DNA from: an uncultured Acidobacteriota bacterium
Lineage (GTDB): Bacteria; Acidobacteriota; Thermoanaerobaculia; UBA5066
Assembly (NCBI GenBank): GCA_963836285.1
Contig: CAWIIN010000002.1
Span: 1,650,386 to 1,714,385, forward strand
Direction of reading: 5' to 3'
Length of the DNA stretch: 64,000 nt
Shown here: piece after piece, positions 1 through 64,000 of the stretch
How the letters are laid out: every line of letters begins with the position of its first letter
How positions within the stretch are numbered: the stretch's first letter is position 1
Translations under genes and position numbers: made by a program
The notes under the pieces: generated by a model
What the model saw: the letters and a program-made list of their open reading frames with translations, nothing else
What the model was told of the DNA's origin: nothing
Databases searched by the model: none

Positions 1-749
1 CCGACAGCGCGGCCGAGCGCCTCGGCGTGCGGTTCGTTCCCGGCGCGACGGCGGCCGCGCGCGGCCTGCACGCGGCGGAGACGCCGATGCGCCTCGGCTG
101 GCTGGACTCGGTCCGCCTCGGCGACCTGACGCTCACGGACGTGCCGGTGGGCGTCCTTCCGGATGGGACGCTCACGTTCGAGACGGCCTCGCTCGGCGTC
201 TACCGGCTGAACGGCGTCCTCGGCGCGCACCTCATGAAGGAGTTCGACTGGCGCCTCGAGTACATCGAGAAACGTGTCTTCGCGCGGCGCCTCGACCCTG
301 GCGCTCCCCGTGGCTCGAAGGACCAGAACCTGTTCTTCCGCCGCATGAAGCCCATGGTGCGGACGTCGCTGAACGGCCAGCCGTGGTCACTCTTCCTCCT
401 CGACACGGGCTCGGAACCGTCCATGGTCACGCGGGGGGGGCTGCGCAAGACGCGCCTCTTCGAGCCGGAGGCCGCGTATCCCGTCACGCTCGAAGGCATC
501 GGCAAGTCGCGCGTCTCCTGGGGGAAGATCTCGAACGTGACCGTCGGCGTCGACGCCTACATGGTGCGCTTCAAGGACATCGTCGTGAAGGAGGAAGGTG
601 AGGGGCTCGAGGACGGAATCCTCGGGGCCTCCTTCCTCGCGAACTTCGACGTCGAGATCCGGTTCGGGGCGATGACGCTCGTTCTCGAGAACCCCGTCGA
701 GCGGCGGCGGCGGAGCGAGCGCGCTCCGGAGCAGGAGATCCCCCGATAG
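1..749 (+). CDS. Retropepsin-like (clan AA) aspartyl protease domain protein, 5' end outside window
   Basis: ORF 27..749 is open to the window start. It has the single DTGS catalytic motif (LLDTGSEP) typical of bacterial retropepsin-like proteases, and its stop lies 9 nt before the pcm start. Confidence 0.55.
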   Translation, partial: DSAAERLGVRFVPGATAAARGLHAAETPMRLGWLDSVRLGDLTLTDVPVGVLPDGTLTFETASLGVYRLNGVLGAHLMKEFDWRLEYIEKRVFARRLDPGAPRGSKDQNLFFRRMKPMVRTSLNGQPWSLFLLDTGSEPSMVTRGGLRKTRLFEPEAAYPVTLEGIGKSRVSWGKISNVTVGVDAYMVRFKDIVVKEEGEGLEDGILGASFLANFDVEIRFGAMTLVLENPVERRRRSERAPEQEIPR

Positions 750-758
750 AATGACCCC

Positions 759-1508
759 GTGAAGGGGAGGCGAATTCGGCACGGACGGGCGGCACTGGGC
801 GCGTTCGCCCTCCTCGCCGCGACCGCGTGCCGGCCGCCGGTCGATCCGATGGAAAAGAAACGCACGCAGATGGTGGAAACCCAGATCGAGGGGCGCGGGA
901 TCCGCGACCCGCGCGTCCTCGCGGCGATGCGCAAGGTCCCGCGACACCTCTTCGTCCCGGCCGCCGAGGCGGCCGCCGCCTATGACGACCGCCCGCTGCC
1001 GATCGGAAGCGGCCAGACGATCTCGCAGCCCTACGTCGTCGCCTTCATGACCGAGCAGCTCCGTCTCACGGGGACGGAGAGGGTCCTCGAGATCGGCACG
1101 GGCTCGGGCTACCAGACGGCGATCCTCGCCGAGCTCGCCGCGAAGGTTTACTCGATCGAGATCCGTCCCGAGCTCGCGGCGTCGGCCGCGGAGCGACTGC
1201 AGCAGCTCGGGATCCGCAACGTCGAGGTGCGCGCCGCCGACGGTTACCGCGGGTGGCCCGCGGAGGCGCCGTTCGACGGCATCCTCGTGACGGCGGCGCC
1301 GGAGCGCATCCCGCCGCCTCTCCTCGAGCAGCTCTCGGCGACCGGGAGGATGGTGATCCCGGTCGGCGCCTTCTATCAGGAGCTGAAAGTGATCGAAAGA
1401 CAGGGCGGGGGATACACGGAGAAGAGTGTCCTCCCCGTGAGGTTCGTGCCGTTCGTCGGCGAGGCCGAGGGCGCGCCGCGGGTGCCGGAGCCCGGAACGG
1501 GCCGCTGA
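759..1508 (+). CDS. pcm: Protein-L-isoaspartate O-methyltransferase
   Basis: 249 aa with PCMT hallmarks (HLFVP, LEIGTGSGYQTA SAM motif, TISQPY). Confidence 0.9.
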   Translation: MKGRRIRHGRAALGAFALLAATACRPPVDPMEKKRTQMVETQIEGRGIRDPRVLAAMRKVPRHLFVPAAEAAAAYDDRPLPIGSGQTISQPYVVAFMTEQLRLTGTERVLEIGTGSGYQTAILAELAAKVYSIEIRPELAASAAERLQQLGIRNVEVRAADGYRGWPAEAPFDGILVTAAPERIPPPLLEQLSATGRMVIPVGAFYQELKVIERQGGGYTEKSVLPVRFVPFVGEAEGAPRVPEPGTGR

Positions 1509-2384
1509 TGCGAGCCCTGCGGCGCGCGCTGGCGGCGGCGCTCGCCGCCTCGGTCCTCGCCTCCGCGCCGGCGCGCGCCGCCGACGCCGCCGCCCGCCGC
1601 GAACCCGCCGCCGGCCTTCTCTTTCGATGAGGCGGGCGCGCTCGCCGCAGGCGACGCGAAAGGCGTCCTCCTCGCGCCGCTCCGCTGGGACGGGAACGAC
1701 TGGCTGAAGTTCGGCGGTGCCGCCGTCGCCATCACCGCGACGGGATTCCTTCTCGACAACTGGCTCCGGGACGCGTCGCAGCGCAGCCGGACGCCGTCGC
1801 GCGACGAAGCGGCCGTCACGATCGAGAAGCTCGGCGCCGAGTACTCGTTCGCCGTCCTCGGCGGGTTCGCGGTCGTCGGACTCGCCGCGAAGAACCGCGA
1901 GGCGATGGACGTCGCGGTCGACGGCCTCCTCTCGAGCGTGATCGCCGCGGGCGTCGTCGCCCCGGTCTCGAAATTCGCCGTGGGCCGCGCGCGTCCGAAC
2001 GCGGACGAGGGATCCGCCTCATTCCAGCCGTTCTCGTCGAACGCGTCCTTCCCGTCCGGACACACGACGCAGGCCTTCGCGGTCGCGTCCGTCGTCGCGG
2101 CGCACGATCGTCACCTGTGGGTCCGCGTCGTCTCGTACGGCCTCGCGGGCTCCGTCGGCCTCGCGCGCATTCACGAGGACGCGCACTGGACCTCGGACGT
2201 CCTCGCGGGCGCGATCCTCGGAACGGTCGTCGGAAACGCCGTCGTGAAGGTGAACGACGGGATCCGGGCGGGCCGGAGAGCTCCGGACGGCCCTCGCGCG
2301 GGAAGAGCACCCGGCGCGACTCTGGCGCTGTGGCCCGTTTTTCTTCGAAAGGGAGGCGGGCTGTCGGTCGTCGCGTCGTTCTAG
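1508..2384 (+). CDS. PAP2-family phosphatase with apparent frameshift near 1575-1625
   Basis: The ATG at 1508 overlaps the pcm stop (ATGA) and opens a signal peptide (MRALRRALAAALAASVLASAPARA) in frame 2 that terminates at 1630. The PAP2 core (SGHT, RIHEDAHWTSDV) continues in frame 0 from about 1610 to 2384, and frame 0 has no start codon. One indel in the GC-rich run is implied. Confidence 0.5.
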
Positions 2385-2427
2385 GCGGTGTCTGGCGTAC
2401 GTCCCCGGGCTTTCGTAGGATCCCGCC

Positions 2428-2724
2428 GTGGCCTCCGACTCCGAACCACTCGAAGGGATCCAGATTGCCTCTCACCGCGTGGAGCGCGTCGCGGCGCGGG
2501 CCCGCGACGTCTCCCACACGTTTTCGGCGTGGGCGCTCGTCGTCGAAGCGGCGCAGGGGACAGGACGCATCGTGCGCATCGAGGTGACGCCGGACGCCAC
2601 CTTGTGGCGCGGCGACGGCGTCTTCCTCGGCTGGACGACCGATCGGCTCGCGGCGGCCTGGGACGCCCTGCGCGCGGCCGAGCCCGTGCCCGAGGCCAGC
2701 CCGGACTTTCCCCAGCTCGGCTAG
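2428..2724 (+). CDS. Hypothetical small protein
   Basis: 98-aa ORF with protein-like composition, converging on the DUF190 gene. No recognisable domain. Confidence 0.3.
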   Translation: MASDSEPLEGIQIASHRVERVAARARDVSHTFSAWALVVEAAQGTGRIVRIEVTPDATLWRGDGVFLGWTTDRLAAAWDALRAAEPVPEASPDFPQLG

Positions 2725-3074
2725 GCCCTCTTCTTCGGCGCCCAGCGGAGGATCTCGACCTTCTCCATGGTCATGAGGACGCCGCACGCGGCCTCCTCGA
2801 GGATCGGATCGATCCGCTCGAGGAAAGCGCGGACCTTCTCCTCGGTGTCCACGATCTCGACGACGATCGGCAGGTCCTCCGACAGCTCGAGGAGCCGCGC
2901 GCGGTGCACGACGCTGGACGCGCCGAAGGACTCGATGCCCCGGAGGACCGTGGCGCCCGACAGTCCGGCCTCGCGTGCCTCGCCGACGAGGACCTCGAAG
3001 AGCGGCTTGTGCCGCGCGCGGTCCGTCTCGCCGATGTGGATCCGGAGCAGCTTCGCCGACGCGACGTCCTTCAT
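2721..3074 (-). CDS. DUF190 / PII-like protein associated with CrcB fluoride channels
   Basis: Last 117 codons of the 2721..4310 ORF (MKDVASAKLLRIHIGE...). Its start overlaps the crcB stop (ATGA). DUF190 is a known CrcB-associated family. Confidence 0.75.
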   Translation of the reverse strand: MKDVASAKLLRIHIGETDRARHKPLFEVLVGEAREAGLSGATVLRGIESFGASSVVHRARLLELSEDLPIVVEIVDTEEKVRAFLERIDPILEEAACGVLMTMEKVEILRWAPKKRA

Positions 3075-3454
3075 GAGGCGAGCCTCCCGATCGAGCGGCC
3101 GAGCACCGTTCCGAGGAGCCCGAGGAAGACGGAGCCGCCGACGTAGAGCGTCGCGCGAAGAACGTCCTTCACGGTGAGAAGGCCGAGCGTGTCCCACGCG
3201 AAAGACGAGAACGTCGTGAAGCCGCCCAGAATCCCGACCATGAGAAACGTGCGCGCCTCGGGCGAGATGGCCGCGCGCTCGAGCCCGAGCGCGCCGACGA
3301 GGCCGATCGCGAAGCACCCGGCGAGGTTCACGGAGAAGGTGCCCACGGGAAACGGCCCCGGCGCCGTGCGCTGCAGGGCGGAGGCCATCGCGTACCGGCA
3401 CACCGAGCCGATCCCGCCGCCGACGAACACGAGCGCGAAGAAGAACGGCCGCAT
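3071..3454 (-). CDS. crcB: Fluoride ion exporter CrcB/FluC
   Basis: 127 aa, four TM segments, GGFTTFSSF motif characteristic of CrcB. Confidence 0.9.
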   Translation of the reverse strand: MRPFFFALVFVGGGIGSVCRYAMASALQRTAPGPFPVGTFSVNLAGCFAIGLVGALGLERAAISPEARTFLMVGILGGFTTFSSFAWDTLGLLTVKDVLRATLYVGGSVFLGLLGTVLGRSIGRLAS

Positions 3455-3505
3455 CCGCGCGGGACGTTATCAGACGGGGGCGGCCGGCTCGCCGTATGAT
3501 CGCGG

Positions 3506-3562
3506 GAGCGACGGCGATGGAGTCCGCCCGAACCGCCCGGCGAGGGCTGATGACTCCTACCC
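3506..3562 (+). promoter_or_regulatory. Fluoride riboswitch (crcB RNA motif) on plus strand
   Basis: GGCGAUGGAGUCCGCCCGAACCGCCCGGCGAGGGCUGAUGACUCCUACC matches the conserved fluoride aptamer almost base for base (compare Thermotoga GGGCGAUGAGGCCCGCCCAAACUGCCCUGAAAAGGGCUGAUGGCCUCUAC). Its orientation is toward the downstream GTPase gene, not toward crcB. Confidence 0.8.
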
Positions 3563-3581
3563 TCCCCCGGGAGGAGCCGCC
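3559..3581 (+). promoter_or_regulatory. Putative expression-platform hairpin sequestering the Shine-Dalgarno (CCUCCCCCGGGAGGAG) before a TTG start
   Basis: CCTCCC..GGGAGG inverted repeat overlaps the 3' end of the aptamer (CUCCUAC) and contains GGAGG 6-8 nt upstream of TTG at 3582. Confidence 0.45.
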
Positions 3582-5312
3582 TTGTCCGACGACACGAGCC
3601 AGCCTCCAGACGGATCCATCGCGCCGGCCGGCGCGGATCTGGGCGATCTCGCCGCGCTCGCCCGGGAGATCGGAGCCGCCGGCGTCGCCGACGACGCCGA
3701 GGCCGTGGCGCGTCGGGTCGCGGAAGGACGCTTCTACGTCGCGTGCGTCGGCCAGTTCAAGCGCGGTAAATCCACGCTCCTGAACGCGCTCGTCGGCCGC
3801 CCCCTCCTGCCGGTCGGCGTCCTGCCCGTCACGTCCGTCCCGACCGTCCTTCGCTTCGGGGACAGGCTGCGCGCCCGGGTTCTCCTTTCCGGGGGAGAGT
3901 GGCGGGACGTCGACCCCTCTTGCCTGGGCGCGTGGGTCACGGAGGAGAGGAACCCGGGGAACACGCGCGGCGTCGTGGCCGTAGAGGTCTTCGTGCCGAG
4001 CCCGCTGCTCGCCGGCGGGCTGTGCCTCGTCGATACGCCCGGCGTCGGCTCGATCCGGGCCGGAAACACGGCGGCCACGCGCGCGCTCGTCCCCCACGTC
4101 GATGCGGCCGTGGTCGTGCTCGGAGCGGACCCGCCGATCTCCGGAGAGGAGATGGCGCTCGTCGAGGAGATCGCGGCGCACGTCGAGACGCTCGTGTTCG
4201 TCCTCAACAAGGCCGACCGGCTGCCCGCGGGCGACTGCGCCGAAGCCGCGCGCTTCGCCGAGGCGGCACTCACGGGGCGGCTTGGAACGCGCGCGTCCCC
4301 GCTCCTTCACCTGAGCGCGTCGGAAGCGCTTGCGGGGAGCCCGACCCGGGACTGGGAGAGGCTCGAGCGGTCGCTCTCTCTCATGGCCCGGACCTCGGGC
4401 GCGGACCTCGTGAGGATGGCCGGGCGGCGCGCCGCCTCACGGCTCGCCGCCCGGCTTCTCGGGGTGCTCGACGAGCGGCGCGACGCGCTCGTGCGCCCGA
4501 TTGCGGAATCCGAAGGACGGATTGCGGCCCTCGGCGAATCCGTCGCGGCCGCCGAACGCTCGATGGCGGATCTTGGATTTCTTCTGAACGGGGAGGTCGA
4601 AAGGCTCGCCAGGAGATTCGCCGAGCATCGGGACGAATTTCTCGCCGGGGCTGCGGGACCCGCCCGGGAGGAGCTTCGAAAGCAGATCGACGCGCCCCTG
4701 GCCGACTCCGGTGCCGCGCTCCGGGATCGCGCGTCGAACGCGGCGATCGCCATCGCGCGGCGACACCTCGACGCCTGGCTCGCCGACGCGATTCCCGTCG
4801 CCGAGGCGCTCTATCGCGCAACGGCCGAGCGCTTCCTGGCGCTCGGCGACGAGTTTCTTGGGCGCTTTCTCGCGTCGGAAATGGTCGGTCCCGACCGGCT
4901 GCCCCCGGGGCTCGGCCACGAGGCGGGGTTCCGGGCGAAATCAGGGCTCTTCTACACGGAGCTCCTCGCGGTCGCCGAGCCGTCCGTGATCTCCTGGCTC
5001 GCCGACCGCATGCGCCCGGTCGCCGCGACCCGGCGCGCCGTGGCGCGCGACGCGGCGGCCTACCTCGACAGGCTCCTCGCGACGAACAGCGCCCGCGCCC
5101 AGAACGACCTCGTCGAGAGGGTACGGGAGAGCCGGCGCCTCCTCGAGGCCGAGATCCGCGCGCGGCTCGTGGAGGCGCTCCGCTCCGCGACGGGCGCGCT
5201 GGAACGGGCGCGGGCGCGGAGGGCCGAAGGGGACGCGAGCGTGGCCGCCGAGCTGGAGCGGCTTCGGGAGTGGGAGAGCCGTGCGCGACGAGGCTACGGG
5301 CCCGCGCGGTAG
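3582..5312 (+). CDS. Bacterial dynamin-like GTPase (start reassigned to TTG 3582 after the riboswitch)
   Basis: Dynamin-family G1 GQFKRGKSTLLNAL, G3 DTPG and G4 NKAD motifs, plus a long helical C-terminus. The N-terminal 136 codons of ORF 3174..5312 are antisense to crcB and were discarded. Confidence 0.75.
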   Translation: MSDDTSQPPDGSIAPAGADLGDLAALAREIGAAGVADDAEAVARRVAEGRFYVACVGQFKRGKSTLLNALVGRPLLPVGVLPVTSVPTVLRFGDRLRARVLLSGGEWRDVDPSCLGAWVTEERNPGNTRGVVAVEVFVPSPLLAGGLCLVDTPGVGSIRAGNTAATRALVPHVDAAVVVLGADPPISGEEMALVEEIAAHVETLVFVLNKADRLPAGDCAEAARFAEAALTGRLGTRASPLLHLSASEALAGSPTRDWERLERSLSLMARTSGADLVRMAGRRAASRLAARLLGVLDERRDALVRPIAESEGRIAALGESVAAAERSMADLGFLLNGEVERLARRFAEHRDEFLAGAAGPAREELRKQIDAPLADSGAALRDRASNAAIAIARRHLDAWLADAIPVAEALYRATAERFLALGDEFLGRFLASEMVGPDRLPPGLGHEAGFRAKSGLFYTELLAVAEPSVISWLADRMRPVAATRRAVARDAAAYLDRLLATNSARAQNDLVERVRESRRLLEAEIRARLVEALRSATGALERARARRAEGDASVAAELERLREWESRARRGYGPAR

Positions 5313-5318
5313 GTCTGG

Positions 5319-6125
5319 CTAGATCCCTGCCCAGCCGGGCTCGAGGCGCGTCCAGCCCTCCTCGACCGCCCAGAGGTCCATCGCGAGAGAGGCGAGATCG
5401 TCCACCTCGGGAACGGGGCGCGCGTCGAGCGTGAGATCGAGGGATTTCACGTAGCTCCGGCACGTCTCGCAGGCCTCGATCCGCACGGCCGGATGCGCCT
5501 CCGTCCGGAAGTTCGGCAGCTTCGCGGGGTCCTCTTCATGGCATGCGGCGCAACGGATGCGCGCGAACGGCCACTCGGTGCCGCAGAGCGCGCAGGCCAG
5601 CGAGCGCGCGGCCCCGCCCGAGTCCGCGACCTCGCGCCGGACGCTCACGACGGCTCCGTTCCCGCAGGCGGGACAGTGGCCCGGGTGGCGCGGGCGCTCG
5701 AGCGTGACGCCCTGTGAGGCGAGGACCTCGGCGTAGGGCCGCAGGAAGGCGCGCGACAGGTAGTCCTCCCGGGCTTCGCGCTCTCCGCTCCAGTAGACCG
5801 CGAGGCGCGAAAGAGCCGTCTCGTCCGCGTCGGCGTGGCGCGCGGCGGCCGCCTCGGCCAGTTCCGGCGGCCCCTTCTCGGAGGCGTAGGTCAGGAGCGG
5901 CGCGAGGAGGTCGAGGAGGCGCGGGAAGTCGGCGCTCGCCCCCGTGAACGCGACGTCCTCGTGGCGGGCGAGGACGGCCGCCGCGAGCCGCCCCTGGAGC
6001 CGGAAGAGGCCCGACGCGAACGCGAGAGGCTCGGCGACGAGGGGAGCCGAGGCGAGCAGGGTCGTCGCGCGCGCCGCGCGCTTCTCGAACGCCACGGCCG
6101 GATCGAGCGTCGCGTGCACCTCCAC
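5319..6125 (-). CDS. fdhE: Formate dehydrogenase accessory protein FdhE
   Basis: Four CxxC pairs in FdhE arrangement (CPACG, CALCGTEW, CAACHEE, CETCRSY). Located downstream of fdnGHI. Confidence 0.85.
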   Translation of the reverse strand: MEVHATLDPAVAFEKRAARATTLLASAPLVAEPLAFASGLFRLQGRLAAAVLARHEDVAFTGASADFPRLLDLLAPLLTYASEKGPPELAEAAAARHADADETALSRLAVYWSGEREAREDYLSRAFLRPYAEVLASQGVTLERPRHPGHCPACGNGAVVSVRREVADSGGAARSLACALCGTEWPFARIRCAACHEEDPAKLPNFRTEAHPAVRIEACETCRSYVKSLDLTLDARPVPEVDDLASLAMDLWAVEEGWTRLEPGWAGI

Positions 6126-6295
6126 ACGTTATCGCCGGAGCGCCCGAAAGGGAAACCTCTCGACCGGGGCCATCTCGTCGGGCGCGCGTTCGACCTCGAG
6201 AAGACGTCGCCTGGTCGACCTGAGCCCGGGCCGTCGCAAGAGGAAACGGGGGCGCCGGAGCGCCCCCGCGGACGGACCCTCCTGTCGGAGAGGGC

Positions 6296-6988
6296 TTACT
6301 TGTCGAGCCCCATGATCTCCCGGTACCACTTCGGATGGTGGAGCCGAGCCCACGCCTTCGTGACGGTGCCCCGGGTCATCGAGCCGAACGTCCCGGGCTC
6401 GGCCGCGGTGCCGAGGTAGACGTGGAAGACGATCGTGACGGCGAACAGGATGAACGTCACGTCGTGAAGGATGATCGCGATCTCGCGGACGACGTGCGAG
6501 AAGTTGAGCGGGAACCAGAGGACGACGCCCGACGCGAGGAGGCCGAGCGCCGCGAGCGCCGACGTGAAGAAGAAAATCTTCTGGCCTCCGTTGTACTTGC
6601 CGACGTTCGAGTCGTCTGTCTGGTAGCGCATGTACGTGAACAGCTTCGGGCCGATCCAGCTCCTCTCGTCGGGCCTGAGCTCCATCTCGGAGAACCACGC
6701 GACGAGCATCACGAGGGTCGCGAGCGAGAACGCGATGCCCGCCCAGGGATGCAGCCAGCGGCAGACCTGGAGTCCCCCGAAGAGCGGGGCCATCCAGGTG
6801 AAGACCGGCGTCCAGATCGGCAGGCCGGTGAACAGACAGACGATGAACGTGACGGCGACGCACCAGTGGATGACGCGCGAGGAGAGACGGTGGCGGATGA
6901 TTTCGTTCCCGACGACGACGTTCTCGCGGTCGCGGGCCACGACGACCGCTTCGTCCATCGCCCGGTCGCGGATCGGGGCAGCGCTCAT
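6296..6988 (-). CDS. fdnI: Formate dehydrogenase-N gamma subunit (cytochrome b556)
   Basis: 230 aa, four TM helices, conserved His ligands, RHRLSSRVIHW N-terminus typical of FdnI/FdoI. Confidence 0.85.
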   Translation of the reverse strand: MSAAPIRDRAMDEAVVVARDRENVVVGNEIIRHRLSSRVIHWCVAVTFIVCLFTGLPIWTPVFTWMAPLFGGLQVCRWLHPWAGIAFSLATLVMLVAWFSEMELRPDERSWIGPKLFTYMRYQTDDSNVGKYNGGQKIFFFTSALAALGLLASGVVLWFPLNFSHVVREIAIILHDVTFILFAVTIVFHVYLGTAAEPGTFGSMTRGTVTKAWARLHHPKWYREIMGLDK

Positions 6989-7012
6989 GTTGCCTCCTCT
7001 TCTCTCTTCCGC

Positions 7013-7909
7013 TCAGGCCTGCGGCAGGTTGGATTCGGAGTCCGCCGCGCCCTTCACTTCCTTCTTTCCGAAGTTCAGGTAGTGCCCGAAGGCGCCGACG
7101 ACGGCCCCGACGATGGCGACGAGTCCGAGGGGACGGACGACGTTCTTCCAGAACTTCATTCCGATCGGGACGTGCGGATCGCGGGGCAGGCCGCCGTACC
7201 ACTCGGGATGGTCCCCGTGCGCGAGCACGGTGACGACGGTCGTGCCGCTCACGCCCTTCGGGTCGTAGAGCGCGGCGTTCGCGAAGCCGTTCGCCTTGAG
7301 CTGCTCGACGCGATGGTTGCCGAGCGCGACCATGTCGTCCTTCGTCCCGAAGTGGAGGCAGCCGGTCGGGCAGGCCTTGATGCACGCGGGCTCGAGGCCC
7401 ACGGAAACCCGGTCCACGCACAGCGTGCACTTCGCCATCTTCCCCGTAGCGGCGTGGAACTTCGGGACGTCGAACGGACAGCCGGTCGCGCAGTAGCCGC
7501 AGCCGATGCACTGCTCCGGATTCACGTCCACGATGCCATTCGAGTACTGCACGATCGCGCCGGGAGCGGGACACGCCTCGAGGCATCCGGGCTCGGCGCA
7601 GTGCATGCACTGGTCCTTGCGCATGAGCCACATGAGCCCGCCCTCGACCTCACGCTCGTCGAAGCGGATGAGGTTCCAGAAGGACGGGTCGAGCGTCGGC
7701 ATCGTCTGATACGTGCCGGTCTGCGACGTCGGGACGACCCTGAGGTCGTTCCATTCCTGGCAGGCGACCTCGCACGCCTTGCAGCCGATGCAGGTCGACG
7801 TGTCGATGTACTTGGAGACGGTCGGAAGGCTGCGCAGGCCGCTCGCGTTTCCGGACGAGAGGATGCCGGAGGCGGAGGAGCGGGCGATCTCGAGGTTCTG
7901 TACGCTCAT
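7013..7909 (-). CDS. fdnH: Formate dehydrogenase-N beta subunit (4x[4Fe-4S], C-terminal TM anchor)
   Basis: Multiple CxxCxxCxxxC ferredoxin motifs (CIGCKACEVAC, CMHCAEPGC, CIGCGYCATGC, CTLC) and a C-terminal TM helix. Confidence 0.9.
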   Translation of the reverse strand: MSVQNLEIARSSASGILSSGNASGLRSLPTVSKYIDTSTCIGCKACEVACQEWNDLRVVPTSQTGTYQTMPTLDPSFWNLIRFDEREVEGGLMWLMRKDQCMHCAEPGCLEACPAPGAIVQYSNGIVDVNPEQCIGCGYCATGCPFDVPKFHAATGKMAKCTLCVDRVSVGLEPACIKACPTGCLHFGTKDDMVALGNHRVEQLKANGFANAALYDPKGVSGTTVVTVLAHGDHPEWYGGLPRDPHVPIGMKFWKNVVRPLGLVAIVGAVVGAFGHYLNFGKKEVKGAADSESNLPQA

Positions 7910-7922
7910 CGTCGTCCTCCTC

Positions 7923-10900
7923 TCAGGCCTTCTCGAGCTTGACGAGGAACGTCTTGTACTCGGGCGTGAACGTGTTCGGGTCCATCGCCGAAGGCGTCAG
8001 GAAGTTCGCGAGCGGGCCCGTGTGGCCCGCCTCGCCCTCGTAGCCCCAGTGGAGCGGGAATCCGATCTGCCACATCGCCTGGCCGTTGATCTGGAGCGGG
8101 AGCAGGCGTTTCGTGACCATCGCGACTCCCTCGATGGAGCCGCGCGCCGACGTGACGCGCGCCTTCCCGCCGTTCGTGATGCCTTTCTCCTTCGCGAGAG
8201 CCTCCGGGATCTCGATGAAGAAGCCCGGCTGCACCTGGTTCAGGCGGCCGATGTGCTTCGTCCAGTAGTGGTAGTGCTCCGTGAGGCGGTACGTCGCGCA
8301 GACGATCGGGAACTGGTCGCGGGTGCCGTAGACGTCCTTGTCGGACTTGAACTTCTTCGTCGCGGGGTTCGACGTCACCTTCGGGTGGAGCGGGTTGTCG
8401 CACGGGGCCTCGACGGCCTCGTAGTGCTCCGGGAAGGGCCCGTCGTTCAGCGGGGCGAAGATCTTGCCGACGCCCTCGGGCAGCATGATGAAAGCGCCGA
8501 ACGTCCCCGGGGGCGCGTCCGGCTTCATGTCCGGGACGTCGCCGACCCATTTCGTGCCGTTCCACTTGATGCCGGCCCGCGTCGGATCCCAGGGCTTGCC
8601 CTCCGCGTCGGCGGACGCGCGGTTGTACATGACGCGCCGGTTCGCCGGCCAGGAGAAGCACCAGTTGTGGTACATGCCGAGGCCGTTCGGGTCGTCGACG
8701 GGATTGCGCCTCTGCGTCAGGTTGCCCGCCTCCGTGTAGCAGCCCGACATCAGCCAGTTGCCGCACATCGTCGACCCGTCGTCCTGGAGCTGGCCGAACC
8801 CGTCGAGCTGCTGGCCGGCCGTCTTGATGACCTTCGTCTTGTCCTTCGGGTCGTGGATGTCCTCGAGGGCCTTGCCGTTCAGCTCCCTGAGGACTTCGGA
8901 CAGGTCGGGCGCCGCCGGGTTCGTGTAGGACCAGTCGACGTTCAGCACCGCTTCCGCGGCGGGGCCGCCCTCCTTGCGGTAGAGGTCCCTCACGGCGAGG
9001 AAGATCCGGGCGAGGATCTCCTGGTCCGTCTTGATCTGCCCCGGAGGATCGAGGGCCTTCCACTTCCACTGGATCCAGCGCGCCGAGTTCGTGAAGCTGC
9101 CGTCCTTCTCGGCGAAGTTCGACGCGGGGAGCTGGAACACCTCGGTCTGGATCTTCGAGGGGTCCGCGCCGCCGTACTCCTTGGGCGCCTTCCAGAACGT
9201 CGCCGTCTCGACCTGGTGGTTCTCGACGACGACGAGCCACTTCAGCTTCGAGTGGGCGGCGATCATCTTCGGCGTGTTCGGCCCGATGCCGACCGGGTTC
9301 ATGCCGAACGTCATGAGGCCCTCGGGGCCCGGCTCCTGTCCGCCGGCGCGGCTCGAGTTGCCGCGGTACATGTCGTCGAAGATGAACATCCAGGAGTAGT
9401 TGCCGTCGACCTTCGGGAGCCAGTTGTATCCGAACTCGTTCTCCTTCGTGGCGCTCTTGCCGTAGCAGGCCTTCAGGACCGAGACCATGAACTTCGAGTA
9501 GTTCTGCCAGTAGTTCATGGACGGGCCGAGCGCCTTCGGGGTGTTCGCCTCGTTGTATTCCTTGAGCGACTGCCATTGGGCCTGCGGGGTCTTGACGTAT
9601 CCGGGCAGGATGTCGAAGACGCCCGCGGTGTCCGTGGCGCCCTGGATGTTCGAGTGGCCGCGCAGGGCGTTGACGCCGCCGCCCGGCCGGCCGACGTTTC
9701 CGAGCAGGAGCTGCAGCATCGCGGCCGTCCGGATGATCTGGACGCCGATCGAGTGCTGCGTCCAGCCGAGCGCGTACATGATCGTGCCCACGCGCGGGGC
9801 GTTGCCCGTCGACGTCACGACCTCGGCGACCTTCAGGAACGTGTCCTTCGGCGTGCCGCAGATCTTCTCGACCATCTCCGGCGTGTAGCGGTCGACGTGC
9901 TTTTTCAGCAGCTGGAAGACGCAGTGGGGGTCCTCGAGGCTCGGGTCCTTCTTCGCCTCCCCCTTCGCGTCGAGCTGGTAGGCCCACGTGTCGCGCTTGT
10001 AGCTGCCCGTCGCCTCGTCGAACCCGGAGAAGAGCCCGTCGTCGAACTTGAAGTCCGGGTTAATGAGGAGGGGCGCGTTCGTATGGATCTTGACGTAGTC
10101 CTCGTGGAACCGCTTCTTGTCGATCGCGTACCGGATGATGCCGAGGAGGTACGCGATGTCCGTGCCCATGCGAATCGGGGAGTAGACGTCCGCGACGGCC
10201 GCGGTCCGCGTGAAGCGCGGGTCCACGGCGACGATCTTCGCGTTACGGGTCTTCTTCGCCTCGATCGCCCACTTGAAGCCGCAGGGGTGGTTCTCGGCGG
10301 GGTTCCCGCCCATGCAGAGGACGACGTCGGCGTTCTTGATGTCGACCCATCCGTTCGTCATCGCTCCGCGCCCGAACGTGGCGGCCAGACTGGCCACCGT
10401 GGGCCCGTGTCATACCCGGGCTTGGGTGTCCCGGTACGGAACGCCCCAAGCGGAGGCGCTCTTCCAGTAGAGGTAGTTGAACTCCGTCGTGTCCGTGCAC
10501 CCGCCGATCATCGCCATGCCGGGGTTGCGGTTGACGACCTGCCCCTTCGCGTTCTTCTGCACGAAGCTCTTGTCGCGCGTGTCCTTGACGTGCCGGGCGA
10601 TCTTCGAGATCGCCTCGTCCCACGAGATGTCCTCCCAGTGGTCCGAGCCGGCCTTGCGGATCTGCGGCGTCTTGAGGCGCGTCGGGCTGTTGATGTCGTC
10701 CTTGACGGTCGCGCCCTTCGGACAGAGCGTCCCGCGATTGATCGGATGATCGGGATCGCCCTCGACGTGGACGACCGACGCGGTCGCGTTCTTGGCCTTG
10801 TCCCCGAGCGTATGGATGATCAGACCGCACGAAACGGCGCAGTAGGGACATGTGCTGCGCGTTTCCGTGGTGCGCGAGATCTTGAATTCGCGCATTTCGG

Positions 10901-10985
10901 CCCGGGCCTCGCGCATGTCGAAGCCCAGGGCGACAGCTCCGCCCGCCGTCCCTGCTTTGAGGAAGGTTCTTCGCGTCAGGCCCAT
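7923..10985 (-). CDS. fdnG: Formate dehydrogenase-N alpha subunit, selenocysteine-containing (in-frame UGA near 10410), Tat signal
   Basis: ORFs 10410..10985 and 7923..10397 are contiguous in one frame across a TGA. The flanking sequence ...RDTQARV-U-HGPTVASLAATFGRGAMTNGW matches the E. coli FdnG Sec196 context. The N-terminus has a twin-arginine signal (RRTFLK) and a CPYCAVSCG Fe-S motif. Confidence 0.9.
10355..10410 (-). promoter_or_regulatory. Putative SECIS element downstream of the fdnG UGA codon
   Basis: GC-rich inverted repeats (GGGCCCACGGUGGCC, GGCCAGUCUGGCC) begin about 4-10 nt 3' of the UGA, where bacterial SECIS hairpins sit. The fold was not computed. Confidence 0.4.
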
Positions 10986-11092
10986 GGCCGCCCTCCTTCT
11001 GTTTCGTCCGGTTCCCTAGCAGACCTCTCGGAGGGGCAGGCTGTCAAGACGCGATCTCAGGCGCGTTTACGCGCCGCCGAACGAACGGCCGC

Positions 11093-13005
<1,913 letters not shown>

Positions 13006-13070
13006 CCGGCGAACTATAGGCTTTGTTAGACTGACTGCACCCGGGGGAAACCCTCGAAAGCGTTCGGAAC

Positions 13071-14888
13071 ATGACGCCGGAGTTCGATCACTACTCGATT
13101 TCCCGCGTCCTCGGAGAGGGAGGGACGGGGGTCGTCTACCTCGCCAGGGACCAGCGGACCGGCCTCGACGTGGCGGTCAAGGTCGTGGCCCAGCGCGAGC
13201 TCGACGCCGTGCTCCGGGCCCGGTTGCCGAGGGAGAGCGCCGCGCTTGCCGCGCTCAGCCACCCGAACGTCGTGCGGTTCCACGAGTTCACCGAGTCCCA
13301 GGACGGCACGCTCGCCATCGTGACGGACTACGTGGACGGGTCGGACTTCCGCGCCTTCGAAGGGCTGCCGTTCCCCGAGCTCCTTCCGCTGATGGTCCAG
13401 GCCGTCCGGGGCCTCGCGTACCTGAGGAGCCGGGGCGTCGTGCACGGCGACCTGTCGTCGGACAACTTCCTCGTCGCCCTGGAGAGCGGGACGCGCGTGA
13501 CGAAGGTCGCCGACCTCGGGTTTTCGGCGCTCCTCCGCCCCGCGGACGCGGACGGCGCCTCGGGTGCGGGATCCGGACAGTTCGTCGGGAAATTCGCGTT
13601 TGCGTCCCCGGAGCATTTCTTCGCGTCGGACATCGACTGGCGGAGCGACGTCTACTCGCTCGGCGTCGTGTTTCACAGGCTCCTGACGAACGAGGCGCCG
13701 ATCACGGTGAGCCGCGAGTCGAGATACTTCGACTGGATGGTGGCCCACGAGAAGGAGCATGCGTTCGAGGTCCCGTCTCCGCCCGGCGGGCCCGCTCTGC
13801 CCGATGCGCTGCGGGACGTGGTCCGTCGAATGCTCGCCCGGTCCCGTGACCAGCGACCGCAGAGCTACGAGGAGATCCTCGACGCGCTCGACCGTGTCCG
13901 GCGCGTCGCCCCGGCGGAGCCGGGGCCCGCGGAGTCGGTCGAATCGTCGCAGCAGAAGAGGTGGCCGGACCTCGAGGTGCCGGAGCCGCACACGGAAAGG
14001 TTCGTCTCCTTCTCCGCGTCCCCATCGCACGCGATCCCCGCCGATCCCGGGCCGCCCTTCGAGGAGCGGCGCGTCGAGCCGCCCCCGGACCGCTTCGCGG
14101 TGGAGCCGCCTGGCTCCGAAGAGAGTCCGCTCCGCTTCGACTCGGGCTCGGACACGGCGCCGTCGTCCACGGAGCTGCTTTCGCCGCCGAGCCTGCAGGA
14201 CGCCGCGAGGACGGCTCCGACCGTCGTGACCGAGAGGCCGGAGAGAGACTCCGGCGACGCCCAGTGGACCGGAGGCGCCGCGAAGGACGCGCCTCCCGAA
14301 CCGGTCCGCGCGTCTCCCGCTCCTTCCGAGGAGAAAACCGAGCGGCTCGACGACGTCATCGAGAAGCTCAGGCAGCGATCTTCCCTGGAGCTCCTGCCGC
14401 CGTTGACGACGGTCCCACCGAGCCCGGAGCCCGCCGCGCCGGCGCCTCCGGCCCGCACCATCCCGACGCCTTCGCCCGCCCCGCTGCCGCCGGCCGCGCC
14501 GACCCCGCCGCCGCCGGGTCGCCGGTCCGAGCCCGCGGCCGCTCCGGTGCGTGCGGAGGTGCGGTCCGCACGGACGCCCTCGAAGCCGGGTCAGCGCGTC
14601 GTCGTCTACGGCGCTTCCCCTCCCGCCGCCACCGCTCCGCGCCGTGCGCCTGCGCCTCCTCCGCCGATCTCCACACCCGCGACCGCCGCGGGCGATCGGC
14701 GGCTCGGCCGGATCGGGATCGGGCTGATCGTCGCGGCCATCGTCGTCCTCTTCGCGGCCGTGCTGTGGGTCCTCGTCGCCGTCGCGCGCGGCGCGTCCGC
14801 CGGTGCGCCCCGCAGGACCAGCGCCACGGGCCGGGCGACGTCCGTCGCCTCAGCGCCCGCGGCATCCACCCACTCCGAGTTCGTGTGA
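13071..14888 (+). CDS. Hanks-type Ser/Thr protein kinase with Pro-rich linker and C-terminal TM helix (PpkA-like)
   Basis: GEGGTGVVY glycine loop, VAVK, HGDLSSDNFLV catalytic loop, DLGFS, SPE motif. The C-terminus is low-complexity Pro/Ala with a hydrophobic helix. Confidence 0.85.
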   Translation: MTPEFDHYSISRVLGEGGTGVVYLARDQRTGLDVAVKVVAQRELDAVLRARLPRESAALAALSHPNVVRFHEFTESQDGTLAIVTDYVDGSDFRAFEGLPFPELLPLMVQAVRGLAYLRSRGVVHGDLSSDNFLVALESGTRVTKVADLGFSALLRPADADGASGAGSGQFVGKFAFASPEHFFASDIDWRSDVYSLGVVFHRLLTNEAPITVSRESRYFDWMVAHEKEHAFEVPSPPGGPALPDALRDVVRRMLARSRDQRPQSYEEILDALDRVRRVAPAEPGPAESVESSQQKRWPDLEVPEPHTERFVSFSASPSHAIPADPGPPFEERRVEPPPDRFAVEPPGSEESPLRFDSGSDTAPSSTELLSPPSLQDAARTAPTVVTERPERDSGDAQWTGGAAKDAPPEPVRASPAPSEEKTERLDDVIEKLRQRSSLELLPPLTTVPPSPEPAAPAPPARTIPTPSPAPLPPAAPTPPPPGRRSEPAAAPVRAEVRSARTPSKPGQRVVVYGASPPAATAPRRAPAPPPPISTPATAAGDRRLGRIGIGLIVAAIVVLFAAVLWVLVAVARGASAGAPRRTSATGRATSVASAPAASTHSEFV

Positions 14889-14898
14889 AGGAGCCGCC

Positions 14899-15540
14899 AT
14901 GACCGACAACCGACCGCCACGCCCCGGCGACATCGACGCGACGGCCACGAGCGCGGGCGGAGGGACGTCGCTGCGCGACATGCTTTCCAACGCGCGCGCG
15001 CAGTCGAAGGGTCAGGGGGTGGTCCAGGGCTCCACGATCTTCTTCAAGAATCTCGCCGAGTCGATCGGTCACTCCAACCGCAACCTGAAGATCGGGCTCG
15101 CCTTCCTCACGGCGGCGTTCGTCGTCGTCGCGGCGGCTCTCGGCACGCTCATCTTCCAGGCGTTCCGGAGCCAGGTCGCGACGAAGACGACGCTCGAGCA
15201 GCAGATCCAGTCCATGGACGCCTCGACGCGCAAGCAGATCCAGCCCGTCCTCGACGCGATGACGGCGATGGAGAAAAAGCTCGCGGACCAGCAGGACGGC
15301 CAGCGGCGGGAGCTCGAAGGTGTGAGGCAGCTCCTCCAGGCCGACGTCGACGCGGCGAAGGCGGACGCGGCCGCGGCGCGCAAGGAAACGGCGGAGCTGC
15401 GCACGTCCCTGAAGGCCGTCGAAAAGTGGGCGGACGAATTCGGGAAGACGTACCTGCAGGACCGGGCCAACCTCGACACGCGCGTGCGGCGTCTCGAGGG
15501 CGCCCCGGCACCCGCGGCCGCACCGCCGGCGACGAAGTAG
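14899..15540 (+). CDS. Coiled-coil membrane protein of unknown function
   Basis: ATG at 14899 preceded by GAAGGAG. One TM helix (LAFLTAAFVVVAAALGTLIF) followed by a coiled-coil (QQIQSMD...AAKADAAAARKETAELR). Sits between the two kinases. Confidence 0.5.
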   Translation: MTDNRPPRPGDIDATATSAGGGTSLRDMLSNARAQSKGQGVVQGSTIFFKNLAESIGHSNRNLKIGLAFLTAAFVVVAAALGTLIFQAFRSQVATKTTLEQQIQSMDASTRKQIQPVLDAMTAMEKKLADQQDGQRRELEGVRQLLQADVDAAKADAAAARKETAELRTSLKAVEKWADEFGKTYLQDRANLDTRVRRLEGAPAPAAAPPATK

Positions 15541-15547
15541 GGATCGC

Positions 15548-16735
15548 GTGCGCTTCGGGTTCGGCCTCGAGGAGATCGAGCTCGGCGAAATGGTGGGCCG
15601 GGGGGGATCGGGAGAGGTGTTCGCGTCGCGGCACCGCCGGACGGGCGCGCGCCTCGCCGCGAAGGTCTATCCGTTCGACCGGATGGACCCGGCGTTTCGA
15701 CCGCGCGAGAGGTTCCATCGCGAGTGCCGCGTCCTCTCGAGGATGGAGCATCCGGCGTTTCCCGCCCTCTACGGCTGCGGCGAGGAGGACGACGGGAGCG
15801 CCGGGTGGGCGATCATGGAGTGGATCGAAGGAGAGCCTCTGTCCGCGTATCGGTCCGCGCCCCTTCCCGAGGTCGTCCGCCTCGCGCACGGGATCGCGTC
15901 CGCTCTCGACGCCCTGCACGTCCAGGGCGTCCTTCATCGGGACGTCGCGTTCGACAACGTCCTCGTCGAGAAGCGGAGGTTCGGTCCGAACCCGCGACTG
16001 ATCGACCTCGGCATCGCGAAGGACGTCGGTTCGAACGCGGACCTCACGATGGCCGGCGCCTTCCTCGGCCGCGTTCCGTTCGCCTCGCCCGAGCTCCTGA
16101 CGGAGGAAGGTGCGGCCGGCCTCGTGGACCCGCGCAGCGACGTCTTCTCGTTCGGCGTCCTCCTCTACGAGTGGCTGTCGGGACGGCCTCCATTTCCGGG
16201 AGAGACCCCGGAGCGCGTCATGAAGGCGCAGAAGCGGAAGTCGGCGCCGAGGCTCGTGCCCCGGGAAGGTGCCGAGGCCGCGAACGGAGGCCTGTCTGCC
16301 TTCGTGGAGAGCCTCCTCGCGACCGACATCGAGAGGAGGCCGGCCTCGGACGAAGTCGTGAGACGCCTGAGCGAATTCCGCGGGCTGTTTCCGCGCCACC
16401 CCCTGGAGACGGCTCCAGCGGCGGCGTCCACCTATCGCACGCCCGAGATCGGTTACGCGCTCCTCCCGAGACGCTTCGACGCGGCCCCCGTGTTTCCCAG
16501 GCTTCGGGCGGTGTCGTTTCCCGAGCCGTCACCCCGTGCGGCGGACGCCGGATCGCCGCGCGACGCCACGCCCCGGGCCGGGGGGGCACCCGCGCCAACG
16601 CCGGTTCCGGGCGCCGGAGCCGCCTCTGCGGGGCTCGGCTCGCGCCCGGGATTCGGCGGGCTGGTTCTGGCCCTTGGAATCCTCGCGTTCGTCGCGGCGT
16701 GCGCGCTGGCCGCGTTCCTCGTCTTCAGGAACTGA
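15548..16735 (+). CDS. Second Hanks-type Ser/Thr protein kinase with C-terminal TM anchor
   Basis: GRGGSGEVF, AAKVY, HRDVAFDNVLV, DLGIAKD, SPE motifs, and a C-terminal hydrophobic helix. Confidence 0.85.
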   Translation: MRFGFGLEEIELGEMVGRGGSGEVFASRHRRTGARLAAKVYPFDRMDPAFRPRERFHRECRVLSRMEHPAFPALYGCGEEDDGSAGWAIMEWIEGEPLSAYRSAPLPEVVRLAHGIASALDALHVQGVLHRDVAFDNVLVEKRRFGPNPRLIDLGIAKDVGSNADLTMAGAFLGRVPFASPELLTEEGAAGLVDPRSDVFSFGVLLYEWLSGRPPFPGETPERVMKAQKRKSAPRLVPREGAEAANGGLSAFVESLLATDIERRPASDEVVRRLSEFRGLFPRHPLETAPAAASTYRTPEIGYALLPRRFDAAPVFPRLRAVSFPEPSPRAADAGSPRDATPRAGGAPAPTPVPGAGAASAGLGSRPGFGGLVLALGILAFVAACALAAFLVFRN

Positions 16736-18203
16736 CGGCGGGAGACGCGGAGGGCCGGGGGGCCGGCGTCGCCGCCGGCTTTCCCCCGGACGCGGGCGGC
16801 GGGATGGTGGGTGTCGCCGTGTCCGTCGCGGTCGGCGTCGGCGTGTGAGTCGCCGTCGGCGTCTCGGTCGGAGTCGGCGGGTATTCGAGTGGCTGGAGGC
16901 CGCTGAGGACTGCCGGGGGACGGAACGACGGTTCGGCCGTCGCACGTGGGGGCTTCGGAGCGGAACGCGGGACCGCCGGCGCGGACGTGCCGCGTCCCGC
17001 CTGCTGTTTCCCCGATGGCGCGGGCGTCGCGGGGACCGGCGTCGGGGCGGGGGCGGGCGCCGCGACGGGGGCAGGCGTTGCGGCGGTGGCGACCGTCCCG
17101 ACGGGAGCCGCCGTCGAGGGAGCCGGCGCCGCCTCGGTCGGGCGCGCCGCGCGAGGAACGGCGGCCGGTTTTCCCGGCGAGGGCGCGAAGCGCCACAGGA
17201 AGTATGCGATCGCGACGACGACGGCGGCCAGAGCGACGCCCCCGGCGAGCAGCCGGCGTCCGCGCGGTCTGGGCGCCGGCTCTTCCGGGGGGCCTGAGGC
17301 GGCGCCCGCCACGAGAGTCTTGTCCGCTTCGTCCTCGACGCCCGGAGCGGGAGCGGTGACCGCGGGCACCCGTCCGGTCTTGCCGAGTCCGAGGCGCGCG
17401 GGCGTCCCGCGCGAGAGGATCGCGACGGAGACGTTGTCCTTCGAGCCGGCTTCGAACGCGAGGCGGTAGATCTCGTCGGCCGTCTCCTGGAGGCTCCCGG
17501 TCACCTCGAGAGCCGTCAGGAAGCGCTCGGCCTCGAGGACGTCGGTCACGCCGTCCGTCGTGAGGATGACGGCGTCGCCCGTGGCGAGGATCACGTCGCT
17601 CCGCACGTCGGGAACGACCTTCTTCTCCTGGCCGAGGCTTCGGGTGAGGGCGTGCGCGAACGGATTGCCGGAGTCGTCCTCGGGCGCGACGGAGTCCGAG
17701 CCGAGGGCCCGCCTCTGCTCGGCGAGCGCCGTGTGGTCGACGGAGAGCTGCCTCACCTTCAACCCGGAGACGAGGAAGATCTTGCTGTCGCCGACGTTCG
17801 CGACGACGAGCCGGCCGTCCGCGAGGATCATCGCGAACGCGACGGTGGCGCCCATCCCCTTCTGCTCGGCCGAGGCCTTCCCGCGCTGGTGGATCTCGCG
17901 GTTGATGTCGTCGATCCAGCCGCGGATCTCGGCCTCGAGGGCCTCCGGCGGAAGGGACGTGGCGTCTTCGCGCGCGGCGAAGAGGCGGACCTTCTCCCGC
18001 AGGATCTCGACCGTCATGCGCGAGGCGACCTCCCCGGCGTTGTGGCCGCCCATGCCGTCGCTGAGGACCGCGAAGGCGCGCAGGGCGGGGGAGGCGGGCA
18101 GGACCGCGAGGATCGCGGCATCCTCGTTCGATTCCCGCCGGCCCTTCTCGGAAAGGCCTCCCGCGAGGTACGGGGGCTGCGGAGTTTCCGCGTCGGCGCC
18201 CAA
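16725..18203 (-). CDS. PP2C-family Ser/Thr phosphatase (PppA-like) with Pro/Thr-rich tail and TM segment
   Basis: PP2C motifs (SDGMGGH, GATVA, DGVTD, SKDNVSV). C-terminal TM helix and low-complexity Pro/Ala/Thr region. Confidence 0.85.
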   Translation of the reverse strand: MGADAETPQPPYLAGGLSEKGRRESNEDAAILAVLPASPALRAFAVLSDGMGGHNAGEVASRMTVEILREKVRLFAAREDATSLPPEALEAEIRGWIDDINREIHQRGKASAEQKGMGATVAFAMILADGRLVVANVGDSKIFLVSGLKVRQLSVDHTALAEQRRALGSDSVAPEDDSGNPFAHALTRSLGQEKKVVPDVRSDVILATGDAVILTTDGVTDVLEAERFLTALEVTGSLQETADEIYRLAFEAGSKDNVSVAILSRGTPARLGLGKTGRVPAVTAPAPGVEDEADKTLVAGAASGPPEEPAPRPRGRRLLAGGVALAAVVVAIAYFLWRFAPSPGKPAAVPRAARPTEAAPAPSTAAPVGTVATAATPAPVAAPAPAPTPVPATPAPSGKQQAGRGTSAPAVPRSAPKPPRATAEPSFRPPAVLSGLQPLEYPPTPTETPTATHTPTPTATDTATPTIPPPASGGKPAATPAPRPSASPAVSS

Positions 18204-18213
18204 TGTCGCTCCC

Positions 18214-19032
18214 TCAGTCCTCGCGATAGGTCATGACGACGTCGCCGATCTCGATGCGGTCGCCGTGGACGAGTCGCCGCGAGGCGTTCTCCTCCATCTC
18301 CTCCCCGTTGACCCGCGCCGGATTCGTTCGCGCGTAGTTGATGAGGGAATAGGTCCGCCTGTCGAAGACCAGTTTGGCGTGCTTGCCGGAGACGGACGCG
18401 GGCAGGAGCTGGATGTGGCGGTATGGCGGTCCGGGGTCGCGGCCGATTGTCGTCTCGACGCGCTCGCCCGGCGCCGTCCGGAAGATCCGGATCTCGGTCT
18501 CCCGATCGCCCTCGTCGACCATGAATCGCCCCGGAAGCGTATCGAGGACGCCGGCGGGAGGCTGCCCGGCGTGAACGACGTCGCCGTCCGTCCATGCGGC
18601 CGGCGCGGGCCCGTCGGGGACGGGAGGCGGGGCCGCGGAGCGCGACGGCACGTTGATGACGACCGGCTTCTTGAGCAGGACCGCGAGCACGACGACGAGC
18701 GTCGCGAGGAGAACGAGGACGCCGATGCCGAGGAGGAGCACGACGCTTCCGGGCAGGCCGGCGATGCCCGCCGGGGCCGCGGCGGGGAGCCTCGTCGGGG
18801 CCGGAGTGATCTCGGCCGCCGGCTGCGGCGTCACCTCGGCCGCGGGTGCCGCGGGTGCCGCCGTGGGAGCGGGCGTGGGCGCGGGGGTCGCCGCCTCGCC
18901 TGCCGCGGGCAGCGGCGGCAGCGGAGGAAGCGTGGGGACCGGCGTCTGCGCGCCGGCCTCGAGGGACGTCAGGACCGCGGCGATCGCCGCCGCAAAGAAG
19001 ACCCGCTTCCTTAGGTCGCGGCCGTTTCGCAT
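18214..19032 (-). CDS. FHA-domain protein with N-terminal TM/Pro-rich region
   Basis: C-terminal FHA signature (GRDPG...IQLLPASVSGKHAKLVF...NGEEM...GDRIEIG). Start set at ATG 19032, preceded by GGGGGAG. The upstream 92 codons of the ORF were rejected. Confidence 0.8.
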   Translation of the reverse strand: MRNGRDLRKRVFFAAAIAAVLTSLEAGAQTPVPTLPPLPPLPAAGEAATPAPTPAPTAAPAAPAAEVTPQPAAEITPAPTRLPAAAPAGIAGLPGSVVLLLGIGVLVLLATLVVVLAVLLKKPVVINVPSRSAAPPPVPDGPAPAAWTDGDVVHAGQPPAGVLDTLPGRFMVDEGDRETEIRIFRTAPGERVETTIGRDPGPPYRHIQLLPASVSGKHAKLVFDRRTYSLINYARTNPARVNGEEMEENASRRLVHGDRIEIGDVVMTYRED

Positions 19033-19132
19033 CGTCTCTCCCCTCGATTCGTCTGCCGGGCCCTTTCCGGAGAGGATAACCGCACCGCCATTCCACGGGT
19101 ACCGGACCCGCGGGATCCCGCCGGAGCATGCG

Positions 19133-19945
19133 TCACGCGGGTCTCGAGGAGGGAAGGCGGACGGCGAGGAAGTCCTCCGGGTCGGGGCGATGCTCCGGCA
19201 CGAGCGACAGCCCGAGCCGGACCAGCTCCCGCGGGACGTCGGTCTCGGCGGACGCGCGCACCGGGGACGGGAGGGCCGAGAGCGCCATGGTCTTGTCGGC
19301 GTCTCCAATCGGAAGGTCGCCGGCGGCGTGCCCCTCGAGCAGCACGTGGATCTGAGCGGCGAGGCGGTACGCGAGCGCGGCGCGGGGCGAGGTGCCGCGC
19401 GCGCCGGCGCGGATCTCCGGCGCGAGGAATGGCGCCTCCTCGTCCACGGCCCCGAGTCCGGCGAGGCCGGACGCCCCGTCGTCGCGCCGCGGCTCGCAGA
19501 GGAACTCGTTCACACTCAGGTGGCGTGCCTCGAGCCGGGCTCCCTCGCGCAGGCGCTTCAGCTCGTGCAGAGGGATGTGAAGGCCCGCGAAGCCGCAATC
19601 GAGAGCCGCGATCTGGACCTCGGCGAGGGCCGTCATCGTGCCGCGCCGCGTCCGGTGACCGCCCCCCGCCACTGGCTCGGAGGTCTGGAATGCGATGTAA
19701 GCGCGCCCGGCGATCTCCGTCGAACCGAAGTCCAGGACGGGGGGAAGCAGGGGATGGTCGAAGAGCGCCGTCGCGCTGTAGATTGCGTCAACGGCCATCG
19801 CCGCGCCGCTCGAAGAGGGAACGAAGCCGTCGACGCGGACCCATGCCGGGACGCCGTCGAGGACGCGCGCCGCTCGGTAGCGCAGGCGCAGGCCCGTCTG
19901 CTCGGGCCCTTCGAGCAGCCGGTAACCCGGAAGCCACGAGGACAT
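19133..19945 (-). CDS. Hypothetical protein with degenerate protein-kinase-like fold (pseudokinase candidate)
   Basis: Kinase-like motif order (YRLLE...RVLDG..WVRV; HPLLPPVLDFG; PFLAPEI as an APE-like motif; LVPEHRPDPEDF) but no HRD or DFG catalytic residues. Immediately upstream of the FHA gene in the same orientation. Confidence 0.45.
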   Translation of the reverse strand: MSSWLPGYRLLEGPEQTGLRLRYRAARVLDGVPAWVRVDGFVPSSSGAAMAVDAIYSATALFDHPLLPPVLDFGSTEIAGRAYIAFQTSEPVAGGGHRTRRGTMTALAEVQIAALDCGFAGLHIPLHELKRLREGARLEARHLSVNEFLCEPRRDDGASGLAGLGAVDEEAPFLAPEIRAGARGTSPRAALAYRLAAQIHVLLEGHAAGDLPIGDADKTMALSALPSPVRASAETDVPRELVRLGLSLVPEHRPDPEDFLAVRLPSSRPA

Positions 19946-20052
19946 CGTTCCGGAATCTTAGGCCGGATCGCCCGGCGGCCGGGCCGGGGGAGATTTCCCT
20001 TGCGTCCGGCCGGGAGCAGCGCTACACGTGCGAGCGCGGAGGTTGTCTCTGC

Positions 20053-20799
20053 ATGGACCAGGTGGGCGTCCGCGTCGGGCTGAAGATCTGGGGAAGACAG
20101 GTCGAGATGGAGATGACCCTTCCCGCGGGGCCGGCGCGTCTCGAATCGCTCCTGCCCGTTTTCCAGAGGATGGCGGACGGGTTGGTCGACCTGGCGACGG
20201 AGCGCGCCGGCGCCGAGGGCCGGGCCGTCTCCTGCCGGAAGGGCTGCGGCGCCTGCTGCCGTCAGCTCGTTCCGATCTCGGAGGTCGAGGCGCGGCGCAT
20301 CGGCCGGCTCGTGGACGAGCTGCCCGAGCCGCGGCGGACGGAGGTCCGGGTGCGTTTCGCCCGCGCCCGCGCGCGCCTCGCCGGGGCGGGACTCCTCTCG
20401 ACGCTCGAGGATCGCGAGGCGTTCGTGGACGGAGACGTTCCCGCGTTCGGCCTCGCCTACTTTCATCTCGGGATCGCGTGCCCGTTTCTCGAGGACGAGA
20501 GCTGCTCGATCCACGCCGATCGGCCGATCAGTTGCCGCGAGTATCTCGTGACGTCGCCGGCCGTGAACTGCGCCGACCCGAAACCGGGGGCCATCGCGCT
20601 CGTCGAACTCCCCGGAAAGGTCTGGACCGCGCTGGCGCGAGCGGATTCCGTCGGCGATTCGGGGCGCGTCGTCCGGTGGGTGCCGCTCGTCCTGGCGCCC
20701 GAGTGGGCGACGACGCATCCCGACGAGTCCGAGCCTCGACCAGTCGAGGACGTCCTTCGAGGCGTCGTCGACGAGCTTGCCGCGCGCCACGGCGCCTGA
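20053..20799 (+). CDS. YkgJ/UPF0153-family CxxCxxCC putative Fe-S or zinc-binding protein
   Basis: Internal ATG at 20053 of ORF 19429..20799. CRKGCGACCRQ followed by the CPFL...C..H pattern of the YkgJ family. Confidence 0.65.
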   Translation: MDQVGVRVGLKIWGRQVEMEMTLPAGPARLESLLPVFQRMADGLVDLATERAGAEGRAVSCRKGCGACCRQLVPISEVEARRIGRLVDELPEPRRTEVRVRFARARARLAGAGLLSTLEDREAFVDGDVPAFGLAYFHLGIACPFLEDESCSIHADRPISCREYLVTSPAVNCADPKPGAIALVELPGKVWTALARADSVGDSGRVVRWVPLVLAPEWATTHPDESEPRPVEDVLRGVVDELAARHGA

Positions 20800-20992
20800 C
20801 GTCGGCCCGGGCCGCGTCGCGGGGGCCGATGGATTACAATTCGACAGATCAAGAGGGTTTTGAGCGCTCCGTCGCACCGCCTCGGCGGGCCGGAGGTCTC
20901 GAAGGAGAAGGCATCTGGCTCGGAAACGTGAGACCGGGTCGGCCCCGAAAGAGGTCCGTAAGGCCGAGGCGGCGCCGAGAGCTGCCGCCCCG

Positions 20993-21943
20993 TTGCCTCA
21001 CGTCGAGCCGCCCGTCACACTCGCCCGGCTCCGCCACTACCGGAAGCTGACGAAGGCGGTGTCGGCGCATCTTCGCGCCCAGCTCGAGACGACGCTCGAG
21101 ACGCTCACGCCGCTCTTTCACGCCGAGACCGTCTTCGGGGACTACGTCCAGAAGAGCGTGCTGTCGGCCAAGGCCGAGGTCGAGGCGGGGCCGCGTGCCC
21201 AGCTCGGGCCCGACCGCTGGGGCCGCGGGTCGGAGCTCGCGATGGCGCGCGGGCCGGCCGCGCCACCGACGGCAAAGGAGCTCGAGGACGCCCGGAAGTA
21301 CGCGAAGGCGAACATCTCACTGAAGGAGGCCGTGAAGGGCGCCGACCGCGCGTTTCACGACCTCGAGAGCCTCTACGACGGTATCGCCAAGAAGAAGCCC
21401 TACGATCTCGGAATCGGCCTGACTCCGCCTCTCCCCATCAACACCGCGGCTCTCGAGATCCTCCCGCTGGACTATCCCCACGTCGCGCGCTCGGAGCGCC
21501 AGACGAAGCGCGTCATGGTCACGGCGCCTCTGACGTGGATCGTGACGTATGCGGGGTGCTCTCTCGGGCGCCTGCGCGCGCTCATCGCGGACCCGAACCG
21601 CTCACGCGACGAGCTCCAGCGCGTCCTGACGCACCACCTGCTCCTGCACGTCGTGCTGGAGCGCAAGAGCGGCCTTCGCGAGCTTCTCGAAGCGCTGAAT
21701 TTTCCCGTGAGGTCCGAAACGCTGCCGGAGTTCGGCGCGCTTCCCCTGACGGTCGTCACGTCGGCGGTGAAGACGGAGCGCCCGTCCGACGACGTCATCC
21801 TGGAGAGCACCGATCTTTCGGGCGTCGACGCGACCGAGGAGATCGTCCGCGTGACGAACGTCGCCGGAATGGTCGACAGGCGCCGGGCGCGCCTGCTCGA
21901 GATCGTCGAAGCCGAGGAGACCGGGGCGGGCGAAGACGCCTGA
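20993..21943 (+). CDS. Uncharacterised protein, paralog A of a tandem pair
   Basis: 316 aa, TTG start. Aligns along its whole length with the downstream ORF (LRHYRKLTKAVSAHLRAQLE / LRSLRKLTRAIAESLRTELK; PLDYPHVA / PLEYPHVA; TAPLTWIVTY / TQPLKWIVTY). Confidence 0.55.
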   Translation: MPHVEPPVTLARLRHYRKLTKAVSAHLRAQLETTLETLTPLFHAETVFGDYVQKSVLSAKAEVEAGPRAQLGPDRWGRGSELAMARGPAAPPTAKELEDARKYAKANISLKEAVKGADRAFHDLESLYDGIAKKKPYDLGIGLTPPLPINTAALEILPLDYPHVARSERQTKRVMVTAPLTWIVTYAGCSLGRLRALIADPNRSRDELQRVLTHHLLLHVVLERKSGLRELLEALNFPVRSETLPEFGALPLTVVTSAVKTERPSDDVILESTDLSGVDATEEIVRVTNVAGMVDRRRARLLEIVEAEETGAGEDA

Positions 21944-21976
21944 GGCGTCCCGCGACGAACGGAGGATTCACCCCAG

Positions 21977-22753
21977 ATGGACCAAGCGTACGACCTCCAG
22001 AAACTCCGGTCGCTCCGGAAGCTGACGCGGGCGATCGCGGAGTCGCTGCGCACGGAGCTCAAGGAGCATCTGGGCACCGTGACGCTCCTCTTCCGGCCGC
22101 GCACGATCCTGGGCGACTTCGTCGAGGGCAGCGTCAAGCGCGAGGTGAAGGGCTCGGACGTGGCATTCCGGGAACTGCGCAGCCGGTACGAGACCGTGGC
22201 AGGGGGGCGACCCTACGGGCTCTCGAAGGAACTGAATCCCCCGATCGAAATCCTGAACACGAACGTGGAGCTCGTCCCGCTCGAGTACCCGCACGTCGCA
22301 AAGGAAGGGTCGGAAACGAGGACGATCACCGTCACGCAGCCGCTCAAGTGGATCGTGACGTATTCGGGACTTGCACCCACGCGCCTCCGGGAGCTCATGG
22401 CGGCCAAGATCCCCGACGCCTCGCAGGTGAAGGAAATCATCGTGCACGCGCTCGTTCTGAACACCGTGCTCACGAGGCAACCGGGGCTTCTCGCGGTCTT
22501 CGAGGCTCTTCGCTTCCCCGTCGTCACCGAGAAACTGCCCGGCCTGGGCGAGCTCCCCGTCACCTGCATCTCCTCGAGCGTGCGGACGGTGCGGCCGCCG
22601 GACGACGTCCTGATCGAGAGCACGGAGATTTCGGGCCTGAACGCGTTCGAGGAAGTCGTGAATGCCAACGACATCGTGCAGATGCAGGACCCCTTCCGCG
22701 AAAGGCTCCTCGAGGTCATCAAGGAAAACGCGCCCGAGGCCCTGAAGGGCTGA
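21977..22753 (+). CDS. Uncharacterised protein, paralog B of a tandem pair
   Basis: 258 aa, ATG preceded by GGAGG. About 35-40% identity to paralog A by eye. Confidence 0.6.
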   Translation: MDQAYDLQKLRSLRKLTRAIAESLRTELKEHLGTVTLLFRPRTILGDFVEGSVKREVKGSDVAFRELRSRYETVAGGRPYGLSKELNPPIEILNTNVELVPLEYPHVAKEGSETRTITVTQPLKWIVTYSGLAPTRLRELMAAKIPDASQVKEIIVHALVLNTVLTRQPGLLAVFEALRFPVVTEKLPGLGELPVTCISSSVRTVRPPDDVLIESTEISGLNAFEEVVNANDIVQMQDPFRERLLEVIKENAPEALKG

Positions 22754-22786
22754 CCCGCGGCGTCGGGAGACGCTCCGGGGGCCGGC

Positions 22787-24343
22787 TCAGGCCTCGAGCA
22801 ACGCCAGGCGGCCCACGCGCTCGAAGTTCGAGGCGATTCCCTCCTCGACGTCGGCGGCGAGAGCCGCGTTCGCGGGGTCCCGCTCCCGAAGGGCGGCTTC
22901 CATCTCAGCGGTGATCGCCGCGCGGCCGCGCGTGCCGTCCAGGAGCAGGAGAAACGTCCGCACGAGCGGGTCCTCGAGCCGGATCGACTGGTGCCTGAGG
23001 TTCGTGACCGGCGCCGACGTGCGCGCCTGGAGGCGGGCGAGGGCGCTCGCGCGCGGGCGCTCCGAGACCTCCGTGACGAAGGGGCACGGCGCGCTCTTAA
23101 GGTCGGCGAGGTCGGCGCCATAGGCCGCGAGAAGGAAGCGGAGCAGGCGAGCCTCGTCCTCGGTGGTGGCGGCCCGCCCGCCGGAGGAAGACAAACGGGC
23201 CCGGGCCGCGGAGAAAAGGTCCGTCGTCCGTATCCATCGAGGCCAGATACGCCCGAGCTCGAGAAACGCCGCCTTCGAGAGGGGATGCGACGTCGTCAGC
23301 TCGCCTTCCTTCTCGAACGTGAAGCTCATCGGCGCGTCGGATGCCACGTCGGCGCCGGAGGACGGTCTTGTGCTCGCGCAGACGTGAAGGGCGCGGATGG
23401 CCTCGGGGTCCGGCTCGTGAGAAGGGGAGGCGGCTTCCCTGCAGAGGAGCGTCTGGCGGAAGCGCCGGAAGAGCAGGAAATCGCGGTACTGTTGCTGGAG
23501 GATCAGGTTCTCGGAGCCCACCGCGAGGAGGAACCGGCCGGCCGGGCTGTCCTCCTTCCAGACGGTCATGTCGGAGTAGTCGGCTTCCGAAAGGAACTTG
23601 AGACCGTGTCGGGCCGCGCGCTCGACGAAGTCGACGAAAAGGAGGGGCTCGTTGATCTCGGCCAGGTCGTCGTGGAACAGGACGGCGTCCGGCTGGCTCG
23701 CCAGGTGGTCGATCGTCTCGCGCAGGATCGCCGAGTAGACAGGACGTGGCGGAGCCGCATCCCCGAGGAGCCGCACGAGACCCCGCGCCTGCTCGATTCT
23801 CGAGGCGGGCTCCTCCTCGCCCCGCACGTGCCAGCGCATCATCTGGCGTACGGCGTTCCTCACATGGCATCCCGGGAGCGCGTTGTAGCTCACGTACGCG
23901 ACGCCGTTCGGAGCGAGCGACTCGGAGGCGATCGCGAACACCCGCTCCTGGACGGCAGGCGGCACCCACGAGTAGAGGCCGTGCGCGACGACGTAGTCGA
24001 ACGTGCCGAGTCCGGAGACGTCCAGGAGGTCGGCGTGCTCGAGCGTCACGTTCGCGAGACCGAGGGCGGAAACCTGCGCCTGCCCCTGCTCGATGGCGGA
24101 GCGCGCCGCGTCGAGGCCGAGGAAGGTGCTTCCGGGAAGGGCGTATGCCATCGGGACGAGATTTCCCCCGTTCCCGCAGCCGAGCTCGAGCACGCGGCAG
24201 CGTTCGGGAGGAGCGGCGCTGAGGCCGTACAGCGCCGCGATCGTCGCGAGGCGGTCCGGATGTGCCTGGCAGAACGGCGAGCCGGGATACGAGACGGAAT
24301 CGTATGGGGTCGGCTCGTTTTCGGGCATCGGGTCCGCGATCAT
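22787..24343 (-). CDS. Class I SAM-dependent methyltransferase fused to a C-terminal methyltransferase-regulatory-like domain
   Basis: Start ATG 24343 (MIADPMPENEP). LELGCGNGGNL SAM motif I. Long C-terminal domain resembling the MethyTransf_Reg architecture. The upstream 274 codons of ORF 22787..25165 were rejected. Confidence 0.65.
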   Translation of the reverse strand: MIADPMPENEPTPYDSVSYPGSPFCQAHPDRLATIAALYGLSAAPPERCRVLELGCGNGGNLVPMAYALPGSTFLGLDAARSAIEQGQAQVSALGLANVTLEHADLLDVSGLGTFDYVVAHGLYSWVPPAVQERVFAIASESLAPNGVAYVSYNALPGCHVRNAVRQMMRWHVRGEEEPASRIEQARGLVRLLGDAAPPRPVYSAILRETIDHLASQPDAVLFHDDLAEINEPLLFVDFVERAARHGLKFLSEADYSDMTVWKEDSPAGRFLLAVGSENLILQQQYRDFLLFRRFRQTLLCREAASPSHEPDPEAIRALHVCASTRPSSGADVASDAPMSFTFEKEGELTTSHPLSKAAFLELGRIWPRWIRTTDLFSAARARLSSSGGRAATTEDEARLLRFLLAAYGADLADLKSAPCPFVTEVSERPRASALARLQARTSAPVTNLRHQSIRLEDPLVRTFLLLLDGTRGRAAITAEMEAALRERDPANAALAADVEEGIASNFERVGRLALLEA

Positions 24344-24405
24344 AGAACGGCGGCTCCTGGTCATCCCTCGCGCTAGACTCGGTCGCGATCCTGAGGAGGC
24401 CGCGA

Positions 24406-25889
24406 TGCCGAAGAGCCCGCCATCCCGCGACGTCGACGTGAGGCTGGGGACGGAGACGGCGCCCGCGCCGCTCGACCCTGACGCCCCGTTCCGGCTGCTC
24501 GTGATCGGCGACTTCGGCGGCGCCGGGACCGGGCCCCTCGTGACCCCTCGTGCCGTGGACCGGGATGTCCTCGAGGACGAGATGCGCCGCCTGCGGGCGA
24601 CCGTGGACGTGCCCGTCGGCGACGGGGAGGAAGCCCGCATCGACCTGCGAGAGCTCGACGACTTCCACCCCGACCGGCTTCTCGAACGCGTCGAGGCTCT
24701 GGCGGCGTGGGGGAGGACGCGCGAGCGCCTCGAGGACCCCCGCACGTTCGGCGACGCGGCGCGCGACATGCGCGCGTGGGCGGGAACGGCTCCCGTGAAG
24801 CCGGCAGAGGCGCCGGCGTCCGCTGCCGCCGCGGCGGACGACATCGTGGGCGATCTCCTCGCGGGGGCCGCCCGGCGGGCGAAACCCGCCGCGGACGCCG
24901 CGTTCGAATCCGAGGTGAAGGCGATCGTGCGGCCGCATCTCGCCCCCGAGGAGGATGCCGATCTGCCGCGCCTCCGGCAGGCGCTGGACGACGTCCGCTC
25001 GAGCCTGCTGCGGACGATCCTCGCGCACGCCGGGTTCCGTAGGGTCGAAGCCGCGTGGCGCTCGCTCGATCTCCTCGTGCGCCGGGTCGACGACGAGTCC
25101 GTCCGCGTCTTCTTCCTCGACGCGCCCCGCGACGTGCTTCTCGAGGACCTCACGCGCCACGACACCCTCTCGGCGACCGGCCTGTACCGGTGCCTCGTCG
25201 CCGAGACGGTCGAGACGCCGGGAGCCGAGCCCTGGGGCGCGATCCTCGGTCTCTATGACTTCGGGCCGACGCTCGCCGACGCCGCCCTCCTCTCGCGGAT
25301 CTCGAAGCTCGCCCGTGCCGCGGGCGCCCCGTTCCTCTCCGGCGCGCGCTCCGATTTCGTCGGTTGCGCGTCGCTCGCCGTGACGCCGGATCCCTCGGAC
25401 TGGCGCACGCCCGCGGGAGAAGGCGCGCTCGTCTGGGACGAGCTCCGGGCACTGCCGGAGGCGACGTGGATCGCACTCGCCCTGCCGCGGCTCATGCTGC
25501 GCCTGCCGTATGGAACGAAGACGGACCCGATCGACACATTCGCGTTCGAAGAGGTGCCCGGCGTGCCGTCGAACGGAGATTATGTGTGGGGAAATGGAGC
25601 CGTCGCGTGCGCCCTCGTTCTCGCGGGCGCCTTCGAGCAGGACGGGTGGTCCCTGCGTCCCGAGACCGCGGCCGAGATTACGGGCCTTCCGACGCACGTC
25701 TTCAAGGACGGCCTCGAGACCCGCGTGACGCCGCCCTCCGAAGTCGTCCTCACGATGCGCGCCGCCGACAAGATTCTCGAGGCCGGTCTCGTCCCCGTGC
25801 TTTCGCTGAAGGGGAGCGAGAGCGTGCGCGTCGCGCGCCTGCAGGCGATCGCGAGCCCGCTCCGCGCACTCGCGGGACGCTGGAGCTAG
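24406..25889 (+). CDS. Orphan single-chain TssB-TssC fusion (sheath-like) protein
   Basis: Residues ~30-110 align with TssB/VipA from this same window (FRLLVIGDFGG vs FVVGVLGDFSG; IDLRELDDFHPDRLLERVEAL vs MKFNNMMDFEPDQVVQQVEPL). The remainder aligns with TssC (LPRLMLRLPYG vs LPHTLMRLPYG; FAFEEVPG vs FNFEEDVDG; GLPTHVF vs GLPAHTF). Confidence 0.7.
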
Positions 25890-25921
25890 GAAGCGCGGGA
25901 GACGCGGGCGAGGAGGATTCG

Positions 25922-26824
25922 GTGGCTCACTTCACGAATGCACAGGGCGTGCGCATTTCCGGACAGGCCCTCGTCGTGCAGGTCGGCGAGAGCAAGGAGA
26001 TCGGTCTCTGGGGCTTCCGCGACTTCGGCGGCCAGCCGCTCAACGTGGACGTGATGACGCCGAACGGCCAGCAGTGCTCGGACATCGCGAGCGTGTTCCA
26101 GGTGCGCGAGCAGGGCGACACGCGCTTCTACCGCGTGCGCGGCCTCACGGCCGGAAGCGGCCGCGTCGACGCCCTTCAGGGAGTCGCGAACACGTGGGAC
26201 TGGGTGAGCCTCACCGTCTCCGGTGCACCGTCGGGTCTCGACAGGCTCGTGAGGGCGCTCGGGGACGGGACCCTGAGGACCAGTCCGGGGGACGCGAGCT
26301 TCCTCCACGCGGCCGCCGCGGGATCGGCGACCCTCGCCCTCGATCCGCTGATCGTGATCCTCCTGAACAATCTCCTCACGTTCGGGGGCGTCGACGTCCT
26401 CAGTCTCCTCAGGCGCGGCCAGAGCCAGCACGGCGTCGTGAGCGGAAACCTCGTCACGTGCAAGGCGGTCGACATCCAGGGATACCGCGGCATTCCCGTC
26501 AGGCTGCAACCGCGCGACATGGCGATCAACGTCGTGTGCTCGATCCTCGAGCGCTTTCCGGACGGGCAGTTCGACCTCGGGTTTCCGAGGCCCGTCGGCG
26601 GTCCGACCGGGTTCAACCCGTCCGACGACGTCTTCTTCGCGGTGCCCGACCTCGCGACCGCTCAGCAGTGCTGGAACGGCACGATCAGCCGGTCGCTCGG
26701 GCAGATGATGCGGCCGGCTCAGGATCGTGTCCGCATGGCGATGTCTCCGCGAGCGCGATTCCGCATCCTTTATCCGGACGGCCTCAACCACCTTCACGTC
26801 TCCGTGACACGCAGCCCGATCTGA
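25922..26824 (+). CDS. Hypothetical protein (about 300 aa) directly downstream of the TssBC fusion
   Basis: GTG start at 25922 with GAGGAGG 7 nt upstream. No recognisable motif, no TM segment, one Cys pair. Confidence 0.5.
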   Translation: MAHFTNAQGVRISGQALVVQVGESKEIGLWGFRDFGGQPLNVDVMTPNGQQCSDIASVFQVREQGDTRFYRVRGLTAGSGRVDALQGVANTWDWVSLTVSGAPSGLDRLVRALGDGTLRTSPGDASFLHAAAAGSATLALDPLIVILLNNLLTFGGVDVLSLLRRGQSQHGVVSGNLVTCKAVDIQGYRGIPVRLQPRDMAINVVCSILERFPDGQFDLGFPRPVGGPTGFNPSDDVFFAVPDLATAQQCWNGTISRSLGQMMRPAQDRVRMAMSPRARFRILYPDGLNHLHVSVTRSPI

Positions 26825-26849
26825 AGCGTTCGGGTTGGAGGGACGCGCC

Positions 26850-28088
26850 CTAACGAGGCCCGCGCGCGCTCTGCGGGGAGGCTTCGAGATCGGCGGCCCG
26901 GCCCTTCCAGGTTCCATCGAGCGTGCCGCGTAGCCGAGTCTCCCACAGGGACTCGCGGTCGAGCGCCTCCAGCGCGCTTTCGGGGCAGCCGTGCGAGAGG
27001 TCGATTCCGCGGCACCAGCGCGTGCCCTTCTCGAAGTCCGGGCGGCGCTCTTCCCACGCCGCCCGCGCTTTCCGTTCGTCCGGAAGAGCGACCTCATCGA
27101 GGAACTCGGCCTCGAACGCGTCGGGCTCCTGTCCGTCCGCGGGAGGCACGACCGTGCGGCGCCCCGAGTCCACGTCCTCGCCGGTGATTTTCGTGAAGGC
27201 CTCACCCGCAAAGGCTGCCGCGGCGAGGTCGAGGCCCGCCATTGCGCGGAGGAGCGCGTCGACGCCGCCGGGATGTCCGAGCGTGCCGAGGAGGCGGAAG
27301 CGCTCCGGGCCGGCGCCGACGCCCCGGACCCACTCGAGGACGCGCTCGAGATCCGCGGCGTTGCCCGTCGCGGCGACGAGCAGCATCGAGTCGGGATCGG
27401 CGGCAGGGCCGCGGCCGCGGCGAGTCTCCTCGAGGACCCATGCCTGCCGGCACCAGAGGGCGGCGCGGCGCGCGCCGGCGCGCACGCCGGGATCCGGGTC
27501 CGCGAGCCCGCGCTCGAAGACCGTCCGGCCCTGCGGAAACGGGGCAAGGGCGACGACCCGCCACGCCTTCAGGCGGACCGCGGGCTCATCGGATGCGAGC
27601 CACGCCTCCTGGGCGCGTCCGTCGGGCCGCAGACGCCCGCGCAGCGCGAGCGCCTCGGCCGCCGCCGCGGAGCGAAAGGGCTCCGCGGAGGAGACGGCGT
27701 CCTGGAGGCGGGGAAGGAGCATCTCGGCCGGGCCGTGGGCGAACGCCTCGGCGAGCCCTTCGGCGCGCGCCCCCGTCGCCGACGCGAACGCCTCCCAGAC
27801 GCGGTCGGTCGCATCGGGAAGCCTCGAGCGCAGGAGGCCGTAGCCGGCGGCGAACGCCTCGTCGGCGTCGTCGCCTTCGAGGCCGGGACGGACGAATGCC
27901 GCGAGCTCGTCGCCCGCGATGAGGAGACCCTCGAGATGCGCCTCGATCCGCTTCTCGAGACGGTCGAGGTCGCGCGGAAAAAAGCGACGCGACGTCAGCG
28001 CGTGCCGACGCTGCCCCCACAGGAACGCGAGCTCCTCGAAATGCTCCTCGACGAGGTCGGGCAGGAACTTCAGCGGGGCGTCGGGCAT
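26850..28088 (-). CDS. HEAT-like (PBS-lyase type) repeat protein, possibly TIGR02270-like
   Basis: 412 aa, repeated D-P-x-x-x-V-R-x-x-A pattern (PDPGVRAGARRAAL, EPAVRLKAWRVVAL). Family assignment is tentative. Confidence 0.5.
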   Translation of the reverse strand: MPDAPLKFLPDLVEEHFEELAFLWGQRRHALTSRRFFPRDLDRLEKRIEAHLEGLLIAGDELAAFVRPGLEGDDADEAFAAGYGLLRSRLPDATDRVWEAFASATGARAEGLAEAFAHGPAEMLLPRLQDAVSSAEPFRSAAAAEALALRGRLRPDGRAQEAWLASDEPAVRLKAWRVVALAPFPQGRTVFERGLADPDPGVRAGARRAALWCRQAWVLEETRRGRGPAADPDSMLLVAATGNAADLERVLEWVRGVGAGPERFRLLGTLGHPGGVDALLRAMAGLDLAAAAFAGEAFTKITGEDVDSGRRTVVPPADGQEPDAFEAEFLDEVALPDERKARAAWEERRPDFEKGTRWCRGIDLSHGCPESALEALDRESLWETRLRGTLDGTWKGRAADLEASPQSARGPR

Positions 28089-28107
28089 TGCCGGGGCACG
28101 CTGCTTC

Positions 28108-28545
28108 TCAATTGAGGGAGACGGACCCGCCCTTGATGCGGTTCATGCGTTTCGCGTGCGAGACGAGGTCCTTGCCCTTGATGAGGATCTTCCCGTCGGC
28201 GCGGATCTCGATCGAGCCCTCCCCGACGCGGAGGACGAGGCCCTTCTTCGCCTCGAGGACGAGCTCGCCGGGGAGTCGCGCCTCATCACCGGCCGAAGAC
28301 CCGATGCGGCCGACGACGACGGCGCGGGACCCTTCGGGCGGAATCCAGACGAGGACGTCATCGCCGGGGAGAAAGGCGAGAGGGGAAGCATCCGACGTCC
28401 GGAGCGTGTCGGCGGCAAACGCGGCCTTCTCGTCCGAAACCGTCACGCTCAAGGCACCGTGCTCGTCGACGTCGAGGACCTTGGCGCGTTGAAGGGTGGC
28501 GGGCACGCGGACGGCCTCGTGAGGTCTCTGTGGTCGCATCGTCAT
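28108..28545 (-). CDS. Small gpV/gp5-like OB-fold spike-domain protein (tentative)
   Basis: 145 aa. N-terminal OB-like segment (AKVLDVDEHGALSVTV...PGDDVLVWIPPEGSRAVVVGRI) and C-terminal beta-strand repeat (IEIRADGKILIKGKDLV) resemble phage baseplate protein V. Confidence 0.4.
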   Translation of the reverse strand: MTMRPQRPHEAVRVPATLQRAKVLDVDEHGALSVTVSDEKAAFAADTLRTSDASPLAFLPGDDVLVWIPPEGSRAVVVGRIGSSAGDEARLPGELVLEAKKGLVLRVGEGSIEIRADGKILIKGKDLVSHAKRMNRIKGGSVSLN

Positions 28546-28575
28546 CGTCCCTCCCTTCAGGAGCCTCGTCGGTGC

Positions 28576-29151
28576 TCAGACGAAGGCGTCGCCGGGCTCG
28601 AGGAACTCGAGGTTGCCGAAGCCCGCCGCACGGAGGTGGTCACGGATCTTCTCGTGAACCCAGATGCTGCCGGTGGCTTCGGCCAGGCGGAAGACGAGAG
28701 CCCCGCGAGCCTTCTTCGGGTCGAGCACGAGGTCGTCGAACTCGACGTCGATCACGGGACCGCCGGTCCGAATCGTCGCCCGCGATTTCGCCATGTCGGC
28801 CGCGGCGACGAGCCCGACGACGTTGGCGGCCCGATAGTTCCGGTACGAGCGCTTTCCGTCCGGCTCCCGGATCTCGGCCGGGTAGTAATCGATGTTGTCG
28901 ACGCCCGCGGCCGCAAGCGCGTCGATGAGGTCGTCGCGGAACAGCGGGATCGTGCCGTCGAAGAGCTCGGGCATTTCCGCCCCGTGGTCCTTCGCATCCG
29001 GATTGAGGGGTTTCAGCGGGAAGACGAGGGGGTTCGGAACGGCCACGCCGATCCGGGTGCCGAGATCGAAATCGGCCTCCCGGATGAACGGCCAGCTGTC
29101 GATCCAACGGCAAGGGTGCTTGGCGCCGAACCGTTCGAGCAGGTAGTACAT
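28576..29151 (-). CDS. Putative immunity protein for the AHH nuclease
   Basis: ATG at 29151 lies 9 nt after the toxin stop, with GGAGG overlapping the stop (TAGGAGGCTGCATG). 191 aa with no signal peptide. The upstream 75 codons of the ORF overlap the toxin and were rejected. Confidence 0.55.
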   Translation of the reverse strand: MYYLLERFGAKHPCRWIDSWPFIREADFDLGTRIGVAVPNPLVFPLKPLNPDAKDHGAEMPELFDGTIPLFRDDLIDALAAAGVDNIDYYPAEIREPDGKRSYRNYRAANVVGLVAAADMAKSRATIRTGGPVIDVEFDDLVLDPKKARGALVFRLAEATGSIWVHEKIRDHLRAAGFGNLEFLEPGDAFV

Positions 29152-29159
29152 GCAGCCTC

Positions 29160-38729: not shown

Positions 38730-39434
38730 TCATGACGTCTGTTCGTTGAGATAGAGGCCGTCCAGCGAGCTTCGCGACGCGCTCGCCTCGCTCTCGCGGC
38801 CGGAACAGCGCTGAATGAAGTAGGCGAGGAGAAGGGTGGATGCGAGGACTGTCGCCCTTCCGAGCTCGGAATACGAGCTCTCGGCGGCCTCGCCGGTCCG
38901 ATAGAGCTCGTCGCCCTTCGCGTGCTCCCTCGAGTCCTGGGCCGTGTACTCGTAGAGGTCCTTGATGACGAGTCGCCCGTGCTCGTCCTTCTCCCGCTTG
39001 ACGTGGGCGGGCGAGAACGAGTCCTGCACCGCGTGCAGCGCCTGGCCGAGGTTGGACTTGGCGCCCGTGATGTCGCCCTTGCGGAAATGGAAGACGGCCG
39101 AATCGGCCGCGCCCCAGAGAGAGTCCTTCGCGAGCTTGAACGACTCGGCGGCCGTCCGGCCGGGAAGGCGCATGAAGTGCTGCATCTGTCCCCATTCCCG
39201 CCAGTGGCCCTGCGTGAGGACGCCGTCGAGGTCGGGGACCTGGACGAAACCGGCCATCGCTCCCAGGACGTCCTTCAGCTGCTCCCTCTGGGCCGCAGAC
39301 ATCCCCCCGAGGGCACCGCCCGTCTCCGCCCGCAGGAGTGACGTGGCGGCGGCGTCCGCCGACATCCTCGCGTGCCCGCCGAGAGGCCAGGCAAGGATCG
39401 TCGAGACCGCTTCCTTCAGGATCGTGCTATGCAT
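38730..39434 (-). CDS. Hypothetical protein with zinc-enzyme-like H-x3-D-x4-P-x-H motif (phospholipase C or S1/P1-nuclease-like; candidate effector)
   Basis: 234 aa. LHAVQDSFSPAHV resembles the LHYLGDVNQPMH zinc-ligand block of Zn-dependent PLC and P1 nucleases. Lies between clpV and vgrG. Confidence 0.4.
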   Translation of the reverse strand: MHSTILKEAVSTILAWPLGGHARMSADAAATSLLRAETGGALGGMSAAQREQLKDVLGAMAGFVQVPDLDGVLTQGHWREWGQMQHFMRLPGRTAAESFKLAKDSLWGAADSAVFHFRKGDITGAKSNLGQALHAVQDSFSPAHVKREKDEHGRLVIKDLYEYTAQDSREHAKGDELYRTGEAAESSYSELGRATVLASTLLLAYFIQRCSGRESEASASRSSLDGLYLNEQTS

Positions 39435-39446
39435 CGCGGCCGGTCC

Positions 39447-42170
39447 TCACTCGAACTCGTAGCGGAAGTTCCCGCCGTCGCCCACCGTGACGCGCACGCG
39501 CGACATCGTCCGGCCCTCGGCCATGCGGGCGAGGAACTCGCCAGACATCTCCGGAAGGACCGTCCGCGTCAGGATGTGGTCGACGTTGCGGGCTCCGCTC
39601 TCGACTTCCTTGCACCGCGCCACGATCTCGGCGATGACCGCGTCGTCGTAGGCAAAGGACGCCCCGTGGTTCTCCTTGAGGCGGCTCCCGATCCGGCCGA
39701 GTTGCAGCTTGATGATCTCCCGCATGACCTTGTCCGAGATCGGGTAGTAGGGGACGACGACCATCCGGCCCAGGAGTGCCGGCTTGAAGATCTTGTTCAG
39801 CTCGGGCTTGATCGCCTCCACGAGCTTGTCGGGCTCGGGCGCGGTCTCCGGATCGGCGCAGAGCTTCATGAGCGTGTCGGTGGCGGCGTTGGACGTCAGG
39901 AGGATGACGGTGTTCTTGAAGTCGATCTCGCGCCCCTCGCCGTCCTCGAGCATTCCCTTGTCGAAGACCTGGTAGAAGAGCTCCATGACGTCGGGGTGCG
40001 CCTTCTCGACTTCGTCGAGGAGGACGACCGAGTACGGCCGGCGCCGGACGGCCTCCGTCAGGACGCCGCCTTCACCGTACCCAACGTACCCCGGGGGAGA
40101 GCCCTTGAGCGAGGAGACGGTGTGCGCTTCCTGGTATTCGCTCATGTTGATCACGATCAGGTTCCGCTCGCCGCCGTAGAGCGTCTCGGCGAGCGTGATC
40201 GCCGTCTCCGTCTTTCCGACGCCGCTCGGTCCGACGAGGAGGAAGACGCCGATGGGCCGGCGCGGGTCCGTCAGGTTCGCGCGCGCGGTCCGGATCCGGC
40301 TCGCGATCGCCTCGAGAGCATGCGATTGCCCGATGACGCGCTGTTCGAGCCGGTCCTTGAGCTGGAGGACCGTATGGATCTCGTCCGTCAGCATCTTGCC
40401 GACGGGGATTCCCGTCCAGCCGGAAATGACCTCGGCGATCGTCTGCGACGTCACGCACGCCTGCATGAGGGGCGTCTCGCCCTGGAGCTTCTCGAGCTCC
40501 TTGTTCAGCTTGTCGAGCTCGGCCTTCAGGACCGCCGGGTCCACGGGCGGTCCCGCGGGCGCCGCGGAAGCAGGTGCGGCGGCGGGCGCGGCCTTCGCTC
40601 CCGCTCCCTTCGCCTTGGCGGCCTTCTTTCTCGGCGCCGCGAGTTCCTCGAGGTTCGACCGGATGTCGCGGATCCTCCCGATCAGATCGCGCTCCCTGTC
40701 CCACTGCGTCTTCAGGACAGCGAGGCTCTCTTCCGCCGCCGTCGTTCGAGCCTTCAGCTCCGCGAGGCGCTCCCCGTGGTTGGCACCGGTCGCCTCCTCG
40801 CGCGTCAGGACTTCGATCTCGGACGTGCAGTGGTCGATGGACCGCTGCGCGTCCTCGACGGCCGGCGGCGTCGCAGCCTGGCCGATCGCGACGCGGGCGC
40901 AGGCGGTGTCGAGGACCGACACGGACTTGTCCGGAAGCTGCCGCCCCGAGATATAGCGGTGCGACAGACGGACCGCGTCCTCCACCGCCTCGTCGAGGAT
41001 CCTCACGCCGTGGTGGTTCTCGAGCGGCTCCGTGAGCCCGCGCATCATGATGATGGCCGTCGCCTCGGTCGGTTCCTCGACCTTGACGACCTGGAACCGC
41101 CGGGCCAGCGCGGCGTCCTTCTCGAAGTACTTCTTGTACTCGGCCCATGTCGTCGCCGCGATCGTCCGCAGCTCGCCGCGCGCGAGGGCCGGCTTCAGGA
41201 GGTTCGCGGCGTCGTTCTGGCCCGCCTGCCCCCCCGCTCCGATCATCGTGTGCGCCTCGTCGATGAAGACGATAATCGGCTGGGGCGAGCCCTTCACCTC
41301 CTCGATGACCGACTTCAGGCGGTTCTCGAACTCGCCCTTGATTCCGGCTCCGGCCTGGAGGAGCCCGAGGTCGAGGGTCCTCACGGCGACGTTCTTGAGT
41401 GGACCGGGGACGTCGCCCTGGGCGATGCGCAGGGCGAAGCCCTCGACGACCGCCGTCTTTCCGACGCCCGCCTCGCCGGTGAGGATCGGGTTGTTCTGGC
41501 GGCGGCGCGTCAGGATGTCGATGACCTGGCGGATCTCGAAGTCCCGGCCGAGGATCGGGTCGATGTGGCCCGCCCTGGCGCGCGCCGTCAGGTCGACGGT
41601 GTACTGGTCGAGCGCCTTCGTGCGGCCCGGGACGCCCGTCGCACCGCCCGCGGCGTCGCCGGCCGGCGCTTCCCCGAGCGAGGAGGCGTCGCGGTCCTCG
41701 ACGGATCCCGAGACGATCTTGTCGAGGTCCTTTCGAAGCGCCTCGACGGAGATCGCCGCGAACTCCTTGGAGATCTCGCGGGCGAGGCGGGCGAACTCCT
41801 CCTTCTCGAGGAGGGCGAGGAGGATGTGCGCGGAGCGCACGCGCGCGGCGCCGAAGTCGATCGAGCCGAGGAGCCACGCCTCCTCGACGAGCTTCGGCAG
41901 GCGCGGAGAGAGCGCCGGCGTCCGGGTGTTCCCGGTCTTGAGGCGGTCGAGAGACCGCACGAGGTCCTTCGCGAGACGGGACTCGTCGACCTCGAAGCGG
42001 CGCAGGATCCGGTGGAAGTCCGTGTCCGGCGTCTCGCCCAGCTTCACGAGGAGGTGTTCGACATCGACGTCGTAGTTCGTCCGTGACAGGCAGAGCCCCG
42101 CGGCCCCCTCGAGAGCGTTCCGGCAGGTGTCGTTCAGTCGGCCGATGAGGGACTTCAGGTTCGCGCTCAT
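39447..42170 (-). CDS. clpV: Type VI secretion ATPase ClpV/TssH
   Basis: 907 aa, two AAA+ modules (GEAGVGKT, GPSGVGKT Walker A), ClpV N-domain. Confidence 0.95.
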   Translation of the reverse strand: MSANLKSLIGRLNDTCRNALEGAAGLCLSRTNYDVDVEHLLVKLGETPDTDFHRILRRFEVDESRLAKDLVRSLDRLKTGNTRTPALSPRLPKLVEEAWLLGSIDFGAARVRSAHILLALLEKEEFARLAREISKEFAAISVEALRKDLDKIVSGSVEDRDASSLGEAPAGDAAGGATGVPGRTKALDQYTVDLTARARAGHIDPILGRDFEIRQVIDILTRRRQNNPILTGEAGVGKTAVVEGFALRIAQGDVPGPLKNVAVRTLDLGLLQAGAGIKGEFENRLKSVIEEVKGSPQPIIVFIDEAHTMIGAGGQAGQNDAANLLKPALARGELRTIAATTWAEYKKYFEKDAALARRFQVVKVEEPTEATAIIMMRGLTEPLENHHGVRILDEAVEDAVRLSHRYISGRQLPDKSVSVLDTACARVAIGQAATPPAVEDAQRSIDHCTSEIEVLTREEATGANHGERLAELKARTTAAEESLAVLKTQWDRERDLIGRIRDIRSNLEELAAPRKKAAKAKGAGAKAAPAAAPASAAPAGPPVDPAVLKAELDKLNKELEKLQGETPLMQACVTSQTIAEVISGWTGIPVGKMLTDEIHTVLQLKDRLEQRVIGQSHALEAIASRIRTARANLTDPRRPIGVFLLVGPSGVGKTETAITLAETLYGGERNLIVINMSEYQEAHTVSSLKGSPPGYVGYGEGGVLTEAVRRRPYSVVLLDEVEKAHPDVMELFYQVFDKGMLEDGEGREIDFKNTVILLTSNAATDTLMKLCADPETAPEPDKLVEAIKPELNKIFKPALLGRMVVVPYYPISDKVMREIIKLQLGRIGSRLKENHGASFAYDDAVIAEIVARCKEVESGARNVDHILTRTVLPEMSGEFLARMAEGRTMSRVRVTVGDGGNFRYEFE

Positions 42171-42219
42171 GAACGCTTCCTTCCTCTCTGTCTTTTCGTG
42201 CTCTTTTCGGGGCCCTATC

Positions 42220-43212
42220 CTAGTTCATGGACTCGAGAATCAGTTCGGAAGCGTCGGCCCGCGCAGGTTCGCTCCCGAGCCACGACGTCCACCCGAGCAT
42301 CGGAGGAACGGCGGCGGCCGAGCTCAGGTGACACTCCGGGATCTCTTCCTTCCTCAGGACGGGCTGCACGTCGAAGTCGTACTCGACGCCGACGAGAAAG
42401 CGGACGAGATCGTTCAGGGGCTTCCATCCGCTGCCGCGCGGCAGGAAGAGCTGAAAGGACCTGAAGTCGAGCGGCCCGAGCCGGATCCGGAATCGGGACT
42501 GGTTGCTCCAGACGTGGTCGCCGCAGACGAGGTCGGCGCCGAGGCGGCTGTTGCGGGCGCCGAGGCGTGACCTGTCGTCCGGCTCGAGGTCGAGCCACTG
42601 GCCGACGAACTGCCGCGTCGCCACGGGGACTCCGAAGTAGTCCCGCAGGATGCCCTCGAGGGCGCTCGCCGAGTGCGGGCGCTGCGAGACGAGCCCCGCG
42701 TACAGGAGGAGGGCGTCGTCGGGGACGCTCTGGCGTCCTCGAAGCCCGTTGGTGTCGAGGCCGATCAGCGCGAAGAGACCCTCGACGAACGGGTCGTCGC
42801 CCCCGCTCTCGTAGACGATCGGAAAGCGGTACTTCTGCCACGCGCGATGGAACAGGGAAAGGAACCGGTGGTTGAAGAGGTCGAGAAACTCCCAGAGCGC
42901 GAAGTCCTTGTACCGGATGCGCTCGGCGAGGAGCTCCGTGTACGGGATCGGAAGGACGCCGAGCGGTCCGGTCGTTCCCCCGATCGCGACGGTGACCTCG
43001 GTCGGGCGGTCGGGGTCGGCGGGATCGGGCTTGAGGTCGAAGATCTCGCTCGGCGGGAATTCCAGGGTCGCACGGGTGCGGAAGCGCGCGACTTCGAGCG
43101 CCGGGGGCCCGTCGTGACCGACGCGCGCGCGAGACGGGGAGAGTCGGGCCAGGAGCCTGACGGCCTGGAAGAACCCGAAGTGCTCGGGCCGGTTCCTCAG
43201 CCGTTCGGTCAA
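42220..43212 (-). CDS. tssG: Type VI secretion baseplate protein TssG
   Basis: 330 aa, TssG family N-terminus (PEHFGFFQAVRLL). Confidence 0.9.
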   Translation of the reverse strand: MTERLRNRPEHFGFFQAVRLLARLSPSRARVGHDGPPALEVARFRTRATLEFPPSEIFDLKPDPADPDRPTEVTVAIGGTTGPLGVLPIPYTELLAERIRYKDFALWEFLDLFNHRFLSLFHRAWQKYRFPIVYESGGDDPFVEGLFALIGLDTNGLRGRQSVPDDALLLYAGLVSQRPHSASALEGILRDYFGVPVATRQFVGQWLDLEPDDRSRLGARNSRLGADLVCGDHVWSNQSRFRIRLGPLDFRSFQLFLPRGSGWKPLNDLVRFLVGVEYDFDVQPVLRKEEIPECHLSSAAAVPPMLGWTSWLGSEPARADASELILESMN

Positions 43213-45065
43213 AGGACGATCTGGTCGCCCGTACGGGGCGGCCAGCGGCGCATCACGCCCTCACGCTGTTTCGTCGACGCCACGAGCTGACTGAAGGAGT
43301 TGACGGACGCGTAGAGAGAGAGGAAGCGCTCGAGAATGGACGCGAAGAGGTACACGCCCGAGCCCACGAAGTTCTGCTCGTCGAGCTCGATCGAAACTTC
43401 GAGTCCCCTCACGAACCCGGGATGGACGTCACGGAGGGGCCGGACGACCCGGCGCGAGGCGAGCTTCGAGAGCCCGTCGATCTGCTGCCGGGTGACCGAC
43501 GAGTCGGCGATGTCGTAGAGGCGAAGGATCTCGCGCAGTGCCTCCGGGCCCTTCTCTCCTTCGCGCTCGACGAGCGACAGGACGTTCAGCGCGAGGTGCG
43601 AGATGAGCCTCCAGTGGGCCCCCCGCCTCAGCGGCGGCCGCACGCTCGCGGTGGGCTTCACGAGGCTCCGGATCGCGGTGAAGACGCCCGGCCCCTCGAG
43701 CTGGAAGTCCCCGTCGGGATTGCCGAACGGGAGGCGGCCCGGAAGGTCGCGGTTCGAGGCCGTCACGTGCACGGTGAGGGTGTCGGTGTCCGGGACGGCC
43801 GGATCGAAGTTCATGTCCACGAGCGAGAGGTAGACTTCCGTCCCGCCGTCGTCCTTGCGCTCCGAGGGGCGTCGGCTCGCGTGCCAGAGCGCCTGCACCC
43901 CCGCGCGCTCGCCGCCGTGCCGAAACGCGAAGAACGGCTGGTACGTCCGGACGGTCTCGAGGTCGGCGCTCGTCGACGTCACGCTGTCGACGGACCAGAC
44001 CTCGTGCGCCCCCGGCCGCCTCAGGTTCGGGACGACGCGGTACTCATGGCTGAGGTGCGTGACACGGATCGGCTCGGCGAGCTGCGAGAACAGGTTGACG
44101 ACCGGCGTCGCGTGCAGACGGAACGTCTGCGCCGAGACGCTCCGCTCGGCGGCGAACGGCCGCGCGAGCAGGATCCGCACGTCGAGGGACTCCCCGAACC
44201 CGCGCCCCTGGAGCCGCTCGAGCCCGTCGAGGTCGACGAACAGGAACTTCTCCGGAAACGTGAAGTACTCCTGGACGACGCGATAGCCCCGGAACATCCG
44301 ATCCGGCGTCGGCAGGAGCGTCTCGTCATCCGCGAACCCGACGGGCCGGAGAGCCTCCGGACCGAGGGTGACGGCTTCCGAGTCGGGCGATGATGCCTGC
44401 GGACGCAGCTCGACGGCGAGCGCGTCGTTGAACAGCGCTTCGTAGAGCGCATGGACGACCTTCGCGTCGCCCTGCAGGTAGAACCGGAGCCGCGAGAGCG
44501 GCCGCTCGACGCCCTCGGCGATCTTCTCCTTGAGCTCTGAAAGGGCGGCTCCCCCCAGGACGCGCAGGTCGAGGCGAAGCGTCGTCCGCACGTCGCGGCC
44601 GCCGATCGTGACCGCCGGTGCCTGCTCGAATCGGGCCCCGCGCACCTCGATCGGCCAGATCGTGACGGGGTACGCGGTCCGGAAGCGGCACGGGATCCCG
44701 TCGACGGGTGCGGACGCGAGCGTCGATCCCTTGGGAATCGTCTGGCCCGTCTGCAGGCTCACCTGATCCGCGTTCAGGACGAACTGGGCCACGGACATCG
44801 AGGGGACGGGCGCGAGGAATGTCGGGTAGAGGATCCCGAGGAGGGACTCCGTGATTTCCGGGAATTCGTCGTCGATCTTGAGGCGCACGCGCGCCGCGAG
44901 GAACGCGAACGCCTCGAGCAGCCTCTCGACGTGCGGGTCCTCGCATTTGTCCGGTTCGAGCTGGAGGCGTGACGCGACCTTCGGATACTTGTCGGCGAAC
45001 TCGGCCCCCATCTGCCGGAGGAAGGTGAGCTCGCGTTCGTAGTACTCGAGGAGATCGCCGCGCAT
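43209..45065 (-). CDS. tssF: Type VI secretion baseplate protein TssF
   Basis: Start ATG 45065 overlapping the tssE stop (ATGA). MRGDLLEYYERELTFLRQ N-terminus typical of TssF. The upstream 112 codons of the ORF were rejected. Confidence 0.9.
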   Translation of the reverse strand: MRGDLLEYYERELTFLRQMGAEFADKYPKVASRLQLEPDKCEDPHVERLLEAFAFLAARVRLKIDDEFPEITESLLGILYPTFLAPVPSMSVAQFVLNADQVSLQTGQTIPKGSTLASAPVDGIPCRFRTAYPVTIWPIEVRGARFEQAPAVTIGGRDVRTTLRLDLRVLGGAALSELKEKIAEGVERPLSRLRFYLQGDAKVVHALYEALFNDALAVELRPQASSPDSEAVTLGPEALRPVGFADDETLLPTPDRMFRGYRVVQEYFTFPEKFLFVDLDGLERLQGRGFGESLDVRILLARPFAAERSVSAQTFRLHATPVVNLFSQLAEPIRVTHLSHEYRVVPNLRRPGAHEVWSVDSVTSTSADLETVRTYQPFFAFRHGGERAGVQALWHASRRPSERKDDGGTEVYLSLVDMNFDPAVPDTDTLTVHVTASNRDLPGRLPFGNPDGDFQLEGPGVFTAIRSLVKPTASVRPPLRRGAHWRLISHLALNVLSLVEREGEKGPEALREILRLYDIADSSVTRQQIDGLSKLASRRVVRPLRDVHPGFVRGLEVSIELDEQNFVGSGVYLFASILERFLSLYASVNSFSQLVASTKQREGVMRRWPPRTGDQIVL

Positions 45066-45547
45066 CACTCGCCCTTCACCGCAAACGTCCCGCTGCCGAT
45101 CTGAAGCGTCGTGTCGAACGAGATCGGCTCGGGCACCGGATCGATGCGGAGCCGCGCCTCGATCTTGAAGCGGAACGCGCGCTCCAGCGGCGAGGCGTTC
45201 GCGACCGTGACGACCACGTCCTCGAGGCGGGGCTCGAAGCGCTTGAGGACGGACTCGAGCGCGCGCGTGAGGTCGTTCTGGTCCCCGGAGCTCTTCACGC
45301 TGACGTTCGTGAAGTCCGGGAGCCCGTACGCGAGCATGGAGTCGGCGAGGAGCGGCAGGTCCGGGGGCACTTCGAAGACCCGCCGCGTATTCAGGAGCCA
45401 CTCGAGGTCGCGCTTGAGGGCCTGCTTGACCTGGCGGAGGGCCTTCGAGCGCGAGGGGGGGGCCTCGTTTCTGGCGTCCGGCTCGAAATCAATCAGCCGG
45501 TCGAGAACCGACAGGTTGATCCGGATCTCCTCGTCGATCCTCGCCAT
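45065..45547 (-). CDS. tssE: Type VI secretion baseplate protein TssE (gp25-like)
   Basis: 160 aa, GPW/gp25 family. Confidence 0.9.
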   Translation of the reverse strand: MARIDEEIRINLSVLDRLIDFEPDARNEAPPSRSKALRQVKQALKRDLEWLLNTRRVFEVPPDLPLLADSMLAYGLPDFTNVSVKSSGDQNDLTRALESVLKRFEPRLEDVVVTVANASPLERAFRFKIEARLRIDPVPEPISFDTTLQIGSGTFAVKGE

Positions 45548-45609
45548 GCGCGCTGCCGGGGCGGATGCCGGGGCCGGCGAGTTTTCGCAGGCCCCGGATC
45601 GTTCCGTCC

Positions 45610-47097
45610 CTACTTCCTCGACGGCGGGGGCAACTCGGCCACCAGCCGCAGGGAGACCGAGAGCTCATCCAGCTGGAAGTGCGGCCTCAGGAAGGCGATC
45701 GCCTTGTAGACGCCGGGCTTGCCGGGCACCTCCGCGACCTCGATGCGGGCCTCGCGAAGCGGGAACTGCGCCTTGACCGCAGGCGACGCGGTGTCGTCCG
45801 GCGTGACGTAGTTCGAGATCCACTTGTTGAGGAAGAACTCGACGTCGGCGCGGGAGGCGAAGCTGCCGATCTTGTCGCGCATGATCGCCTTGAGGTAGTG
45901 CGCGAAACGGGACACCGCGAAGATGTAGGGGAGCTGCGTCGACAGGCGCGCGTTCGCGTTCGCGAAATCCGTATCGTATTTCTTCGCTTTTTGCGCCGAC
46001 TGCCCGCCGAAGAACGCGGCGTAGTCTGTGTTCTTGCAGTGAACGAGCGAGATGAAGCCGAGGTCCGAGAACTCCTTCTCGCGGCGGTCCGTGATGGCGA
46101 TCTCCGTCGGGCATTTCAGGGCCACGTCCCCTTCGTCCGTCTGGAACGTGTGTGCCGGGAGCCCCTGCACGAGCCCGCCTCCCTCGACGCCCCGGATCGC
46201 GACGGTCCAGTTGTAGAGCGCGAACGCTTCGGTCAGACGCGTCCCGTACGAGTACGCCGCGTTCCCCCAGAGGTACTTCTTGTGGTCCTTGCCGTCCACG
46301 TCCTCCTCGAAGTTGAAGGACTCGACCGGGACGGTGTCCTTTCCGTAGGGGAGGCGCATGAGCGTGTGAGGAAGGGTGAGGCCAACGTAGCGCGAGTCTT
46401 CGGAGTCCCGGAACGAGCGCCACTTCGCATACTCGGTCCGGTCGAAGATCTTCGCGAGGTCGCGCACCTCCGTGAGCTCCGTATAGGTCTGCCACCCGAA
46501 CATCTCGGGAGAGGCCGCCGAGATGAAGGGAGCGTTCGCCGCCGCGGCGACGCCCGAGATCTTCTCGAGAAGCGACATGTCCTGGGGATGGTTGCCGAAC
46601 TCGTAGTCCCCGATCATGGCGCCGAACGGCGCGCCTCCGAACGTTCCGTACTCCTCCTCGTAGATTTTCTTGAAGAGCGCGGACTGGTCGAACTCGGCGG
46701 CCCGCTCGAGGTCCTTGAGGAGGTCCTTCTTGGACACGTTCAGGACCCGGATCTTCAGCATCGTCGAGGTCTCGCTCTCGAAGACGAGGTGGTGCAGGCC
46801 GCGCCAGCTCCCCTCGAGCTTCTGGAAGTCCGGGTGGTGCATGACCTCGTTGAGCTGCGCAGACAGGAGCTTGTCGATCGCCGCGATGCGGGCGTTGATC
46901 GTGTGCTCGAGATCCTTGGAGAGGACGACCTGCCCCTGAAGGGCCTGCTGGACGAACTCTGCCAGCATGTCCTTCGCGGTGTCGACCTGGTCCTCGCGGA
47001 GTGCGAGGCGGCCGCTGTCGAGGATCTTGTTGAGCAGCCCCCCGCCGTCCTGCTCCTGGACGACGGATTCGGCCTTCTTCTCGGGGTTCTTACTCAT
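45610..47097 (-). CDS. tssC: Type VI secretion sheath large subunit TssC/VipB
   Basis: 495 aa, canonical TssC motifs (LPHTLMRLPYG, FNFEE). Confidence 0.95.
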   Translation of the reverse strand: MSKNPEKKAESVVQEQDGGGLLNKILDSGRLALREDQVDTAKDMLAEFVQQALQGQVVLSKDLEHTINARIAAIDKLLSAQLNEVMHHPDFQKLEGSWRGLHHLVFESETSTMLKIRVLNVSKKDLLKDLERAAEFDQSALFKKIYEEEYGTFGGAPFGAMIGDYEFGNHPQDMSLLEKISGVAAAANAPFISAASPEMFGWQTYTELTEVRDLAKIFDRTEYAKWRSFRDSEDSRYVGLTLPHTLMRLPYGKDTVPVESFNFEEDVDGKDHKKYLWGNAAYSYGTRLTEAFALYNWTVAIRGVEGGGLVQGLPAHTFQTDEGDVALKCPTEIAITDRREKEFSDLGFISLVHCKNTDYAAFFGGQSAQKAKKYDTDFANANARLSTQLPYIFAVSRFAHYLKAIMRDKIGSFASRADVEFFLNKWISNYVTPDDTASPAVKAQFPLREARIEVAEVPGKPGVYKAIAFLRPHFQLDELSVSLRLVAELPPPSRK

Positions 47098-47629
47098 GGG
47101 GCTCTTCCTTCTTCTCTTCGTCGTCCGTCACGACGCCGAGCTGTTTGCCGAGCTGCTTCTGGGCATTCGGGTCCTTGAGGAGGTCCGTCAGCATGGCCTC
47201 GAGCTTGTCGTTGCCGTCCGTCTTCGACAGGATGTCGCGGAGCTTCTGGCGCGCCTCGACGAGCTTGCGCAGGGGCTCGACCTGCTGCACGACCTGGTCG
47301 GGCTCGAAGTCCATCATGTTGTTGAACTTCATCTCGACGTTCATCTTGCTGCCGTCGTCCGAGAGCTTGTTGTCGACGCGCAGCGCGAGGCGCGGCGCCT
47401 GCGCCGCGAGGACCTGGTCGAAGTTGTCGCGGTCGATTTCGATCAGCTTCCGGTCCTTCAGTCGCGGGAGCGGCTCGACGGGCTGGCCGGAAAAGTCGCC
47501 GAGCACCCCGACGACGAACGGGAGCTCCTTCATTTCGATCGCGCCCCCGATCTCCACGTCGTACGTGATCTGAACGCGGGGAGGGCGGATCCTCTTGAGT
47601 TTCTGCTGGATGCTTTCCTTCTTCGGCAT
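47090..47629 (-). CDS. tssB: Type VI secretion sheath small subunit TssB/VipA
   Basis: ATG 47629 preceded by GGGAGGGAG. 179 aa, VipA family (GVLGDFSG). Overlaps the tssC start by 8 nt. Confidence 0.9.
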   Translation of the reverse strand: MPKKESIQQKLKRIRPPRVQITYDVEIGGAIEMKELPFVVGVLGDFSGQPVEPLPRLKDRKLIEIDRDNFDQVLAAQAPRLALRVDNKLSDDGSKMNVEMKFNNMMDFEPDQVVQQVEPLRKLVEARQKLRDILSKTDGNDKLEAMLTDLLKDPNAQKQLGKQLGVVTDDEEKKEEPHE

Positions 47630-47640
47630 GGCTCCCTCCC

Positions 47641-48771
47641 TCAGGTGTCCGTGCTGCCCGACTCGCCCTTCAGCCCGAGAGTTTCGCGCAGACCGGCGAG
47701 AACGTTGTTGTCCTTGATCACATCGACGAGCCAGGCGTCGAGCGGCATCTGACCCCAGGCGATCGCCCGCTGGACGAGGTACGACACGGGGCTGTGCGGC
47801 TCCGTCCTGCGGAAGTAGTCGGCGACCTGCGCGAGCTGCGCGAGGGCCTGGTCGCGCGCCCGGATGGAACCGCCGGGTCCGGACCCGCCGCCTTCGGCGG
47901 CCTCGCCCTCGGCGCCTTCCATGGCGTCGGACGGATCCGGCTCCTCGATCCTCTTCTCCTTGACGACCTTCTCGAGGAGACTCCGGATCGCCTCGAGAGT
48001 CCGCGTGAGGGCGCCGAGGCCCGGCGTCTGGCGCGCGAAGCGGGCGTCCATCTCCCTGTCGAGGGCGCGCAGCGCGGCCCAGCTGTCGGCGACGTCCGCG
48101 CTGAGCTCCTCGTAGAAGGCGCGCCGGGTCTCGCTCTTCGCCTTCCGGATCTCCTCGCCCGTGATCTTGCCTTCCGCCACGGCGCGGGCGCGCTTCTCCT
48201 CGAGCGCCTGGAGCGCTTCGCTGGAGAGCTTCGACGTGTCGGCGGGGAAGTCGTACTGGAGCGCGTCTTCCCACTGGAAGAAGTTATAGTTCGCGCCGGA
48301 TCGCTTCGTCAGCGGCACCTTGCGCGCGGCTTCCGCGGCCTGCCGGTCGAGCCATGCGAGCGTGTTCGCCCGCGCCTCCAAGTCGTCTCCCTCGTCGATC
48401 TCGGGGAACAGAGTGTCCCAGTAATTCGTGAGAAAACCGGCCGCGAGCTTCAGGGAGTCCCTCAGCCCCGGAAAGCCGTGCATGCTGACGGCGGCCTCGG
48501 ACAGCCAGGCCACGATCTGAAGGTCCTTCGTCTTCCCGCTCAGGCTCTCGCCGGCGAGCTCGGCGACCTTCTCCCAGTCCGCGACCTTCAGCTCGTGGAC
48601 CCAGTCGCCCTGCGGGACGTCGTCGTCCGAACGGCGTGCCTCGCGGATCTCGTCGTGGAGACCCGAGTACTGGAGGTTCTCCCCGCTCGGGTTTTCACCC
48701 GCGATCGGCGCGAGCAGCGCGTCCAGGTTGAAAACAGGGGCTGACGGCATCGCGACGATTTCCTCCGGCAA
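47641..48771 (-). CDS. tssA: Type VI secretion protein TssA (ImpA N-terminal domain)
   Basis: ImpA_N signature (APIAGENPSGENLQYSGLHDEIREAR). Confidence 0.85.
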   Translation of the reverse strand: MPEEIVAMPSAPVFNLDALLAPIAGENPSGENLQYSGLHDEIREARRSDDDVPQGDWVHELKVADWEKVAELAGESLSGKTKDLQIVAWLSEAAVSMHGFPGLRDSLKLAAGFLTNYWDTLFPEIDEGDDLEARANTLAWLDRQAAEAARKVPLTKRSGANYNFFQWEDALQYDFPADTSKLSSEALQALEEKRARAVAEGKITGEEIRKAKSETRRAFYEELSADVADSWAALRALDREMDARFARQTPGLGALTRTLEAIRSLLEKVVKEKRIEEPDPSDAMEGAEGEAAEGGGSGPGGSIRARDQALAQLAQVADYFRRTEPHSPVSYLVQRAIAWGQMPLDAWLVDVIKDNNVLAGLRETLGLKGESGSTDT

Positions 48772-48873
48772 GAGAGAGACGCTTATGCCATTCGAAGGCC
48801 AACAGTTAGAATGTCGAAAGGATAGCGACGGCGAGGAACCTGGTCAAGGGCCGGTGCGCGGCAAGGAGAGCCA

Positions 48874-49686
48874 ATGCCGACATCACGAGAACTCTATCAG
48901 GCAGGTCAACTTCAGGCGGCAATCCAGGCCGTCACCGCGGAGGTCAAGGCGAGTCCGGCGGACGCGCCGACACGCATCTTTCTCTTCGAGCTTCTCTGCT
49001 TCGCGGGGGACTGGGACCGGGCGGAAAAGCAGATCGGGGTGCTCGGCCAGGCCGGTCCGAACGAGGCCCTCGCGGTCCAGGTTTACCTCGCGAACCTGCG
49101 CGCCGAGCGCACGCGCGAGCGCCTCTTTTCCGAGGGCCTCCATCCGCACTTCCTGAACGAACCCCCCCCGTACGTCGATCTCCACCTGGAGGCCATCAAC
49201 CGGATCCGCGAGGGAAACGTCGCCGAGGCGAGGGCCGTGCTCGACCGGGCGGAAGAAGAGCGTCCCGCCCTGCCGGGTACCATGAACGGGCGGCCCTTCT
49301 CGGACTTTCGGGATTGCGACGACGTCGTCGGCCCGGTCCTCGAGCTGATCGTCAAGGACAAGTACACCTGGCTTCCGTTCGAGCAGATCCGACGCATGGA
49401 AATCGCGCCGCCGTCCAAGCTCCGGGACCTCGTCTGGGCCCGCGCGAAGGTCGAGGCCCTCGACGGCACGGTCGGCGACGTCTTTGTCCCGGCGCTCTAC
49501 GCGGGCACGAGCGGGAATTCGGACGACCGGCTCCGGCTCGGACGCATGACGGCATGGGTCCCGTTGGCTGACGACCTCTCGCGGGGGGCCGGGCTCAAGA
49601 CGATTCAGGTCGACGAGAACGACGTCGCTCTCTTCGAGGCGAAGCAGATCGAGTTCCGCGCGCTCCCCGCGAACGCTCCGTCGTGA
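48874..49686 (+). CDS. tagJ: Type VI secretion accessory protein TagJ (ImpE family)
   Basis: 270 aa, TPR-like N-terminus and ImpE-like C-terminal domain. The only plus-strand gene inside the cluster. Confidence 0.65.
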   Translation: MPTSRELYQAGQLQAAIQAVTAEVKASPADAPTRIFLFELLCFAGDWDRAEKQIGVLGQAGPNEALAVQVYLANLRAERTRERLFSEGLHPHFLNEPPPYVDLHLEAINRIREGNVAEARAVLDRAEEERPALPGTMNGRPFSDFRDCDDVVGPVLELIVKDKYTWLPFEQIRRMEIAPPSKLRDLVWARAKVEALDGTVGDVFVPALYAGTSGNSDDRLRLGRMTAWVPLADDLSRGAGLKTIQVDENDVALFEAKQIEFRALPANAPS

Positions 49687-49750
49687 TCGGGAGTGGGGGA
49701 GAGGAGGACCCCCGCGCGAGGCGGAGGTCCTCCGGGTGCGCGTCGATTCT

Positions 49751-50236
49751 CTAGACCTTCTTGTTCGTCTTGATGTTGTAGCCCGCCTTGACGACGCCGC
49801 CAAGGGTGCCGTCGGCCTTCTGCTCCTTGTACTCAAATTCGATCTGGCTGTAGTTCAGGGAGATCTGGTCCACGGGAAGGACGTCCGACTGGGAGCCTCC
49901 GGTCTGATAGCTGGAGACGAGGACGTCCGTCAGCGTGATCTTCAGGTACTCCTGCTGGTCCTTGCCGGCCTTGCGGCAGGTGAGGAGGCCCTTCTTGATG
50001 TGCTCGCCGGTCGCACAGGCGAGCAACAGCTTCGGCGAGGCCTTGTTGACCTTCATCACGAAGTGGAAGTCCTGCATGGAGACCTTCCCCGCGCCGGCGC
50101 CGCCTCCGTGCGCGGAGGTGCCGCCCTGATGCTCGCTCCAGGACCACGATTCGACGTCGATCTCGTTCTTGTGCTTGTCGTCCTGGGCCTCGCCCTCGAT
50201 CCCATCGATCTTCAGAAAATAGTCGACTACTGCCAT
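49751..50236 (-). CDS. hcp: Hcp (TssD) tube protein, copy 1
   Basis: 161 aa, MAVVDYFLKIDGIEGE N-terminus, canonical Hcp1. Confidence 0.95.
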   Translation of the reverse strand: MAVVDYFLKIDGIEGEAQDDKHKNEIDVESWSWSEHQGGTSAHGGGAGAGKVSMQDFHFVMKVNKASPKLLLACATGEHIKKGLLTCRKAGKDQQEYLKITLTDVLVSSYQTGGSQSDVLPVDQISLNYSQIEFEYKEQKADGTLGGVVKAGYNIKTNKKV

Positions 50237-50311
50237 GGGTTGCTCCTTTCAGGCTTTCCGGTGAATGTTCGGGTGTCGCGGCCTCTCAATTTCGTGTGAC
50301 CTTCGACCGAG

Positions 50312-50340
50312 TCTCTCTCTCTCCGACCTCTCTCTCTTTC
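50312..50340. repeat. (CT)n / (GA)n dinucleotide tracts in the hcp intergenic region
   Basis: tctctctctctc and tctctctctt about 80-100 nt upstream of the hcp copy 1 start. Confidence 0.6.
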
Positions 50341-50458
50341 GCAAACATAGGTCGCGCACGACGGATTTCAACCTCACTCGGACAGACGCGTGACGGCGAT
50401 CATCGCGAGTCGCTTCGCGGAGCCCGGAGAGAGCCGTCTCAACGTCATTCGTTCGATC

Positions 50459-50941
50459 CTACTTGTTCGTCCTCAGGTCGTCCTGAGTCATGACCTGACC
50501 CGACGTCGAGCCCTTGCTCGTCTGCGGGCAACCCACGATCTCGATCTTCCCGAACGCGAGGTCGAAGTCGCAGTGCGGGATCACGTCTCCCCCGGTCGCC
50601 TCGAGGTCGCCGGAGTTTATCTTCGCGACGGAGACCTCGGAAAGCGTCACCTTGAAATAGGTGACCTGTTCCTTGCCGGCCTTCCGACACGTCAGGACCG
50701 CCTTCGGGATTTTCGCGTTGTGGATAAGCTTGTCGTAGAGCAAGGGTGTCGACGTGTCGATGCTCGCGCGGACCGACAGGGGCGCCCATTTGCGCACGCC
50801 GGTATGCTCGTTCGTGTACGAATCGCGCGGGCTCACGAGGCCCAGCCGAAAGCCCTCGATCTGGATCTCGTTCTTGTGCTCGGGATCGGAGCTTTCGCCG
50901 TCGACTCCGTCGATCTTCAGGAACATGTCGACGACCGCCAT
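50459..50941 (-). CDS. hcp: Hcp (TssD) tube protein, copy 2
   Basis: 160 aa, MAVVDMFLKIDGVDGES. Paralog of copy 1 with about 45% identity. Confidence 0.95.
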   Translation of the reverse strand: MAVVDMFLKIDGVDGESSDPEHKNEIQIEGFRLGLVSPRDSYTNEHTGVRKWAPLSVRASIDTSTPLLYDKLIHNAKIPKAVLTCRKAGKEQVTYFKVTLSEVSVAKINSGDLEATGGDVIPHCDFDLAFGKIEIVGCPQTSKGSTSGQVMTQDDLRTNK

Positions 50942-51043
50942 GGCTTCTTCCTTTCGCTCGGGTCGTTGGGGGGGTGGGGGGGAATCATATGCCGGGGGTC
51001 AAGCCGCGGCGGCGAACGGCCACTGTTTTGCGCGCGGACCGTA

Positions 51044-52516
51044 TCAGACGGCGTCGAGAAGCGAGGCGAGAGGCAGGTCCCAGCCGGCGGGCTCGCTCGG
51101 CGGAGGAGGCACGGGCTCCGTCGGTGCCCGTGGAGTCGTGCCGCCGTCCGGAACGGGCGCAGCCGAGATCGCGATCGATTCGGCGATTGCGGTCGATCCA
51201 GGAGGCGGCTCCGGAGCAGCGGGAGGCTCGGGCGCTGGCGGCTCGGGCGCAAGCGCCTCGGGCGCAAGCGGCTCGGGCGCAAGCGGCTCGGGCGCAAGCG
51301 GCTCGGGAACGGCGGGCGCCCCTGCGGCCACGGGCGGTTCCAAGGCGACGCTTGGCTCCGGAGCAGCGGGCGGCTCGGGCGCGGCGCAGGGCACGTCGTC
51401 GGTTCTGACGGCGGCCCCGAGGCGTATCTCTTCCACGAGCGCAGGAGCGACCGTCGGGACGGACCCGGAAGGCGGGATCGATTCCGCGGGAGGCCCGGGC
51501 GCGAAGGGCGGTATTGCGGCGGCCTTCGGCGGCCCCGCGGCGGGCGCTGGCGGCGCGGACACGGTGCCGGCCGGCGCGGACTCGGCAACGACCGCTGCCT
51601 GTTCCGACCGCTCGGCCCGCGGCCTGCGCGAGCGCGGCGGGATCTCCTCGACGAAATCGGTCGCGATCGCCTCGGGGTGAAGAAGAAGGATGTCCTCGGC
51701 CCTCGCGTCGCGGAAGAAGAAGACCCCGCGGAGCGCCGCGCCGCCGGTCCGGTAGAGAACGCCGGCCGGGACGGCGCCGGACGGCGAGGCCTGCGCGAGC
51801 CTGAAGGTCCACAGCTTCATCTGGTCGAGCGGGGAAGTCTCGTCCGCGAGCGGGAATCGGAACGCGGCCGCGCCGGCGGTGGGCCGCCGGGCGGCGCCGT
51901 CGAGGGCGGAGAGGAGAGCGGCCCATTGAGTCTCCGCGTCTTCTCCGAAGAGTTCTCTTGCGAGGCCCCCGACGCGCGAGCGGGCGAGCGTGTCCGAGAG
52001 CCGCAGCCGGATCTGCTTCTGCGGGCGGACCGGAATCTCGATACGGGATCCGCGGAGATCCTGGTACACCGCGGCCAGCGTACCTCCCGCGTCGTACTTC
52101 CGCCGGATCTCCCGGGCACGGCTCTCGAAGACCGGGAGATAGTCGAGCGCCGTCAGGACGGACGCAGACTGTTTTGCGGCGGGCAGGATCGTGAAGAGAG
52201 CGAACGGGAATTTCCTGAGCCCGCCCTGGTCCGTGCTTCCCCAGAGAGCACCCGCGGCCATCTTGCGGCTCTCGGGCAAGCGCAGCAGGAACGCGTGGAG
52301 CGGGATCTCGGACGAGCGGTAGTCGTCACGCGTCGACCAGTGGCGGGTGAACCCGTTGGACAGCCAGTCGCGGAACTCGCGCGAGGCGTCGTCCGTCAGG
52401 CCCGCCGAGATGAAGTCCTTGTAGACGGGAAGCTTGCCGAACGCGAAGAGCGGCCACGACTCGGTCGGAGGCGGATCGTCCGCCGCCGGCTTCCGGAAAG
52501 AAGAAAGGAAACCCAC
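51044..52516 (-). CDS. tagF: TagF/ImpM-like T6SS-associated protein with long Pro-rich repetitive C-terminal extension
   Basis: N-terminal FGKLPVYKDFI matches the TagF (DUF2094) signature. The C-terminal approx. 200 aa is Pro/Ala low complexity including tandem PEPLA units. Confidence 0.75.
   Translation of the reverse strand: MGFLSSFRKPAADDPPPTESWPLFAFGKLPVYKDFISAGLTDDASREFRDWLSNGFTRHWSTRDDYRSSEIPLHAFLLRLPESRKMAAGALWGSTDQGGLRKFPFALFTILPAAKQSASVLTALDYLPVFESRAREIRRKYDAGGTLAAVYQDLRGSRIEIPVRPQKQIRLRLSDTLARSRVGGLARELFGEDAETQWAALLSALDGAARRPTAGAAAFRFPLADETSPLDQMKLWTFRLAQASPSGAVPAGVLYRTGGAALRGVFFFRDARAEDILLLHPEAIATDFVEEIPPRSRRPRAERSEQAAVVAESAPAGTVSAPPAPAAGPPKAAAIPPFAPGPPAESIPPSGSVPTVAPALVEEIRLGAAVRTDDVPCAAPEPPAAPEPSVALEPPVAAGAPAVPEPLAPEPLAPEPLAPEALAPEPPAPEPPAAPEPPPGSTAIAESIAISAAPVPDGGTTPRAPTEPVPPPPSEPAGWDLPLASLLDAV
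51238..51312. repeat. Tandem 15-nt repeat (ggctcgggcgcaagc, about 4-5 units) inside tagF, encoding (PEPLA)n
   Basis: Near-perfect direct repeats visible at 51241-51310. Confidence 0.7.
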
Positions 52517-52532
52517 GCCGCGCCTCCGGTCC

Positions 52533-55500
52533 TCAGTTCGGGAGGATGGGCGGCATCGGCTCGTCGAGCCGGACCTCGAAAGCTCCCTCGAGAAGCTCGC
52601 GCGGGTTCTTCCCGTCCGGGATCTGGACGCGGATCGTCCAGACCTTCGGATCGGAGAGGTCCGTCCGAGACTCGCTCGCGACCCGGAGGAAGTAGAACAG
52701 CTTCAGGGGTCCGCCCGTGACCTCGTAGGTGCTCGTCCATCCGCCTTCGCCGGACTGCTCGTTACGGCCGCTGATCGTGAGGAGCGCGTCGGCCGAGCTG
52801 AGCCGCCACACGAAGGGCGGCGGAATCCGCTGCGCCCTGATGTCCGTCGAGGGGCGCAGGATCACGCCCCGGTCGAAGAGCGTGATCTGCGAGACGCGGT
52901 CCTTCAGCGCGCGGCGCCCGGCGGCGGGCGCCCGGTCGAGGGCGAGGACGCTGATCTCGCGGCCGCCGGGACCGCCGGGCTTTCCCGCGAGCGAGGTGGA
53001 GGCGCTGGAACCGCCGCCGCTGACGAAGCGCTGCCAGAGGCGCGCGACGGCGAGCGCGGGCCGATTCTGCTGGATGAAGTCGAAGGATGGCTCCGTGCCG
53101 GCGAGGAGCGGGTCGACGGCGTACTCGTCCGCGAGGACGCCCACCTCGGTGAGCGCGCCGAGGACGTCGGCCTGCCCGATCGTCGGGAGGTTCCGGCGGA
53201 TCGAGAGCCCGCCCGTCGCGCGTTCCGCCGCGTAGTCGGCGCGGTCCTGCCTCAGGCGGCTCTCCGTGACGAACGGAAACTGGCCGGAGCAGCAGGACGC
53301 GAGGCGCTGGTAGAGGGCGTCCCATCTCGGGTTGAACTGCGGCTCGACCGCGGTCCTGATGAGGCCCGCCCCGCGGTCCTCGAGCGTCTTGAGCGACCGG
53401 CCATGAGGGCCGCTCCGGATCCTGAGGTCTCCCGTGAACGCGTGCCAGCCCTTGAGCGTCGCGCCGTCGGCGCCCGTCGCGAGCTGCTTCCACGACTTCA
53501 GCTCGTCCTTGTCGCCGAGGGCGGCGATCGTCTTCTTGAACAGATCGGTCGCGGCAAGGAGGTAGTCCGGGATCACGGCGGGCCGCGCCGCGGCGCGGAC
53601 CTCGAAGCGGCTCTTGTAGTACCCGATGATCGGGTTGAGGTTCGCGTTCGTCTGCACGAAGCCCTGCAGGTCGGCGAGCGTCAGCTGTGCGCCCTGGTCG
53701 GGCGCGGCGCCTCCGCCTCCTCCGCCTCCCGGAGTCCACGTTCCAACGGCGATCTCGAAGGCCCGCCAGCTGCGGGCCGTGAGCGCCGACGCCGGGACCC
53801 AGAAGCCGCCGCCCGAAGGCCGCGCGGGCGCGCCCGTGGCGTCGAGGAAGCGCTGCAGGTAGTCGATCTCCGTCTGCGAGAGCGCCTTGACGTCGCCCTT
53901 GGCGTCGTCGCGCGAAAGCGCGTTCGTCTGCCGCTCGGCGAGAGCGACCACGCCGTTCGCGTACGGGACCATCATCTGCGTGAACGGCTTCTGGAAGCAG
54001 ATCGCGGGGTTGCAGCCCGGCCCGATGGATGCCGTCAGGAACTCCTTCACCGGCGGCAGCACGCGTGCGATGAGGGCGACCTCCGCGGTGCGCCGCGCGA
54101 AGGGTCCGACGTCGCTCCAGCGGAAGCGCGAGTCCGGGATCGTCTTCTCGAAGTCCGCCGCCTTCGCGACGGACGCGTTCTTCAGGTCCTCCTGCCTCTT
54201 CTGCCACTCCTCGAGCTTCTGCTTCTTGCCGTCGAGGGACGAGATCGTGTTGACCTGCGCGAGGATCTTCCCGTCGTCGCTCGCCCGGAAGGCGTCGAGG
54301 TCCGCATACGTCCCGACGTCGGAGAGGAGCCCGCTCACGAGAACGGTCCCGTTCGCGAGCTTCGTCTTCCCGGGCGTGGAGGTCTCGTCGAGGAGAAACG
54401 CGAACCCGCTCTTCTGGGCGCCGAGGTTCGCGGAGTCGACCTGGAGGCGCCCGATGAGCTCCTGGAGGCGTGAGGTGTTGATCCGCGTCTGCGCCGCCGG
54501 GTGGAACGTGGGCGCGATCCCCGCGCCGGGGAGCGAGGGCGGCAGCGCGGGAAGGGGCGGCGGCGCGCCGGCGGTCGTCGCGGGCGTGGCGGCGGCGGGA
54601 GACGCGGGCGCGGGCGCGGCGGGCGGCCCGACCGTGAGGAGCTGCGCGTAGGACTCGCTCAGGTAGCGCTGCCACTGGTCGAGGGTCGCGCCCGGGAAGC
54701 CCCTCTCTCCGGGGCGCGCCGACTCGAGATGCTTCGCGAGCGCGTCGTAGTTCGCCTTGAACTGCCTGGACGTGTCGGCGACGCGCTTGAGGTAGCTCTC
54801 CTGCTGCGGATCCACGATCCCGGTGAGCGCCGTGTAGAGCCGGACCCACTCCTCGAGACCCTTCATGAGCTTCCAGTCCCAGCGCGCGAGGTTCGCGACG
54901 GTCCAGTAGCGCTCGAACGTGTCGATGGGCCGGCTCGGATCGGGAACGCCGAGTTTCAGGTCTCCCGCGGCGTGCCCGCGGGCGAGCTGCGTCACGAACA
55001 GGTCCGGGCGCGGGTCCGCCGCCGTGACCTGGGCGGTCCACTCGTCGATCTCGGCGGCGAGCTCGCTTCCGACCATCCCCTTCGTCTTCTGGGCGAAGTT
55101 CACGAGGCCGAGGAGGCGGAGGTCGTCGACGCGGAAGGCGTCCGTGCCGTCGGCCTTCTTGAGGCCCTGGTCGAACCCGCGCCATCCGAGGAAGCTCTGG
55201 AGGGCGCCGAAGAACGCGGGGTAGTCGGAGAACGTCTCCCAGTTCAGCGCCGCCATGCGCGCCTCGGACTCCTTGAGGAGCGGACGCACGACCCCGTCGA
55301 AGAAGAGCTTCTGCTGGACGGCCGCGAGGAGCTGATGGATCTCGTTCGACTTCGCGCCCCTCAGGAAGAGGCCCAGAAGGAACGGGTGCTGGCCGAGGCT
55401 CACGCGGTCCTCGTACAGGAGGCGCGTCAGCTCGTACTTCTGGGCGATCGTGCATGGGACCTTCATGCACTGTCCCGCCTGCGCGGCATGCGTGCGGATC

Positions 55501-56903
55501 GGGTTCAGGATGCGCCGCAGCGACAGGAACGCCGGGATCATCGTGATCACGATCAGGGGCAGGATCGCCCACGTCAGGATCCGGAACGCGAGCGTCGTCT
55601 TCTTCTCGCGCTCGGCCGCCGCACGGGTCCGCGCGACGAGCCCCTGCTCGGGGAAGACCTTCTTCTCGTAGAAGTCCTTGATGAAGAAGGCACGCGACTT
55701 CTTGAAGATGTTCTCGAGGCTCTCGATGACGTCGCCACCGGTGCCCGCGGGGCCCTTCAGGAGATCGCGCGTCGCCTGCGCGATCGGCTTGCCCTGCTGG
55801 ACGCCACTCGAGATGTAGAACCCGCGGAAGACGAACGGCTCGTCGTAGCGGCTCTGCGTCAGGATCGCGTCGAGGTAGCGCCGGACCGGGTCCTTGAGGG
55901 CGCGCAGCTCCTCGGGGAAGACGATGAACCGGTCGGCGTTCGCGGGATTCTCCTCGGTTGCGAGGAACTTCAGCCGGAGCTTGTGGACGCGTGTGACGAT
56001 CTGGTCCCACGCGGAGTCCACGACCCCGGGGTCGTAAGGTTTCTCCGGGCCGGCGGGGTTCGACCAGCCGAAGAGCTGCCGCTGCTCGACGGGGTCGAGC
56101 TTCGTGAAGAACTCCGAGAAGCCGAGCGCACGGTCCGCCTTCGTGAAGAGGAAGAAGATCGGGTACCGGATGTCGAGCAGGCGCTGGATGTGGATGAGCT
56201 TCGCCCGGATGTTCTGCGCCTTCTTGTCCTGCTCCTCCGGGGTGTCTTCGAGGAGCGAGGTGCACGGGATGACGACGAGAACGCCGTTGATCGGACAGTA
56301 GCCCCGGTGCTTTCTCAGGAGCTTGAGGAAGCTCGACCATTCCGACGCGTCGGGAGCCGCCTCCTCCTGGAACGTGAAACGGCCGGCCGTGTCGAGGATG
56401 ACGGCCTCGTTCGCGAACCACCAGTCGCAGTTGCGCGTCCCTCCGGCGCCCGAGAGCGCGTCGCCGCCGACGGGGAACTCGAGGCCGGAGTTCTTGAGCG
56501 TCGTGCTCTTGCCCGACTGCGGCTCCCCGATGAGGAGGTACCAGGGGAGCGAGTAGATGTCGAGCCCGGCCCCCTTCAGGTTCTGTACGGCCTCGAGCCA
56601 CTTGACGGAGAGGTCCTTCAGAGCCTCGCGCACCTCTTCCTTCGAGGCGCCGCCGGACTGAGAATCCTTCCTCAGCTCGCCCTCGAACGCGCGGCCCTTC
56701 TGCTTCTCGCGGCCCTTGCGCAGGAACTCGAACAGGACGACGGCCGCCACGACGACGAGGAGCCCGAGCAGGAAAAGCCACCAGTACTTCTCGAGCCCGA
56801 GCAGGCGGATGAGGAAGTAGCCGAGCGGAATGAAGAGAATGGCGCCCGCGAGGTACTTGAGCGGCTTCGGAAGCCCCTGGATGAGCGACAGGAACTCCTG
56901 CAC
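52533..56903 (-). CDS. tssM: Type VI secretion membrane protein TssM/IcmF
   Basis: 1456 aa, N-terminal TM helices, Walker A GEPQSGKST, IcmF-related C-terminal domains. Confidence 0.95.
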   Translation of the reverse strand: MQEFLSLIQGLPKPLKYLAGAILFIPLGYFLIRLLGLEKYWWLFLLGLLVVVAAVVLFEFLRKGREKQKGRAFEGELRKDSQSGGASKEEVREALKDLSVKWLEAVQNLKGAGLDIYSLPWYLLIGEPQSGKSTTLKNSGLEFPVGGDALSGAGGTRNCDWWFANEAVILDTAGRFTFQEEAAPDASEWSSFLKLLRKHRGYCPINGVLVVIPCTSLLEDTPEEQDKKAQNIRAKLIHIQRLLDIRYPIFFLFTKADRALGFSEFFTKLDPVEQRQLFGWSNPAGPEKPYDPGVVDSAWDQIVTRVHKLRLKFLATEENPANADRFIVFPEELRALKDPVRRYLDAILTQSRYDEPFVFRGFYISSGVQQGKPIAQATRDLLKGPAGTGGDVIESLENIFKKSRAFFIKDFYEKKVFPEQGLVARTRAAAEREKKTTLAFRILTWAILPLIVITMIPAFLSLRRILNPIRTHAAQAGQCMKVPCTIAQKYELTRLLYEDRVSLGQHPFLLGLFLRGAKSNEIHQLLAAVQQKLFFDGVVRPLLKESEARMAALNWETFSDYPAFFGALQSFLGWRGFDQGLKKADGTDAFRVDDLRLLGLVNFAQKTKGMVGSELAAEIDEWTAQVTAADPRPDLFVTQLARGHAAGDLKLGVPDPSRPIDTFERYWTVANLARWDWKLMKGLEEWVRLYTALTGIVDPQQESYLKRVADTSRQFKANYDALAKHLESARPGERGFPGATLDQWQRYLSESYAQLLTVGPPAAPAPASPAAATPATTAGAPPPLPALPPSLPGAGIAPTFHPAAQTRINTSRLQELIGRLQVDSANLGAQKSGFAFLLDETSTPGKTKLANGTVLVSGLLSDVGTYADLDAFRASDDGKILAQVNTISSLDGKKQKLEEWQKRQEDLKNASVAKAADFEKTIPDSRFRWSDVGPFARRTAEVALIARVLPPVKEFLTASIGPGCNPAICFQKPFTQMMVPYANGVVALAERQTNALSRDDAKGDVKALSQTEIDYLQRFLDATGAPARPSGGGFWVPASALTARSWRAFEIAVGTWTPGGGGGGGAAPDQGAQLTLADLQGFVQTNANLNPIIGYYKSRFEVRAAARPAVIPDYLLAATDLFKKTIAALGDKDELKSWKQLATGADGATLKGWHAFTGDLRIRSGPHGRSLKTLEDRGAGLIRTAVEPQFNPRWDALYQRLASCCSGQFPFVTESRLRQDRADYAAERATGGLSIRRNLPTIGQADVLGALTEVGVLADEYAVDPLLAGTEPSFDFIQQNRPALAVARLWQRFVSGGGSSASTSLAGKPGGPGGREISVLALDRAPAAGRRALKDRVSQITLFDRGVILRPSTDIRAQRIPPPFVWRLSSADALLTISGRNEQSGEGGWTSTYEVTGGPLKLFYFLRVASESRTDLSDPKVWTIRVQIPDGKNPRELLEGAFEVRLDEPMPPILPN

Positions 56904-56907
56904 GGCG

Positions 56908-57591
56908 CTACCCGAGCCCCATGGCCTGCACGACCGTCCGGAGGTCGTCGACCGATCGGGCCCACATGAGCCACGTGATCGCGTAGTAGAGGAACAGGAT
57001 GCCGACGCCCACGATCGCGACGCGCGCGAGCGTCACGGCGGGCGACAGCTTCCGCGCCGGCGCCGCCGTGACGTGGTACGCGTCGGGCGTGATCTTCTCG
57101 CCGACGTCCGCGAGGTACTCGGCGAGAATGCGGTAGACGCGGTTCTTGATCTCGATCGCCTTCTCGGGGCGCTCGCGGTACTTGCCGCGGAACCCGAGCG
57201 CCAGGCCCGTGAACACGATCGCGGCGAGCTCCACGTCGTCTGGGCGGAGCTCCTTCGCGATCGAGAAGTACTGGTCCCCGCCGATGTTCGTCTTGAAGTA
57301 CTTCTCCTCGAAGAGCTGCTGCTCCCATTCGGCGCTGTGGTCCCAGCCGGAATGGAGGAGGATCTCGTCGGCGAGAACGACGAGCGGGTAACGGGCCTTC
57401 TCGTAGAGGGCGTCGAGCCGCGGGTCTCCGCGGGCCGCGCGCGCCTGCTCGTCGAAGATCTCCTCGAGATCCGCGGCGACGGTGGCGGGCTCGAGCCTCA
57501 CGCCGCGGCGGACCTTCTGGCGGAACGAGCTGAGGAAGAGGAAGAGGCGGGAGCAGATCCGGAAGAGGTCCGTCGTCGACGTGCTATCCAC
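56908..57591 (-). CDS. tssL: Type VI secretion membrane protein TssL (DotU/IcmH family)
   Basis: 227 aa, DotU-like with a C-terminal TM anchor. The tssM start lies 2 nt after its stop. Confidence 0.9.
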   Translation of the reverse strand: MDSTSTTDLFRICSRLFLFLSSFRQKVRRGVRLEPATVAADLEEIFDEQARAARGDPRLDALYEKARYPLVVLADEILLHSGWDHSAEWEQQLFEEKYFKTNIGGDQYFSIAKELRPDDVELAAIVFTGLALGFRGKYRERPEKAIEIKNRVYRILAEYLADVGEKITPDAYHVTAAPARKLSPAVTLARVAIVGVGILFLYYAITWLMWARSVDDLRTVVQAMGLG

Positions 57592-58954
57592 GGGTCGCGC
57601 TCACCGGCTTCGTGACGACGTAGAGGAAGAACTTGAGCTTCGGGTCGAGCGTGCCGGAGATCGCCATGGCGTGGTCTTTCACCACGTTCGCCCAGTAGAT
57701 TCCTTCCTTCTCGATCGAGAAGTAGAAGTGGTCGTCGCCAGCCGGGAGCCCCGAGGGGATCCGCTTGAGCATCTCGAGGTCGAGTCCGAAGAGGCGCCGC
57801 TGCCTGAGGAGCGGAATGTCGTGCACGGCGCCGACCTTCATCGTGTTGAGCCGCTCCTTGAGCTCGCGCTCCGGGAGGTCCGTCTCCACCGAGAGGTAGA
57901 ACTCGGCCTCGCTCGTGAACCACTCCGCCTTCATGTCCGCGACGAGGAGGTCTTCCCTCAGGACGAACTCCACCCGGATGAAGCGCGACGCGACGACCTT
58001 CTCCGTGAGGAGCTCGATGTTCTGGCAGATGTCGAAGAAGCACGGGCCGAGCCGGTCGTGGTCGTAGAGCGGGACCTTCAGCACGCGGCGCCCGTCGTCG
58101 AAGATCGCGAGGTCCCCGAGCAGCCGCGCGAACTCGCAGTAGACCGGGAATGGGTGGACGCGCGGGATCCGCGTGAGCTGCTGGAGGATGTAGACGAAGC
58201 TGCCGAGGATCTTCAGCTTCATGAGGGTCTGCCAGCCGGACGTTCCCTCCGACTCGATCGCGAGCCGTCCCGAGGCCACCTCGGCGAGGACGAGCCGGTG
58301 CTTGGCCTCGAGCCGGTTCGTCACGGACTCGCAGAGAGTCTGGAGCGCCGCGGACGCTCCGATCTCCGTCACGGGCGGGATGAAGTCCTTCGAGAGGACC
58401 GGGAAGTTCTTTCCCTGGCCCGAGCGCTCGACGATCGCGAGCGGAAGGCACTCGTAGCCGTCGCGGTTCTCGTTGCCGAAGAAGAGGCGACCGTTCACGA
58501 GGCGCGTCTCGACGGGCTGCGGATTTGCCCCGGTGTTCTCGTCCGGCACGTCGACGACCTCGGCCGTCAGGCGCCGGTCCTGGCCGCGCCGGTCCTCACC
58601 CGGGAAGAACGTGTTCGGGGCGTCCTCGCGGAAGACGGGCACGCCGAGAAAGACGTCCATCCGGCCCCCGGCCTGTTCGAGCTCCGCCTTGAACGGGCGC
58701 GGGAAGATTCGGAAGTTAGATCCGGTCGAGAGGATCGATCCGTCCTTCAGCTTCGCCTCGACGCCGCGCAGCTCGAAGACGTGATTCTCGAGCTGATCCG
58801 CGGCGACCTCGATCCGCGTCACCCCCCAGAAGAAGGGCTGGATGCGCCGCACCTCGTCGTGGAGCGTCTCCTCCCGGAAGCGCTCCGCCGACTGCAGGTG
58901 GTGCGGCCGCAGGAACATTCCCTCGGCCCAGAGGACTGGCCGGGACTTCTTCAC
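57584..58954 (-). CDS. tssK: Type VI secretion baseplate protein TssK
   Basis: GTG start 58954 gives MKKSRPVLWAEGMFLRPHHLQ, matching the TssK N-terminus. Overlaps the tssJ stop (GTGA). Confidence 0.9.
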   Translation of the reverse strand: MKKSRPVLWAEGMFLRPHHLQSAERFREETLHDEVRRIQPFFWGVTRIEVAADQLENHVFELRGVEAKLKDGSILSTGSNFRIFPRPFKAELEQAGGRMDVFLGVPVFREDAPNTFFPGEDRRGQDRRLTAEVVDVPDENTGANPQPVETRLVNGRLFFGNENRDGYECLPLAIVERSGQGKNFPVLSKDFIPPVTEIGASAALQTLCESVTNRLEAKHRLVLAEVASGRLAIESEGTSGWQTLMKLKILGSFVYILQQLTRIPRVHPFPVYCEFARLLGDLAIFDDGRRVLKVPLYDHDRLGPCFFDICQNIELLTEKVVASRFIRVEFVLREDLLVADMKAEWFTSEAEFYLSVETDLPERELKERLNTMKVGAVHDIPLLRQRRLFGLDLEMLKRIPSGLPAGDDHFYFSIEKEGIYWANVVKDHAMAISGTLDPKLKFFLYVVTKPVSATRG

Positions 58955-59406
58955 GGCTGGACGATCGAGAATTCCCGGTCGCGGACCTGGACGTGGATCT
59001 TCTTTCCTTTCCACTGATTCCGGTTGAGGACGACGAGGTACCGGCCGGGGTCCGCGCTCTGGAAACGGTAGTCCGCGACGATGACGAGGAACTTGTCGTC
59101 CTTCGTGGCGGGAACGGTCAGCTCCTTGTCGCAGCGGCCTTCTCCCTGCTGGAACGTGGCCGTGCGCGTCCGATCCCTGAGGGAGTCGCGAAGCGGGTCG
59201 TAGAACCACTTTTCGCTGAGGGCGCGGATCCTCTCGACCTCGGGCTCGGTCGCGCGGACGACGTCGACGGTGAGGAGCGTGCCGCCGTTGATCTCCGGAG
59301 CGCACCGGAAGTCGACCGTCGCCACCGCGGGCCCGCAACCGCCGGCGAAGGCGGCCCCGGCGGCGGCGAGGACGAAAGCCGCGATCCGGCCGGCGTTCGA
59401 GACGAC
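58951..59406 (-). CDS. tssJ: Type VI secretion lipoprotein TssJ
   Basis: Signal peptide with lipobox (AAFVLAAAGAAFAGGCG), about 150 aa. The start codon is approximate. Confidence 0.65.
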   Translation of the reverse strand, partial: VVSNAGRIAAFVLAAAGAAFAGGCGPAVATVDFRCAPEINGGTLLTVDVVRATEPEVERIRALSEKWFYDPLRDSLRDRTRTATFQQGEGRCDKELTVPATKDDKFLVIVADYRFQSADPGRYLVVLNRNQWKGKKIHVQVRDREFSIVQP

Positions 59407-59420
59407 GGCCGCCCTCGCGC

Positions 59421-61295
59421 CTACTTCTTCCTGTTGAGCTTCTGGTACTCGGCCTGCGAAACGTGCGCGGCCGCCTGCAGAACCTGATCCTGCACGAGAT
59501 CCGGGTTCAAATCCTTCACGAGGTCGCGATACTGATTCCACCATTCCGCCGTCTCCCCGCGGAGCTTCCACCCCGCTCCCGGTTTGCCCGCCTCGATGAC
59601 AGACGGGCTGATTCTCTTCCAGAGCCTGTTGAACCACAACCTCGGCGCCTCGTGATGTCCGGCCGAGATGGCGACTTGCCAGCGTCTGAGCTCGGCGAGG
59701 TAGTCCCTCACGTCGTCCGGGTTCACGTCCTTGCCCTCGGCGGCCGCGGCGAGGAAGCCGCTCAGCCGGTCGCGGAAGTTCGGCAGGCGGAAGTTCGCGG
59801 TCTCGGCGCCCGGCATCGTCATCGCCTCCACGAGACCGAGCGTGAACGTCTCGACGTCCTGGGCGAAGCGCAGGACGTCACGAAGAACCGCGAGCCGCGG
59901 CTCGAGGTCCAGGCCCTTGTCGTCCCCCGGGGTCAGCAGGGCCCGCCACGGCACGGCCGGCGCCGCCGCGGATTTGGGCGCGGCGGCCGCCGGCCGCGAA
60001 GTCGCCTCGGCGAGTCTTCGCTCCAGATCGGCCACGCGCCTGCGAAGACGGTTCTCCTCGACGTTCGGGACGTCGCCCGGCACGGCGACCGGGAACTGGA
60101 GGCGGAGCTGCTCGAGGACGTGCGGCCTCTTGTCCGGCGCGAGGCGGTGGAGCTCGCGCACGACGAGCGACTTGAGAGCCTGGCGGCGGTCGGCGGGCGT
60201 CGAGAAGCGGTAAGCGGAGCTCTCGCGAAGCAGGTCGTCCGCGAGTTCGCGCGCCTTCCGGTCGAGCGCGACTTCGTCCTCCGTTCGACGGGCCGGAGCG
60301 GCCGCGGCCGGTCTCGCCGGGGGCTCGTGCGCCGGAGAGCGCCGGGCCGGCTCCGGACGGCGCCCGGAACCCGCCTTCGGGAGAGCGCCGGACGAGGACG
60401 GAGCGGCTGAGCCGGTGCGGGGGGCGACGGGCGGCGGCGCGTGGCGCGGCGTCTCGTCGCCGGTCGCGAACTCGGGAAGACGCCGGGCGAGCCAGGCGCC
60501 GACGGCGCTCTCCTCGTCGCGCCTGAGCAGCTTCAGGAGCTCGAGGCGGAGCGTCGTCTCGAGGTCCATCGCCGAGGACTCGACCGTCTGGCGCTGACAC
60601 TCTTCGAGGAGGAAGCCGACCTTCGGCGAGAGGATCAGCTCGTCGGAGCCGGTCTTCAGCCCGAGCGGCTGCAGGAAGAGGTCGTTGAGCCACTCGTACG
60701 GGCCCGTGAAGAGCCGCCCCTCCCAGAGCTCCGCGAGCGCCTGCTCCCGCGACCAGTTCGCGTCGCGCAGGATCCGCTGGATGCTCGCGCTTCGGGAGCG
60801 GAGGAGCGCGTCGCAGAGGTGTCGTGTGTCCGTGAAGAGCTCGCCGCGCTGCGTTGCCGCCTCGCGGGCTCCGCGCACGATGCTCTGGACGGCCGGCACG
60901 GTCCACGCCTCTCCACGGAGGACCCGCGGAAACGGCATCTCCGGGAGGGCGGCGTCGACGAAGCGGACGCGGACCGGGGTCGAGGAAACGAGGAACACGT
61001 CTCCCGACTGGATCTCGACCTCGCCGCTGACCTGCCCGGCGCGGGTGGACGTTCCGTTCGTGCTCGCGTTGTCCTTGAGGAAAAGCCGCCCGCGTTCGAC
61101 GCGGACCTCGGCGTGGGCCGACGAGACGCCGTAGCCGTACGACAGGACGAACTCGTTGTGCGTGCTCGTCTTCTTGTCCAGCGAGACGCGGCCGATGTGG
61201 ATCGTCGCGGGCGCGGCCCCGGCCTGGGTCACGTGGCGCAGGCCTTCCATCGGCCCGAGCCAGACCTCCACGGCGACGAGAGACGGCCGGCTCAC
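59421..61295 (-). CDS. fha: FHA-domain T6SS-associated protein (Fha/TagH-like)
   Basis: GTG start 61295 overlaps the upstream gene stop (GTGA), with GAGGAGGAG RBS. N-terminal FHA (VRVERGRLFLKDNASTNGT). Long helical C-terminus. Confidence 0.8.
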   Translation of the reverse strand: MSRPSLVAVEVWLGPMEGLRHVTQAGAAPATIHIGRVSLDKKTSTHNEFVLSYGYGVSSAHAEVRVERGRLFLKDNASTNGTSTRAGQVSGEVEIQSGDVFLVSSTPVRVRFVDAALPEMPFPRVLRGEAWTVPAVQSIVRGAREAATQRGELFTDTRHLCDALLRSRSASIQRILRDANWSREQALAELWEGRLFTGPYEWLNDLFLQPLGLKTGSDELILSPKVGFLLEECQRQTVESSAMDLETTLRLELLKLLRRDEESAVGAWLARRLPEFATGDETPRHAPPPVAPRTGSAAPSSSGALPKAGSGRRPEPARRSPAHEPPARPAAAAPARRTEDEVALDRKARELADDLLRESSAYRFSTPADRRQALKSLVVRELHRLAPDKRPHVLEQLRLQFPVAVPGDVPNVEENRLRRRVADLERRLAEATSRPAAAAPKSAAAPAVPWRALLTPGDDKGLDLEPRLAVLRDVLRFAQDVETFTLGLVEAMTMPGAETANFRLPNFRDRLSGFLAAAAEGKDVNPDDVRDYLAELRRWQVAISAGHHEAPRLWFNRLWKRISPSVIEAGKPGAGWKLRGETAEWWNQYRDLVKDLNPDLVQDQVLQAAAHVSQAEYQKLNRKK

Positions 61296-63418
61296 CTCCG
61301 TCCCCCCTCCTCCTCGCCGATCTCGGCGAGGACCTGCTGGATCTCGACGTGGACCGGTTGACGCTCGAAGAGGAGCGCCTGCAGCTCGGAAATGATCCGC
61401 ACGGTCTCGGGCAGGATCCTCTCGAGCTTCTCCTCGCGGAAGAGCGCGTCGAAGTCCGCCGGGCCGTTCGCGACGGAGAATCCCGTGACACGGGTGACGA
61501 GCCTCACGCCGAGGAGGATCGCCCGATCCCAGAGCGCGTCCGGGAGGGCGTTCGGCCGGTTCGCGCGGCGGTCGTCGCGTCCCCAGAAAACCTGTGTCTT
61601 CGAGAAGACGGGTGCCGCCTCCGGCGCGCGCTTGAGGAGCGCGGCGAGCGTGACCTCGCGCGTCGTCTCCGGCGACCAGACCGCGAGCTCGCGCTCGAGC
61701 CGCGCGGTGGCTTTGAGGACGGCGGCGAGGTCCTGCTCGTCGTTCGCGAGCAGGAGGCGAAGAAGCGAAACGCCGAGCGCGTGCAGGTCGGTCGGGGCGC
61801 CGAAGTCCGGGAAGACGCGGTAACGCGTGCCGGGCAGCTTCGTGCCGATCGCGAGACGCAGGCGCTGGACGCCGCTCTCCTCGAGCTCGAGGAGGTCGCT
61901 CGCGAAGAGCGTCTCGTCCGAGCGGATGCTGCCGGGCGTCGCCCGCACGGCCACGCCCGTGAAGCCGAAGCCGAGGGTCGGGTCCGGAATCGAAAGCAAG
62001 ATCGTGTCGCGCGCCTGCGGGGCGGGGTAGAGGCCGTAGGCGTCGGACAGGCGGCCCCGCAGCCGGAACCGCCTCGCCGCGGTCCCCTCCTCGTCGACGT
62101 CCGTGAAGACGAATTCCCCGGGCCTGTAACCGGCGAGGCGGAATTCCTGGACCTCGGGGGCCGCGTAGGGGACGGTGAGGCCCCGCCCGGGCAGCACGAC
62201 CGTGGGTGAGCCCGGGGCGGGGAGCGCGACGGCGGCGGCCGCGAGCCCGTGGATCTGGACCTGAAACGTCCAGAACACCGGCAGCCCGTCGCCCGCCCCC
62301 GAGAGAGCGAAGAGGAGATGGCGCGGGTGGAGGTCGAGGTGCGGCCGGCCCGTGGCGCGCGTGTAGTCGATGAGCCCCTCGAGAATCTGTCTGAAGGCCG
62401 TCAGCTTCAGAAGGAGGACCTCCGCGGCGTCGAGTCCCGAGCTCTCGGACGGAAGGAGCAGCCGGCGCGTCGTCGCCGGGGATCGGACGAGCCACGCCCA
62501 TCGAGGGGGGAACCCGCCGCCCGATTTCGGGCCGGGAACGCCGAGCTCCTCCCAGGGCCTTCCGCCGAGGGCGTCTCCGAGCGCTTCGAGATCGAACGGC
62601 GCCGCGACGGTGAGCAGGAACGGAGAGCCGTAGAACGTCAGGGACGAGAACAGGTCGGGGTCGCCGCCGCGTCCGGCAGCCGGACCCGACCGAACGGCCT
62701 TCGCGGTCTCGGCGCCCACGAGGGACGCGGCCTCCTGCTCGGTCCAGGTTTCGCGAATCGCGCGCGCGAGGTCCTCGAAGAGGTCGGTGGCGGAGCGAAC
62801 GGTTGCCCGCGGCGCCGTGATCCGCGACGTCGTGTACACGACGGGCGTGCCTCCCTCGCGGCCGCAGCCGTCACACCAGAGGAAGCGTTCGGGCGTCGAC
62901 TCGTAGGACGGGAGCCCCGCCGACGCGAGCCACGTCTCGTCGCGGCAGAGCGTGAGCGGCGCCTTGCAGCGTGGGCAGGGCGGGACGAAGAACGAGCGCG
63001 ACGGAATGGAGTAGAGGAGCGGCGGGAGGCGGCGGGCGTCGTCTCCTGCGTTGGCGTCGATACGGATCTGCCGCGGGAAGTGCGGCGAGGAAACGGGCAG
63101 ATCGGCGAGACGCGCGTTCTCTCGCTCCCACCGTTCTTCGAGGTCGCGATTCGTCACGCCGAGGGAGGCGGGGGGTGCCCCTTCCGGCCACGCGTCCGGC
63201 AGCAGCTTCAGAGCGCAGAGCTCGACGAGAGTCCCTTCGTCCCCTTTCACCGCGGCCAGATAGACGCGCGCGAAGTCGTCGGCCGCGGAGAGCCTCACCC
63301 AGGGGATGCGCGCGGCGTCCGGGCCCTCGTCCTCGAGGAGGAGGTGGAGCCCGAAGGGGGCGTGCGCCGCGGCGAGAGGCAGGAGTTGCACGGTCGCGGT
63401 CCCTCGGGGCGCTTGCAC
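61292..63418 (-). CDS. Zinc-ribbon-containing kinase-like protein (probable pseudokinase)
   Basis: 708 aa. CPRCKAPLTLC...CDGCG zinc ribbon. Kinase-like HLDLHPRHLLF (where HRDLKPxN would be) and PYAAPEV (APE motif). No glycine loop or DFG was recognised. Confidence 0.55.
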   Translation of the reverse strand: MQAPRGTATVQLLPLAAAHAPFGLHLLLEDEGPDAARIPWVRLSAADDFARVYLAAVKGDEGTLVELCALKLLPDAWPEGAPPASLGVTNRDLEERWERENARLADLPVSSPHFPRQIRIDANAGDDARRLPPLLYSIPSRSFFVPPCPRCKAPLTLCRDETWLASAGLPSYESTPERFLWCDGCGREGGTPVVYTTSRITAPRATVRSATDLFEDLARAIRETWTEQEAASLVGAETAKAVRSGPAAGRGGDPDLFSSLTFYGSPFLLTVAAPFDLEALGDALGGRPWEELGVPGPKSGGGFPPRWAWLVRSPATTRRLLLPSESSGLDAAEVLLLKLTAFRQILEGLIDYTRATGRPHLDLHPRHLLFALSGAGDGLPVFWTFQVQIHGLAAAAVALPAPGSPTVVLPGRGLTVPYAAPEVQEFRLAGYRPGEFVFTDVDEEGTAARRFRLRGRLSDAYGLYPAPQARDTILLSIPDPTLGFGFTGVAVRATPGSIRSDETLFASDLLELEESGVQRLRLAIGTKLPGTRYRVFPDFGAPTDLHALGVSLLRLLLANDEQDLAAVLKATARLERELAVWSPETTREVTLAALLKRAPEAAPVFSKTQVFWGRDDRRANRPNALPDALWDRAILLGVRLVTRVTGFSVANGPADFDALFREEKLERILPETVRIISELQALLFERQPVHVEIQQVLAEIGEEEGGRR

Positions 63419-63482
63419 TATTCAAGATGATCGGATTCCACCGGGGCAACGTCAAGAAGGCGGCCCGGCAGCCGCGCGCCGC

Positions 63483-63860
63483 TCAGGACCGGAAGACGAG
63501 CCGCTGCTTGCCGAGCAGGAGGACGTCTCCGTCCTCGAGCCGGTGGTTCTCGACGAGCCGGCCGTTCAGAGACACTCCGTTTTCCGAGCCGAGGTCGGCG
63601 ATGAAGCATCCGTCGGGTCCGACGGTGACCTGTGCGTGCCGCCGGGACACGTCCGGCGAGGGGAGCTGGATGTCGCTCTGGGCGAGCCGGCCGATCAGCG
63701 AGATGCCGGGCTTCAGGATGAATTCCTTCACGGGTTCGTCGCCCTGGAGAAGGGAGAGCCGGGCGCGGTGGAGGACGATCGTCCCGCTCTGCGGCGCCGC
63801 GTCCATCGCCTGACCGCGGGGAGCCTCCTGGGCGGACGCGAGCCGGCCCGCCTGTGGCAA
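63483..63860 (-). CDS. Small FHA-domain protein
   Basis: 125 aa, FHA signature (GRLAQSDIQLPSPDVSRRHAQV...NGVSLNGRLV...GDVLLLG). Confidence 0.6.
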   Translation of the reverse strand: MPQAGRLASAQEAPRGQAMDAAPQSGTIVLHRARLSLLQGDEPVKEFILKPGISLIGRLAQSDIQLPSPDVSRRHAQVTVGPDGCFIADLGSENGVSLNGRLVENHRLEDGDVLLLGKQRLVFRS

Positions 63861-64000
63861 CGGCCGCGGGGCCGTGATGGCCGTGCCATCGGGCGTGAGC
63901 GCGTCGCCGGCCGCATTCCACGACTCGGGGGGGGTGACACGCGCGGGCGGCGGCGCCGGCGGGAGCGGCGCCGGCGGTGGGGGCGGCGGGGGCGCCGGAG

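Follow-up and report, generated by a model that had tools for sequence, protein, structure and literature searches.

In its translational ON form, the fluoride riboswitch (RF01734) lies in the 5′ leader of the gene it controls, on the same strand, and is built from the helices P1 and P3 and a pseudoknot whose 3′ strand also serves as the anti-Shine–Dalgarno (anti-SD) sequence. Its targets are exporter, enolase, pyrophosphatase, antiporter or MutS-like genes. Known fluoride operons thus combine crcB or eriC-F with genes for DUF190 proteins, Na+/H+ antiporters, Usp, enolase, PPase and MutS-related proteins. Approximately 15% of Fluc genes are riboswitch-controlled, and the enolase and pyrophosphatase under riboswitch control are thought to be up-regulated to offset their inhibition by fluoride (PMC11139923).

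Bacterial dynamin-like proteins such as DLP1 and DLP2 of C. jejuni, BDLP of Nostoc, DynA of Bacillus and LeoABC of E. coli share a Dynamin_N GTPase domain followed by a helical neck and trunk. The C. jejuni proteins form a pair and DynA is a fusion. IniA of the mycobacterial iniBAC operon is induced by cell-envelope-acting drugs through protein regulators. To our knowledge, what bacterial dynamin-like proteins do physiologically is still poorly defined, and an inducing signal is known for few of them.

The initial annotation of the locus described here suggested that a fluoride riboswitch controls a dynamin-like GTPase, a link it regarded as undescribed. No paper making this link was found in the full-text literature searched, which did not cover the gene tables of Baker et al. 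2012. Nor did that literature mention a dynamin, an AAA_16 ATPase or a Cys-rich protein in fluoride operons. No dynamin appears among the crcB-motif genes in the 2010 discovery paper and the text of the first 200 of its 438 supplement files.

A fluoride aptamer before a dynamin-like gene

The window is a contiguous stretch of 64,000 nt from an uncultured member of the Acidobacteriota. Positions 3504–3581 are very probably the leader of a monocistronic mRNA for a dynamin-like GTPase, carrying a translational ON fluoride riboswitch; the crcB–DUF190 pair would lie outside its control, and the role of the GTPase is guessed to be membrane maintenance. The features are as follows:

2721–3074, minus strand: DUF190 gene (COG1993, P-II-like), overlapping the crcB stop codon; translation, DUF190 118.6 bits
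3071–3454, minus strand: crcB, encoding a Fluc fluoride channel; CRCB 94.9 bits against 32.9, TIGR00494 93.1 bits against 80.45
3464–3475, minus strand: conserved motif, ACGTTATCAGAC on the plus strand and GTCTGATAACGT on the minus strand, 9 nt before the crcB ATG; candidate extended −10 (TGnTAACGT)
3495–3500, plus strand: −10-like hexamer TATGAT, 12 nt before P1; inferred promoter of the riboswitch–GTPase transcript
3504–3566, plus strand: fluoride riboswitch aptamer (RF01734); full-length Rfam match and purpose-built model
3513–3516 with 3525–3528, plus strand: P1, GGCG with CGCC; sequence reading
3519–3523 with 3553–3557, plus strand: pseudoknot, GGAGU with ACUCC; sequence reading
3535–3538 with 3544–3547, plus strand: P3, GCCC with GGGC; sequence reading
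3554–3576, plus strand: predicted switch helix (anti-SD with SD), CUCCUACC (3554–3561) with GGGAGGAG (3569–3576), mismatch A3559 × G3571
3569–3576, plus strand: Shine–Dalgarno (SD) sequence GGGAGGAG, 5 nt from the start codon, aligned with GGUAGGAG of the relatives; sequence reading
3582–5312, plus strand: bacterial dynamin-like GTPase gene (“DLP2”), 576 aa, TTG start; translation
5319–6125, minus strand: FdhE; Pfam

The aptamer matches RF01734 over model positions 1–64 with 57.7 bits (gathering score 34; E = 2.2e-13), as expected of the near-consensus plus-strand element that the initial annotation had recognized. A better minus-strand score had been set beforehand as a possible refutation. 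A permissive Rfam rescan of both strands of 3300–3800 (E ≤ 10) gave zero fluoride matches on the minus strand. A separately built aptamer model, run unfiltered over all 64 kb, found this site alone (69.4 bits; the runner-up reached 8 bits), and no second aptamer able to serve crcB is present in that scan. From the Rfam end to the TTG at 3582 there are 15 nt, so that the “about 20 nt” first given was a fair estimate.

Every invariant aptamer position is present, and so are all the structural features of RF01734, namely helices P1 and P3 and a pseudoknot joining the loop of P1 to the 3′ tail. Across 73 related aptamers, 97% of the helix cells are paired, with double changes in 6 of 12 pairs. Compensatory changes preserve all three elements (76 doubly changed cells), and the observed score was reached by none of 500 shuffles. 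The riboswitch RNA is ordinary and mechanistically nothing new. It differs from the described type in one mismatch and a second anti-SD in its expression platform, and in its target, which is a dynamin-like GTPase rather than an exporter, enolase, pyrophosphatase, antiporter or MutS-like gene. The novelty lies in this target.

The TTG at 3582 is in frame, and no other start codon lies close to the SD; in the closest relative (L082) the gene begins identically, with TTG-TCC-GAC-GAC. The gene is monocistronic, with fdhE converging on it 6 nt past the stop codon. Its product matches Pfam Dynamin_N with 82.3 bits (cut-off 27) and contains the four motifs of a dynamin-type GTPase domain: G1 (GQFKRGKS), G2 (T84), G3 (DTPG) and G4 (NKAD). 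In 20 homologs every position of these motifs is invariant apart from N209 of G4, shared by at least 90% of them. Sequence matches in the PDB were Cj-DLP2 (5OWV_C), BDLP (2J68) and IniA (6J72).

An AlphaFold2 model (pLDDT 81.9) predicts helices at residues 258–369, 377–431 and 480–570, which supply the helical neck and trunk, or stalk, expected after the GTPase domain. Foldseek aligned the model over its whole length, at a probability of 1.00, with IniA (1.9e-20), BDLP (1.8e-18) and C. jejuni DLP1/2. The TM-scores are low, at 0.3–0.4, which is attributed to different hinge states. At the tip of the trunk, residues 432–468 are modelled with low confidence as a loop, within which an amphipathic segment is conserved (GFRxxSxLFYTELLAVA). 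This is a putative membrane-binding tip, and a Kyte–Doolittle scan found no transmembrane segment within it.

IniA is the best structural match (6J72, approximately 600 aligned columns) and is also matched by sequence profile (E = 1.1e-19); the expression of both proteins is tied to chemical stress. However, identity is about 20%, the window protein would be induced by fluoride by way of an RNA switch, and there are no data on membrane fission by it. Neither equivalog threshold was met (DynA NF052648, 39.6 bits against 1600; CrfC NF007368, 25.2 bits against 1146). Judged by these profiles, the protein is a member of the dynamin superfamily and an ortholog of neither DynA nor CrfC. Identity with the anti-phage LeoABC system was rejected, as the PADLOC matches are weak (LeoA 40 bits, LeoBC 21 bits) and the context is one of fluoride genes.

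Riboswitch-headed operons of related GTPases

One check proposed at the outset was whether other genomes pair this riboswitch with dynamin-like genes. The pairing proved not to be a one-off. Related loci numbered 85, made up of 80 GTPase loci (15 with a direct aptamer and 34 headed by one at the operon level) and five further relatives. A same-strand upstream aptamer with only co-directional genes in between was found in 54. No recognized gene intervenes in 20 of these, and in 34 the aptamer heads a co-directional operon. A further 24 of the 85 are undetermined, their operons running beyond the fetched DNA, and 7 are without an aptamer. The window and the 80 GTPase loci (810 kb in total) hold 72 aptamer matches, 71 in the loci and one the window's own. 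In each of the five further relatives (54–81% identity) the aptamer ends approximately 13 nt before the start codon. The loci come from MAGs labelled as Acidobacteriota (Thermoanaerobaculia, Terriglobia), Binatia, Methylomirabilia, Verrucomicrobiia and Myxococcales/“delta proteobacteria”. Their genes were labelled by homology to seed proteins; greedy longest-ORF calling was discarded because of antisense ORFs at high GC and single-linkage lumping.

The operons of the relatives carry the classical fluoride regulon, with CrcB, DUF190, Na_H_Exchanger (Na+/H+ exchanger), Usp, MutS_V, enolase and pyrophosphatase co-directional with the GTPase. They differ from the known fluoride operons in also encoding dynamin-like GTPases (one or two), together with an AAA_16 ATPase and a Cys-rich protein without a Pfam match. 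The two paralogs found in these operons recall the DLP1/DLP2 pair of C. jejuni or the fused DynA. In contrast, the window has a single dynamin, and neither a partner paralog nor an AAA ATPase was found in its 64 kb.

The membrane activity and physiological role of the GTPase are inferred. By analogy with described dynamins, the best guess is that the GTPase serves to maintain or remodel the cytoplasmic membrane when fluoride stress arises in connection with HF and acid, in most lineages alongside a paralog and an AAA ATPase. On this view the window protein would be a dynamin induced by stress, much as IniA or DynA is. Some of these loci also have a cyclopropane-fatty-acid synthase behind an aptamer, and this riboswitch-controlled enzyme points in the same direction, to the membrane as a target of the fluoride response.

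The regulation could be just as proposed and the reason for it different. The GTPase may itself be sensitive to fluoride, its inhibition being made up for by over-production or by a tolerant copy, without any active membrane repair. This is considered unlikely. Metal–fluoride complexes mimic the gamma-phosphate in GTPases, and GDP-AlF4− and BeF3− trap dynamin-family G domains; the dynamin papers found mention fluoride only in this kind of context. Enolase and pyrophosphatase, both inhibited by fluoride, share the operons of the relatives or sit behind neighbouring aptamers, and the same compensation logic has already been proposed for their riboswitch-controlled forms (PMC11139923). However, the dynamin family is tightly tied to crcB and DUF190 and has dedicated partners in the paralog, the AAA_16 ATPase and the Cys-rich protein, so that it looks like a machine rather than a spare enzyme. 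The cyclopropane-fatty-acid synthase likewise suggests the membrane as the site of action. Dynamin-like proteins are, moreover, usually dispensable stress proteins and not housekeeping enzymes, which does not fit compensation well.

The expression platform and the divergent crcB operon

In the absence of fluoride, the 3′ strand of the aptamer, CUCCUACC, would be free to pair with the SD region, GGGAGGAG, and initiation at the TTG at 3582 would be blocked. Binding of the Mg2+–fluoride complex would capture this strand in the pseudoknot with GGAGU (3519–3523). The long helix could then not form, and the ribosome site would become more accessible. Fluoride binding and induction in vivo are inferences, made without binding, reporter or transcriptome data.

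A plain minimum-free-energy fold of 3504–3620 is uninformative (z-score 0.19), with the pseudoknot strands mis-paired; constrained folds and comparative analysis were used in its place. For the direct leaders, the RNAalifold consensus is a homologous helix of 8 bp, CUCCUACC/GGUAGGAG, which is kept in 10 of 10 although the loops vary from 3 to 22 nt and are unrelated in sequence. Individual folds of four relatives (L001, L002, L003 and L065) also give it as the minimum-free-energy hairpin. The requirement for an anti-SD helix that competes with the aptamer fold is therefore met, the window copy being weakened by a mismatch and an alternative hairpin.

The SD of the window had been described as embedded in a CCUCCC/GGGAGG hairpin. 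Full pairing of this kind is unfeasible, as it would leave a 2-nt loop, but a 5-bp CCUCC/GGAGG form with a 4-nt loop is feasible (−8.0 kcal/mol). Its CCUCC, at 3561–3565, is an alternative anti-SD held within the loop of the switch helix. A second feasible structure, CUCCU(A)CC(C)/GGGAGGAG, uses the pseudoknot strand and is predicted at −12.2 kcal/mol. As far as the sequences can tell, what counts in masking the SD is its pairing with the pseudoknot strand of the aptamer itself, and not merely the local CCUCC hairpin.

Transcription termination was rejected as the platform, since no U-tract terminator was seen 3′ of the aptamer. The sole terminator-like site in 3000–4000 (3462–3449, minus strand) spans the start of crcB and is no more than chance would give (1 site, with 0.4 expected).

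It is conceivable, if rather improbable, that the aptamer is intact and the expression platform of the window has drifted, leaving fluoride control of the GTPase weak or absent. The A3559 × G3571 mismatch weakens the OFF helix to −12.2 kcal/mol, against −16.2 to −20.3 kcal/mol in the relatives. Locking the aptamer in silico does not free the SD in the predictions, where it stays paired either with CCUCC at 3561–3565 (−8.0 kcal/mol) or with a CCUCC of the coding region near 3604, and positions 3570–3574 have an unpaired probability of at most 0.05. Because of this pairing, which would mask the SD in the ON state, the predicted contrast between ON and OFF is smaller in the window than in the relatives. 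Nonetheless, regulation remains possible with the two masking hairpins approximately 4 kcal/mol apart, and thermodynamic folding ignores tertiary and kinetic effects. One relative (L081) is also mismatched at the same pair (A × C), and the perfectly conserved aptamer core argues for ongoing selection.

On the other side of the leader, crcB and DUF190 form one minus-strand operon that, as the initial annotation had stated, diverges from the same intergenic region. This region measures 50–58 nt. Being divergent and on the minus strand, they are beyond the cis control of the aptamer, and crcB is inferred to be constitutive or otherwise regulated in this genome. The same layout occurs in L001, L002, L081, L082 and L085, where there is no minus-strand aptamer; none was found on the crcB side in L081, L082, L084 or L085. 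Most relatives place crcB and the dynamin together in one riboswitch-controlled operon, unlike the window lineage with crcB–DUF190 on the opposite strand. Among the loci sampled, the divergent arrangement appears peculiar to this lineage; which form came first can only be inferred. It is not proof that crcB and the dynamin are functionally unrelated.

Promoter positions are likewise inferred. A consensus sigma-70 scan found 0 sites, so that statements about promoters rest only on conserved TAnnnT hexamers. Of 10 related leaders, 8 have such a hexamer at the equivalent position, approximately 9–15 nt ahead of P1 (TATAGT, TATAGT, TAAACT, TATACT, TATATT, TATAGT, TATAAT). On the minus strand, ACGTTATCAGAC/GTCTGATAACGT recurs 7–10 nt from the crcB start in L081, L082, L001 and L085, with a variant in L002. 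Its TGnTAACGT is a candidate for crcB's own promoter element, from which crcB–DUF190 would be transcribed in the opposite direction.

Could the aptamer region still govern crcB indirectly, through promoter interference or antisense effects, and make it fluoride-responsive after all? With only about 50–58 nt from the crcB ATG to P1, the promoters must be back to back or overlapping. However, we know of no fluoride-riboswitch mechanism that acts on the opposite strand. The TGnTAACGT element keeps its 7–10 nt from crcB while lying anywhere between 13 and 23 nt from the −10-like box of the riboswitch, which suggests an independent crcB promoter. A crcB without a riboswitch would also be unexceptional, given the small share of Fluc genes under such control. 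Indirect control is accordingly regarded as very unlikely. That the aptamer match is a chance or decayed sequence without function has nothing in its favour beyond the absence of experiments and is effectively refuted by the E-value of 2.2e-13, the invariant positions, the conserved helices and the element's recurrence at the same place before orthologs of 54–81% protein identity.

Implications for the fluoride response

A riboswitch is an unusually direct pointer to a signal, as the gene behind the aptamer is made when cytoplasmic fluoride rises. With the pairing present in at least 54 of 85 loci, under MAG labels from several phyla and with recurring partners, the function of these dynamins becomes experimentally approachable. 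The fluoride regulon is extended toward the membrane, past exporters, ion homeostasis and fluoride-inhibited enzymes, and a membrane-remodelling protein is suggested as an overlooked part of the bacterial response.

A broader proposal, held tentatively and with rather more doubt than confidence, is that a dynamin machine inducible by fluoride is present in many soil bacteria, including Acidobacteriota and the MAGs labelled Binatia, Methylomirabilia, Verrucomicrobiia and Myxococcales. The machine would comprise one or two dynamin-like GTPases, usually with the AAA_16 ATPase, DUF190 proteins and the Cys-rich protein, and would act as a second arm of defence beside export, protecting or remodelling the cytoplasmic membrane under HF and acid stress. 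The finding bears on the biology of fluoride and organofluorine compounds in acidic soils. If the proposal is true, bacterial dynamins would gain a defined natural inducer and a physiological role, and the membrane would become a target of the fluoride response.

The fluoride aptamer and the gene behind it

The RNA upstream of the dynamin-like GTPase gene is a typical representative of a familiar riboswitch class. Its match to the Rfam model covers the whole model at 57.7 bits (gathering score 34; E = 2.2e-13), and its helices can be read from the sequence. The region is organized as follows:

2721-3074, minus strand: DUF190 gene, opposite in direction to the aptamer
3071-3454, minus strand: crcB (CRCB 94.9 bits; TIGR00494 above cut-off)
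3464-3475, minus strand: motif GTCTGnTAACGT on the crcB strand (ACGTTAnCAGAC on the plus strand), conserved in relatives
3495-3500, plus strand: -10-like hexamer TATGAT (TAnnnT), 12 nt before P1
3504-3566, plus strand: fluoride riboswitch aptamer (RF01734)
3513-3516 and 3525-3528, plus strand: P1 helix, GGCG/CGCC
3519-3523 and 3553-3557, plus strand: pseudoknot, GGAGU/ACUCC
3535-3538 and 3544-3547, plus strand: P3 helix, GCCC/GGGC
3569-3576, plus strand: Shine–Dalgarno (SD) sequence GGGAGGAG
3582-5312, plus strand: dynamin-like GTPase gene, TTG start, frame of 576 codons

The initial annotation had assigned the aptamer to the plus strand, a claim that a better minus-strand score would have refuted. 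An Rfam rescan of 3300-3800 on both strands returned no minus-strand fluoride match at E<=10. A covariance model of our own, built from 12 related aptamers and run unfiltered on the whole window, gave this site 69.4 bits, with every other match in the 64 kb at 8 bits or less, so the refutation fails and the window holds no second aptamer. The Rfam scan of the 64 kb gave only one further match, a SECIS_3 element at 10357-10415 on the minus strand (63.3 bits, right at the gathering score of 63).

The downstream gene had been described as a bacterial dynamin-like GTPase with a TTG start, and this holds. The TTG at 3582 is the sole start codon within reach of the SD sequence, and the beginning TTG-TCC-GAC-GAC is common to the gene and its closest relative. 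The product scores 82.3 bits against Pfam Dynamin_N (cut-off 27) and carries the motifs G1 (GQFKRGKS), G2 (T84), G3 (DTPG) and G4 (NKAD), all invariant across 20 homologs except N209 (>=90%). Profile searches retrieve C. jejuni DLP2 (5OWV_C, 9e-24), Nostoc BDLP (2J68, 1e-23) and IniA (6J72, 1e-19). In the AlphaFold2 model (mean pLDDT 81.9), very long helices come after the GTPase domain, and residues 432-468 form a low-confidence tip loop. Foldseek aligns it over its whole length with PDB entries for IniA (1.9e-20), BDLP (1.8e-18) and Cj-DLP1/2 (~1e-14). By sequence and predicted fold, the GTPase is thus a bacterial dynamin-like protein. Orthology to DynA or CrfC was rejected, as the scores lie far below the NCBIfam equivalog cut-offs.

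The gene is monocistronic, with fdhE (5319-6125, minus strand) converging on it 6 nt past its stop codon. Near fdhE, an in-frame TGA at the start of the SECIS_3 element connects two minus-strand ORFs (10410-10985 and 7923-10397), which suggests a formate dehydrogenase alpha subunit of ~1000 aa that contains selenocysteine. These ORFs are not behind a fluoride aptamer.

Conservation of the pairing among relatives

The GTPase family is large in metagenomes, with 3768 matches at E<=1e-5 among the candidates scored. For comparison, 80 loci (L001 onwards; coordinates are locus-internal) were fetched from one-genome-per-species contigs and scanned together with the window by our own model. This yielded 72 aptamer matches at E<0.01 across 810 kb, and Rfam confirmed 11 aptamers when run on the first 15 loci. 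Once genes had been labelled by homology, the 80 loci fell into four groups. In 15, the aptamer lies upstream on the same strand with no recognised gene between (gap 21-837 nt), and in 34 it heads a co-directional operon that includes the GTPase. Another 24 are undetermined, with a co-directional fluoride-type operon running past the 5′ edge of the fetched DNA, and seven lack an upstream same-strand aptamer. Five extra relatives (L081-L085; 54-81% identity), obtained by exact protein look-up, all have an aptamer ending ~13 nt before the start codon. These bring the total to 54 of 85 loci, or 54 of 61 once the undetermined loci are set aside. The labels of the metagenome-assembled genomes include Thermoanaerobaculia, Terriglobia/Acidobacteriaceae, Ca. 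Binatia, Ca. Methylomirabilia, Verrucomicrobiia and Myxococcales/“delta proteobacteria”. P1, P3 and the pseudoknot are kept through compensatory changes (97% of cells paired, 76 doubly changed); none of 500 shuffles reached the observed score, and slid controls collapse. The suggested check, whether other genomes pair this riboswitch with dynamin-like genes, comes out positive: the observation is confirmed, and its interpretation is supported and considerably strengthened by the comparison.

In the window, crcB-DUF190 lies on the opposite strand, as had been stated, and cannot be controlled by the aptamer in cis. The pair is also on the opposite strand in L001, L002, L081, L082 and L085, while L084 has a divergent Nha-crcB-DUF190 set. 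L083 carries PhoU_div and two PHO4 phosphate-transporter genes (935-3854) on the same strand, upstream of the riboswitch-dynamin unit. Throughout this set, it is the dynamin gene that the aptamer accompanies. The phosphate genes of L083 may reflect the reported connection of fluoride resistance with phosphate homeostasis. In L082, the closest relative, the public dynamin call has only 441 aa (4001-5326) and starts ~420 nt past the aptamer (3517-3579), reflecting either a mis-called start or an assembly frameshift.

Both transcripts may have their own promoters, although a consensus promoter scan found none. TAnnnT hexamers (TATAGT, TAAACT, TATACT, TATATT, TATAAT) occupy the equivalent site in 8 of 10 leaders, which is consistent with a transcript start a few nt before P1, an inference only. 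In five relatives (L081, L082, L001 and L085 among them), the GTCTGnTAACGT motif keeps a constant spacing of 7-10 nt from the crcB start, on its upstream side, and its distance to the riboswitch’s hexamer varies. In appearance it is an extended -10 box, and as such it would leave the crcB mRNA almost leaderless. This reading, likewise inferred, would fit independent and perhaps constitutive crcB expression. Only ~15% of Fluc genes are riboswitch-controlled (PMC11139923).

A predicted translational switch

Ten leaders with the aptamer immediately upstream of the GTPase gene were aligned. They share an invariant GAUGACUCCUACC tail, an unrelated loop of 3-22 nt and GGUAGGAG(U), with the start codon 4-7 nt on. 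The RNAalifold consensus contains P1, P3 and an 8-bp helix, CUCCUACC/GGUAGGAG. In L001, L002, L003 and L065, minimum-free-energy folding gives this switch hairpin (-16.2 to -20.3 kcal/mol). As CUCC(U) serves both as the pseudoknot’s 3′ strand and as the anti-SD strand, ligand binding would exclude masking of the SD sequence, which is the standard translational ON logic of the fluoride riboswitch class. No U-tract terminator follows the aptamer, by sequence or by scan.

The window deviates from this scheme in two places: position 3571 holds a G in place of the U that would pair with A3559, and a second CCUCC lies inside the loop. Its switch helix is put at -12.2 kcal/mol, against -8.0 for a local CCUCC/GGAGG hairpin, and locking the aptamer in silico does not free the SD sequence from pairing. 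For the window itself, the chief reservation is accordingly that regulation may be less pronounced than it is in relatives. The CCUCCC/GGGAGG hairpin originally drawn corresponds to the local alternative, but as written it leaves a 2-nt loop. That a functional fluoride riboswitch governs translation of the GTPase is considered probable.

Operon partners and the role of the dynamin

The commonest Acidobacteriaceae operon runs from the riboswitch through a dynamin paralog (600-700 aa, Dynamin_N 87 bits), CrcB, a Cys-rich protein, a tandem-double DUF190 and a single DUF190 to the ortholog of the window’s GTPase. The Cys-rich protein (~205-230 aa; several Cys pairs, CPxC, CxFH, CxxC, CxxH-like) occurs in roughly 30 labelled Acidobacteriaceae operons, overlaps the crcB end and precedes DUF190 (e.g., L031 2181-2795, L007 2132-2824); it has no Pfam or PADLOC match. 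The DUF190 genes (e.g., L031 2811-3542, 243 aa, and 3539-3892, 117 aa) supply three domains per operon. With a weak P-II match and PDB relatives 2DCL and 1O51, they may form a pseudo-trimeric P-II-like module. The gene for an AAA_16-type ATPase (~250-280 aa, 41 bits) almost always directly precedes or follows the dynamin gene and in some cases has an aptamer of its own (e.g., L025 3102-3935, L005 8636-9382, L036 3165-3983); it is absent from the window’s 64 kb. In some operons the larger paralog is replaced by a stand-alone protein of ~170 aa, homologous to its N-terminal pre-GTPase region and without a Pfam match (e.g., L005 1861-2376, L013 1483-1962, L028 3380-3853), as in the order Nha, Usp, ~170 aa protein, GTPase.

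Na_H_Exchanger, Usp, MutS_V, enolase and pyrophosphatase, which belong to the classical fluoride regulon (PMC11139923, PMC2864571), are encoded in these operons or follow nearby aptamers, and the dynamin is thus embedded in fluoride-response islands. Several loci hold 2-4 aptamers within 9.6 kb, some as back-to-back divergent pairs (L058, L069, L043, L041, L027, L061); L058 has four (959-1026 minus, 1190-1265 plus, 2539-2609 plus, 8370-8439 minus). Overall, the dynamin-centred DNA (648 kb) contains 74 aptamers. Genes for NADHdh-like proteins and cyclopropane-fatty-acid synthase (CMAS), a membrane-lipid enzyme, are likewise present in the operons or near them behind an aptamer. The synthase is directly behind an aptamer in L043 (5810-5876, gene 5949-7109) and adjoins the riboswitch-dynamin gene in several relatives (L051 1560-2369, L081 6220-7161, L082 5669-6529, L084 9381-9749). 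To our knowledge, it is not a listed member of the fluoride regulon.

The data fit two readings of the dynamin’s role, and present evidence does not separate them. The GTPase may be a stress-induced machine for membrane maintenance or remodelling, by analogy with IniA or DynA. This inference is favoured, not strongly, because of the dedicated partners (paralog and AAA ATPase), the close association with CrcB, a membrane channel, and the riboswitch-controlled synthase in the same loci. Alternatively, it could be a fluoride-vulnerable enzyme that is over-produced to offset inhibition, in the manner of enolase and pyrophosphatase; for the G domains of the dynamin family, metal fluorides are well-established transition-state analogues. 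This also fits and is less favoured than membrane maintenance. That the GTPase actively protects the membrane and contributes to fluoride tolerance remains a tentative proposal, somewhat short of an even chance.

Full-text searches found no link between the fluoride riboswitch and dynamin; those combining dynamin with crcB, or bacterial dynamin with fluoride, returned only irrelevant papers or reagent mentions, and none relevant appeared for the riboswitch in Acidobacteria. Dynamin is not mentioned among crcB-motif genes in the accessible portions of the 2010 discovery paper and supplement, nor in the 2020 Breaker-lab review. The link is provisionally regarded as undescribed, since the gene tables of the 2012 Science paper were outside the comparison. 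What is new is a conserved riboswitch target and a multi-gene dynamin module within fluoride operons. This should matter greatly to work on bacterial dynamins and fluoride resistance, for which it supplies a testable inducer, and only modestly to riboswitch specialists.

Follow-up and report, generated by a model that had tools for sequence, protein, structure and literature searches.

Solved T6SS sheaths show that a β-strand of the N-terminal part of TssB serves as a donor arm, and that the acceptor strands of the handshake and a C-terminal donor strand lie in the gp18-like region of TssC (PMC5807055), which HsiC1 requires to form tubules (PMC3597794). Sheath-binding accessory proteins of the T6SS influence how the sheath assembles, how long it becomes or how ClpV is recruited (PMC4239648, PMC6745524). 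In effector-loading clusters, an ARM-like gene is part of the 'synteny type A' DUF2169 type (PMC11883445), TIGR02270 proteins are fused to PRK06147 adaptors (PMC7714669), and AHH is a frequent toxin of VgrG-DUF2169 and PRK06147 clusters (PMC11883445, PMC7714669).

Here we describe an 8-kb block within a 64,000-nucleotide stretch of DNA from an uncultured Acidobacteriota bacterium (the window), in which parts of both sheath subunits are joined in a single protein, the TssB-TssC fusion (BCfus). The block is a mosaic and not a single system. We consider it moderately probable that its conserved core is a T6SS accessory gene set of three families, BCfus, Par and a protein methyltransferase, and that BCfus would act in it as a non-polymerising analogue of a sheath subunit. 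The recurring core spans several phyla beside T6SS genes, and none of the three families has been studied before.

Results

Gene content and layers of the block

The seven genes of the block (Table 1) are real, as judged from a GC3 frame plot, gene calls made independently on an identical Logan contig and domain searches. As the original prediction had it, they lie between Ser/Thr signalling genes (kinase, PP2C and FHA genes, 13035-19308) on one side and the vgrG effector island on the other. The accompanying view that all seven lack an assignable function has to be revised: four belong to named families (PF03692, PKMT-type methyltransferase, TssB plus TssC, TIGR02270), and only the Par pair and gene 25922-26824 are without one.

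Table 1. Features of the block, in window coordinates
Feature	Position	Strand	Remarks
CxxCxxCC / YkgJ-type cysteine-cluster protein, 248 aa	20053-20799	+	PF03692; opens plus-strand operon shared with the two Par genes
ParA, 316 aa, tandem paralog 1	20993-21943	+	no Pfam/NCBIfam model
ParB, 258 aa, tandem paralog 2	21977-22753	+	core member
PKMT-type protein-lysine methyltransferase, 518 aa	22787-24343	-	core member; conserved start probably 24328
Putative divergent intergenic control region, methyltransferase / fusion	24344-24404		two conserved boxes and ribosome-binding site
BCfus, TssB(N)-linker-TssC(N) fusion, 494 aa	24405-25889	+	core member
Orphan gene, 300 aa	25922-26824	+	N-terminal Ig-like and C-terminal α/β domain
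TIGR02270-type HEAT/ARM repeat protein, 412 aa	26850-28088	-	closes minus-strand vgrG operon

Comparison of 160 related loci, many of which come from related Acidobacteriota and represent fewer independent events than loci, separates the block into three layers. Par, the fusion and a methyltransferase of PKMT-like or MTS/DUF7059 type stand side by side in distant lineages and form the core; the CxxCxxCC gene and the Par duplication are lineage-specific, and gene 25922-26824 is strain-specific. As to conservation of gene order, which had been proposed as a check, the adjacency of the three core families recurs in several different arrangements, and the full order of seven genes is kept only in Thermoanaerobaculia-like relatives.

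The CxxCxxCC protein matches PF03692 with 32.8 bits (cut-off 23) and has no NCBIfam match even at E 10. Its homologs precede ParA-ParB in 17 Thermoanaerobaculia-like loci, and the sole other case (L153, 46% identity) adjoins T6SS genes. The gene is a lineage-specific companion outside the conserved core.

Gene 25922-26824 was not found in any of the 160 related loci and its homologs stand alone in other genomes; it is an insertion specific to the strain and not a member of the module, and the region downstream of the fusion in which it lies varies even among relatives of 75% identity. Fold searches with its product are dominated by the Ig-like domain. The α/β domain carries the signature S-x-x-R...H...D...H-x-H, with S161, R164, H170, D184, D286, H290 and H292 invariant, and also forms the C-terminus of eCIS_core proteins; distant family members show the motifs S-x-H-x-x-G-x-A-V-D-I and D-H-x-H-V in canonical spacing. 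The remote-homology searches recommended for this gene yielded no Pfam, PHROGs, PDB-sequence or profile-profile match for the C-terminal domain.

The HEAT/ARM repeat protein scores 140.7 bits against TIGR02270, under the cut-off of 206.8, and at six loci (L008, L011, L024, L060, L087, L130) its homologs are accompanied by genes for VgrG, DUF2169 and PAAR-like proteins. In the window it is the last gene of the minus-strand operon 26850-34720, which begins with VgrG and DUF2169, continues with a 351-aa protein, a PAAR-like protein, an AHH toxin and Imm11, and ends with a 145-aa protein followed by the TIGR02270/ARM-like protein. It is part of this neighbouring vgrG-DUF2169 effector-loading operon and not of the fusion set.

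The core families in distant lineages

BCfus comprises more than 600 protein clusters of ~500 aa (about 490-525 aa) in at least 467 species-level genomes of Acidobacteriota, Desulfobacterota, Planctomycetota, Nitrospirota, Verrucomicrobiota, Gammaproteobacteria and others. T6SS core genes lie within 10 kb of the fusion in 41 of 80 loci, with three or more in 25; about half of the BCfus loci have none within this distance, and in Pyrinomonadaceae BCfus adjoins mnmG-parAB. The three families often sit at the edge of T6SS clusters, on the ClpV/VgrG or the tssBC side, and a complete tssB-tssC pair co-exists with BCfus in the same locus.

Par, a soluble protein of ~255 residues, has no known fold and is matched by no Pfam or NCBIfam model. 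The tandem duplication noted among the plus-strand genes is confirmed by an identity of 37% between ParA and ParB (E 1e-61). ParA contains an insertion of ~55 residues in the family alignment and is limited to loci with the duplication (the close relatives L002, L003 and L085-L106); ParB is the copy orthologous to the single-copy family that elsewhere lies near T6SS genes and upstream of the fusion. Par directly precedes BCfus at L005, L060, L067 and L078, and it also does so in 9 of the 27 distant Par loci that could be assessed. Of the 15 distant Par loci whose flank extends to 6 kb or more, 11 show T6SS or BCfus genes. At L082, Par adjoins ClpV-VgrG-Rhs genes without BCfus.

PKMT-type orthologs adjoin the fusion at L002, L003, L016, L033-L035 and L038, and in other lineages the PKMT type is replaced or accompanied by a methyltransferase of the MTS/DUF7059 type, which is divergent from Par at L119, L125, L128 and L150. 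Since Par adjoins only ~9% of BCfus loci and a PKMT-like or MTS/DUF7059 gene lies beside BCfus in 13 of 80 (16%), BCfus, Par and the methyltransferase are not obligate partners.

We therefore have to weigh a mosaic without any functional link, in which seven unrelated passengers have gathered in a variable region between T6SS regulatory genes and the vgrG island and the fusion is another T6SS paralog. The absence of 25922-26824 from all relatives, the variability downstream of BCfus, the membership of the TIGR02270 gene in another operon, the confinement of the CxxCxxCC gene to one lineage and the majority of BCfus loci without Par and methyltransferase neighbours are all consistent with it. 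What argues against it, and makes it unlikely in our judgement, is that Par and BCfus are neighbours, with order and strand unchanged, in Pyrinomonadaceae, Verrucomicrobia, Binatia and unclassified Acidobacteriota, that methyltransferases of two non-orthologous families turn up repeatedly next to BCfus or Par, in four or more arrangements, and that a soil contig (L125) carries a stand-alone four-gene island PKMT-MTS-Par-BCfus, its PKMT ortholog 3.5 kb upstream of Par-BCfus, with housekeeping genes on both sides. The predicted accessory system associated with the T6SS locus thus holds for Par, the TssBC fusion and the protein methyltransferase, which are repeatedly adjacent in distant lineages in several arrangements, and does not extend to the lineage-limited CxxCxxCC gene, to 25922-26824 or to the TIGR02270 gene of the effector cluster.

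Architecture of the TssB-TssC fusion

In Pfam searches PF05591 matches BCfus at profile positions 9-122 of 155 and PF05943 at positions 6-292 of 301, and PF18945 (VipB_2) was not found. As a control, the window's own TssC contains both PF05943 and PF18945, and its own TssB spans profile positions 2-154 of 155. On M. xanthus 5urw the family covers residues 2-124 of TssB and 5-359 of TssC, and its homology to solved sheaths reaches E 5e-74 for TssC and 8e-15 for TssB. BCfus is a single polypeptide in which a linker joins the N-terminal two thirds of TssB to those of TssC. It keeps the N-terminal part of TssB, the middle sheath domain and a ClpV-binding-type helix; the C-terminal polymerisation (handshake) domain is missing throughout the family, with an identical truncation in three distant fusion members. 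The conserved linker motif G-x-LLDQxLEE (LLDxxLE helix) aligns to the ClpV-binding N-terminal helix of TssC, and judged from this alignment the linker is a homolog of that helix.

Could the missing inner-layer (gp18-like) domain be provided in trans by Par, so that BCfus and Par form a second, alternative contractile sheath? Par often lies directly upstream of BCfus, and its size (255 aa) could in principle span the ~175 missing residues. We disfavour this reading as very unlikely, since the Par family profile, compared with the TssC C-terminal domain from the window, reaches a probability of 0.2%, and Par is absent at most BCfus loci. It is highly improbable that BCfus is instead a decaying or truncated tssB-tssC duplicate without a function of its own. 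Domains essential to sheath polymerisation are indeed missing and the protein falls below the NCBIfam equivalog cut-offs (179 vs 271.5 for TssC, 28.8 vs 97.25 for TssB), but truncated architecture and length are constant over the whole family and its many phyla, the alignment retains 61 invariant and 41 nearly invariant columns at ~40% identity, and the gene in the window has an intact reading frame, strong GC3 periodicity and a good ribosome-binding site.

Methyltransferase and putative divergent control region

The methyltransferase comprises SAM methyltransferase domains, PF10119 and PF21782. Here the proposed remote-homology search was productive: the protein matches Rickettsia PKMT1 (5dnk) over its full length (residues 11-478 vs 36-505, E 1.5e-65) and PKMT2 with E 1.5e-59. 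A role of the block in anti-phage defence or as a toxin-antitoxin island, with the methyltransferase acting on DNA, has a negligible probability, as the partial PADLOC match to mad2 (residues 40-172, E 1e-19) is limited to the generic SAM-binding fold, whereas the whole protein aligns end to end with protein-lysine methyltransferases, none of the other seven proteins tested matches a PADLOC model and a nuclease partner is absent.

Methyltransferase and fusion are divergent with about 60 nt between their starts, as had been noted; the distance is 61 nt from the ATG at 24343 and 76 nt if counted from 24328, the start that relatives conserve. Alignment of 10 distinct relatives reveals two conserved boxes, GCGATCATAGAACGG and CGCGCTAGACTYGG, in the intergenic region 24344-24404, which also holds the ribosome-binding site of the fusion gene (GAGGAGG); a sigma-70 consensus scan of this region found nothing. 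An intergenic region of 61-76 nt with two conserved boxes fits the shared control region that had been suggested.

Discussion

Without the acceptor sheet of the inner layer and without a donor arm at the C-terminus, BCfus should be unable to propagate a sheath, yet with the TssB N-terminus, the middle-layer fold and the ClpV-type helix retained it could dock on sheath subunits, ClpV or TagJ. We therefore propose for BCfus the role of a non-polymerising sheath-subunit analogue that may control assembly or recycling, either by capping or limiting sheath growth or by recruiting or titrating the ClpV recycling machinery. Par is a putative partner of BCfus, and the methyltransferase may modify lysines of BCfus, Par or the sheath.

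Among known systems, the VgrG-DUF2169-DUF4150/PAAR-like 'synteny type A' clusters (PMC11883445) and the neighbourhood of the PRK06147 adaptor (PMC7714669) match operon 26850-34720 in gene content; however, the PAAR-like gene here matches Tox-PAAR-like (PF13665) and not DUF4150, the 145-aa and 351-aa proteins reach no DUF6484 or thiolase-like model, and gene order differs from the published scheme. The C-terminal domain encoded by 25922-26824 resembles in its motifs the LAS / peptidase M15 zinc hydrolases (VanY, VanX, phage L-Ala-D-Glu peptidases), with an H-to-D gap of 13 residues instead of 6. Rickettsia PKMT1 and PKMT2 (5dnk, 5doo) share with the methyltransferase end-to-end homology and the three-part architecture of SAM methyltransferase, PF10119 and PF21782. 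The rickettsial enzymes methylate the outer-membrane autotransporter OmpB, whereas the homolog described here occurs in free-living Acidobacteriota, where its gene is paired with that of a cytoplasmic sheath-like protein.

The canonical sheath TssB/TssC (VipA/VipB, HsiB/HsiC) is homologous in both subunits to BCfus, which often lies in T6SS clusters and shares with it the N-terminal portion of TssB, the interlaced fold of the middle layer and, from TssC, the N-terminal helix of ClpV-binding type. The canonical sheath differs in being built from two polypeptides instead of one and in possessing TssB beyond residue ~124 and the last ~135 residues of TssC (PF18945, gp18/gp25-like domain 1). To TagJ/ImpE, TssA-like caps and TagA stoppers BCfus and Par have no sequence or fold relationship, and they are not simple replacements of TssA, TagJ/ImpE and TagF because the window already encodes these three (TssA as TIGR03363); yet the niche of such T6SS-encoded non-core proteins matches the one proposed here for BCfus and Par.

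Gene content of the block

Because the window is about 70% G+C, open reading frames alone are uninformative, and the genes at 20053-28088 were set by a GC3 frame plot together with independent calls on an identical Logan contig. This block is preceded on its 5′ side by two Ser/Thr kinases, one PP2C phosphatase and one FHA protein, and followed on its 3′ side by a vgrG effector operon and then a complete T6SS cluster (ClpV, TssG/F/E/C/B/A, TagJ/ImpE, two Hcp genes, TagF and TssM/L/K). The nearest genomes are MAGs of Thermoanaerobaculia, 71-75% identical. Divergent from g1 lies a 270-aa gene without a match in Pfam, NCBIfam or PADLOC; 16 related loci keep it together with the FHA-PP2C operon.

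Genes of the block at 20053-28088 and other features of the window
Feature	Coordinates	Strand	Length
Fluoride riboswitch match	3504-3566	+	
ORF with Dynamin_N GTPase domain	3600-5312		
Formate dehydrogenase-N type operon	5319-11015	-	
Catalytic gene, ORF on 5′ side of UGA	10413-11015	-	
Catalytic gene, in-frame UGA	10410-10412	-	
Catalytic gene, ORF on 3′ side of UGA	7923-10409	-	
SECIS_3	10357-10415		
Peptidyl-arginine/agmatine deiminase	11941-13176	-	
FHA-domain gene	18214-19308		
Gene divergent from g1	19133-19945	-	270 aa
g1, CxxCxxCC protein	20053-20799	+	248 aa
g2, ParA	20993-21943	+	316 aa
g3, ParB	21977-22753	+	258 aa
g4, PKMT-like methyltransferase	22787-24343	-	518 aa
g5, BCfus	24405-25889	+	494 aa
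g6, orphan	25922-26824	+	300 aa
g7, TIGR02270-like protein	26850-28088	-	412 aa

The original prediction of seven genes without assignable function, including a tandem duplication and a divergent gene pair, is confirmed in part. The duplication is real, with g2 and g3 (ParA and ParB of one family, here called Par) sharing 37% identity (E 1e-61). The divergent arrangement of g4 and BCfus, the TssB(N)-linker-TssC(N) fusion, likewise agrees with the predicted spacing of about 60 nt, the two starts being 61 nt apart (76 nt from the conserved g4 start). The lack of assignable function does not hold, as g1, g4, g5 and, below the model cut-off, g7 match named families. The block is a mosaic.

Par, BCfus and methyltransferases form a recurrent gene set

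Gene order was compared across 80 BCfus loci and 80 Par loci from metagenomes (L numbers denote these loci). The full order, STK...PP2C-FHA-g19133 (the gene divergent from g1) followed by g1-ParA-ParB, g4 and BCfus, is found in Thermoanaerobaculia MAGs and 23 close metagenome contigs and persists down to about 58% BCfus identity. Of the distant genomes, L005 (Pyrinomonadaceae), L060 (Verrucomicrobia), L067 and L078 each have a single Par immediately 5′ of the fusion and on its strand; in L032 (Binatia) Par is 5′ of BCfus on the opposite strand. Among distant Par loci with enough downstream sequence, 9 of 27 place Par directly 5′ of BCfus, and the gaps between the two genes in distant genomes measure 37-198 nt. 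Elsewhere Par occupies the ClpV/VgrG edge of T6SS clusters (L082, L136, L148 and others), and of the 15 distant Par loci flanked by 6 kb or more, 11 show T6SS or BCfus genes. T6SS core genes lie within 10 kb of BCfus in 41 of 80 loci, usually in the layouts ClpV-BCfus-VgrG or BCfus-(TssB)-TssC-Hcp. Both BCfus and Par are thus encoded in or at the edge of T6SS clusters in many genomes. The set also occurs as a stand-alone island: the gene order at L125, a locus from a 403-kb soil contig, is PKMT(+) MTS(-) Par(+) BCfus(+), after which come lipid A acyltransferase and nitrilase-type genes, and no T6SS core gene is present within 10 kb.

The recurrent gene set, largely T6SS-linked, consists of Par, BCfus and a protein methyltransferase. 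The interpretation of the whole block as an accessory system riding with the T6SS is supported for these three components, but g6 and g7 fall outside it and g1 is lineage-limited. g6 is absent from all 160 loci compared, the distribution of g7 follows VgrG-DUF2169 clusters, and g1 is confined to the close lineage and one distant locus. A pure mosaic, in which even the recurring genes have no functional link, would accommodate these three outliers; the repeated Par-BCfus adjacency and the stand-alone island speak against it, and we regard it as rather unlikely.

FHA-domain genes are found 2-6 kb 5′ of Par/BCfus at the distant loci L125, L142 and L152, as they are in the window. A separate layout is seen in Pyrinomonadaceae/Blastocatellia (L014, L031, L037, L041, L047, L050, L052), where BCfus is 5′ of mnmG, directly so in six of seven loci, and most of these continue with parA, parB and a selD-like gene. 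T6SS genes are absent within 10 kb of BCfus in all seven, and this mnmG-parAB region is probably near the replication origin.

Two methyltransferase families flank BCfus

g4 contains a SAM methyltransferase domain, PF10119 (regulatory) and PF21782 (winged-helix), all three above cut-off. It aligns end to end with Rickettsia PKMT1 (5dnk; E 1.5e-65, residues 11-478 against 36-505) and likewise with PKMT2. On the basis of these domains and alignments g4 is a putative PKMT-type protein-lysine methyltransferase. At L016, L033-L035 and L038 a g4 orthologue sits beside BCfus, oriented otherwise than in the window. A second, unrelated family (MTS PF05175 with DUF7059, HPPY motif, about 500-560 aa), absent from the window, flanks BCfus at ten loci (L010, L015, L033-L035, L038, L056, L057, L064, L073) and is divergent from Par in L119, L125, L128 and L150. 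Altogether, one or both families are found beside BCfus in 13 of 80 loci. The closest genome relative, L002, carries two tandem PKMT-like genes between ParB and BCfus (6810-9921).

The g4-BCfus intergenic region can be aligned over ten distinct relatives and contains the conserved boxes GCGATCATAGAACGG and CGCGCTAGACTYGG as well as a conserved BCfus ribosome-binding site; the g4 start conserved in relatives corresponds to 24328. Scans of the block for the sigma-70 consensus, which is not informative for this phylum, and for terminators gave nothing above shuffle expectation.

Par, g1, g6 and g7

The Par family comprises 302 homologous clusters, all annotated as 'hypothetical', and has no Pfam domain. 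An AlphaFold model based on an alignment of 26 sequences has high confidence (pLDDT 89, pTM 0.85). ParA is longer by an insertion of about 55 residues, which ParB and all single-copy homologues lack.

g1, of the YkgJ/CxxCxxCC cysteine-cluster family, matches PF03692 at 32.8 bits (gathering threshold 23), with the CxxxCxxCC motif seen as SCRKGCGACC. Since FliB is, as we assume, a member of the CxxCxxCC superfamily, g1 was considered as a FliB-type lysine methylase; this assignment was rejected, NCBIfam giving no match even at E 10 and a literature search being unhelpful.

g7 scores 140.7 bits against the HEAT/ARM-like family TIGR02270 (profile positions 4-373 of 410, E 6e-41), short of the cut-off of 206.8, and is encoded with VgrG, DUF2169 and PAAR-like effector genes. 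It comes last in a minus-strand operon with the order VgrG - DUF2169 - 351 aa - PAAR-like - AHH toxin - Imm11 - 145 aa - g7. In gene content this operon resembles the DUF2169 clusters of 'synteny type A', in which an armadillo-like repeat gene also occurs (PMC11883445). Its terminal position and this likeness place g7 in the effector island rather than in the module around BCfus. TIGR02270 domains are also fused to the PRK06147 adaptor candidate, for which AHH is a common toxin (PMC7714669).

g6 has only 48 homologues; two other genomes carry it on its own, flanked by LysR/succinate dehydrogenase genes on one side and SpoIIM genes on the other. In the C-terminal domain of g6, seven residues (S, R, H, D, D, H, H) are invariant. 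A whole-library profile search yielded 176 relatives; among ten distant ones examined, four (P0357, P0358, P0362, P0366) combine an N-terminal eCIS_core (PF13699) with the g6-like domain as C-terminus, and P0356 has a VanY domain beside it. The distant relatives contain S-x-H-x-x-G-x-A-V-D-I and D-H-x-H motifs, as in LAS/M15 zinc peptidases, with canonical spacing of the LAS zinc motifs H-x(3-6)-D and H-x-H, whereas the H-D spacing in g6 itself is 13. No LAS/M15 match to g6 was obtained in Pfam (E<=10), PHROGs, the PDB sequence profile or by hhalign against a VanY domain, and fold searches returned Ig-like matches only and no LAS enzyme. We infer that g6 is a mobile hydrolase, possibly T6SS cargo, which would have inserted into a variable region 3′ of BCfus. 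Its neighbouring genes include no apparent immunity gene.

Other features of the window

The formate dehydrogenase-N type operon encodes FdhE, cytochrome b, a 4Fe-4S subunit and a catalytic subunit with a TAT signal. The catalytic gene is split into two ORFs by an in-frame UGA that is overlapped by Rfam SECIS_3 (63.3 bits), and the enzyme is therefore a selenocysteine enzyme. The fluoride riboswitch match is strong (57.7 bits, gathering threshold 34) and has the Dynamin_N ORF just 3′ of it, an unusual gene for a fluoride regulon. A peptidyl-arginine/agmatine deiminase of the Porphyromonas type (PF04371, E 3e-112) sits just 5′ of the Ser/Thr kinase genes.

BCfus is a sheath paralog that lacks the polymerisation domain

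PF05943 matches BCfus at 188.2 bits over profile positions 6-292 of 301, while PF18945, the gpW/gp25-like (gp18-like handshake) domain, gives no match in BCfus or in three distant family members. As a control, the canonical TssC of the window has both domains, PF18945 at 157.9 bits. Alignments of BCfus to solved TssC chains end at residues 337-359, and its score against the TssC equivalog TIGR03355 (179.1 bits) is below the NCBIfam cut-off of 271.5. The TssB part is shortened as well: PF05591 (VipA) is covered at positions 9-122 of 155 only, TIGR03358 (TssB) scores 28.8 bits (cut-off 97.25), and BCfus and three distant relatives all end near VipA position 122, where the canonical TssB of the window spans positions 2-154. 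Mapped on Myxococcus xanthus 5urw, the family profile covers TssB residues 2-124 (of 164) and TssC residues 5-359 (of 494). BCfus is thus a sheath paralog of fixed architecture from which the polymerisation domain is absent.

In the P. aeruginosa sheath, the 'handshake' draws both of its acceptor strands and its C-terminal donor from the gp18-like region, and its second donor is the N-terminal strand of TssB (PMC5807055). HsiB1/HsiC1 without the gp18-like TssC region still bind each other but do not form tubules (PMC3597794). Given the missing domain, BCfus is unlikely to polymerise around Hcp into a contractile tube. It retains the TssB N-terminal region, and its linker contains a conserved G-x-LLDQxLEE helix that aligns with the N-terminal TssC helix recognised by ClpV. 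A split sheath, in which the neighbouring Par would complete BCfus, is very improbable, as Par tried as the missing TssC C-terminal domain gave an hhalign probability of 0.2%.

The family comprises more than 600 protein clusters, each of about 500 aa, and at least 467 loci among GTDB species genomes, with carriers in Acidobacteriota, Desulfobacterota, Planctomycetota, Nitrospiraceae, Binatia, Verrucomicrobia, Gemmatimonadota and Gammaproteobacteria; its alignment has 61 invariant columns at about 40% identity. Paludibaculum, Chloracidobacterium and Acidobacteriaceae relatives are among the carriers. Truncation might suggest gene decay, but a family so large and uniform does not represent a decaying copy, and we consider decay highly improbable. 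That the block is a defence island is more improbable still: no PADLOC defence-system model was matched over its full length by any member protein, the sole match being part of a generic methyltransferase domain to mad2, with none for the other seven proteins.

Discussion

A T6SS accessory set built round a truncated sheath fusion is widespread and without description in the literature searched. We found neither BCfus or other natural TssB-TssC fusions nor a T6SS with lysine methyltransferases in the open-access full-text literature, although absence there is no proof. Database labels for BCfus proteins read 'ImpC' or 'contractile sheath large subunit', and such labels can lead to miscounted T6SS loci in Acidobacteriota, Planctomycetota and Desulfobacterota.

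The explanation we favour, with some reserve and with its weight mostly on association and architecture, is an accessory set in which BCfus acts as a non-propagating analogue of a sheath subunit, either a cap/terminator or a ClpV/TagJ-binding regulator, with Par as its partner and methylation as a modifier. Any specific mechanism within it is tentative at best. One version, which we think rather doubtful, makes BCfus with Par a specialised subunit that caps the T6SS sheath or terminates its chain. Here the TssB-like donor strand of BCfus would enter the last sheath ring without offering an acceptor sheet, which could determine how long the sheath grows or label its end for ClpV via the exposed ClpV-binding helix, and lysine methylation by the linked methyltransferases would switch this activity. 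If true, this would be a post-translational control layer new to contractile injection systems.

The control of T6SS sheath length, termination and recycling is only partly understood, and knowledge of it comes nearly all from Proteobacteria. Having lost the polymerisation domain and kept the donor-arm region and the ClpV-recognition helix, BCfus is a natural candidate for a regulator. If functional, the recurrent pairing of BCfus with Par, a protein of no known fold, and with protein methyltransferases would be the first link of protein methylation to a contractile injection machine. Compared with the canonical sheath proteins, BCfus shares PF05943 with TssC but not PF18945, and its VipA domain differs from that of TssB in ending before the C-terminal segment.

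Follow-up and report, generated by a model that had tools for sequence, protein, structure and literature searches.

Tandem paralogs in a Thermoanaerobaculia genome belong to a previously undescribed protein family linked to T6SS gene clusters

The tandem genes and their surroundings

The window analyzed here, a 64,000-nt stretch of DNA from an uncultured Acidobacteriota bacterium of the Thermoanaerobaculia, carries two adjacent forward-strand genes that an earlier note, made from the sequence alone, had described as tandem paralogs of 316 and 258 aa. Both open reading frames were found exactly where the note had placed them: paralog A (20993..21943, +) has a TTG start and encodes 316 aa, and paralog B (21977..22753, +) has an ATG start and encodes 258 aa in a single domain. 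A GGAGGA sequence, read as the ribosome-binding site of B (21961..21966, +), lies 10 nt before its ATG. The homology claimed over the whole length is borne out by BLASTP (37% identity, E 1e-61), which aligns residues 10–306 of A with residues 7–249 of B at 54% positives and with a single gap; the gap corresponds to an insertion in A (21146..21340, +) that also forms a block in the alignment of A orthologs. The similarity is far beyond chance, and A and B are paralogs. The shared blocks PLDYPHVA/PLEYPHVA and PLTWIVTY/PLKWIVTY are present as described, and the block L.KLR..RKLT is exact in B but reads L.RLR..RKLT in A.

Both genes have a coding-type GC3 (0.87 for each) and, in comparisons with orthologs from five related genomes, dN/dS values of 0.13–0.23 (A) and 0.10–0.17 (B); both are under purifying selection. 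The intergenic gap of 33 nt implies that A and B are co-transcribed; a scan found no terminator-like sites in 19900–24500, and a promoter scan around the pair found nothing. B is identical to database protein P0001, and each of its 302 homologs is annotated 'hypothetical'.

The kinases to which the earlier note had referred were identified by Pfam as two Hanks Ser/Thr kinases (13071-14888 and 15548-16735, both +); a PP2C phosphatase (16725-18203, −) and an FHA protein (18214-19308, −) follow them, also by Pfam. Together, these four genes (13071..19308) make up a threonine-phosphorylation module. An ORF at 20055-20799 was considered YkgJ/FliB-like on the basis of a C-x3-C-x2-CC motif; Pfam did not confirm this.

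Downstream, and convergent with B, lies a PKMT-like class I methyltransferase (22787..24340, −; PF10119 at E 3e-19, PF21782 at E 2e-13), in which Pfam recognizes MethyTransf_Reg and PKMT_2nd winged helix domains. The sheath-like neighbor that the earlier note had seen is a truncated TssB-TssC fusion ('VipAB-like', 494 aa; 24405..25889, +) with Pfam matches to VipA (residues 10–111) and VipB (residues 193–474). The fusion has no VipB_2 match (Pfam), scores 179 bits vs. a TssC equivalog cutoff of 271.5, and aligns to residues 73–358 of TssC at 29% identity; it thus lacks the TssC N-terminal ~72 aa as well as the C-terminal gp25-like domain, and could not serve as an ordinary polymerizing subunit. 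A type VI secretion system (T6SS) block (26850..59338, −; Pfam and NCBIfam) contains a TIGR02270/HEAT protein, a PAAR-like protein, an AHH toxin, DUF2169, two VgrG and ClpV; TssG, TssF, TssE, TssC, TssB, TssA and TagJ (+ strand); and two Hcp, TagF, TssM, TssL and TssK. A further FHA protein is encoded at 59421-62501. Separate, canonical TssB and TssC are therefore encoded in the window's T6SS cluster, and every core T6SS gene but TssJ is separately present in the window.

Family spread, fold and the two copies

A profile search places A and B in a family of 528 cluster representatives at 50% identity, found in all major classes of Acidobacteriota, in the gammaproteobacterium Nitrincola and in a Gemmataceae MAG; tblastn searches of plasmids, queried with B and the Nitrincola member, yielded no homolog. 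The genome scan relied on a different family alignment from that of the distant members, which proved too divergent. Neither A nor B has a Pfam match above cutoff or an NCBIfam, PHROGs or PDB sequence match, in agreement with the claim that they belong to no recognized family, and Pfam and NCBIfam models likewise did not match 61 other members or the distant members. A sub-threshold hit to WAV3_C (Pfam; 18.8 bits vs. a cutoff of 39.1) was dismissed as chance because it occurs in only 2 of 63 members, and a profile search of PDB sequences returned only noise (E 1.7). The database searches assigned no clear housekeeping family; such an assignment would have refuted the earlier note's reading.

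Column counts over 63 diverse members define an N-terminal motif, R14-x-x-T17-x-x-[I/V/L]20 of B (22016..22036, +), with R in 59/63, T in 57/63, S in 5/63 and I/V/L at +3 in 54/63; the equivalent in A is R17..T20..V23 (21041-21061, +). In the same 63 members E226 is invariant and D209, G46, G220, and Y104 are near-invariant; A and B retain every invariant residue of the family. The protein appears from its sequence to be a soluble alpha/beta protein of ~29 kDa with neither signal peptide nor membrane segment (maximum KD19 1.3, hydrophobic segment absent; pI ~6) and is likely cytoplasmic.

Structure prediction, which the earlier note had proposed alongside a Pfam check, gave confident AF2 models (B, pLDDT 90.4 and pTM 0.86; A, pLDDT 83.6, with secondary-structure elements ordered as in B), and Foldseek searches with the family model recovered no recognizable relative. 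The top-ranked matches were Bet3/TRAPP, V4R (the MopR/PoxR sensor) and H-NOX ligand-binding alpha/beta domains, whose general layout, helices at the N-terminus and then an antiparallel sheet with helices packed against it, is also that of the family; these recurring weak matches were rejected because their TM scores were only 0.1–0.18. The helix-helix-helix-hairpin at residues 136–199 of B could be read as a winged-helix-like DNA-binding unit, which would make the family a transcriptional regulator of T6SS genes; neither profile nor fold searches recognized a winged-helix/HTH DNA-binding domain in the family, and we consider such a role improbable.

Tandem duplication is limited to the Thermoanaerobaculia clade of the window, and elsewhere the family is single-copy. 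A orthologs at ≥67% identity occur in close relatives only, and in an NJ tree A sits on a long branch while B nests among the single-copy homologs; the tree is compatible both with a recent duplication after which A evolved faster and with an older origin of A as a paralog. B is the conservative copy and resembles the family at large (~250 aa), whereas A is the diverged one. The insertion in A comprises 65 residues (about residues 52–116; the BLASTP gap is 54 residues long), with QLGPDRWGRGSEL and E-[DE]-A-[RK]-KYAK as the stretches conserved among A orthologs. In the AF2 model pLDDT falls below 50 at residues 57–74, 76–88, and 105–111, and the insertion is predicted to be disordered apart from a helix at 94–106; it is a candidate partner-binding segment. 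A single ancestral gene would have been duplicated, with B retaining the ancestral form and A acquiring a conserved, intrinsically disordered insertion, probably for binding an extra partner; A and B would most likely act as a hetero-oligomer.

Linkage to T6SS clusters and relation to known accessory factors

Among the 20 independent loci flanked on both sides by 8 kb or more of sequence, 17 have the family within or at the edge of a T6SS cluster; T6SS genes occur in 23 of the 36 independent loci overall, and most of the 13 without one are short contigs. In Blastocatellia/Pyrinomonadaceae the family lies at the edge of the T6SS cluster, after ClpV-VgrG-effectors-PAAR; in a Holophagales locus (L030) it adjoins TssK-L-M-TagF-Hcp-TagJ; in Nitrincola lacisaponensis (WP_036543690.1) it stands mid-operon, between PP2C/TPR and TssA-TssB-TssC; and the linkage recurs in other Acidobacteriota MAGs and the Gemmataceae MAG. 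The family is very likely a T6SS-associated accessory family, and probably a T6SS helper or regulator, by the guilt by association that its gene neighborhood provides. The alternative that the pair has no functional T6SS tie, whether it merely hitch-hikes with the island, serves as an effector chaperone or immunity protein, or has some unrelated housekeeping function, could draw on the family's position near a variable effector region and on the loci with no T6SS gene within 10 kb (that of P0118 and the well-flanked L037, L040, and L053, the last three all with adjoining STK and PP2C genes). The linkage, however, recurs in five or more classes of Acidobacteriota as well as in a planctomycete MAG and a gammaproteobacterium, in which the gene is placed mid-operon, and no plasmid homologs were found. 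Moreover, the effectors beside the family vary (AHH, GH-E, PG-binding, RHS) and are unrelated to one another while the family itself remains 40–50% identical, so that it is hard to see it as an effector, an immunity protein or a chaperone; we regard the absence of any tie as very improbable.

The TssB-TssC fusion is found near the family in 9 of the 36 independent loci. It lies directly 3′ of the family gene, 30–170 nt away on the same strand, in seven distant acidobacterial lineages (L028, L029, L032, L035, L038, L041, and L042), adjoins the family in L048 and is close by throughout the window clade. A reverse context check ruled out strict coupling of the two, the fusion occurring also without the family. 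The recurrent adjacency raises the possibility of a dedicated partnership, in which the family would serve the fusion as chaperone, cap or assembly factor and the two together would modulate sheath polymerization, length or recycling, with the kinase linkage incidental; a fusion missing both the N-terminus of TssC and the gp25-like handshake domain plausibly requires a partner. Yet L049, L050, and L051 have the fusion on its own or flanked by ClpV and VgrG, and no member of the family lies within 8 kb of it, the other 27 of the 36 family loci, the Nitrincola operon included, have no fusion nearby, and the family model has no structural similarity to PDB structures of the sheath, TssE/gp25, TssA or TagJ. 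A sheath partner is thus an unlikely, if conceivable, role.

In 8 of the 36 independent loci (L054 and L032 among them) the family has a PF10119/PKMT_2nd methyltransferase next to it or nearby. This gene is tandemly multiplied in L013 and L020; in the window clade it is the adjacent convergent gene, and in L054 it directly precedes the family gene in the same orientation. If the family were its substrate or its specificity or regulatory subunit, methylation would add a layer of control to the T6SS. However, the remaining 28 loci have no such methyltransferase nearby, a literature search found nothing linking protein methylation to T6SS sheath biology, and there is no Lys among the near-invariant columns (just 28 of the 63 members have K at position 15), so that a conserved Lys-methylation site is unlikely; a role of this kind is accordingly rated as rather improbable.

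The recurrent T6SS linkage in multiple independent lineages is what operationally marks a T6SS-associated gene (TAG), and TAGs of unknown function have been catalogued, including TagO/VasI, the Burkholderia TagB/TagC and the Bacteroidales TagA-C (2026 review of accessory factors, PMC13584744). Like these, the family is non-core and turns up repeatedly within or next to the T6SS clusters of several taxa; unlike them, it is chiefly a family of the Acidobacteriota, which the review does not mention, and has no sequence relation to any listed TAG having a Pfam or NCBIfam model; the family itself is absent from the catalog (PMC13584744). A, B, and 61 other members match none of the Pfam/TIGRFAM models for core TssA-TssM and PAAR, and neither profile nor fold relates the family to TagF, TagJ/ImpE, TssA/TagA ImpA_N, VasI/TagO, DUF2169/Tvp, DUF3540, DUF4123, or DUF1795, nor does its fold match solved T6SS proteins. 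Although its gene often has a TssB-TssC-derived neighbor and lies in the region of the cluster that also holds ClpV/VgrG, the family has no sequence or structural similarity to the TssB/TssC sheath or the gp25-like TssE. Literature searches on the T6SS in Acidobacteria, on the methyltransferase and on accessory factors found no description of the family, which we regard as not previously described: a new, likely cytoplasmic TAG family without a recognizable fold relative.

Knowledge of the T6SS rests almost wholly on Pseudomonadota and Bacteroidota models, and the T6SS-i has been described as restricted to Pseudomonadota (PMC13584744). A conserved family with a confident yet unrecognizable fold, which spans a phylum whose members abound in soil and occurs also in a cultured gammaproteobacterium, offers a concrete, testable handle on the control of non-model T6SSs. 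The set of neighbors with which it recurs is new as well: a truncated sheath fusion, a protein methyltransferase, and a kinase with its phosphatase together hint at T6SS regulatory layers still undescribed. Even if it proves merely a minor modulator, it supplies databases with a clean new domain-family definition.

A possible phosphorylation-coupled role

The earlier note had suggested that the pair might be structural or adaptor components or substrates of the nearby kinases; the tie to the T6SS and to kinases holds strongly in comparative genomics, and no single one of these roles is singled out. The reading that we tentatively favor, at somewhat below even odds, is that the family is a phosphorylation-coupled regulator of the T6SS. 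Inside the cell it would act as a regulatory or assembly adaptor, neither a core structural part nor a toxin, coupled to the Ser/Thr kinase-PP2C-FHA checkpoint by which T6SS assembly is licensed. Of the 36 independent loci, 15 have STK/PP2C genes no farther than 10 kb from the family; L053 shows the arrangement STK, family, STK, PP2C, and the gene next to the family in L054 encodes a 1661-aa kinase. Acidobacteriota are rich in kinases, and we estimate a probability of ~20% that one lies within ±10 kb by chance, so some of the STK proximity is possibly background. The methyltransferase and the truncated sheath fusion, equally recurrent neighbors, point to other mechanisms.

Agrobacterium TssL is phosphorylated at an N-terminal Thr, and Fha1/TagH is known from P. 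aeruginosa. Like these two and TagF, the family is predicted to be cytoplasmic and is encoded with PpkA-like kinases, PP2C, and FHA proteins, but it is homologous to none of them, and Fha, TssL, and TagF are all separately encoded in the window. Many FHA domains prefer an aliphatic residue at +3, and the family resembles targets of T6SS phosphorylation pathways in its near-invariant N-terminal Thr with an aliphatic +3; a conserved Thr with a hydrophobic +3, as FHA docking calls for, is found in the motif across the 63 members. FHA domains are not known to bind Ser, the residue that 5 of the 63 carry at this position. A Thr phosphorylated in this pathway would be expected in a flexible, accessible segment, whereas T17 falls within a helix predicted at residues 7–34 of B with pLDDT >90, which argues against its accessibility; a Thr in so confidently modeled a helix would be atypical both as a kinase acceptor site and as an FHA ligand.

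A more elaborate version of the phosphorylation-coupled reading would make the family a phospho-acceptor and docking hub. PpkA-type kinases would phosphorylate the N-terminal Thr of R-x-x-T-x-x-aliphatic, an FHA protein would dock on the phosphorylated Thr, and the new-fold protein would then license sheath assembly via the truncated TssB-TssC fusion; the PKMT-like methyltransferase would contribute a second layer of modification, and the A/B heterodimer that duplication created in Thermoanaerobaculia would combine two inputs. If true, this would be a T6SS regulatory module without counterpart in the Pseudomonadota model systems; that the kinase, FHA, fusion, methyltransferase, and heterodimer steps all hold jointly is, in our estimation, a long shot.

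The tandem gene pair and its duplication

Two adjacent genes, A (20993–21943, +; TTG start, 316 aa) and B (21977–22753, +; ATG start, 258 aa), had been described in the earlier note as homologous over their whole length, and both were found as given. BLASTP aligns essentially the full span of each protein (37% identity, 54% positives, E = 1e-61) with a single gap of 54 residues caused by an insertion in A, and the shared blocks PL(D/E)YPHVA, PL(T/K)WIVTY, and L..LR..RKLT are present. In a window of ~70% G+C, placed by its relatives in public data within Thermoanaerobaculia (Acidobacteriota), both frames have a coding-type GC3 of 0.87; a GGAGGA site lies 10 nt 5′ of the B ATG, the A stop and B start are separated by 33 nt, no terminator-like site was found between the genes, and dN/dS against orthologs from five related genomes is 0.13–0.23 for A and 0.10–0.17 for B. 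These sequence features indicate that A and B are a constrained paralogous pair that is predicted to be co-transcribed. The pair is real, and existing annotation gives no explanation of it.

Orthologs of A (at least 67% identity) are limited to close relatives of the window, and elsewhere the family is single copy, with the exception of one acidobacterial MAG (L033) that carries an independent, divergently oriented duplication at 98–889 (−) and 1739–2581 (+), which shows that the family is prone to duplication. In a neighbor-joining tree, which does not date the A/B duplication, B nests among the single-copy homologs and A occupies a long branch; thus A is the diverged copy. Every invariant family residue is kept in A. 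AlphaFold2 models the insertion (residues 52–116) as disordered except for a helix at 94–106, yet A orthologs keep its sequence well (QLGPDRWGRGSEL; E-[DE]-A-[RK]-KYAK); predicted disorder combined with such conservation typifies linear binding motifs. As retained tandem paralogs, A and B may reasonably be expected to form a hetero-oligomer.

Directly upstream of A, a Cys-rich 248-aa ORF (20055–20799, +) carries the motifs C-x3-C-x2-CC and C-P-F-L...C-x-I-H-x-x-R-P-x-x-C-R-E-Y, which we take to resemble those of the YkgJ/FliB (flagellin lysine methylase) Cys-rich family; Pfam returned no match to it even at E 5. This ORF is kept upstream of the pair across the whole clade and also lies beside the family gene at locus L029. 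Between it and the FHA gene is a 270-aa ORF (19133–19945, −) without a family match, conserved in all close relatives (51–89% identity).

An undescribed family and its distribution

The statement that the pair matches no recognized family was upheld by Pfam, NCBIfam, PHROGs, and PDB-sequence searches: A and B fall below every Pfam cutoff, NCBIfam gave no match for A, B, or distant members, PHROGs gave none, and a family profile run against all PDB sequences returned only noise (E = 1.7). A sub-threshold Pfam match to WAV3_C (18.8 bits vs. a cutoff of 39.1) was seen in only two of 63 members and was rejected as chance. With a 58-sequence alignment as input, AlphaFold2 gave a confident model of B (pTM 0.86, mean pLDDT 90.4), which consists of an N-terminal helical segment (helices 7–34, 42–48, and 60–76), a long beta-hairpin (97–110/113–129), three helices, a second hairpin (182–186/194–199), and C-terminal helices; the elements of the A model follow one another in the same way, and pLDDT in its core is >90. 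Foldseek found no match at E ≤ 1e-3 in the full PDB or among viral predicted structures. Bet3/TRAPP, V4R sensor domains, and H-NOX came up time and again as its best-ranked matches, a resemblance that at TM 0.10–0.18 is a lead and not a relationship. Membership tests placed the family outside core type VI secretion system (T6SS) components, named T6SS-associated gene (TAG) families, sheath/gp25 domains, Bet3/V4R/H-NOX folds, and HTH regulators; that its members are transcription factors is improbable. The family is undescribed and without a detectable fold relative.

Residue conservation was counted over 63 diverse members (B numbering): E226 occurs in all of them, G46 and G220 each in 62, P207 and D209 each in 61, P122 in 59, and Y104 and G191 each in 58. 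Near the N terminus, R14 (59/63), T17 (57/63, with Ser in 5/63), and an aliphatic side chain at residue 20 (54/63) make up a conspicuous motif. Many FHA domains prefer T-x-x-I/L/V; T17 lies within a confidently predicted helix of the B model, which weakens the idea of FHA docking. Neither A nor B has a hydrophobic segment and the pI of each is near 6, so both proteins are probably cytoplasmic.

B has 302 word-indexed homologs, each unnamed or "hypothetical," and an exhaustive profile search recovered 528 representatives (50% clustering), nearly all of ~250 aa and single-domain. A scan with one genome per GTDB species yielded 42 loci from Thermoanaerobaculia, Blastocatellia/Pyrinomonadaceae, Holophagales, Terriglobia/Bryobacteraceae, Vicinamibacteria, and Chloracidobacterium, together with two MAGs assigned elsewhere. 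One of these, from Gemmataceae (Planctomycetota; L047), has a member at 47% identity in a T6SS context, which points to the cluster having been transferred horizontally; the other, labeled Acidithiobacillales (L019), has a member at 75% identity and the full window-type gene order, and mis-binning is more likely than transfer. A distant member, WP_036543690.1, is encoded by the cultured gammaproteobacterium Nitrincola lacisaponensis.

Linkage to T6SS clusters

After near-identical loci were merged, T6SS genes were detectable at 23 of 36 independent loci, and at 17 of the 20 having at least 8 kb on each side. In Blastocatellia and other lineages the family gene lies at the cluster edge, after ClpV-VgrG-effector-PAAR; in a Holophagales MAG it adjoins TssK-L-M-TagF-Hcp-TagJ; in Nitrincola it sits within the structural operon between a TPR protein and TssA (Fha-TssJ-TssK-TssL-TssM-TagF-PP2C-TPR protein-family-TssA-TssB-TssC-TssC-TagJ-TssE-TssF-TssG-kinase). 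The genomic linkage of the family with T6SS clusters is robust across several phyla, and a family with no real tie to T6SS is scarcely credible. Effectors beside the family gene vary by locus (AHH, GH-E, RHS, and PG-binding proteins) and the family itself stays 40–50% identical, which speaks against its being an effector, an immunity protein, or a chaperone. We infer that its members serve the T6SS as cytoplasmic accessory factors.

The window encodes a complete T6SS-i-type cluster (TssA, B, C, E, F, G, K, L, and M) that also holds two Hcp, two VgrG, ClpV, TagF, TagJ, Fha, and a DUF2169/PAAR-like/AHH effector region. TssJ, present in the Nitrincola cluster, is the only core component missing among the scanned window ORFs: no TssJ-like lipoprotein (T6SS-SciN) was found among those scanned in 26850–63421, a set that takes in part of the small ORFs. 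In a 2026 review of accessory factors of the T6SS (PMC13584744), T6SS-i is said to be limited to Pseudomonadota, no comparable protein is listed, and neither Acidobacteriota nor methyltransferases are mentioned. The family fits the operational definition of TAGs, recurrent cluster association, and is therefore filed as a new member of this heterogeneous class. A phylum-wide, fold-orphan T6SS accessory family is worth specialist follow-up and does not overturn current understanding.

The spike-loading module (26850–32517, −; TIGR02270/HEAT, AHH nuclease toxin, Tox-PAAR-like, DUF2169, and a 145-aa protein that matches DUF3540 weakly) resembles Tvp (DUF2169/DUF4150) accessory complexes (PMC13373197), and a HEAT-PAAR-DUF2169 set also occurs at L024, L047, and L048. 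The AHH toxin region (28001–30000) is lower in G+C (0.644) than its flanks (~0.70–0.72) and strongly AT-skewed, as would fit an effector cassette that has been exchanged. The second VgrG (35983–38691, −) has a C-terminal Peptidase_M91 effector domain and is an evolved VgrG.

Recurrent neighbors and candidate roles

The recurrent neighbors of the family are kinases/PP2C, a PKMT-like methyltransferase, and a truncated TssB-TssC sheath fusion. The window block adjoining the T6SS holds two Hanks Ser/Thr kinases, a PP2C phosphatase, and an FHA protein, and Ser/Thr kinases and PP2C lie within 10 kb of the family at 15 of 36 loci. All three well-flanked loci without T6SS genes (L037, L040, and L053) have kinase and PP2C, in the order kinase/family/kinase/PP2C at L053; at L054 a 1661-aa kinase is immediately beside the family gene. 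From gene neighborhood, the reading that we tentatively favor is that the family would act as an adaptor or regulator in a kinase/phosphatase/FHA checkpoint, because kinases/PP2C are the sole neighbors that remain where no T6SS gene is within reach and because the Nitrincola operon has kinase/PP2C and lacks both fusion and methyltransferase.

The fusion (24405–25889, +) joins a TssB N-terminal part to TssC residues ~73–358, lacks the ClpV-binding TssC N-terminus and the C-terminal gp25-like domain, and scores below the TssC equivalog cutoff; canonical TssB and TssC are encoded separately alongside it, and it cannot polymerize as a normal sheath subunit does. Public pipelines label it "contractile sheath large subunit/ImpC," and it has >600 relatives of ~500–525 aa. 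That the family is a partner of this fusion is unlikely, though the fusion is directly 3′ of the family gene in seven distant lineages, beside it in an eighth, and not far from it in the window clade: it is absent from the Nitrincola operon, and at L049–L051 it occurs without a family member within 8 kb, alone or between ClpV and VgrG (L049 and L051), which rules out obligatory coupling. The link of the pair to the sheath-like gene and the kinases, proposed in the earlier note, is partly supported.

The PKMT-like methyltransferase (22787–24340, −; PF10119 regulatory domain and PKMT winged-helix), located inside the T6SS accessory block, is near the family at 8 of 36 loci, directly upstream at L054 and directly convergent in the window clade; its homologs are tandemly duplicated or triplicated at L013 and L020 and recur in T6SS contexts of distant lineages. 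We found no literature linking protein lysine methylation with T6SS sheath biology. It is doubtful, and more so than the fusion partnership, that the family is a substrate or subunit of this enzyme, which is absent from the Nitrincola operon.

Bordering the kinase block is a Porphyromonas-type peptidyl-arginine/agmatine deiminase (11941–13176, −; PF04371, E = 3e-112), a position kept in the relatives L009, L011, and L017. At Chloracidobacterium-like loci (L032, L034, L035, L041, and L042), the methyltransferase-family-fusion module is preceded by a 1091-aa protein (at L032, 3231–6506, +) in which an ABC transporter (ATPase and ABC-2 permease) is joined to three FHA domains, and is followed by an FHA-DUF4123 fusion; both are unusual FHA architectures for a T6SS context.

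What the first reader, a model, noticed from the sequence alone, without database searches (positions are those of the whole stretch)
24406..25889. Orphan single-polypeptide TssB-TssC (VipA-VipB) sheath fusion outside the main T6SS cluster
About 20 kb from the canonical tssB/tssC pair sits a 495-aa protein whose first ~110 residues align with TssB. The rest aligns along its length with TssC. The TssB part matches FRLLVIGDFGG and the DFHPDRLLERVEAL helix. The TssC part matches LRLPYG, FAFEE and GLPTHVF. Canonical T6SS sheaths are obligate heterodimers of two separate proteins, so a compact fusion lacking the normal TssB C-terminal region is unusual. It could be a second sheath for an uncharacterised contractile device, a regulator that caps or poisons the sheath, or a domesticated remnant. 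No hcp, tssE-G or vgrG accompany it. Its neighbours are all uncharacterised: a CxxCxxCC protein, two tandem paralogs, a methyltransferase, a 301-aa unknown and a HEAT protein.
Basis: partly seen in the sequence, partly recalled or inferred. Interest (0 to 1): 0.85.

Follow-up and report, generated by a model that had tools for sequence, protein, structure and literature searches.

The report
Sheath-derived TssB–TssC fusion, T6SS accessory
A real, widely conserved gene fuses the small and large subunits of the type VI secretion "spring" into one protein but drops the domain the spring needs to polymerise, so it is probably an undescribed helper of the machine and not a second spring.

Summary
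Window 24405-25889 (+) encodes a 494-aa protein with a TssB/VipA-like N-terminus (Pfam 32.5 bits, above cut-off; HHalign 98.5% to the window's own TssB) joined to a TssC/VipB N-terminal domain (188 bits).

The whole C-terminal gp25-like "handshake" domain of TssC (PF18945) is absent.

The gene is not orphan. It lies inside an extended T6SS locus, with Fha, PpkA-like and PppA-like regulators on one side and a vgrG-DUF2169-PAAR-toxin module plus the core genes on the other.

Full-length relatives occur in at least 437 species, including Acidobacteriota, Desulfobacterota, Planctomycetota and Gemmatimonadota. In 41 of 80 fetched loci, T6SS core genes lie within 10 kb. Eighteen of those loci also carry separate tssB and tssC. 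Recurrent positions are clpV-[fusion]-vgrG, [fusion]-tssB and tssK-[fusion].

The family keeps an N-terminal donor-strand motif, a ClpV-binding-type helix in a disordered linker, and its own C-terminal G-R-W tail.

Best reading, inferred only: a non-extendable sheath protomer that docks on the sheath end or on TssE and can be addressed by ClpV. I found no description of it, and a 2026 review of T6SS accessory factors does not list it.

The parts
24405..25889 (+). Fusion gene, 494 aa plus stop: TssB-like module, linker, then TssC N-terminal domain. No TssC C-terminal domain.
24417..24488 (+). N-terminal arm, residues about 5-28. It is an amphipathic strand motif: DVDVRL here, F-x-F-G-x-[IV]-x-[LVF] in most of the family. 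It corresponds to the TssB N-terminal linker strand (QITYDVE in the window's TssB).
   Evidence: HHalign register. The motif recurs across phyla. pLDDT is 33-39 in the monomer model, as expected for a strand that orders only in trans.
24489..24782 (+). TssB-like core, residues 29-126: strands 29-35, 66-72 and 75-80, plus the DFHPDRL helix.
   Evidence: PF05591 at 32.5 bits. HHalign to window TssB 20-137. Invariant D86, H88, P89, D90.
24783..24962 (+). Low-complexity linker, residues 127-186. It contains a helix (residues about 145-157, nt 24837-24875; DDIVGDLLAGAARR) equivalent to the TssC N-terminal, ClpV-binding-type helix.
   Evidence: HHalign aligns it to GGLLNKILD of window TssC. It is an island of conservation in a variable linker. 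It mirrors the cognate TssC helix in 14 other genomes. pLDDT is 42-47.
24963..25832 (+). TssC N-terminal (middle-layer, 'domain 2') module, residues 187-476. It includes LEAAWR, PRLMLRLPYG, FAFEE and VWGN.
   Evidence: PF05943 at 188 bits. Matches PDB TssC chains at E 4e-39. Foldseek 3.3 A over about 305 residues.
25833..25886 (+). Family-specific C-terminal tail, residues 477-494: ARLQAIASPLRALAGRWS. P485 and L489 are invariant; G491, R492 and W493 are invariant or nearly so. It replaces the whole TssC C-terminal domain.
   Evidence: pLDDT is 81-94.
22787..24343 (-). Divergently transcribed SAM methyltransferase of the protein-lysine-MTase (PKMT) type. It is a recurrent immediate neighbour of the fusion.
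   Evidence: Pfam MethyTransf_Reg, Methyltransf_12/25 and PKMT_2nd. It lies within 213 bp of the fusion in 10 loci, in both orientations.
20993..22753 (+). Two tandem paralogues (20993-21943 and 21977-22753) of a conserved family of about 258 aa with unknown fold. The family is T6SS-linked in other genomes.
   Evidence: 43% identical to each other. Next to the fusion in 8 loci. At the end of clpV-vgrG-effector arrays without the fusion in L087 and L088.
45610..47629 (-). Canonical tssC (45610-47097, with both PF05943 and PF18945) and tssB (47090-47629) of the same locus. This is the true sheath pair.
45065..45547 (-). tssE (gp25-like). It is the homologue of the domain the fusion lacks and a candidate docking partner.
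   Evidence: PF04965. Coordinates.
39447..42224 (-). clpV. It is a candidate partner of the linker helix, and the orthologous fusion directly follows clpV in Desulfobacterota and Methylomirabilis loci.

Best explanation
**What it is.** The gene encodes a conserved T6SS accessory protein that arose from the sheath itself. It is a paralogue in which the structured part of TssB is fused, through a flexible linker, to TssC lacking its C-terminal gp25-like domain. That missing domain is the inner-layer 'domain 1'. In published sheath structures it carries the acceptor hairpin of the inter-subunit 'handshake' and the C-terminal donor strand.

**What it keeps.** It retains everything by which a sheath protomer docks onto something else:
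- the TssB-type N-terminal donor strand;
- the TssB/TssC middle and outer domains;
- the TssC-type N-terminal helix that ClpV recognises in other systems.

It cannot accept strands from a following ring.

**Proposed mechanism (inferred, not shown).** It acts as a non-extendable protomer.
1. It binds free acceptor sites, either on the distal-most sheath ring or on TssE in the baseplate.
2. It thereby caps, terminates or gates sheath polymerisation.
3. Its permanently exposed helix lets ClpV remove it.

The neighbouring protein-methyltransferase may modify it or its partners.

**What is shown and what is inferred.** Shown: domain content, conservation and T6SS linkage. Inferred: the binding site, the capping effect, removal by ClpV and methylation.
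For: **Domain content**
- PF05591 plus PF05943 are present and PF18945 is absent.
- HHalign maps the protein to TssB 20-137 and TssC 12-361 of the same window.
- The fold matches TssC chains of solved sheaths.

**Selection**
- All 120 listed homologues are about 500 aa with the same architecture.
- At least 437 species carry full-length relatives.
- 213 clusters at 50% identity match the N-terminal module alone.
- 37 columns are invariant.

**T6SS linkage**
- T6SS core genes lie within 10 kb in 41 of 80 loci, and in 28 of the 44 loci with at least 8 kb on both flanks.
- 18 loci also carry separate tssB plus tssC.
- Three syntenic positions recur across phyla.
- The window itself has Fha, kinases and PP2C on one side, and the vgrG module and core genes on the other.

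**Retained docking elements**
- The N-arm motif and the C-tail are conserved across phyla.
- The linker helix is a conservation island of 1-2 bits against 2.5-3.2 bits in its flanks.
- It resembles the cognate TssC N-helix (mean 5.4 of 15 identical; cognate pairs exceed shuffled pairs, p = 0.005).

**Literature frame**
- The handshake uses two C-terminal TssC strands as acceptor, and the TssB N-strand plus the TssC C-strand as donors (PMC5807055).
- Both linkers go to the ring nearer the baseplate, and TssE is proposed to accept those of the first ring (PMC5813253).
- The composition of the distal end is unresolved.
- ClpV binds the TssC N-terminal helix (PMC5048182).
Against: - There is no experimental or complex-prediction evidence for any binding partner.
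- About half of the loci show no T6SS gene within 10 kb. Linkage is therefore frequent but not obligatory, and I could not check whether those genomes have a T6SS elsewhere.
- In the window's own clade the linker helix has diverged from the LLDQ-type motif, which weakens the ClpV argument for this particular gene.
- The helix co-variation test uses phylogenetically non-independent genomes.
- The C-terminal tail is confidently folded in the model. It may simply cap the surface left bare by the lost domain and need not be an interaction motif.
- A negative role (brake) and a positive role (cap or stabiliser) cannot be told apart.
Confidence: 0.45

Rival explanations
1. It is a soluble ClpV-directed regulator, acting as decoy, adaptor or timer. 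On this reading the protein does not join the sheath lattice. Its exposed TssC-type helix occupies or recruits the ClpV N-domain and so tunes when and where sheaths are disassembled.
For: - The gene directly follows clpV with gaps of 12-110 bp in L004, L017 and L025.
- The helix is conserved inside a disordered, otherwise variable linker and mirrors the cognate TssC helix.
- ClpV N-domains bind exactly this TssC element (PMC5048182).
Against: - A decoy would need only the helix. Yet the whole TssB/TssC body, the N-arm and a specific C-tail are conserved over about 490 residues.
- In many Acidobacteriota the gene is next to tssB or tssK and far from clpV.
- The helix is degenerate in the window's clade.
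Confidence: 0.2
2. It is a baseplate collar, or 'split protomer', that works with TssE. TssE would supply the gp25-like domain 1 in trans, and the fusion would supply domains 2 and 3. Together six pairs would form a complete sheath-like ring 0 that stabilises the baseplate and seeds or restrains the first true sheath ring.
For: - The missing piece (PF18945, 'gpW/gp25-like domain') is the homologue of TssE.
- Segments nearly identical between the fusion and canonical TssC (PRxxLRLPYG, FxFEE, LWGN) stay conserved although domain 1 is gone.
- The gene is immediately adjacent to a duplicated tssK, a baseplate gene, in L069, L085 and L086.
Against: - In wild-type sheaths both linkers point towards the baseplate. 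A ring-0 protomer would therefore have nothing to give its N-arm to.
- The gene is never adjacent to tssE in the 80 loci.
- Well-studied baseplates need no such component.
Confidence: 0.15
3. It is a genuine second contractile sheath subunit that polymerises by itself.
For: It has the TssB and TssC folds in one chain.
Against: - It lacks the handshake acceptor and the C-terminal donor strand.
- The TssC C-terminus is required for tubule formation (PMC3597794 abstract).
- No second hcp or tssE accompanies it, and 18 loci carry a normal tssB/tssC beside it.
- The downstream 300-aa gene is not the missing domain.
Confidence: 0.03
4. It is a decaying remnant or an assembly or annotation artefact.
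For: None beyond its unusual architecture.
Against: - The ORF is intact and has an RBS.
- The identical protein is found on two assemblies.
- Full-length conservation spans several phyla, with invariant family-specific residues.
Confidence: 0.01

Closest known systems
Canonical T6SS sheath protomer TssB/TssC (VipA/VipB, HsiB1/HsiC1, IglA/IglB)
   Same: It has the same folds for the TssB core and the TssC N-terminal domain. It shares the motifs DFxPD, LE..WR, PRxxxRLPYG, FxFEE and LWGN. It also has the N-terminal strand and the TssC-type N-helix.
   Different: It is one polypeptide where the sheath has two. It has no TssC C-terminal gp25-like domain (handshake acceptor plus C-terminal donor) and no TssB C-tail. 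It has its own conserved C-terminal G-R-W tail. It scores below both NCBIfam equivalog cut-offs and is encoded in addition to a normal tssB/tssC pair.
TagA/TsmA and long TssA (distal-end stop-and-hold or cap factors), and TsmB/TagJ (firing coordinators)
   Same: The proposed role is the same general kind: an accessory factor encoded in T6SS loci that acts on sheath ends or on ClpV (review PMC13584744).
   Different: There is no ImpA_N domain or any other similarity to these families. The fusion is derived from the sheath subunits themselves. No function has been tested.
TssE / phage gp25 sheath initiator
   Same: The relationship is complementary. TssE is a stand-alone copy of the sheath's inner domain, and the fusion is the sheath without that domain. 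Both would be single-purpose derivatives of a sheath protomer.
   Different: The domain content is the opposite. TssE is a core component with a known place in the baseplate, and the fusion has no demonstrated place.
Specialised sheath paralogues of extracellular contractile injection systems (Afp2/3/4, Pvc2/3/4) and cap proteins (Afp16/Pvc16). This comparison is from my own knowledge and was not tested here.
   Same: They set a precedent for extra sheath paralogues confined to one end of the tube, and for caps that end the handshake network.
   Different: Those paralogues keep the handshake domain and belong to a different sheath lineage. Foldseek matches to them are weak (E 1e-3 to 0.1).

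Membership tests
TssB / VipA small sheath subunit (PF05591; TIGR03358) | Match to the family profile above the curated cut-off | tested here: inconclusive
   Pfam gives 32.5 bits against a cut-off of 24, so that test is met. The NCBIfam equivalog gives 28.8 bits against a cut-off of 97.25, so that test is not met. HHalign to the window's TssB gives 98.5%. It is homologous but not an equivalog.
TssB / VipA small sheath subunit (PF05591; TIGR03358) | Separate polypeptide of about 170 aa, including the C-terminal tail | tested here: not met
   It is fused to a TssC-like domain. Only TssB residues 20-137 of 176 are represented.
TssC / VipB large sheath subunit (TIGR03355; PF05943 + PF18945) | N-terminal sheath domain PF05943 | tested here: met
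   188.2 bits over residues 193-474. PDB TssC chains match at E 4e-39. Foldseek gives 3.3 A over about 305 residues.
TssC / VipB large sheath subunit (TIGR03355; PF05943 + PF18945) | C-terminal gp25-like domain PF18945 (handshake acceptor strands and C-terminal donor strand) | tested here: not met
   There is no PF18945 hit. The window's real TssC has one at 157.9 bits. The alignment ends at TssC residue 361 of 495. None of the 120 listed homologues has PF18945.
TssC / VipB large sheath subunit (TIGR03355; PF05943 + PF18945) | Score above the equivalog cut-off | tested here: not met
   179.1 bits against a cut-off of 271.5.
TssC / VipB large sheath subunit (TIGR03355; PF05943 + PF18945) | Polymerises with TssB around Hcp into a contractile tubule | not testable with these tools
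   Predicted not to, because the TssC C-terminus is required for tubule formation (PMC3597794 abstract; PMC5807055).
T6SS-associated (accessory) gene | Recurrent location inside or next to T6SS core gene clusters in unrelated lineages | tested here: met
   41 of 80 species loci have core genes within 10 kb, and 28 of the 44 loci with long flanks do. Three conserved positions recur across phyla.
T6SS-associated (accessory) gene | Affects T6SS assembly, firing or secretion | not testable with these tools
   This needs genetics and imaging.
TssA / TagA (TsmA) family of sheath-end factors | ImpA_N domain (PF06812) | tested here: not met
   The fusion has no such hit. The window's TssA has one at 117 bits.

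The most novel reading that the evidence does not exclude
The fusion is a new class of T6SS 'firing coordinator' built from the sheath itself. It would be a chain-terminating protomer that caps the distal sheath ring, or blocks TssE, through its N-terminal donor strand. ClpV would strip it off through its exposed TssC-type helix. The adjacent protein methyltransferases may control it. This would give T6SSs of Acidobacteriota, Desulfobacterota, Planctomycetota and relatives a length- or firing-control mechanism with no counterpart in the model Proteobacteria.
Probability: 0.3. Interest if true: 0.8.

Novelty: new variant of a known kind. Interest (0 to 1): 0.62.

Why it matters
What sits on the distal end of a T6SS sheath, and how polymerisation is stopped or held, is only partly understood. 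It is known only for a few Proteobacteria (TssA, TagA/TsmA, TsmB, TagJ). The composition of the distal end in V. cholerae is still unclear (PMC5813253).

A sheath-derived subunit that can donate but not accept handshake strands would be a simple and testable answer to that problem. It is encoded in T6SS loci of hundreds of species from understudied soil and sediment phyla.

There is also a practical point. Databases currently name these proteins 'contractile sheath large subunit' or 'ImpC'. That naming inflates counts of sheath genes and of T6SS loci.

Tried and rejected
**Tests of the fusion gene**
- **Paired AF2 of the fusion with TssE.** I built a chimeric alignment of fusion, linker and TssE from 14 genomes (A3) to test docking.
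- **AlphaFold-database fold search.** The library was not available.
- **C-tail as a mimic of the TssC C-terminal donor strand.** I compared PLRALAGRW with SLRLVAELP. The LR is not conserved in the family, so I dropped the idea.
- **Downstream 300-aa gene as the missing domain in a split gene.** It shows no similarity to it, and it is absent from the other loci.
- **PADLOC.** The fusion and the paralogues have no defence-system match. Only the methyltransferase weakly resembles mad2.
- **Promoter and terminator scan around the gene.** It found nothing, which is uninformative in a genome with 70% G+C.

**Test of the neighbouring paralogue**

**Literature**
- Seven full-text searches found no description of such a fusion.
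Full report
**1. The observation**

Window 24405-25889 (+) is an intact ORF of 494 codons plus stop, with GAGGAGG just upstream.

- Pfam finds T6SS_VipA (PF05591, 32.5 bits, cut-off 24) on residues 10-111 and VipB (PF05943, 188 bits) on residues 193-474.
- NCBIfam's equivalog models for TssB and TssC both hit, but far below their cut-offs (28.8 against 97.25; 179 against 271.5). The protein is therefore a homologue of both and an equivalog of neither.
- A 40-member family profile aligns residues 13-116 to residues 20-137 of the window's own 176-aa TssB (98.5%). It aligns residues 138-475 to residues 12-361 of the window's own 495-aa TssC (100%).
- An AF2 model (pLDDT 78.9, pTM 0.78) superposes on TssC chains of solved P. 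aeruginosa, V. cholerae and M. xanthus sheaths over about 305 residues at about 3.3 A.

An assembly chimera is excluded for three reasons:
- the identical protein is on two assemblies;
- all 120 listed homologues have the same two-domain, roughly 500-aa build;
- a scan of one genome per species found at least 437 species with a relative, and the best 80 are full-length.

The N-terminal module alone retrieves 213 clusters at 50% identity at E <= 1e-10, mostly proteins of 470-535 aa.

**2.

The TssC part does not run 'along its length'. The protein ends about where TssC residue 361-370 would be, and the C-terminal gp25-like domain (PF18945) is absent. The real TssC of the window has it at 158 bits, and none of the listed family members has it.

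Salih et al. (PMC5807055) describe the sheath protomer as follows:
- Domain 1, the inner layer, holds the 'handshake'. Two C-terminal TssC strands accept a donor strand from the C-terminus of a neighbouring TssC and another from the N-terminus of a neighbouring TssB.
- Domain 2 is the mixed TssB/TssC sheet.
- Domain 3 is a helical bundle that includes the TssC N-terminal helix.

The fusion therefore equals domains 2 and 3 plus the TssB N-arm, without domain 1. The part of TssB that is missing (residues 138-176) aligns to nothing in the fusion. The solved VipA chain 3j9g_A is 125 residues long, which suggests this tail is not part of the ordered sheath core, though I did not check that directly. 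The decisive loss is on the TssC side. The 300-aa gene just downstream is not the missing domain.

**3. Context in the window**

The gene is not orphan. The surrounding genes are as follows.

| Coordinates | Strand | Gene or product |
|---|---|---|
| 13035-14885, 15413-16732 | + | two Ser/Thr kinases |
| 16728-18230 | - | PP2C phosphatase |
| 18217-19308 | - | FHA protein |
| 20053-20799 | + | CxxCxxCC protein |
| 20993-21943, 21977-22753 | + | two paralogues |
| 22787-24343 | - | PKMT-type methyltransferase, divergent from the fusion |
| 24405-25889 | + | the fusion |
| 25922-26824 | + | 300-aa unknown |
| 26850-28088 | - | HEAT / TIGR02270 protein |
| 28108-28545 | - | 145-aa protein |
| 28576-29151 | - | Imm11 |
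| 29160-30041 | - | AHH toxin |
| 30046-30432 | - | PAAR-like protein |
| 30437-31492 | - | weak ketoacyl-synthase-like protein |
| 31501-32517 | - | DUF2169 |
| 32531-34720 | - | VgrG |
| 35986-38691 | - | second VgrG with a peptidase M91 domain |
| 39447-59506 | mostly - | ClpV, TssG, TssF, TssE, TssC, TssB, TssA, TagJ (+), two Hcp, TssM, TssL, TssK |

The kinases, PP2C and FHA protein are of the PpkA, PppA and Fha classes of T6SS post-translational regulators. The array from vgrG to the PAAR-like gene has the layout of the recently described Tvp accessory systems (PMC13373197). The closest relatives are Thermoanaerobaculia MAGs (70-75% identity), so the window is probably from that class of Acidobacteriota. 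That assignment is an inference.

**4. Context elsewhere**

I searched the 80 best species loci with the window's T6SS proteins.
- 41 of 80 have core T6SS genes within 10 kb. So do 28 of the 44 loci with at least 8 kb on both sides.
- 18 also contain a separate canonical tssB plus tssC.

Three positions recur:
- tssA-B-C-hcp-E-F-G-clpV-[fusion]-vgrG, in Desulfobacterota and a Methylomirabilis-like MAG, where the fusion starts 12 bp after clpV (L004);
- [fusion]-(methyltransferases)-tssB-C-hcp-tagJ-tssA-E-F-G-clpV, in Acidobacteriaceae and Terriglobia;
- tssM-L-K-x-K-[fusion], with the fusion 28-40 bp from a second tssK copy in L069 and L086.

Clustering all ORFs of the loci revealed further recurrent neighbours:
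- the PKMT-type methyltransferase, an immediate neighbour in 10 loci in both orientations;
- a second methyltransferase family (MTS + DUF7059 + DUF7782, NPPF motif) in 13 loci, so that 19 of 83 loci have at least one of the two;
- the 258-aa paralogue family, in 8 loci.

That last family is also found without the fusion at the end of clpV-vgrG-effector arrays (L087, L088). About half of the loci show no T6SS gene nearby, for example L005 and L006. I could not test whether those genomes carry a T6SS elsewhere.

**5. Conserved elements that point to a mechanism**

- **(a) The N-arm.** The first 20 or so residues carry a motif that recurs across phyla (F-x-F-G-x-[IV]-x-[LVF]; DVDVRL in this clade). 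It aligns with the TssB N-terminal strand region. It is unstructured in the monomer model (pLDDT 33-39), as expected for a strand that only orders in a partner's sheet.
- **(b) The linker helix.** The linker between the two modules is variable and disordered, but it holds an island of conservation (1-2 bits of entropy against 2.5-3.2 in the flanks). That island aligns with the TssC N-terminal helix and resembles the cognate TssC helix of the same genome. In L016 TssC has KGLLDQIVEQGR and the fusion has GGLLDEIVEQSQ. In L017 TssC has KSLLDSIIDDSR and the fusion has GSLLDQIMDDVQ. Cognate pairs are more alike than shuffled pairs (p = 0.005), but the genomes are not independent. This helix is the element bound by the ClpV N-domain in V. 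cholerae and EAEC (PMC5048182). In the window's own clade it has diverged (DDIVGDLLAGAARR).
- **(c) Shared TssC segments.** The segments most conserved in TssC (PRxxLRLPYG, FxFEE, LWGN) are nearly invariant in the fusion too.
- **(d) The C-terminal tail.** A family-specific tail (RFQSIA-x-P...L-x-G-R-W) replaces domain 1.

**6. Most likely mechanism**

Nazarov et al. (PMC5813253) state that each sheath subunit sends its two linkers to subunits of the ring nearer the baseplate. They also state that TssE, a homologue of domain 1, is proposed to accept those of the first ring. The free acceptor sites are therefore on the distal-most ring and on TssE.

A protomer that has a donor N-arm and the normal body, but no acceptor domain and no tube-contacting layer, can bind such a site but cannot be built upon. 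I therefore propose that the fusion is a non-extendable sheath protomer that caps, terminates or gates sheath polymerisation. I further propose that its exposed TssC-type helix makes it removable by ClpV. The recurrent methyltransferases suggest that it, or its partner, is methylated.

All of this is inference from anatomy and context. Nothing here shows binding. The identity statement (a sheath-derived, T6SS-linked accessory protein that is not a polymerising sheath) I hold at about 0.85-0.9. The cap or terminator mechanism I hold at about 0.3-0.4, which gives 0.45 overall.

The rivals are:
- a soluble ClpV regulator (0.2);
- a TssE-partnered baseplate collar (0.15);
- a real second sheath (0.03);
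- a remnant or artefact (0.01).

The second sheath is contradicted by the missing handshake domain and by the requirement of the TssC C-terminus for tubule formation (PMC3597794).

**7. Comparison with what is known, and novelty**

The protein is homologous to TssB and TssC but fails the defining features of both families. It is fused, it lacks the C-terminal domain, and it scores below the equivalog cut-offs. It has no ImpA_N domain, so it is not a TssA or TagA. Functionally it would sit among the 'firing coordinators' (TssA, TsmA/TagA, TsmB, TagJ).

A 2026 review of T6SS accessory factors lists no sheath-derived protein and no methyltransferase (PMC13584744). Seven full-text searches found no description. 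Databases label family members 'ImpC' or 'contractile sheath large subunit', and NCBIfam has no model for the family.

I rate it a new variant of a known kind, and I set interest at 0.62. The family is widespread, well conserved, structurally suggestive and directly testable. Against that, its function is not shown and it occurs mostly in uncultured lineages.

Noticed in passing
[not shown]
   Followed up: partly
window 22787-24343 (-); L041-L044, L023, L047, L059; NPPF family e.g. L022 11674-13218: Two different SAM-methyltransferase families recur next to the fusion. One is PKMT-type with MethyTransf_Reg and a PKMT winged helix. The other is MTS + DUF7059 + DUF7782 with an NPPF motif. At least one is present in 19 of 83 loci, and sometimes both lie between the fusion and tssB. 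I found no mention of methyltransferases among T6SS accessory factors in the 2026 review.
   Followed up: partly
window 13035-19308: A set of T6SS-type post-translational regulators lies just upstream of the fusion neighbourhood. It comprises two Ser/Thr kinases (13035-14885 and 15413-16732), a PP2C phosphatase (16728-18230, -) and an FHA protein (18217-19308, -). PpkA-like kinases recur in 14 of the related loci.
   Followed up: partly
window 26850-34720 (-): This stretch carries vgrG, DUF2169, a weak ketoacyl-synthase-like 351-aa protein, a PAAR-like (Tox-PAAR-like/DUF4150-type) protein, an AHH nuclease toxin and Imm11. It also carries a 145-aa protein and a TIGR02270 HEAT protein. The layout resembles the class II Tvp accessory system described for P. 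aeruginosa PA0095-PA0099 (PMC13373197). In other loci the 145-aa protein sits between vgrG and DUF2169, where the DUF6484/TvpC-like gene would be. It has no significant Pfam hit.
   Followed up: partly
window 35986-38691 (-): A second VgrG carries a C-terminal Peptidase_M91 effector domain (61.6 bits). It is followed by unannotated 208-aa and 238-aa ORFs that may be immunity or adaptor genes.
   Followed up: no
L016, L030, L031, L065, L069, L084, L085 (e.g. L069 11453-12817 and 14512-15873): Many Terriglobia, Gemmatimonadota and Bryobacterales T6SS loci have two full-length tssK genes (both PF05936 above 430 bits in L069). They are separated by an unannotated gene of about 550 aa. The fusion lies directly beside one copy.
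   Followed up: partly
L003 2041-3504: In a close relative from the same sequencing run, the fusion is followed by an Amidase_2 gene and then by a Phage_T4_gp19 (tail-tube family) gene of 297 aa. This hints at a contractile-tail-related gene other than hcp nearby.
   Followed up: no
window about 26825-26850 versus L001 about 2944-2956: The Logan contig that carries the identical fusion protein differs from the window by a 13-bp length difference in the intergenic region between the 300-aa gene and the HEAT gene. Coordinates are offset by 23881 before it and by 23894 after it.
   Followed up: no
window 3147-5309 (+), 11944-13176 (-): A dynamin-family GTPase and a Porphyromonas-type peptidyl-arginine deiminase lie upstream of the T6SS-associated region. 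No link to the finding was examined.
   Followed up: no
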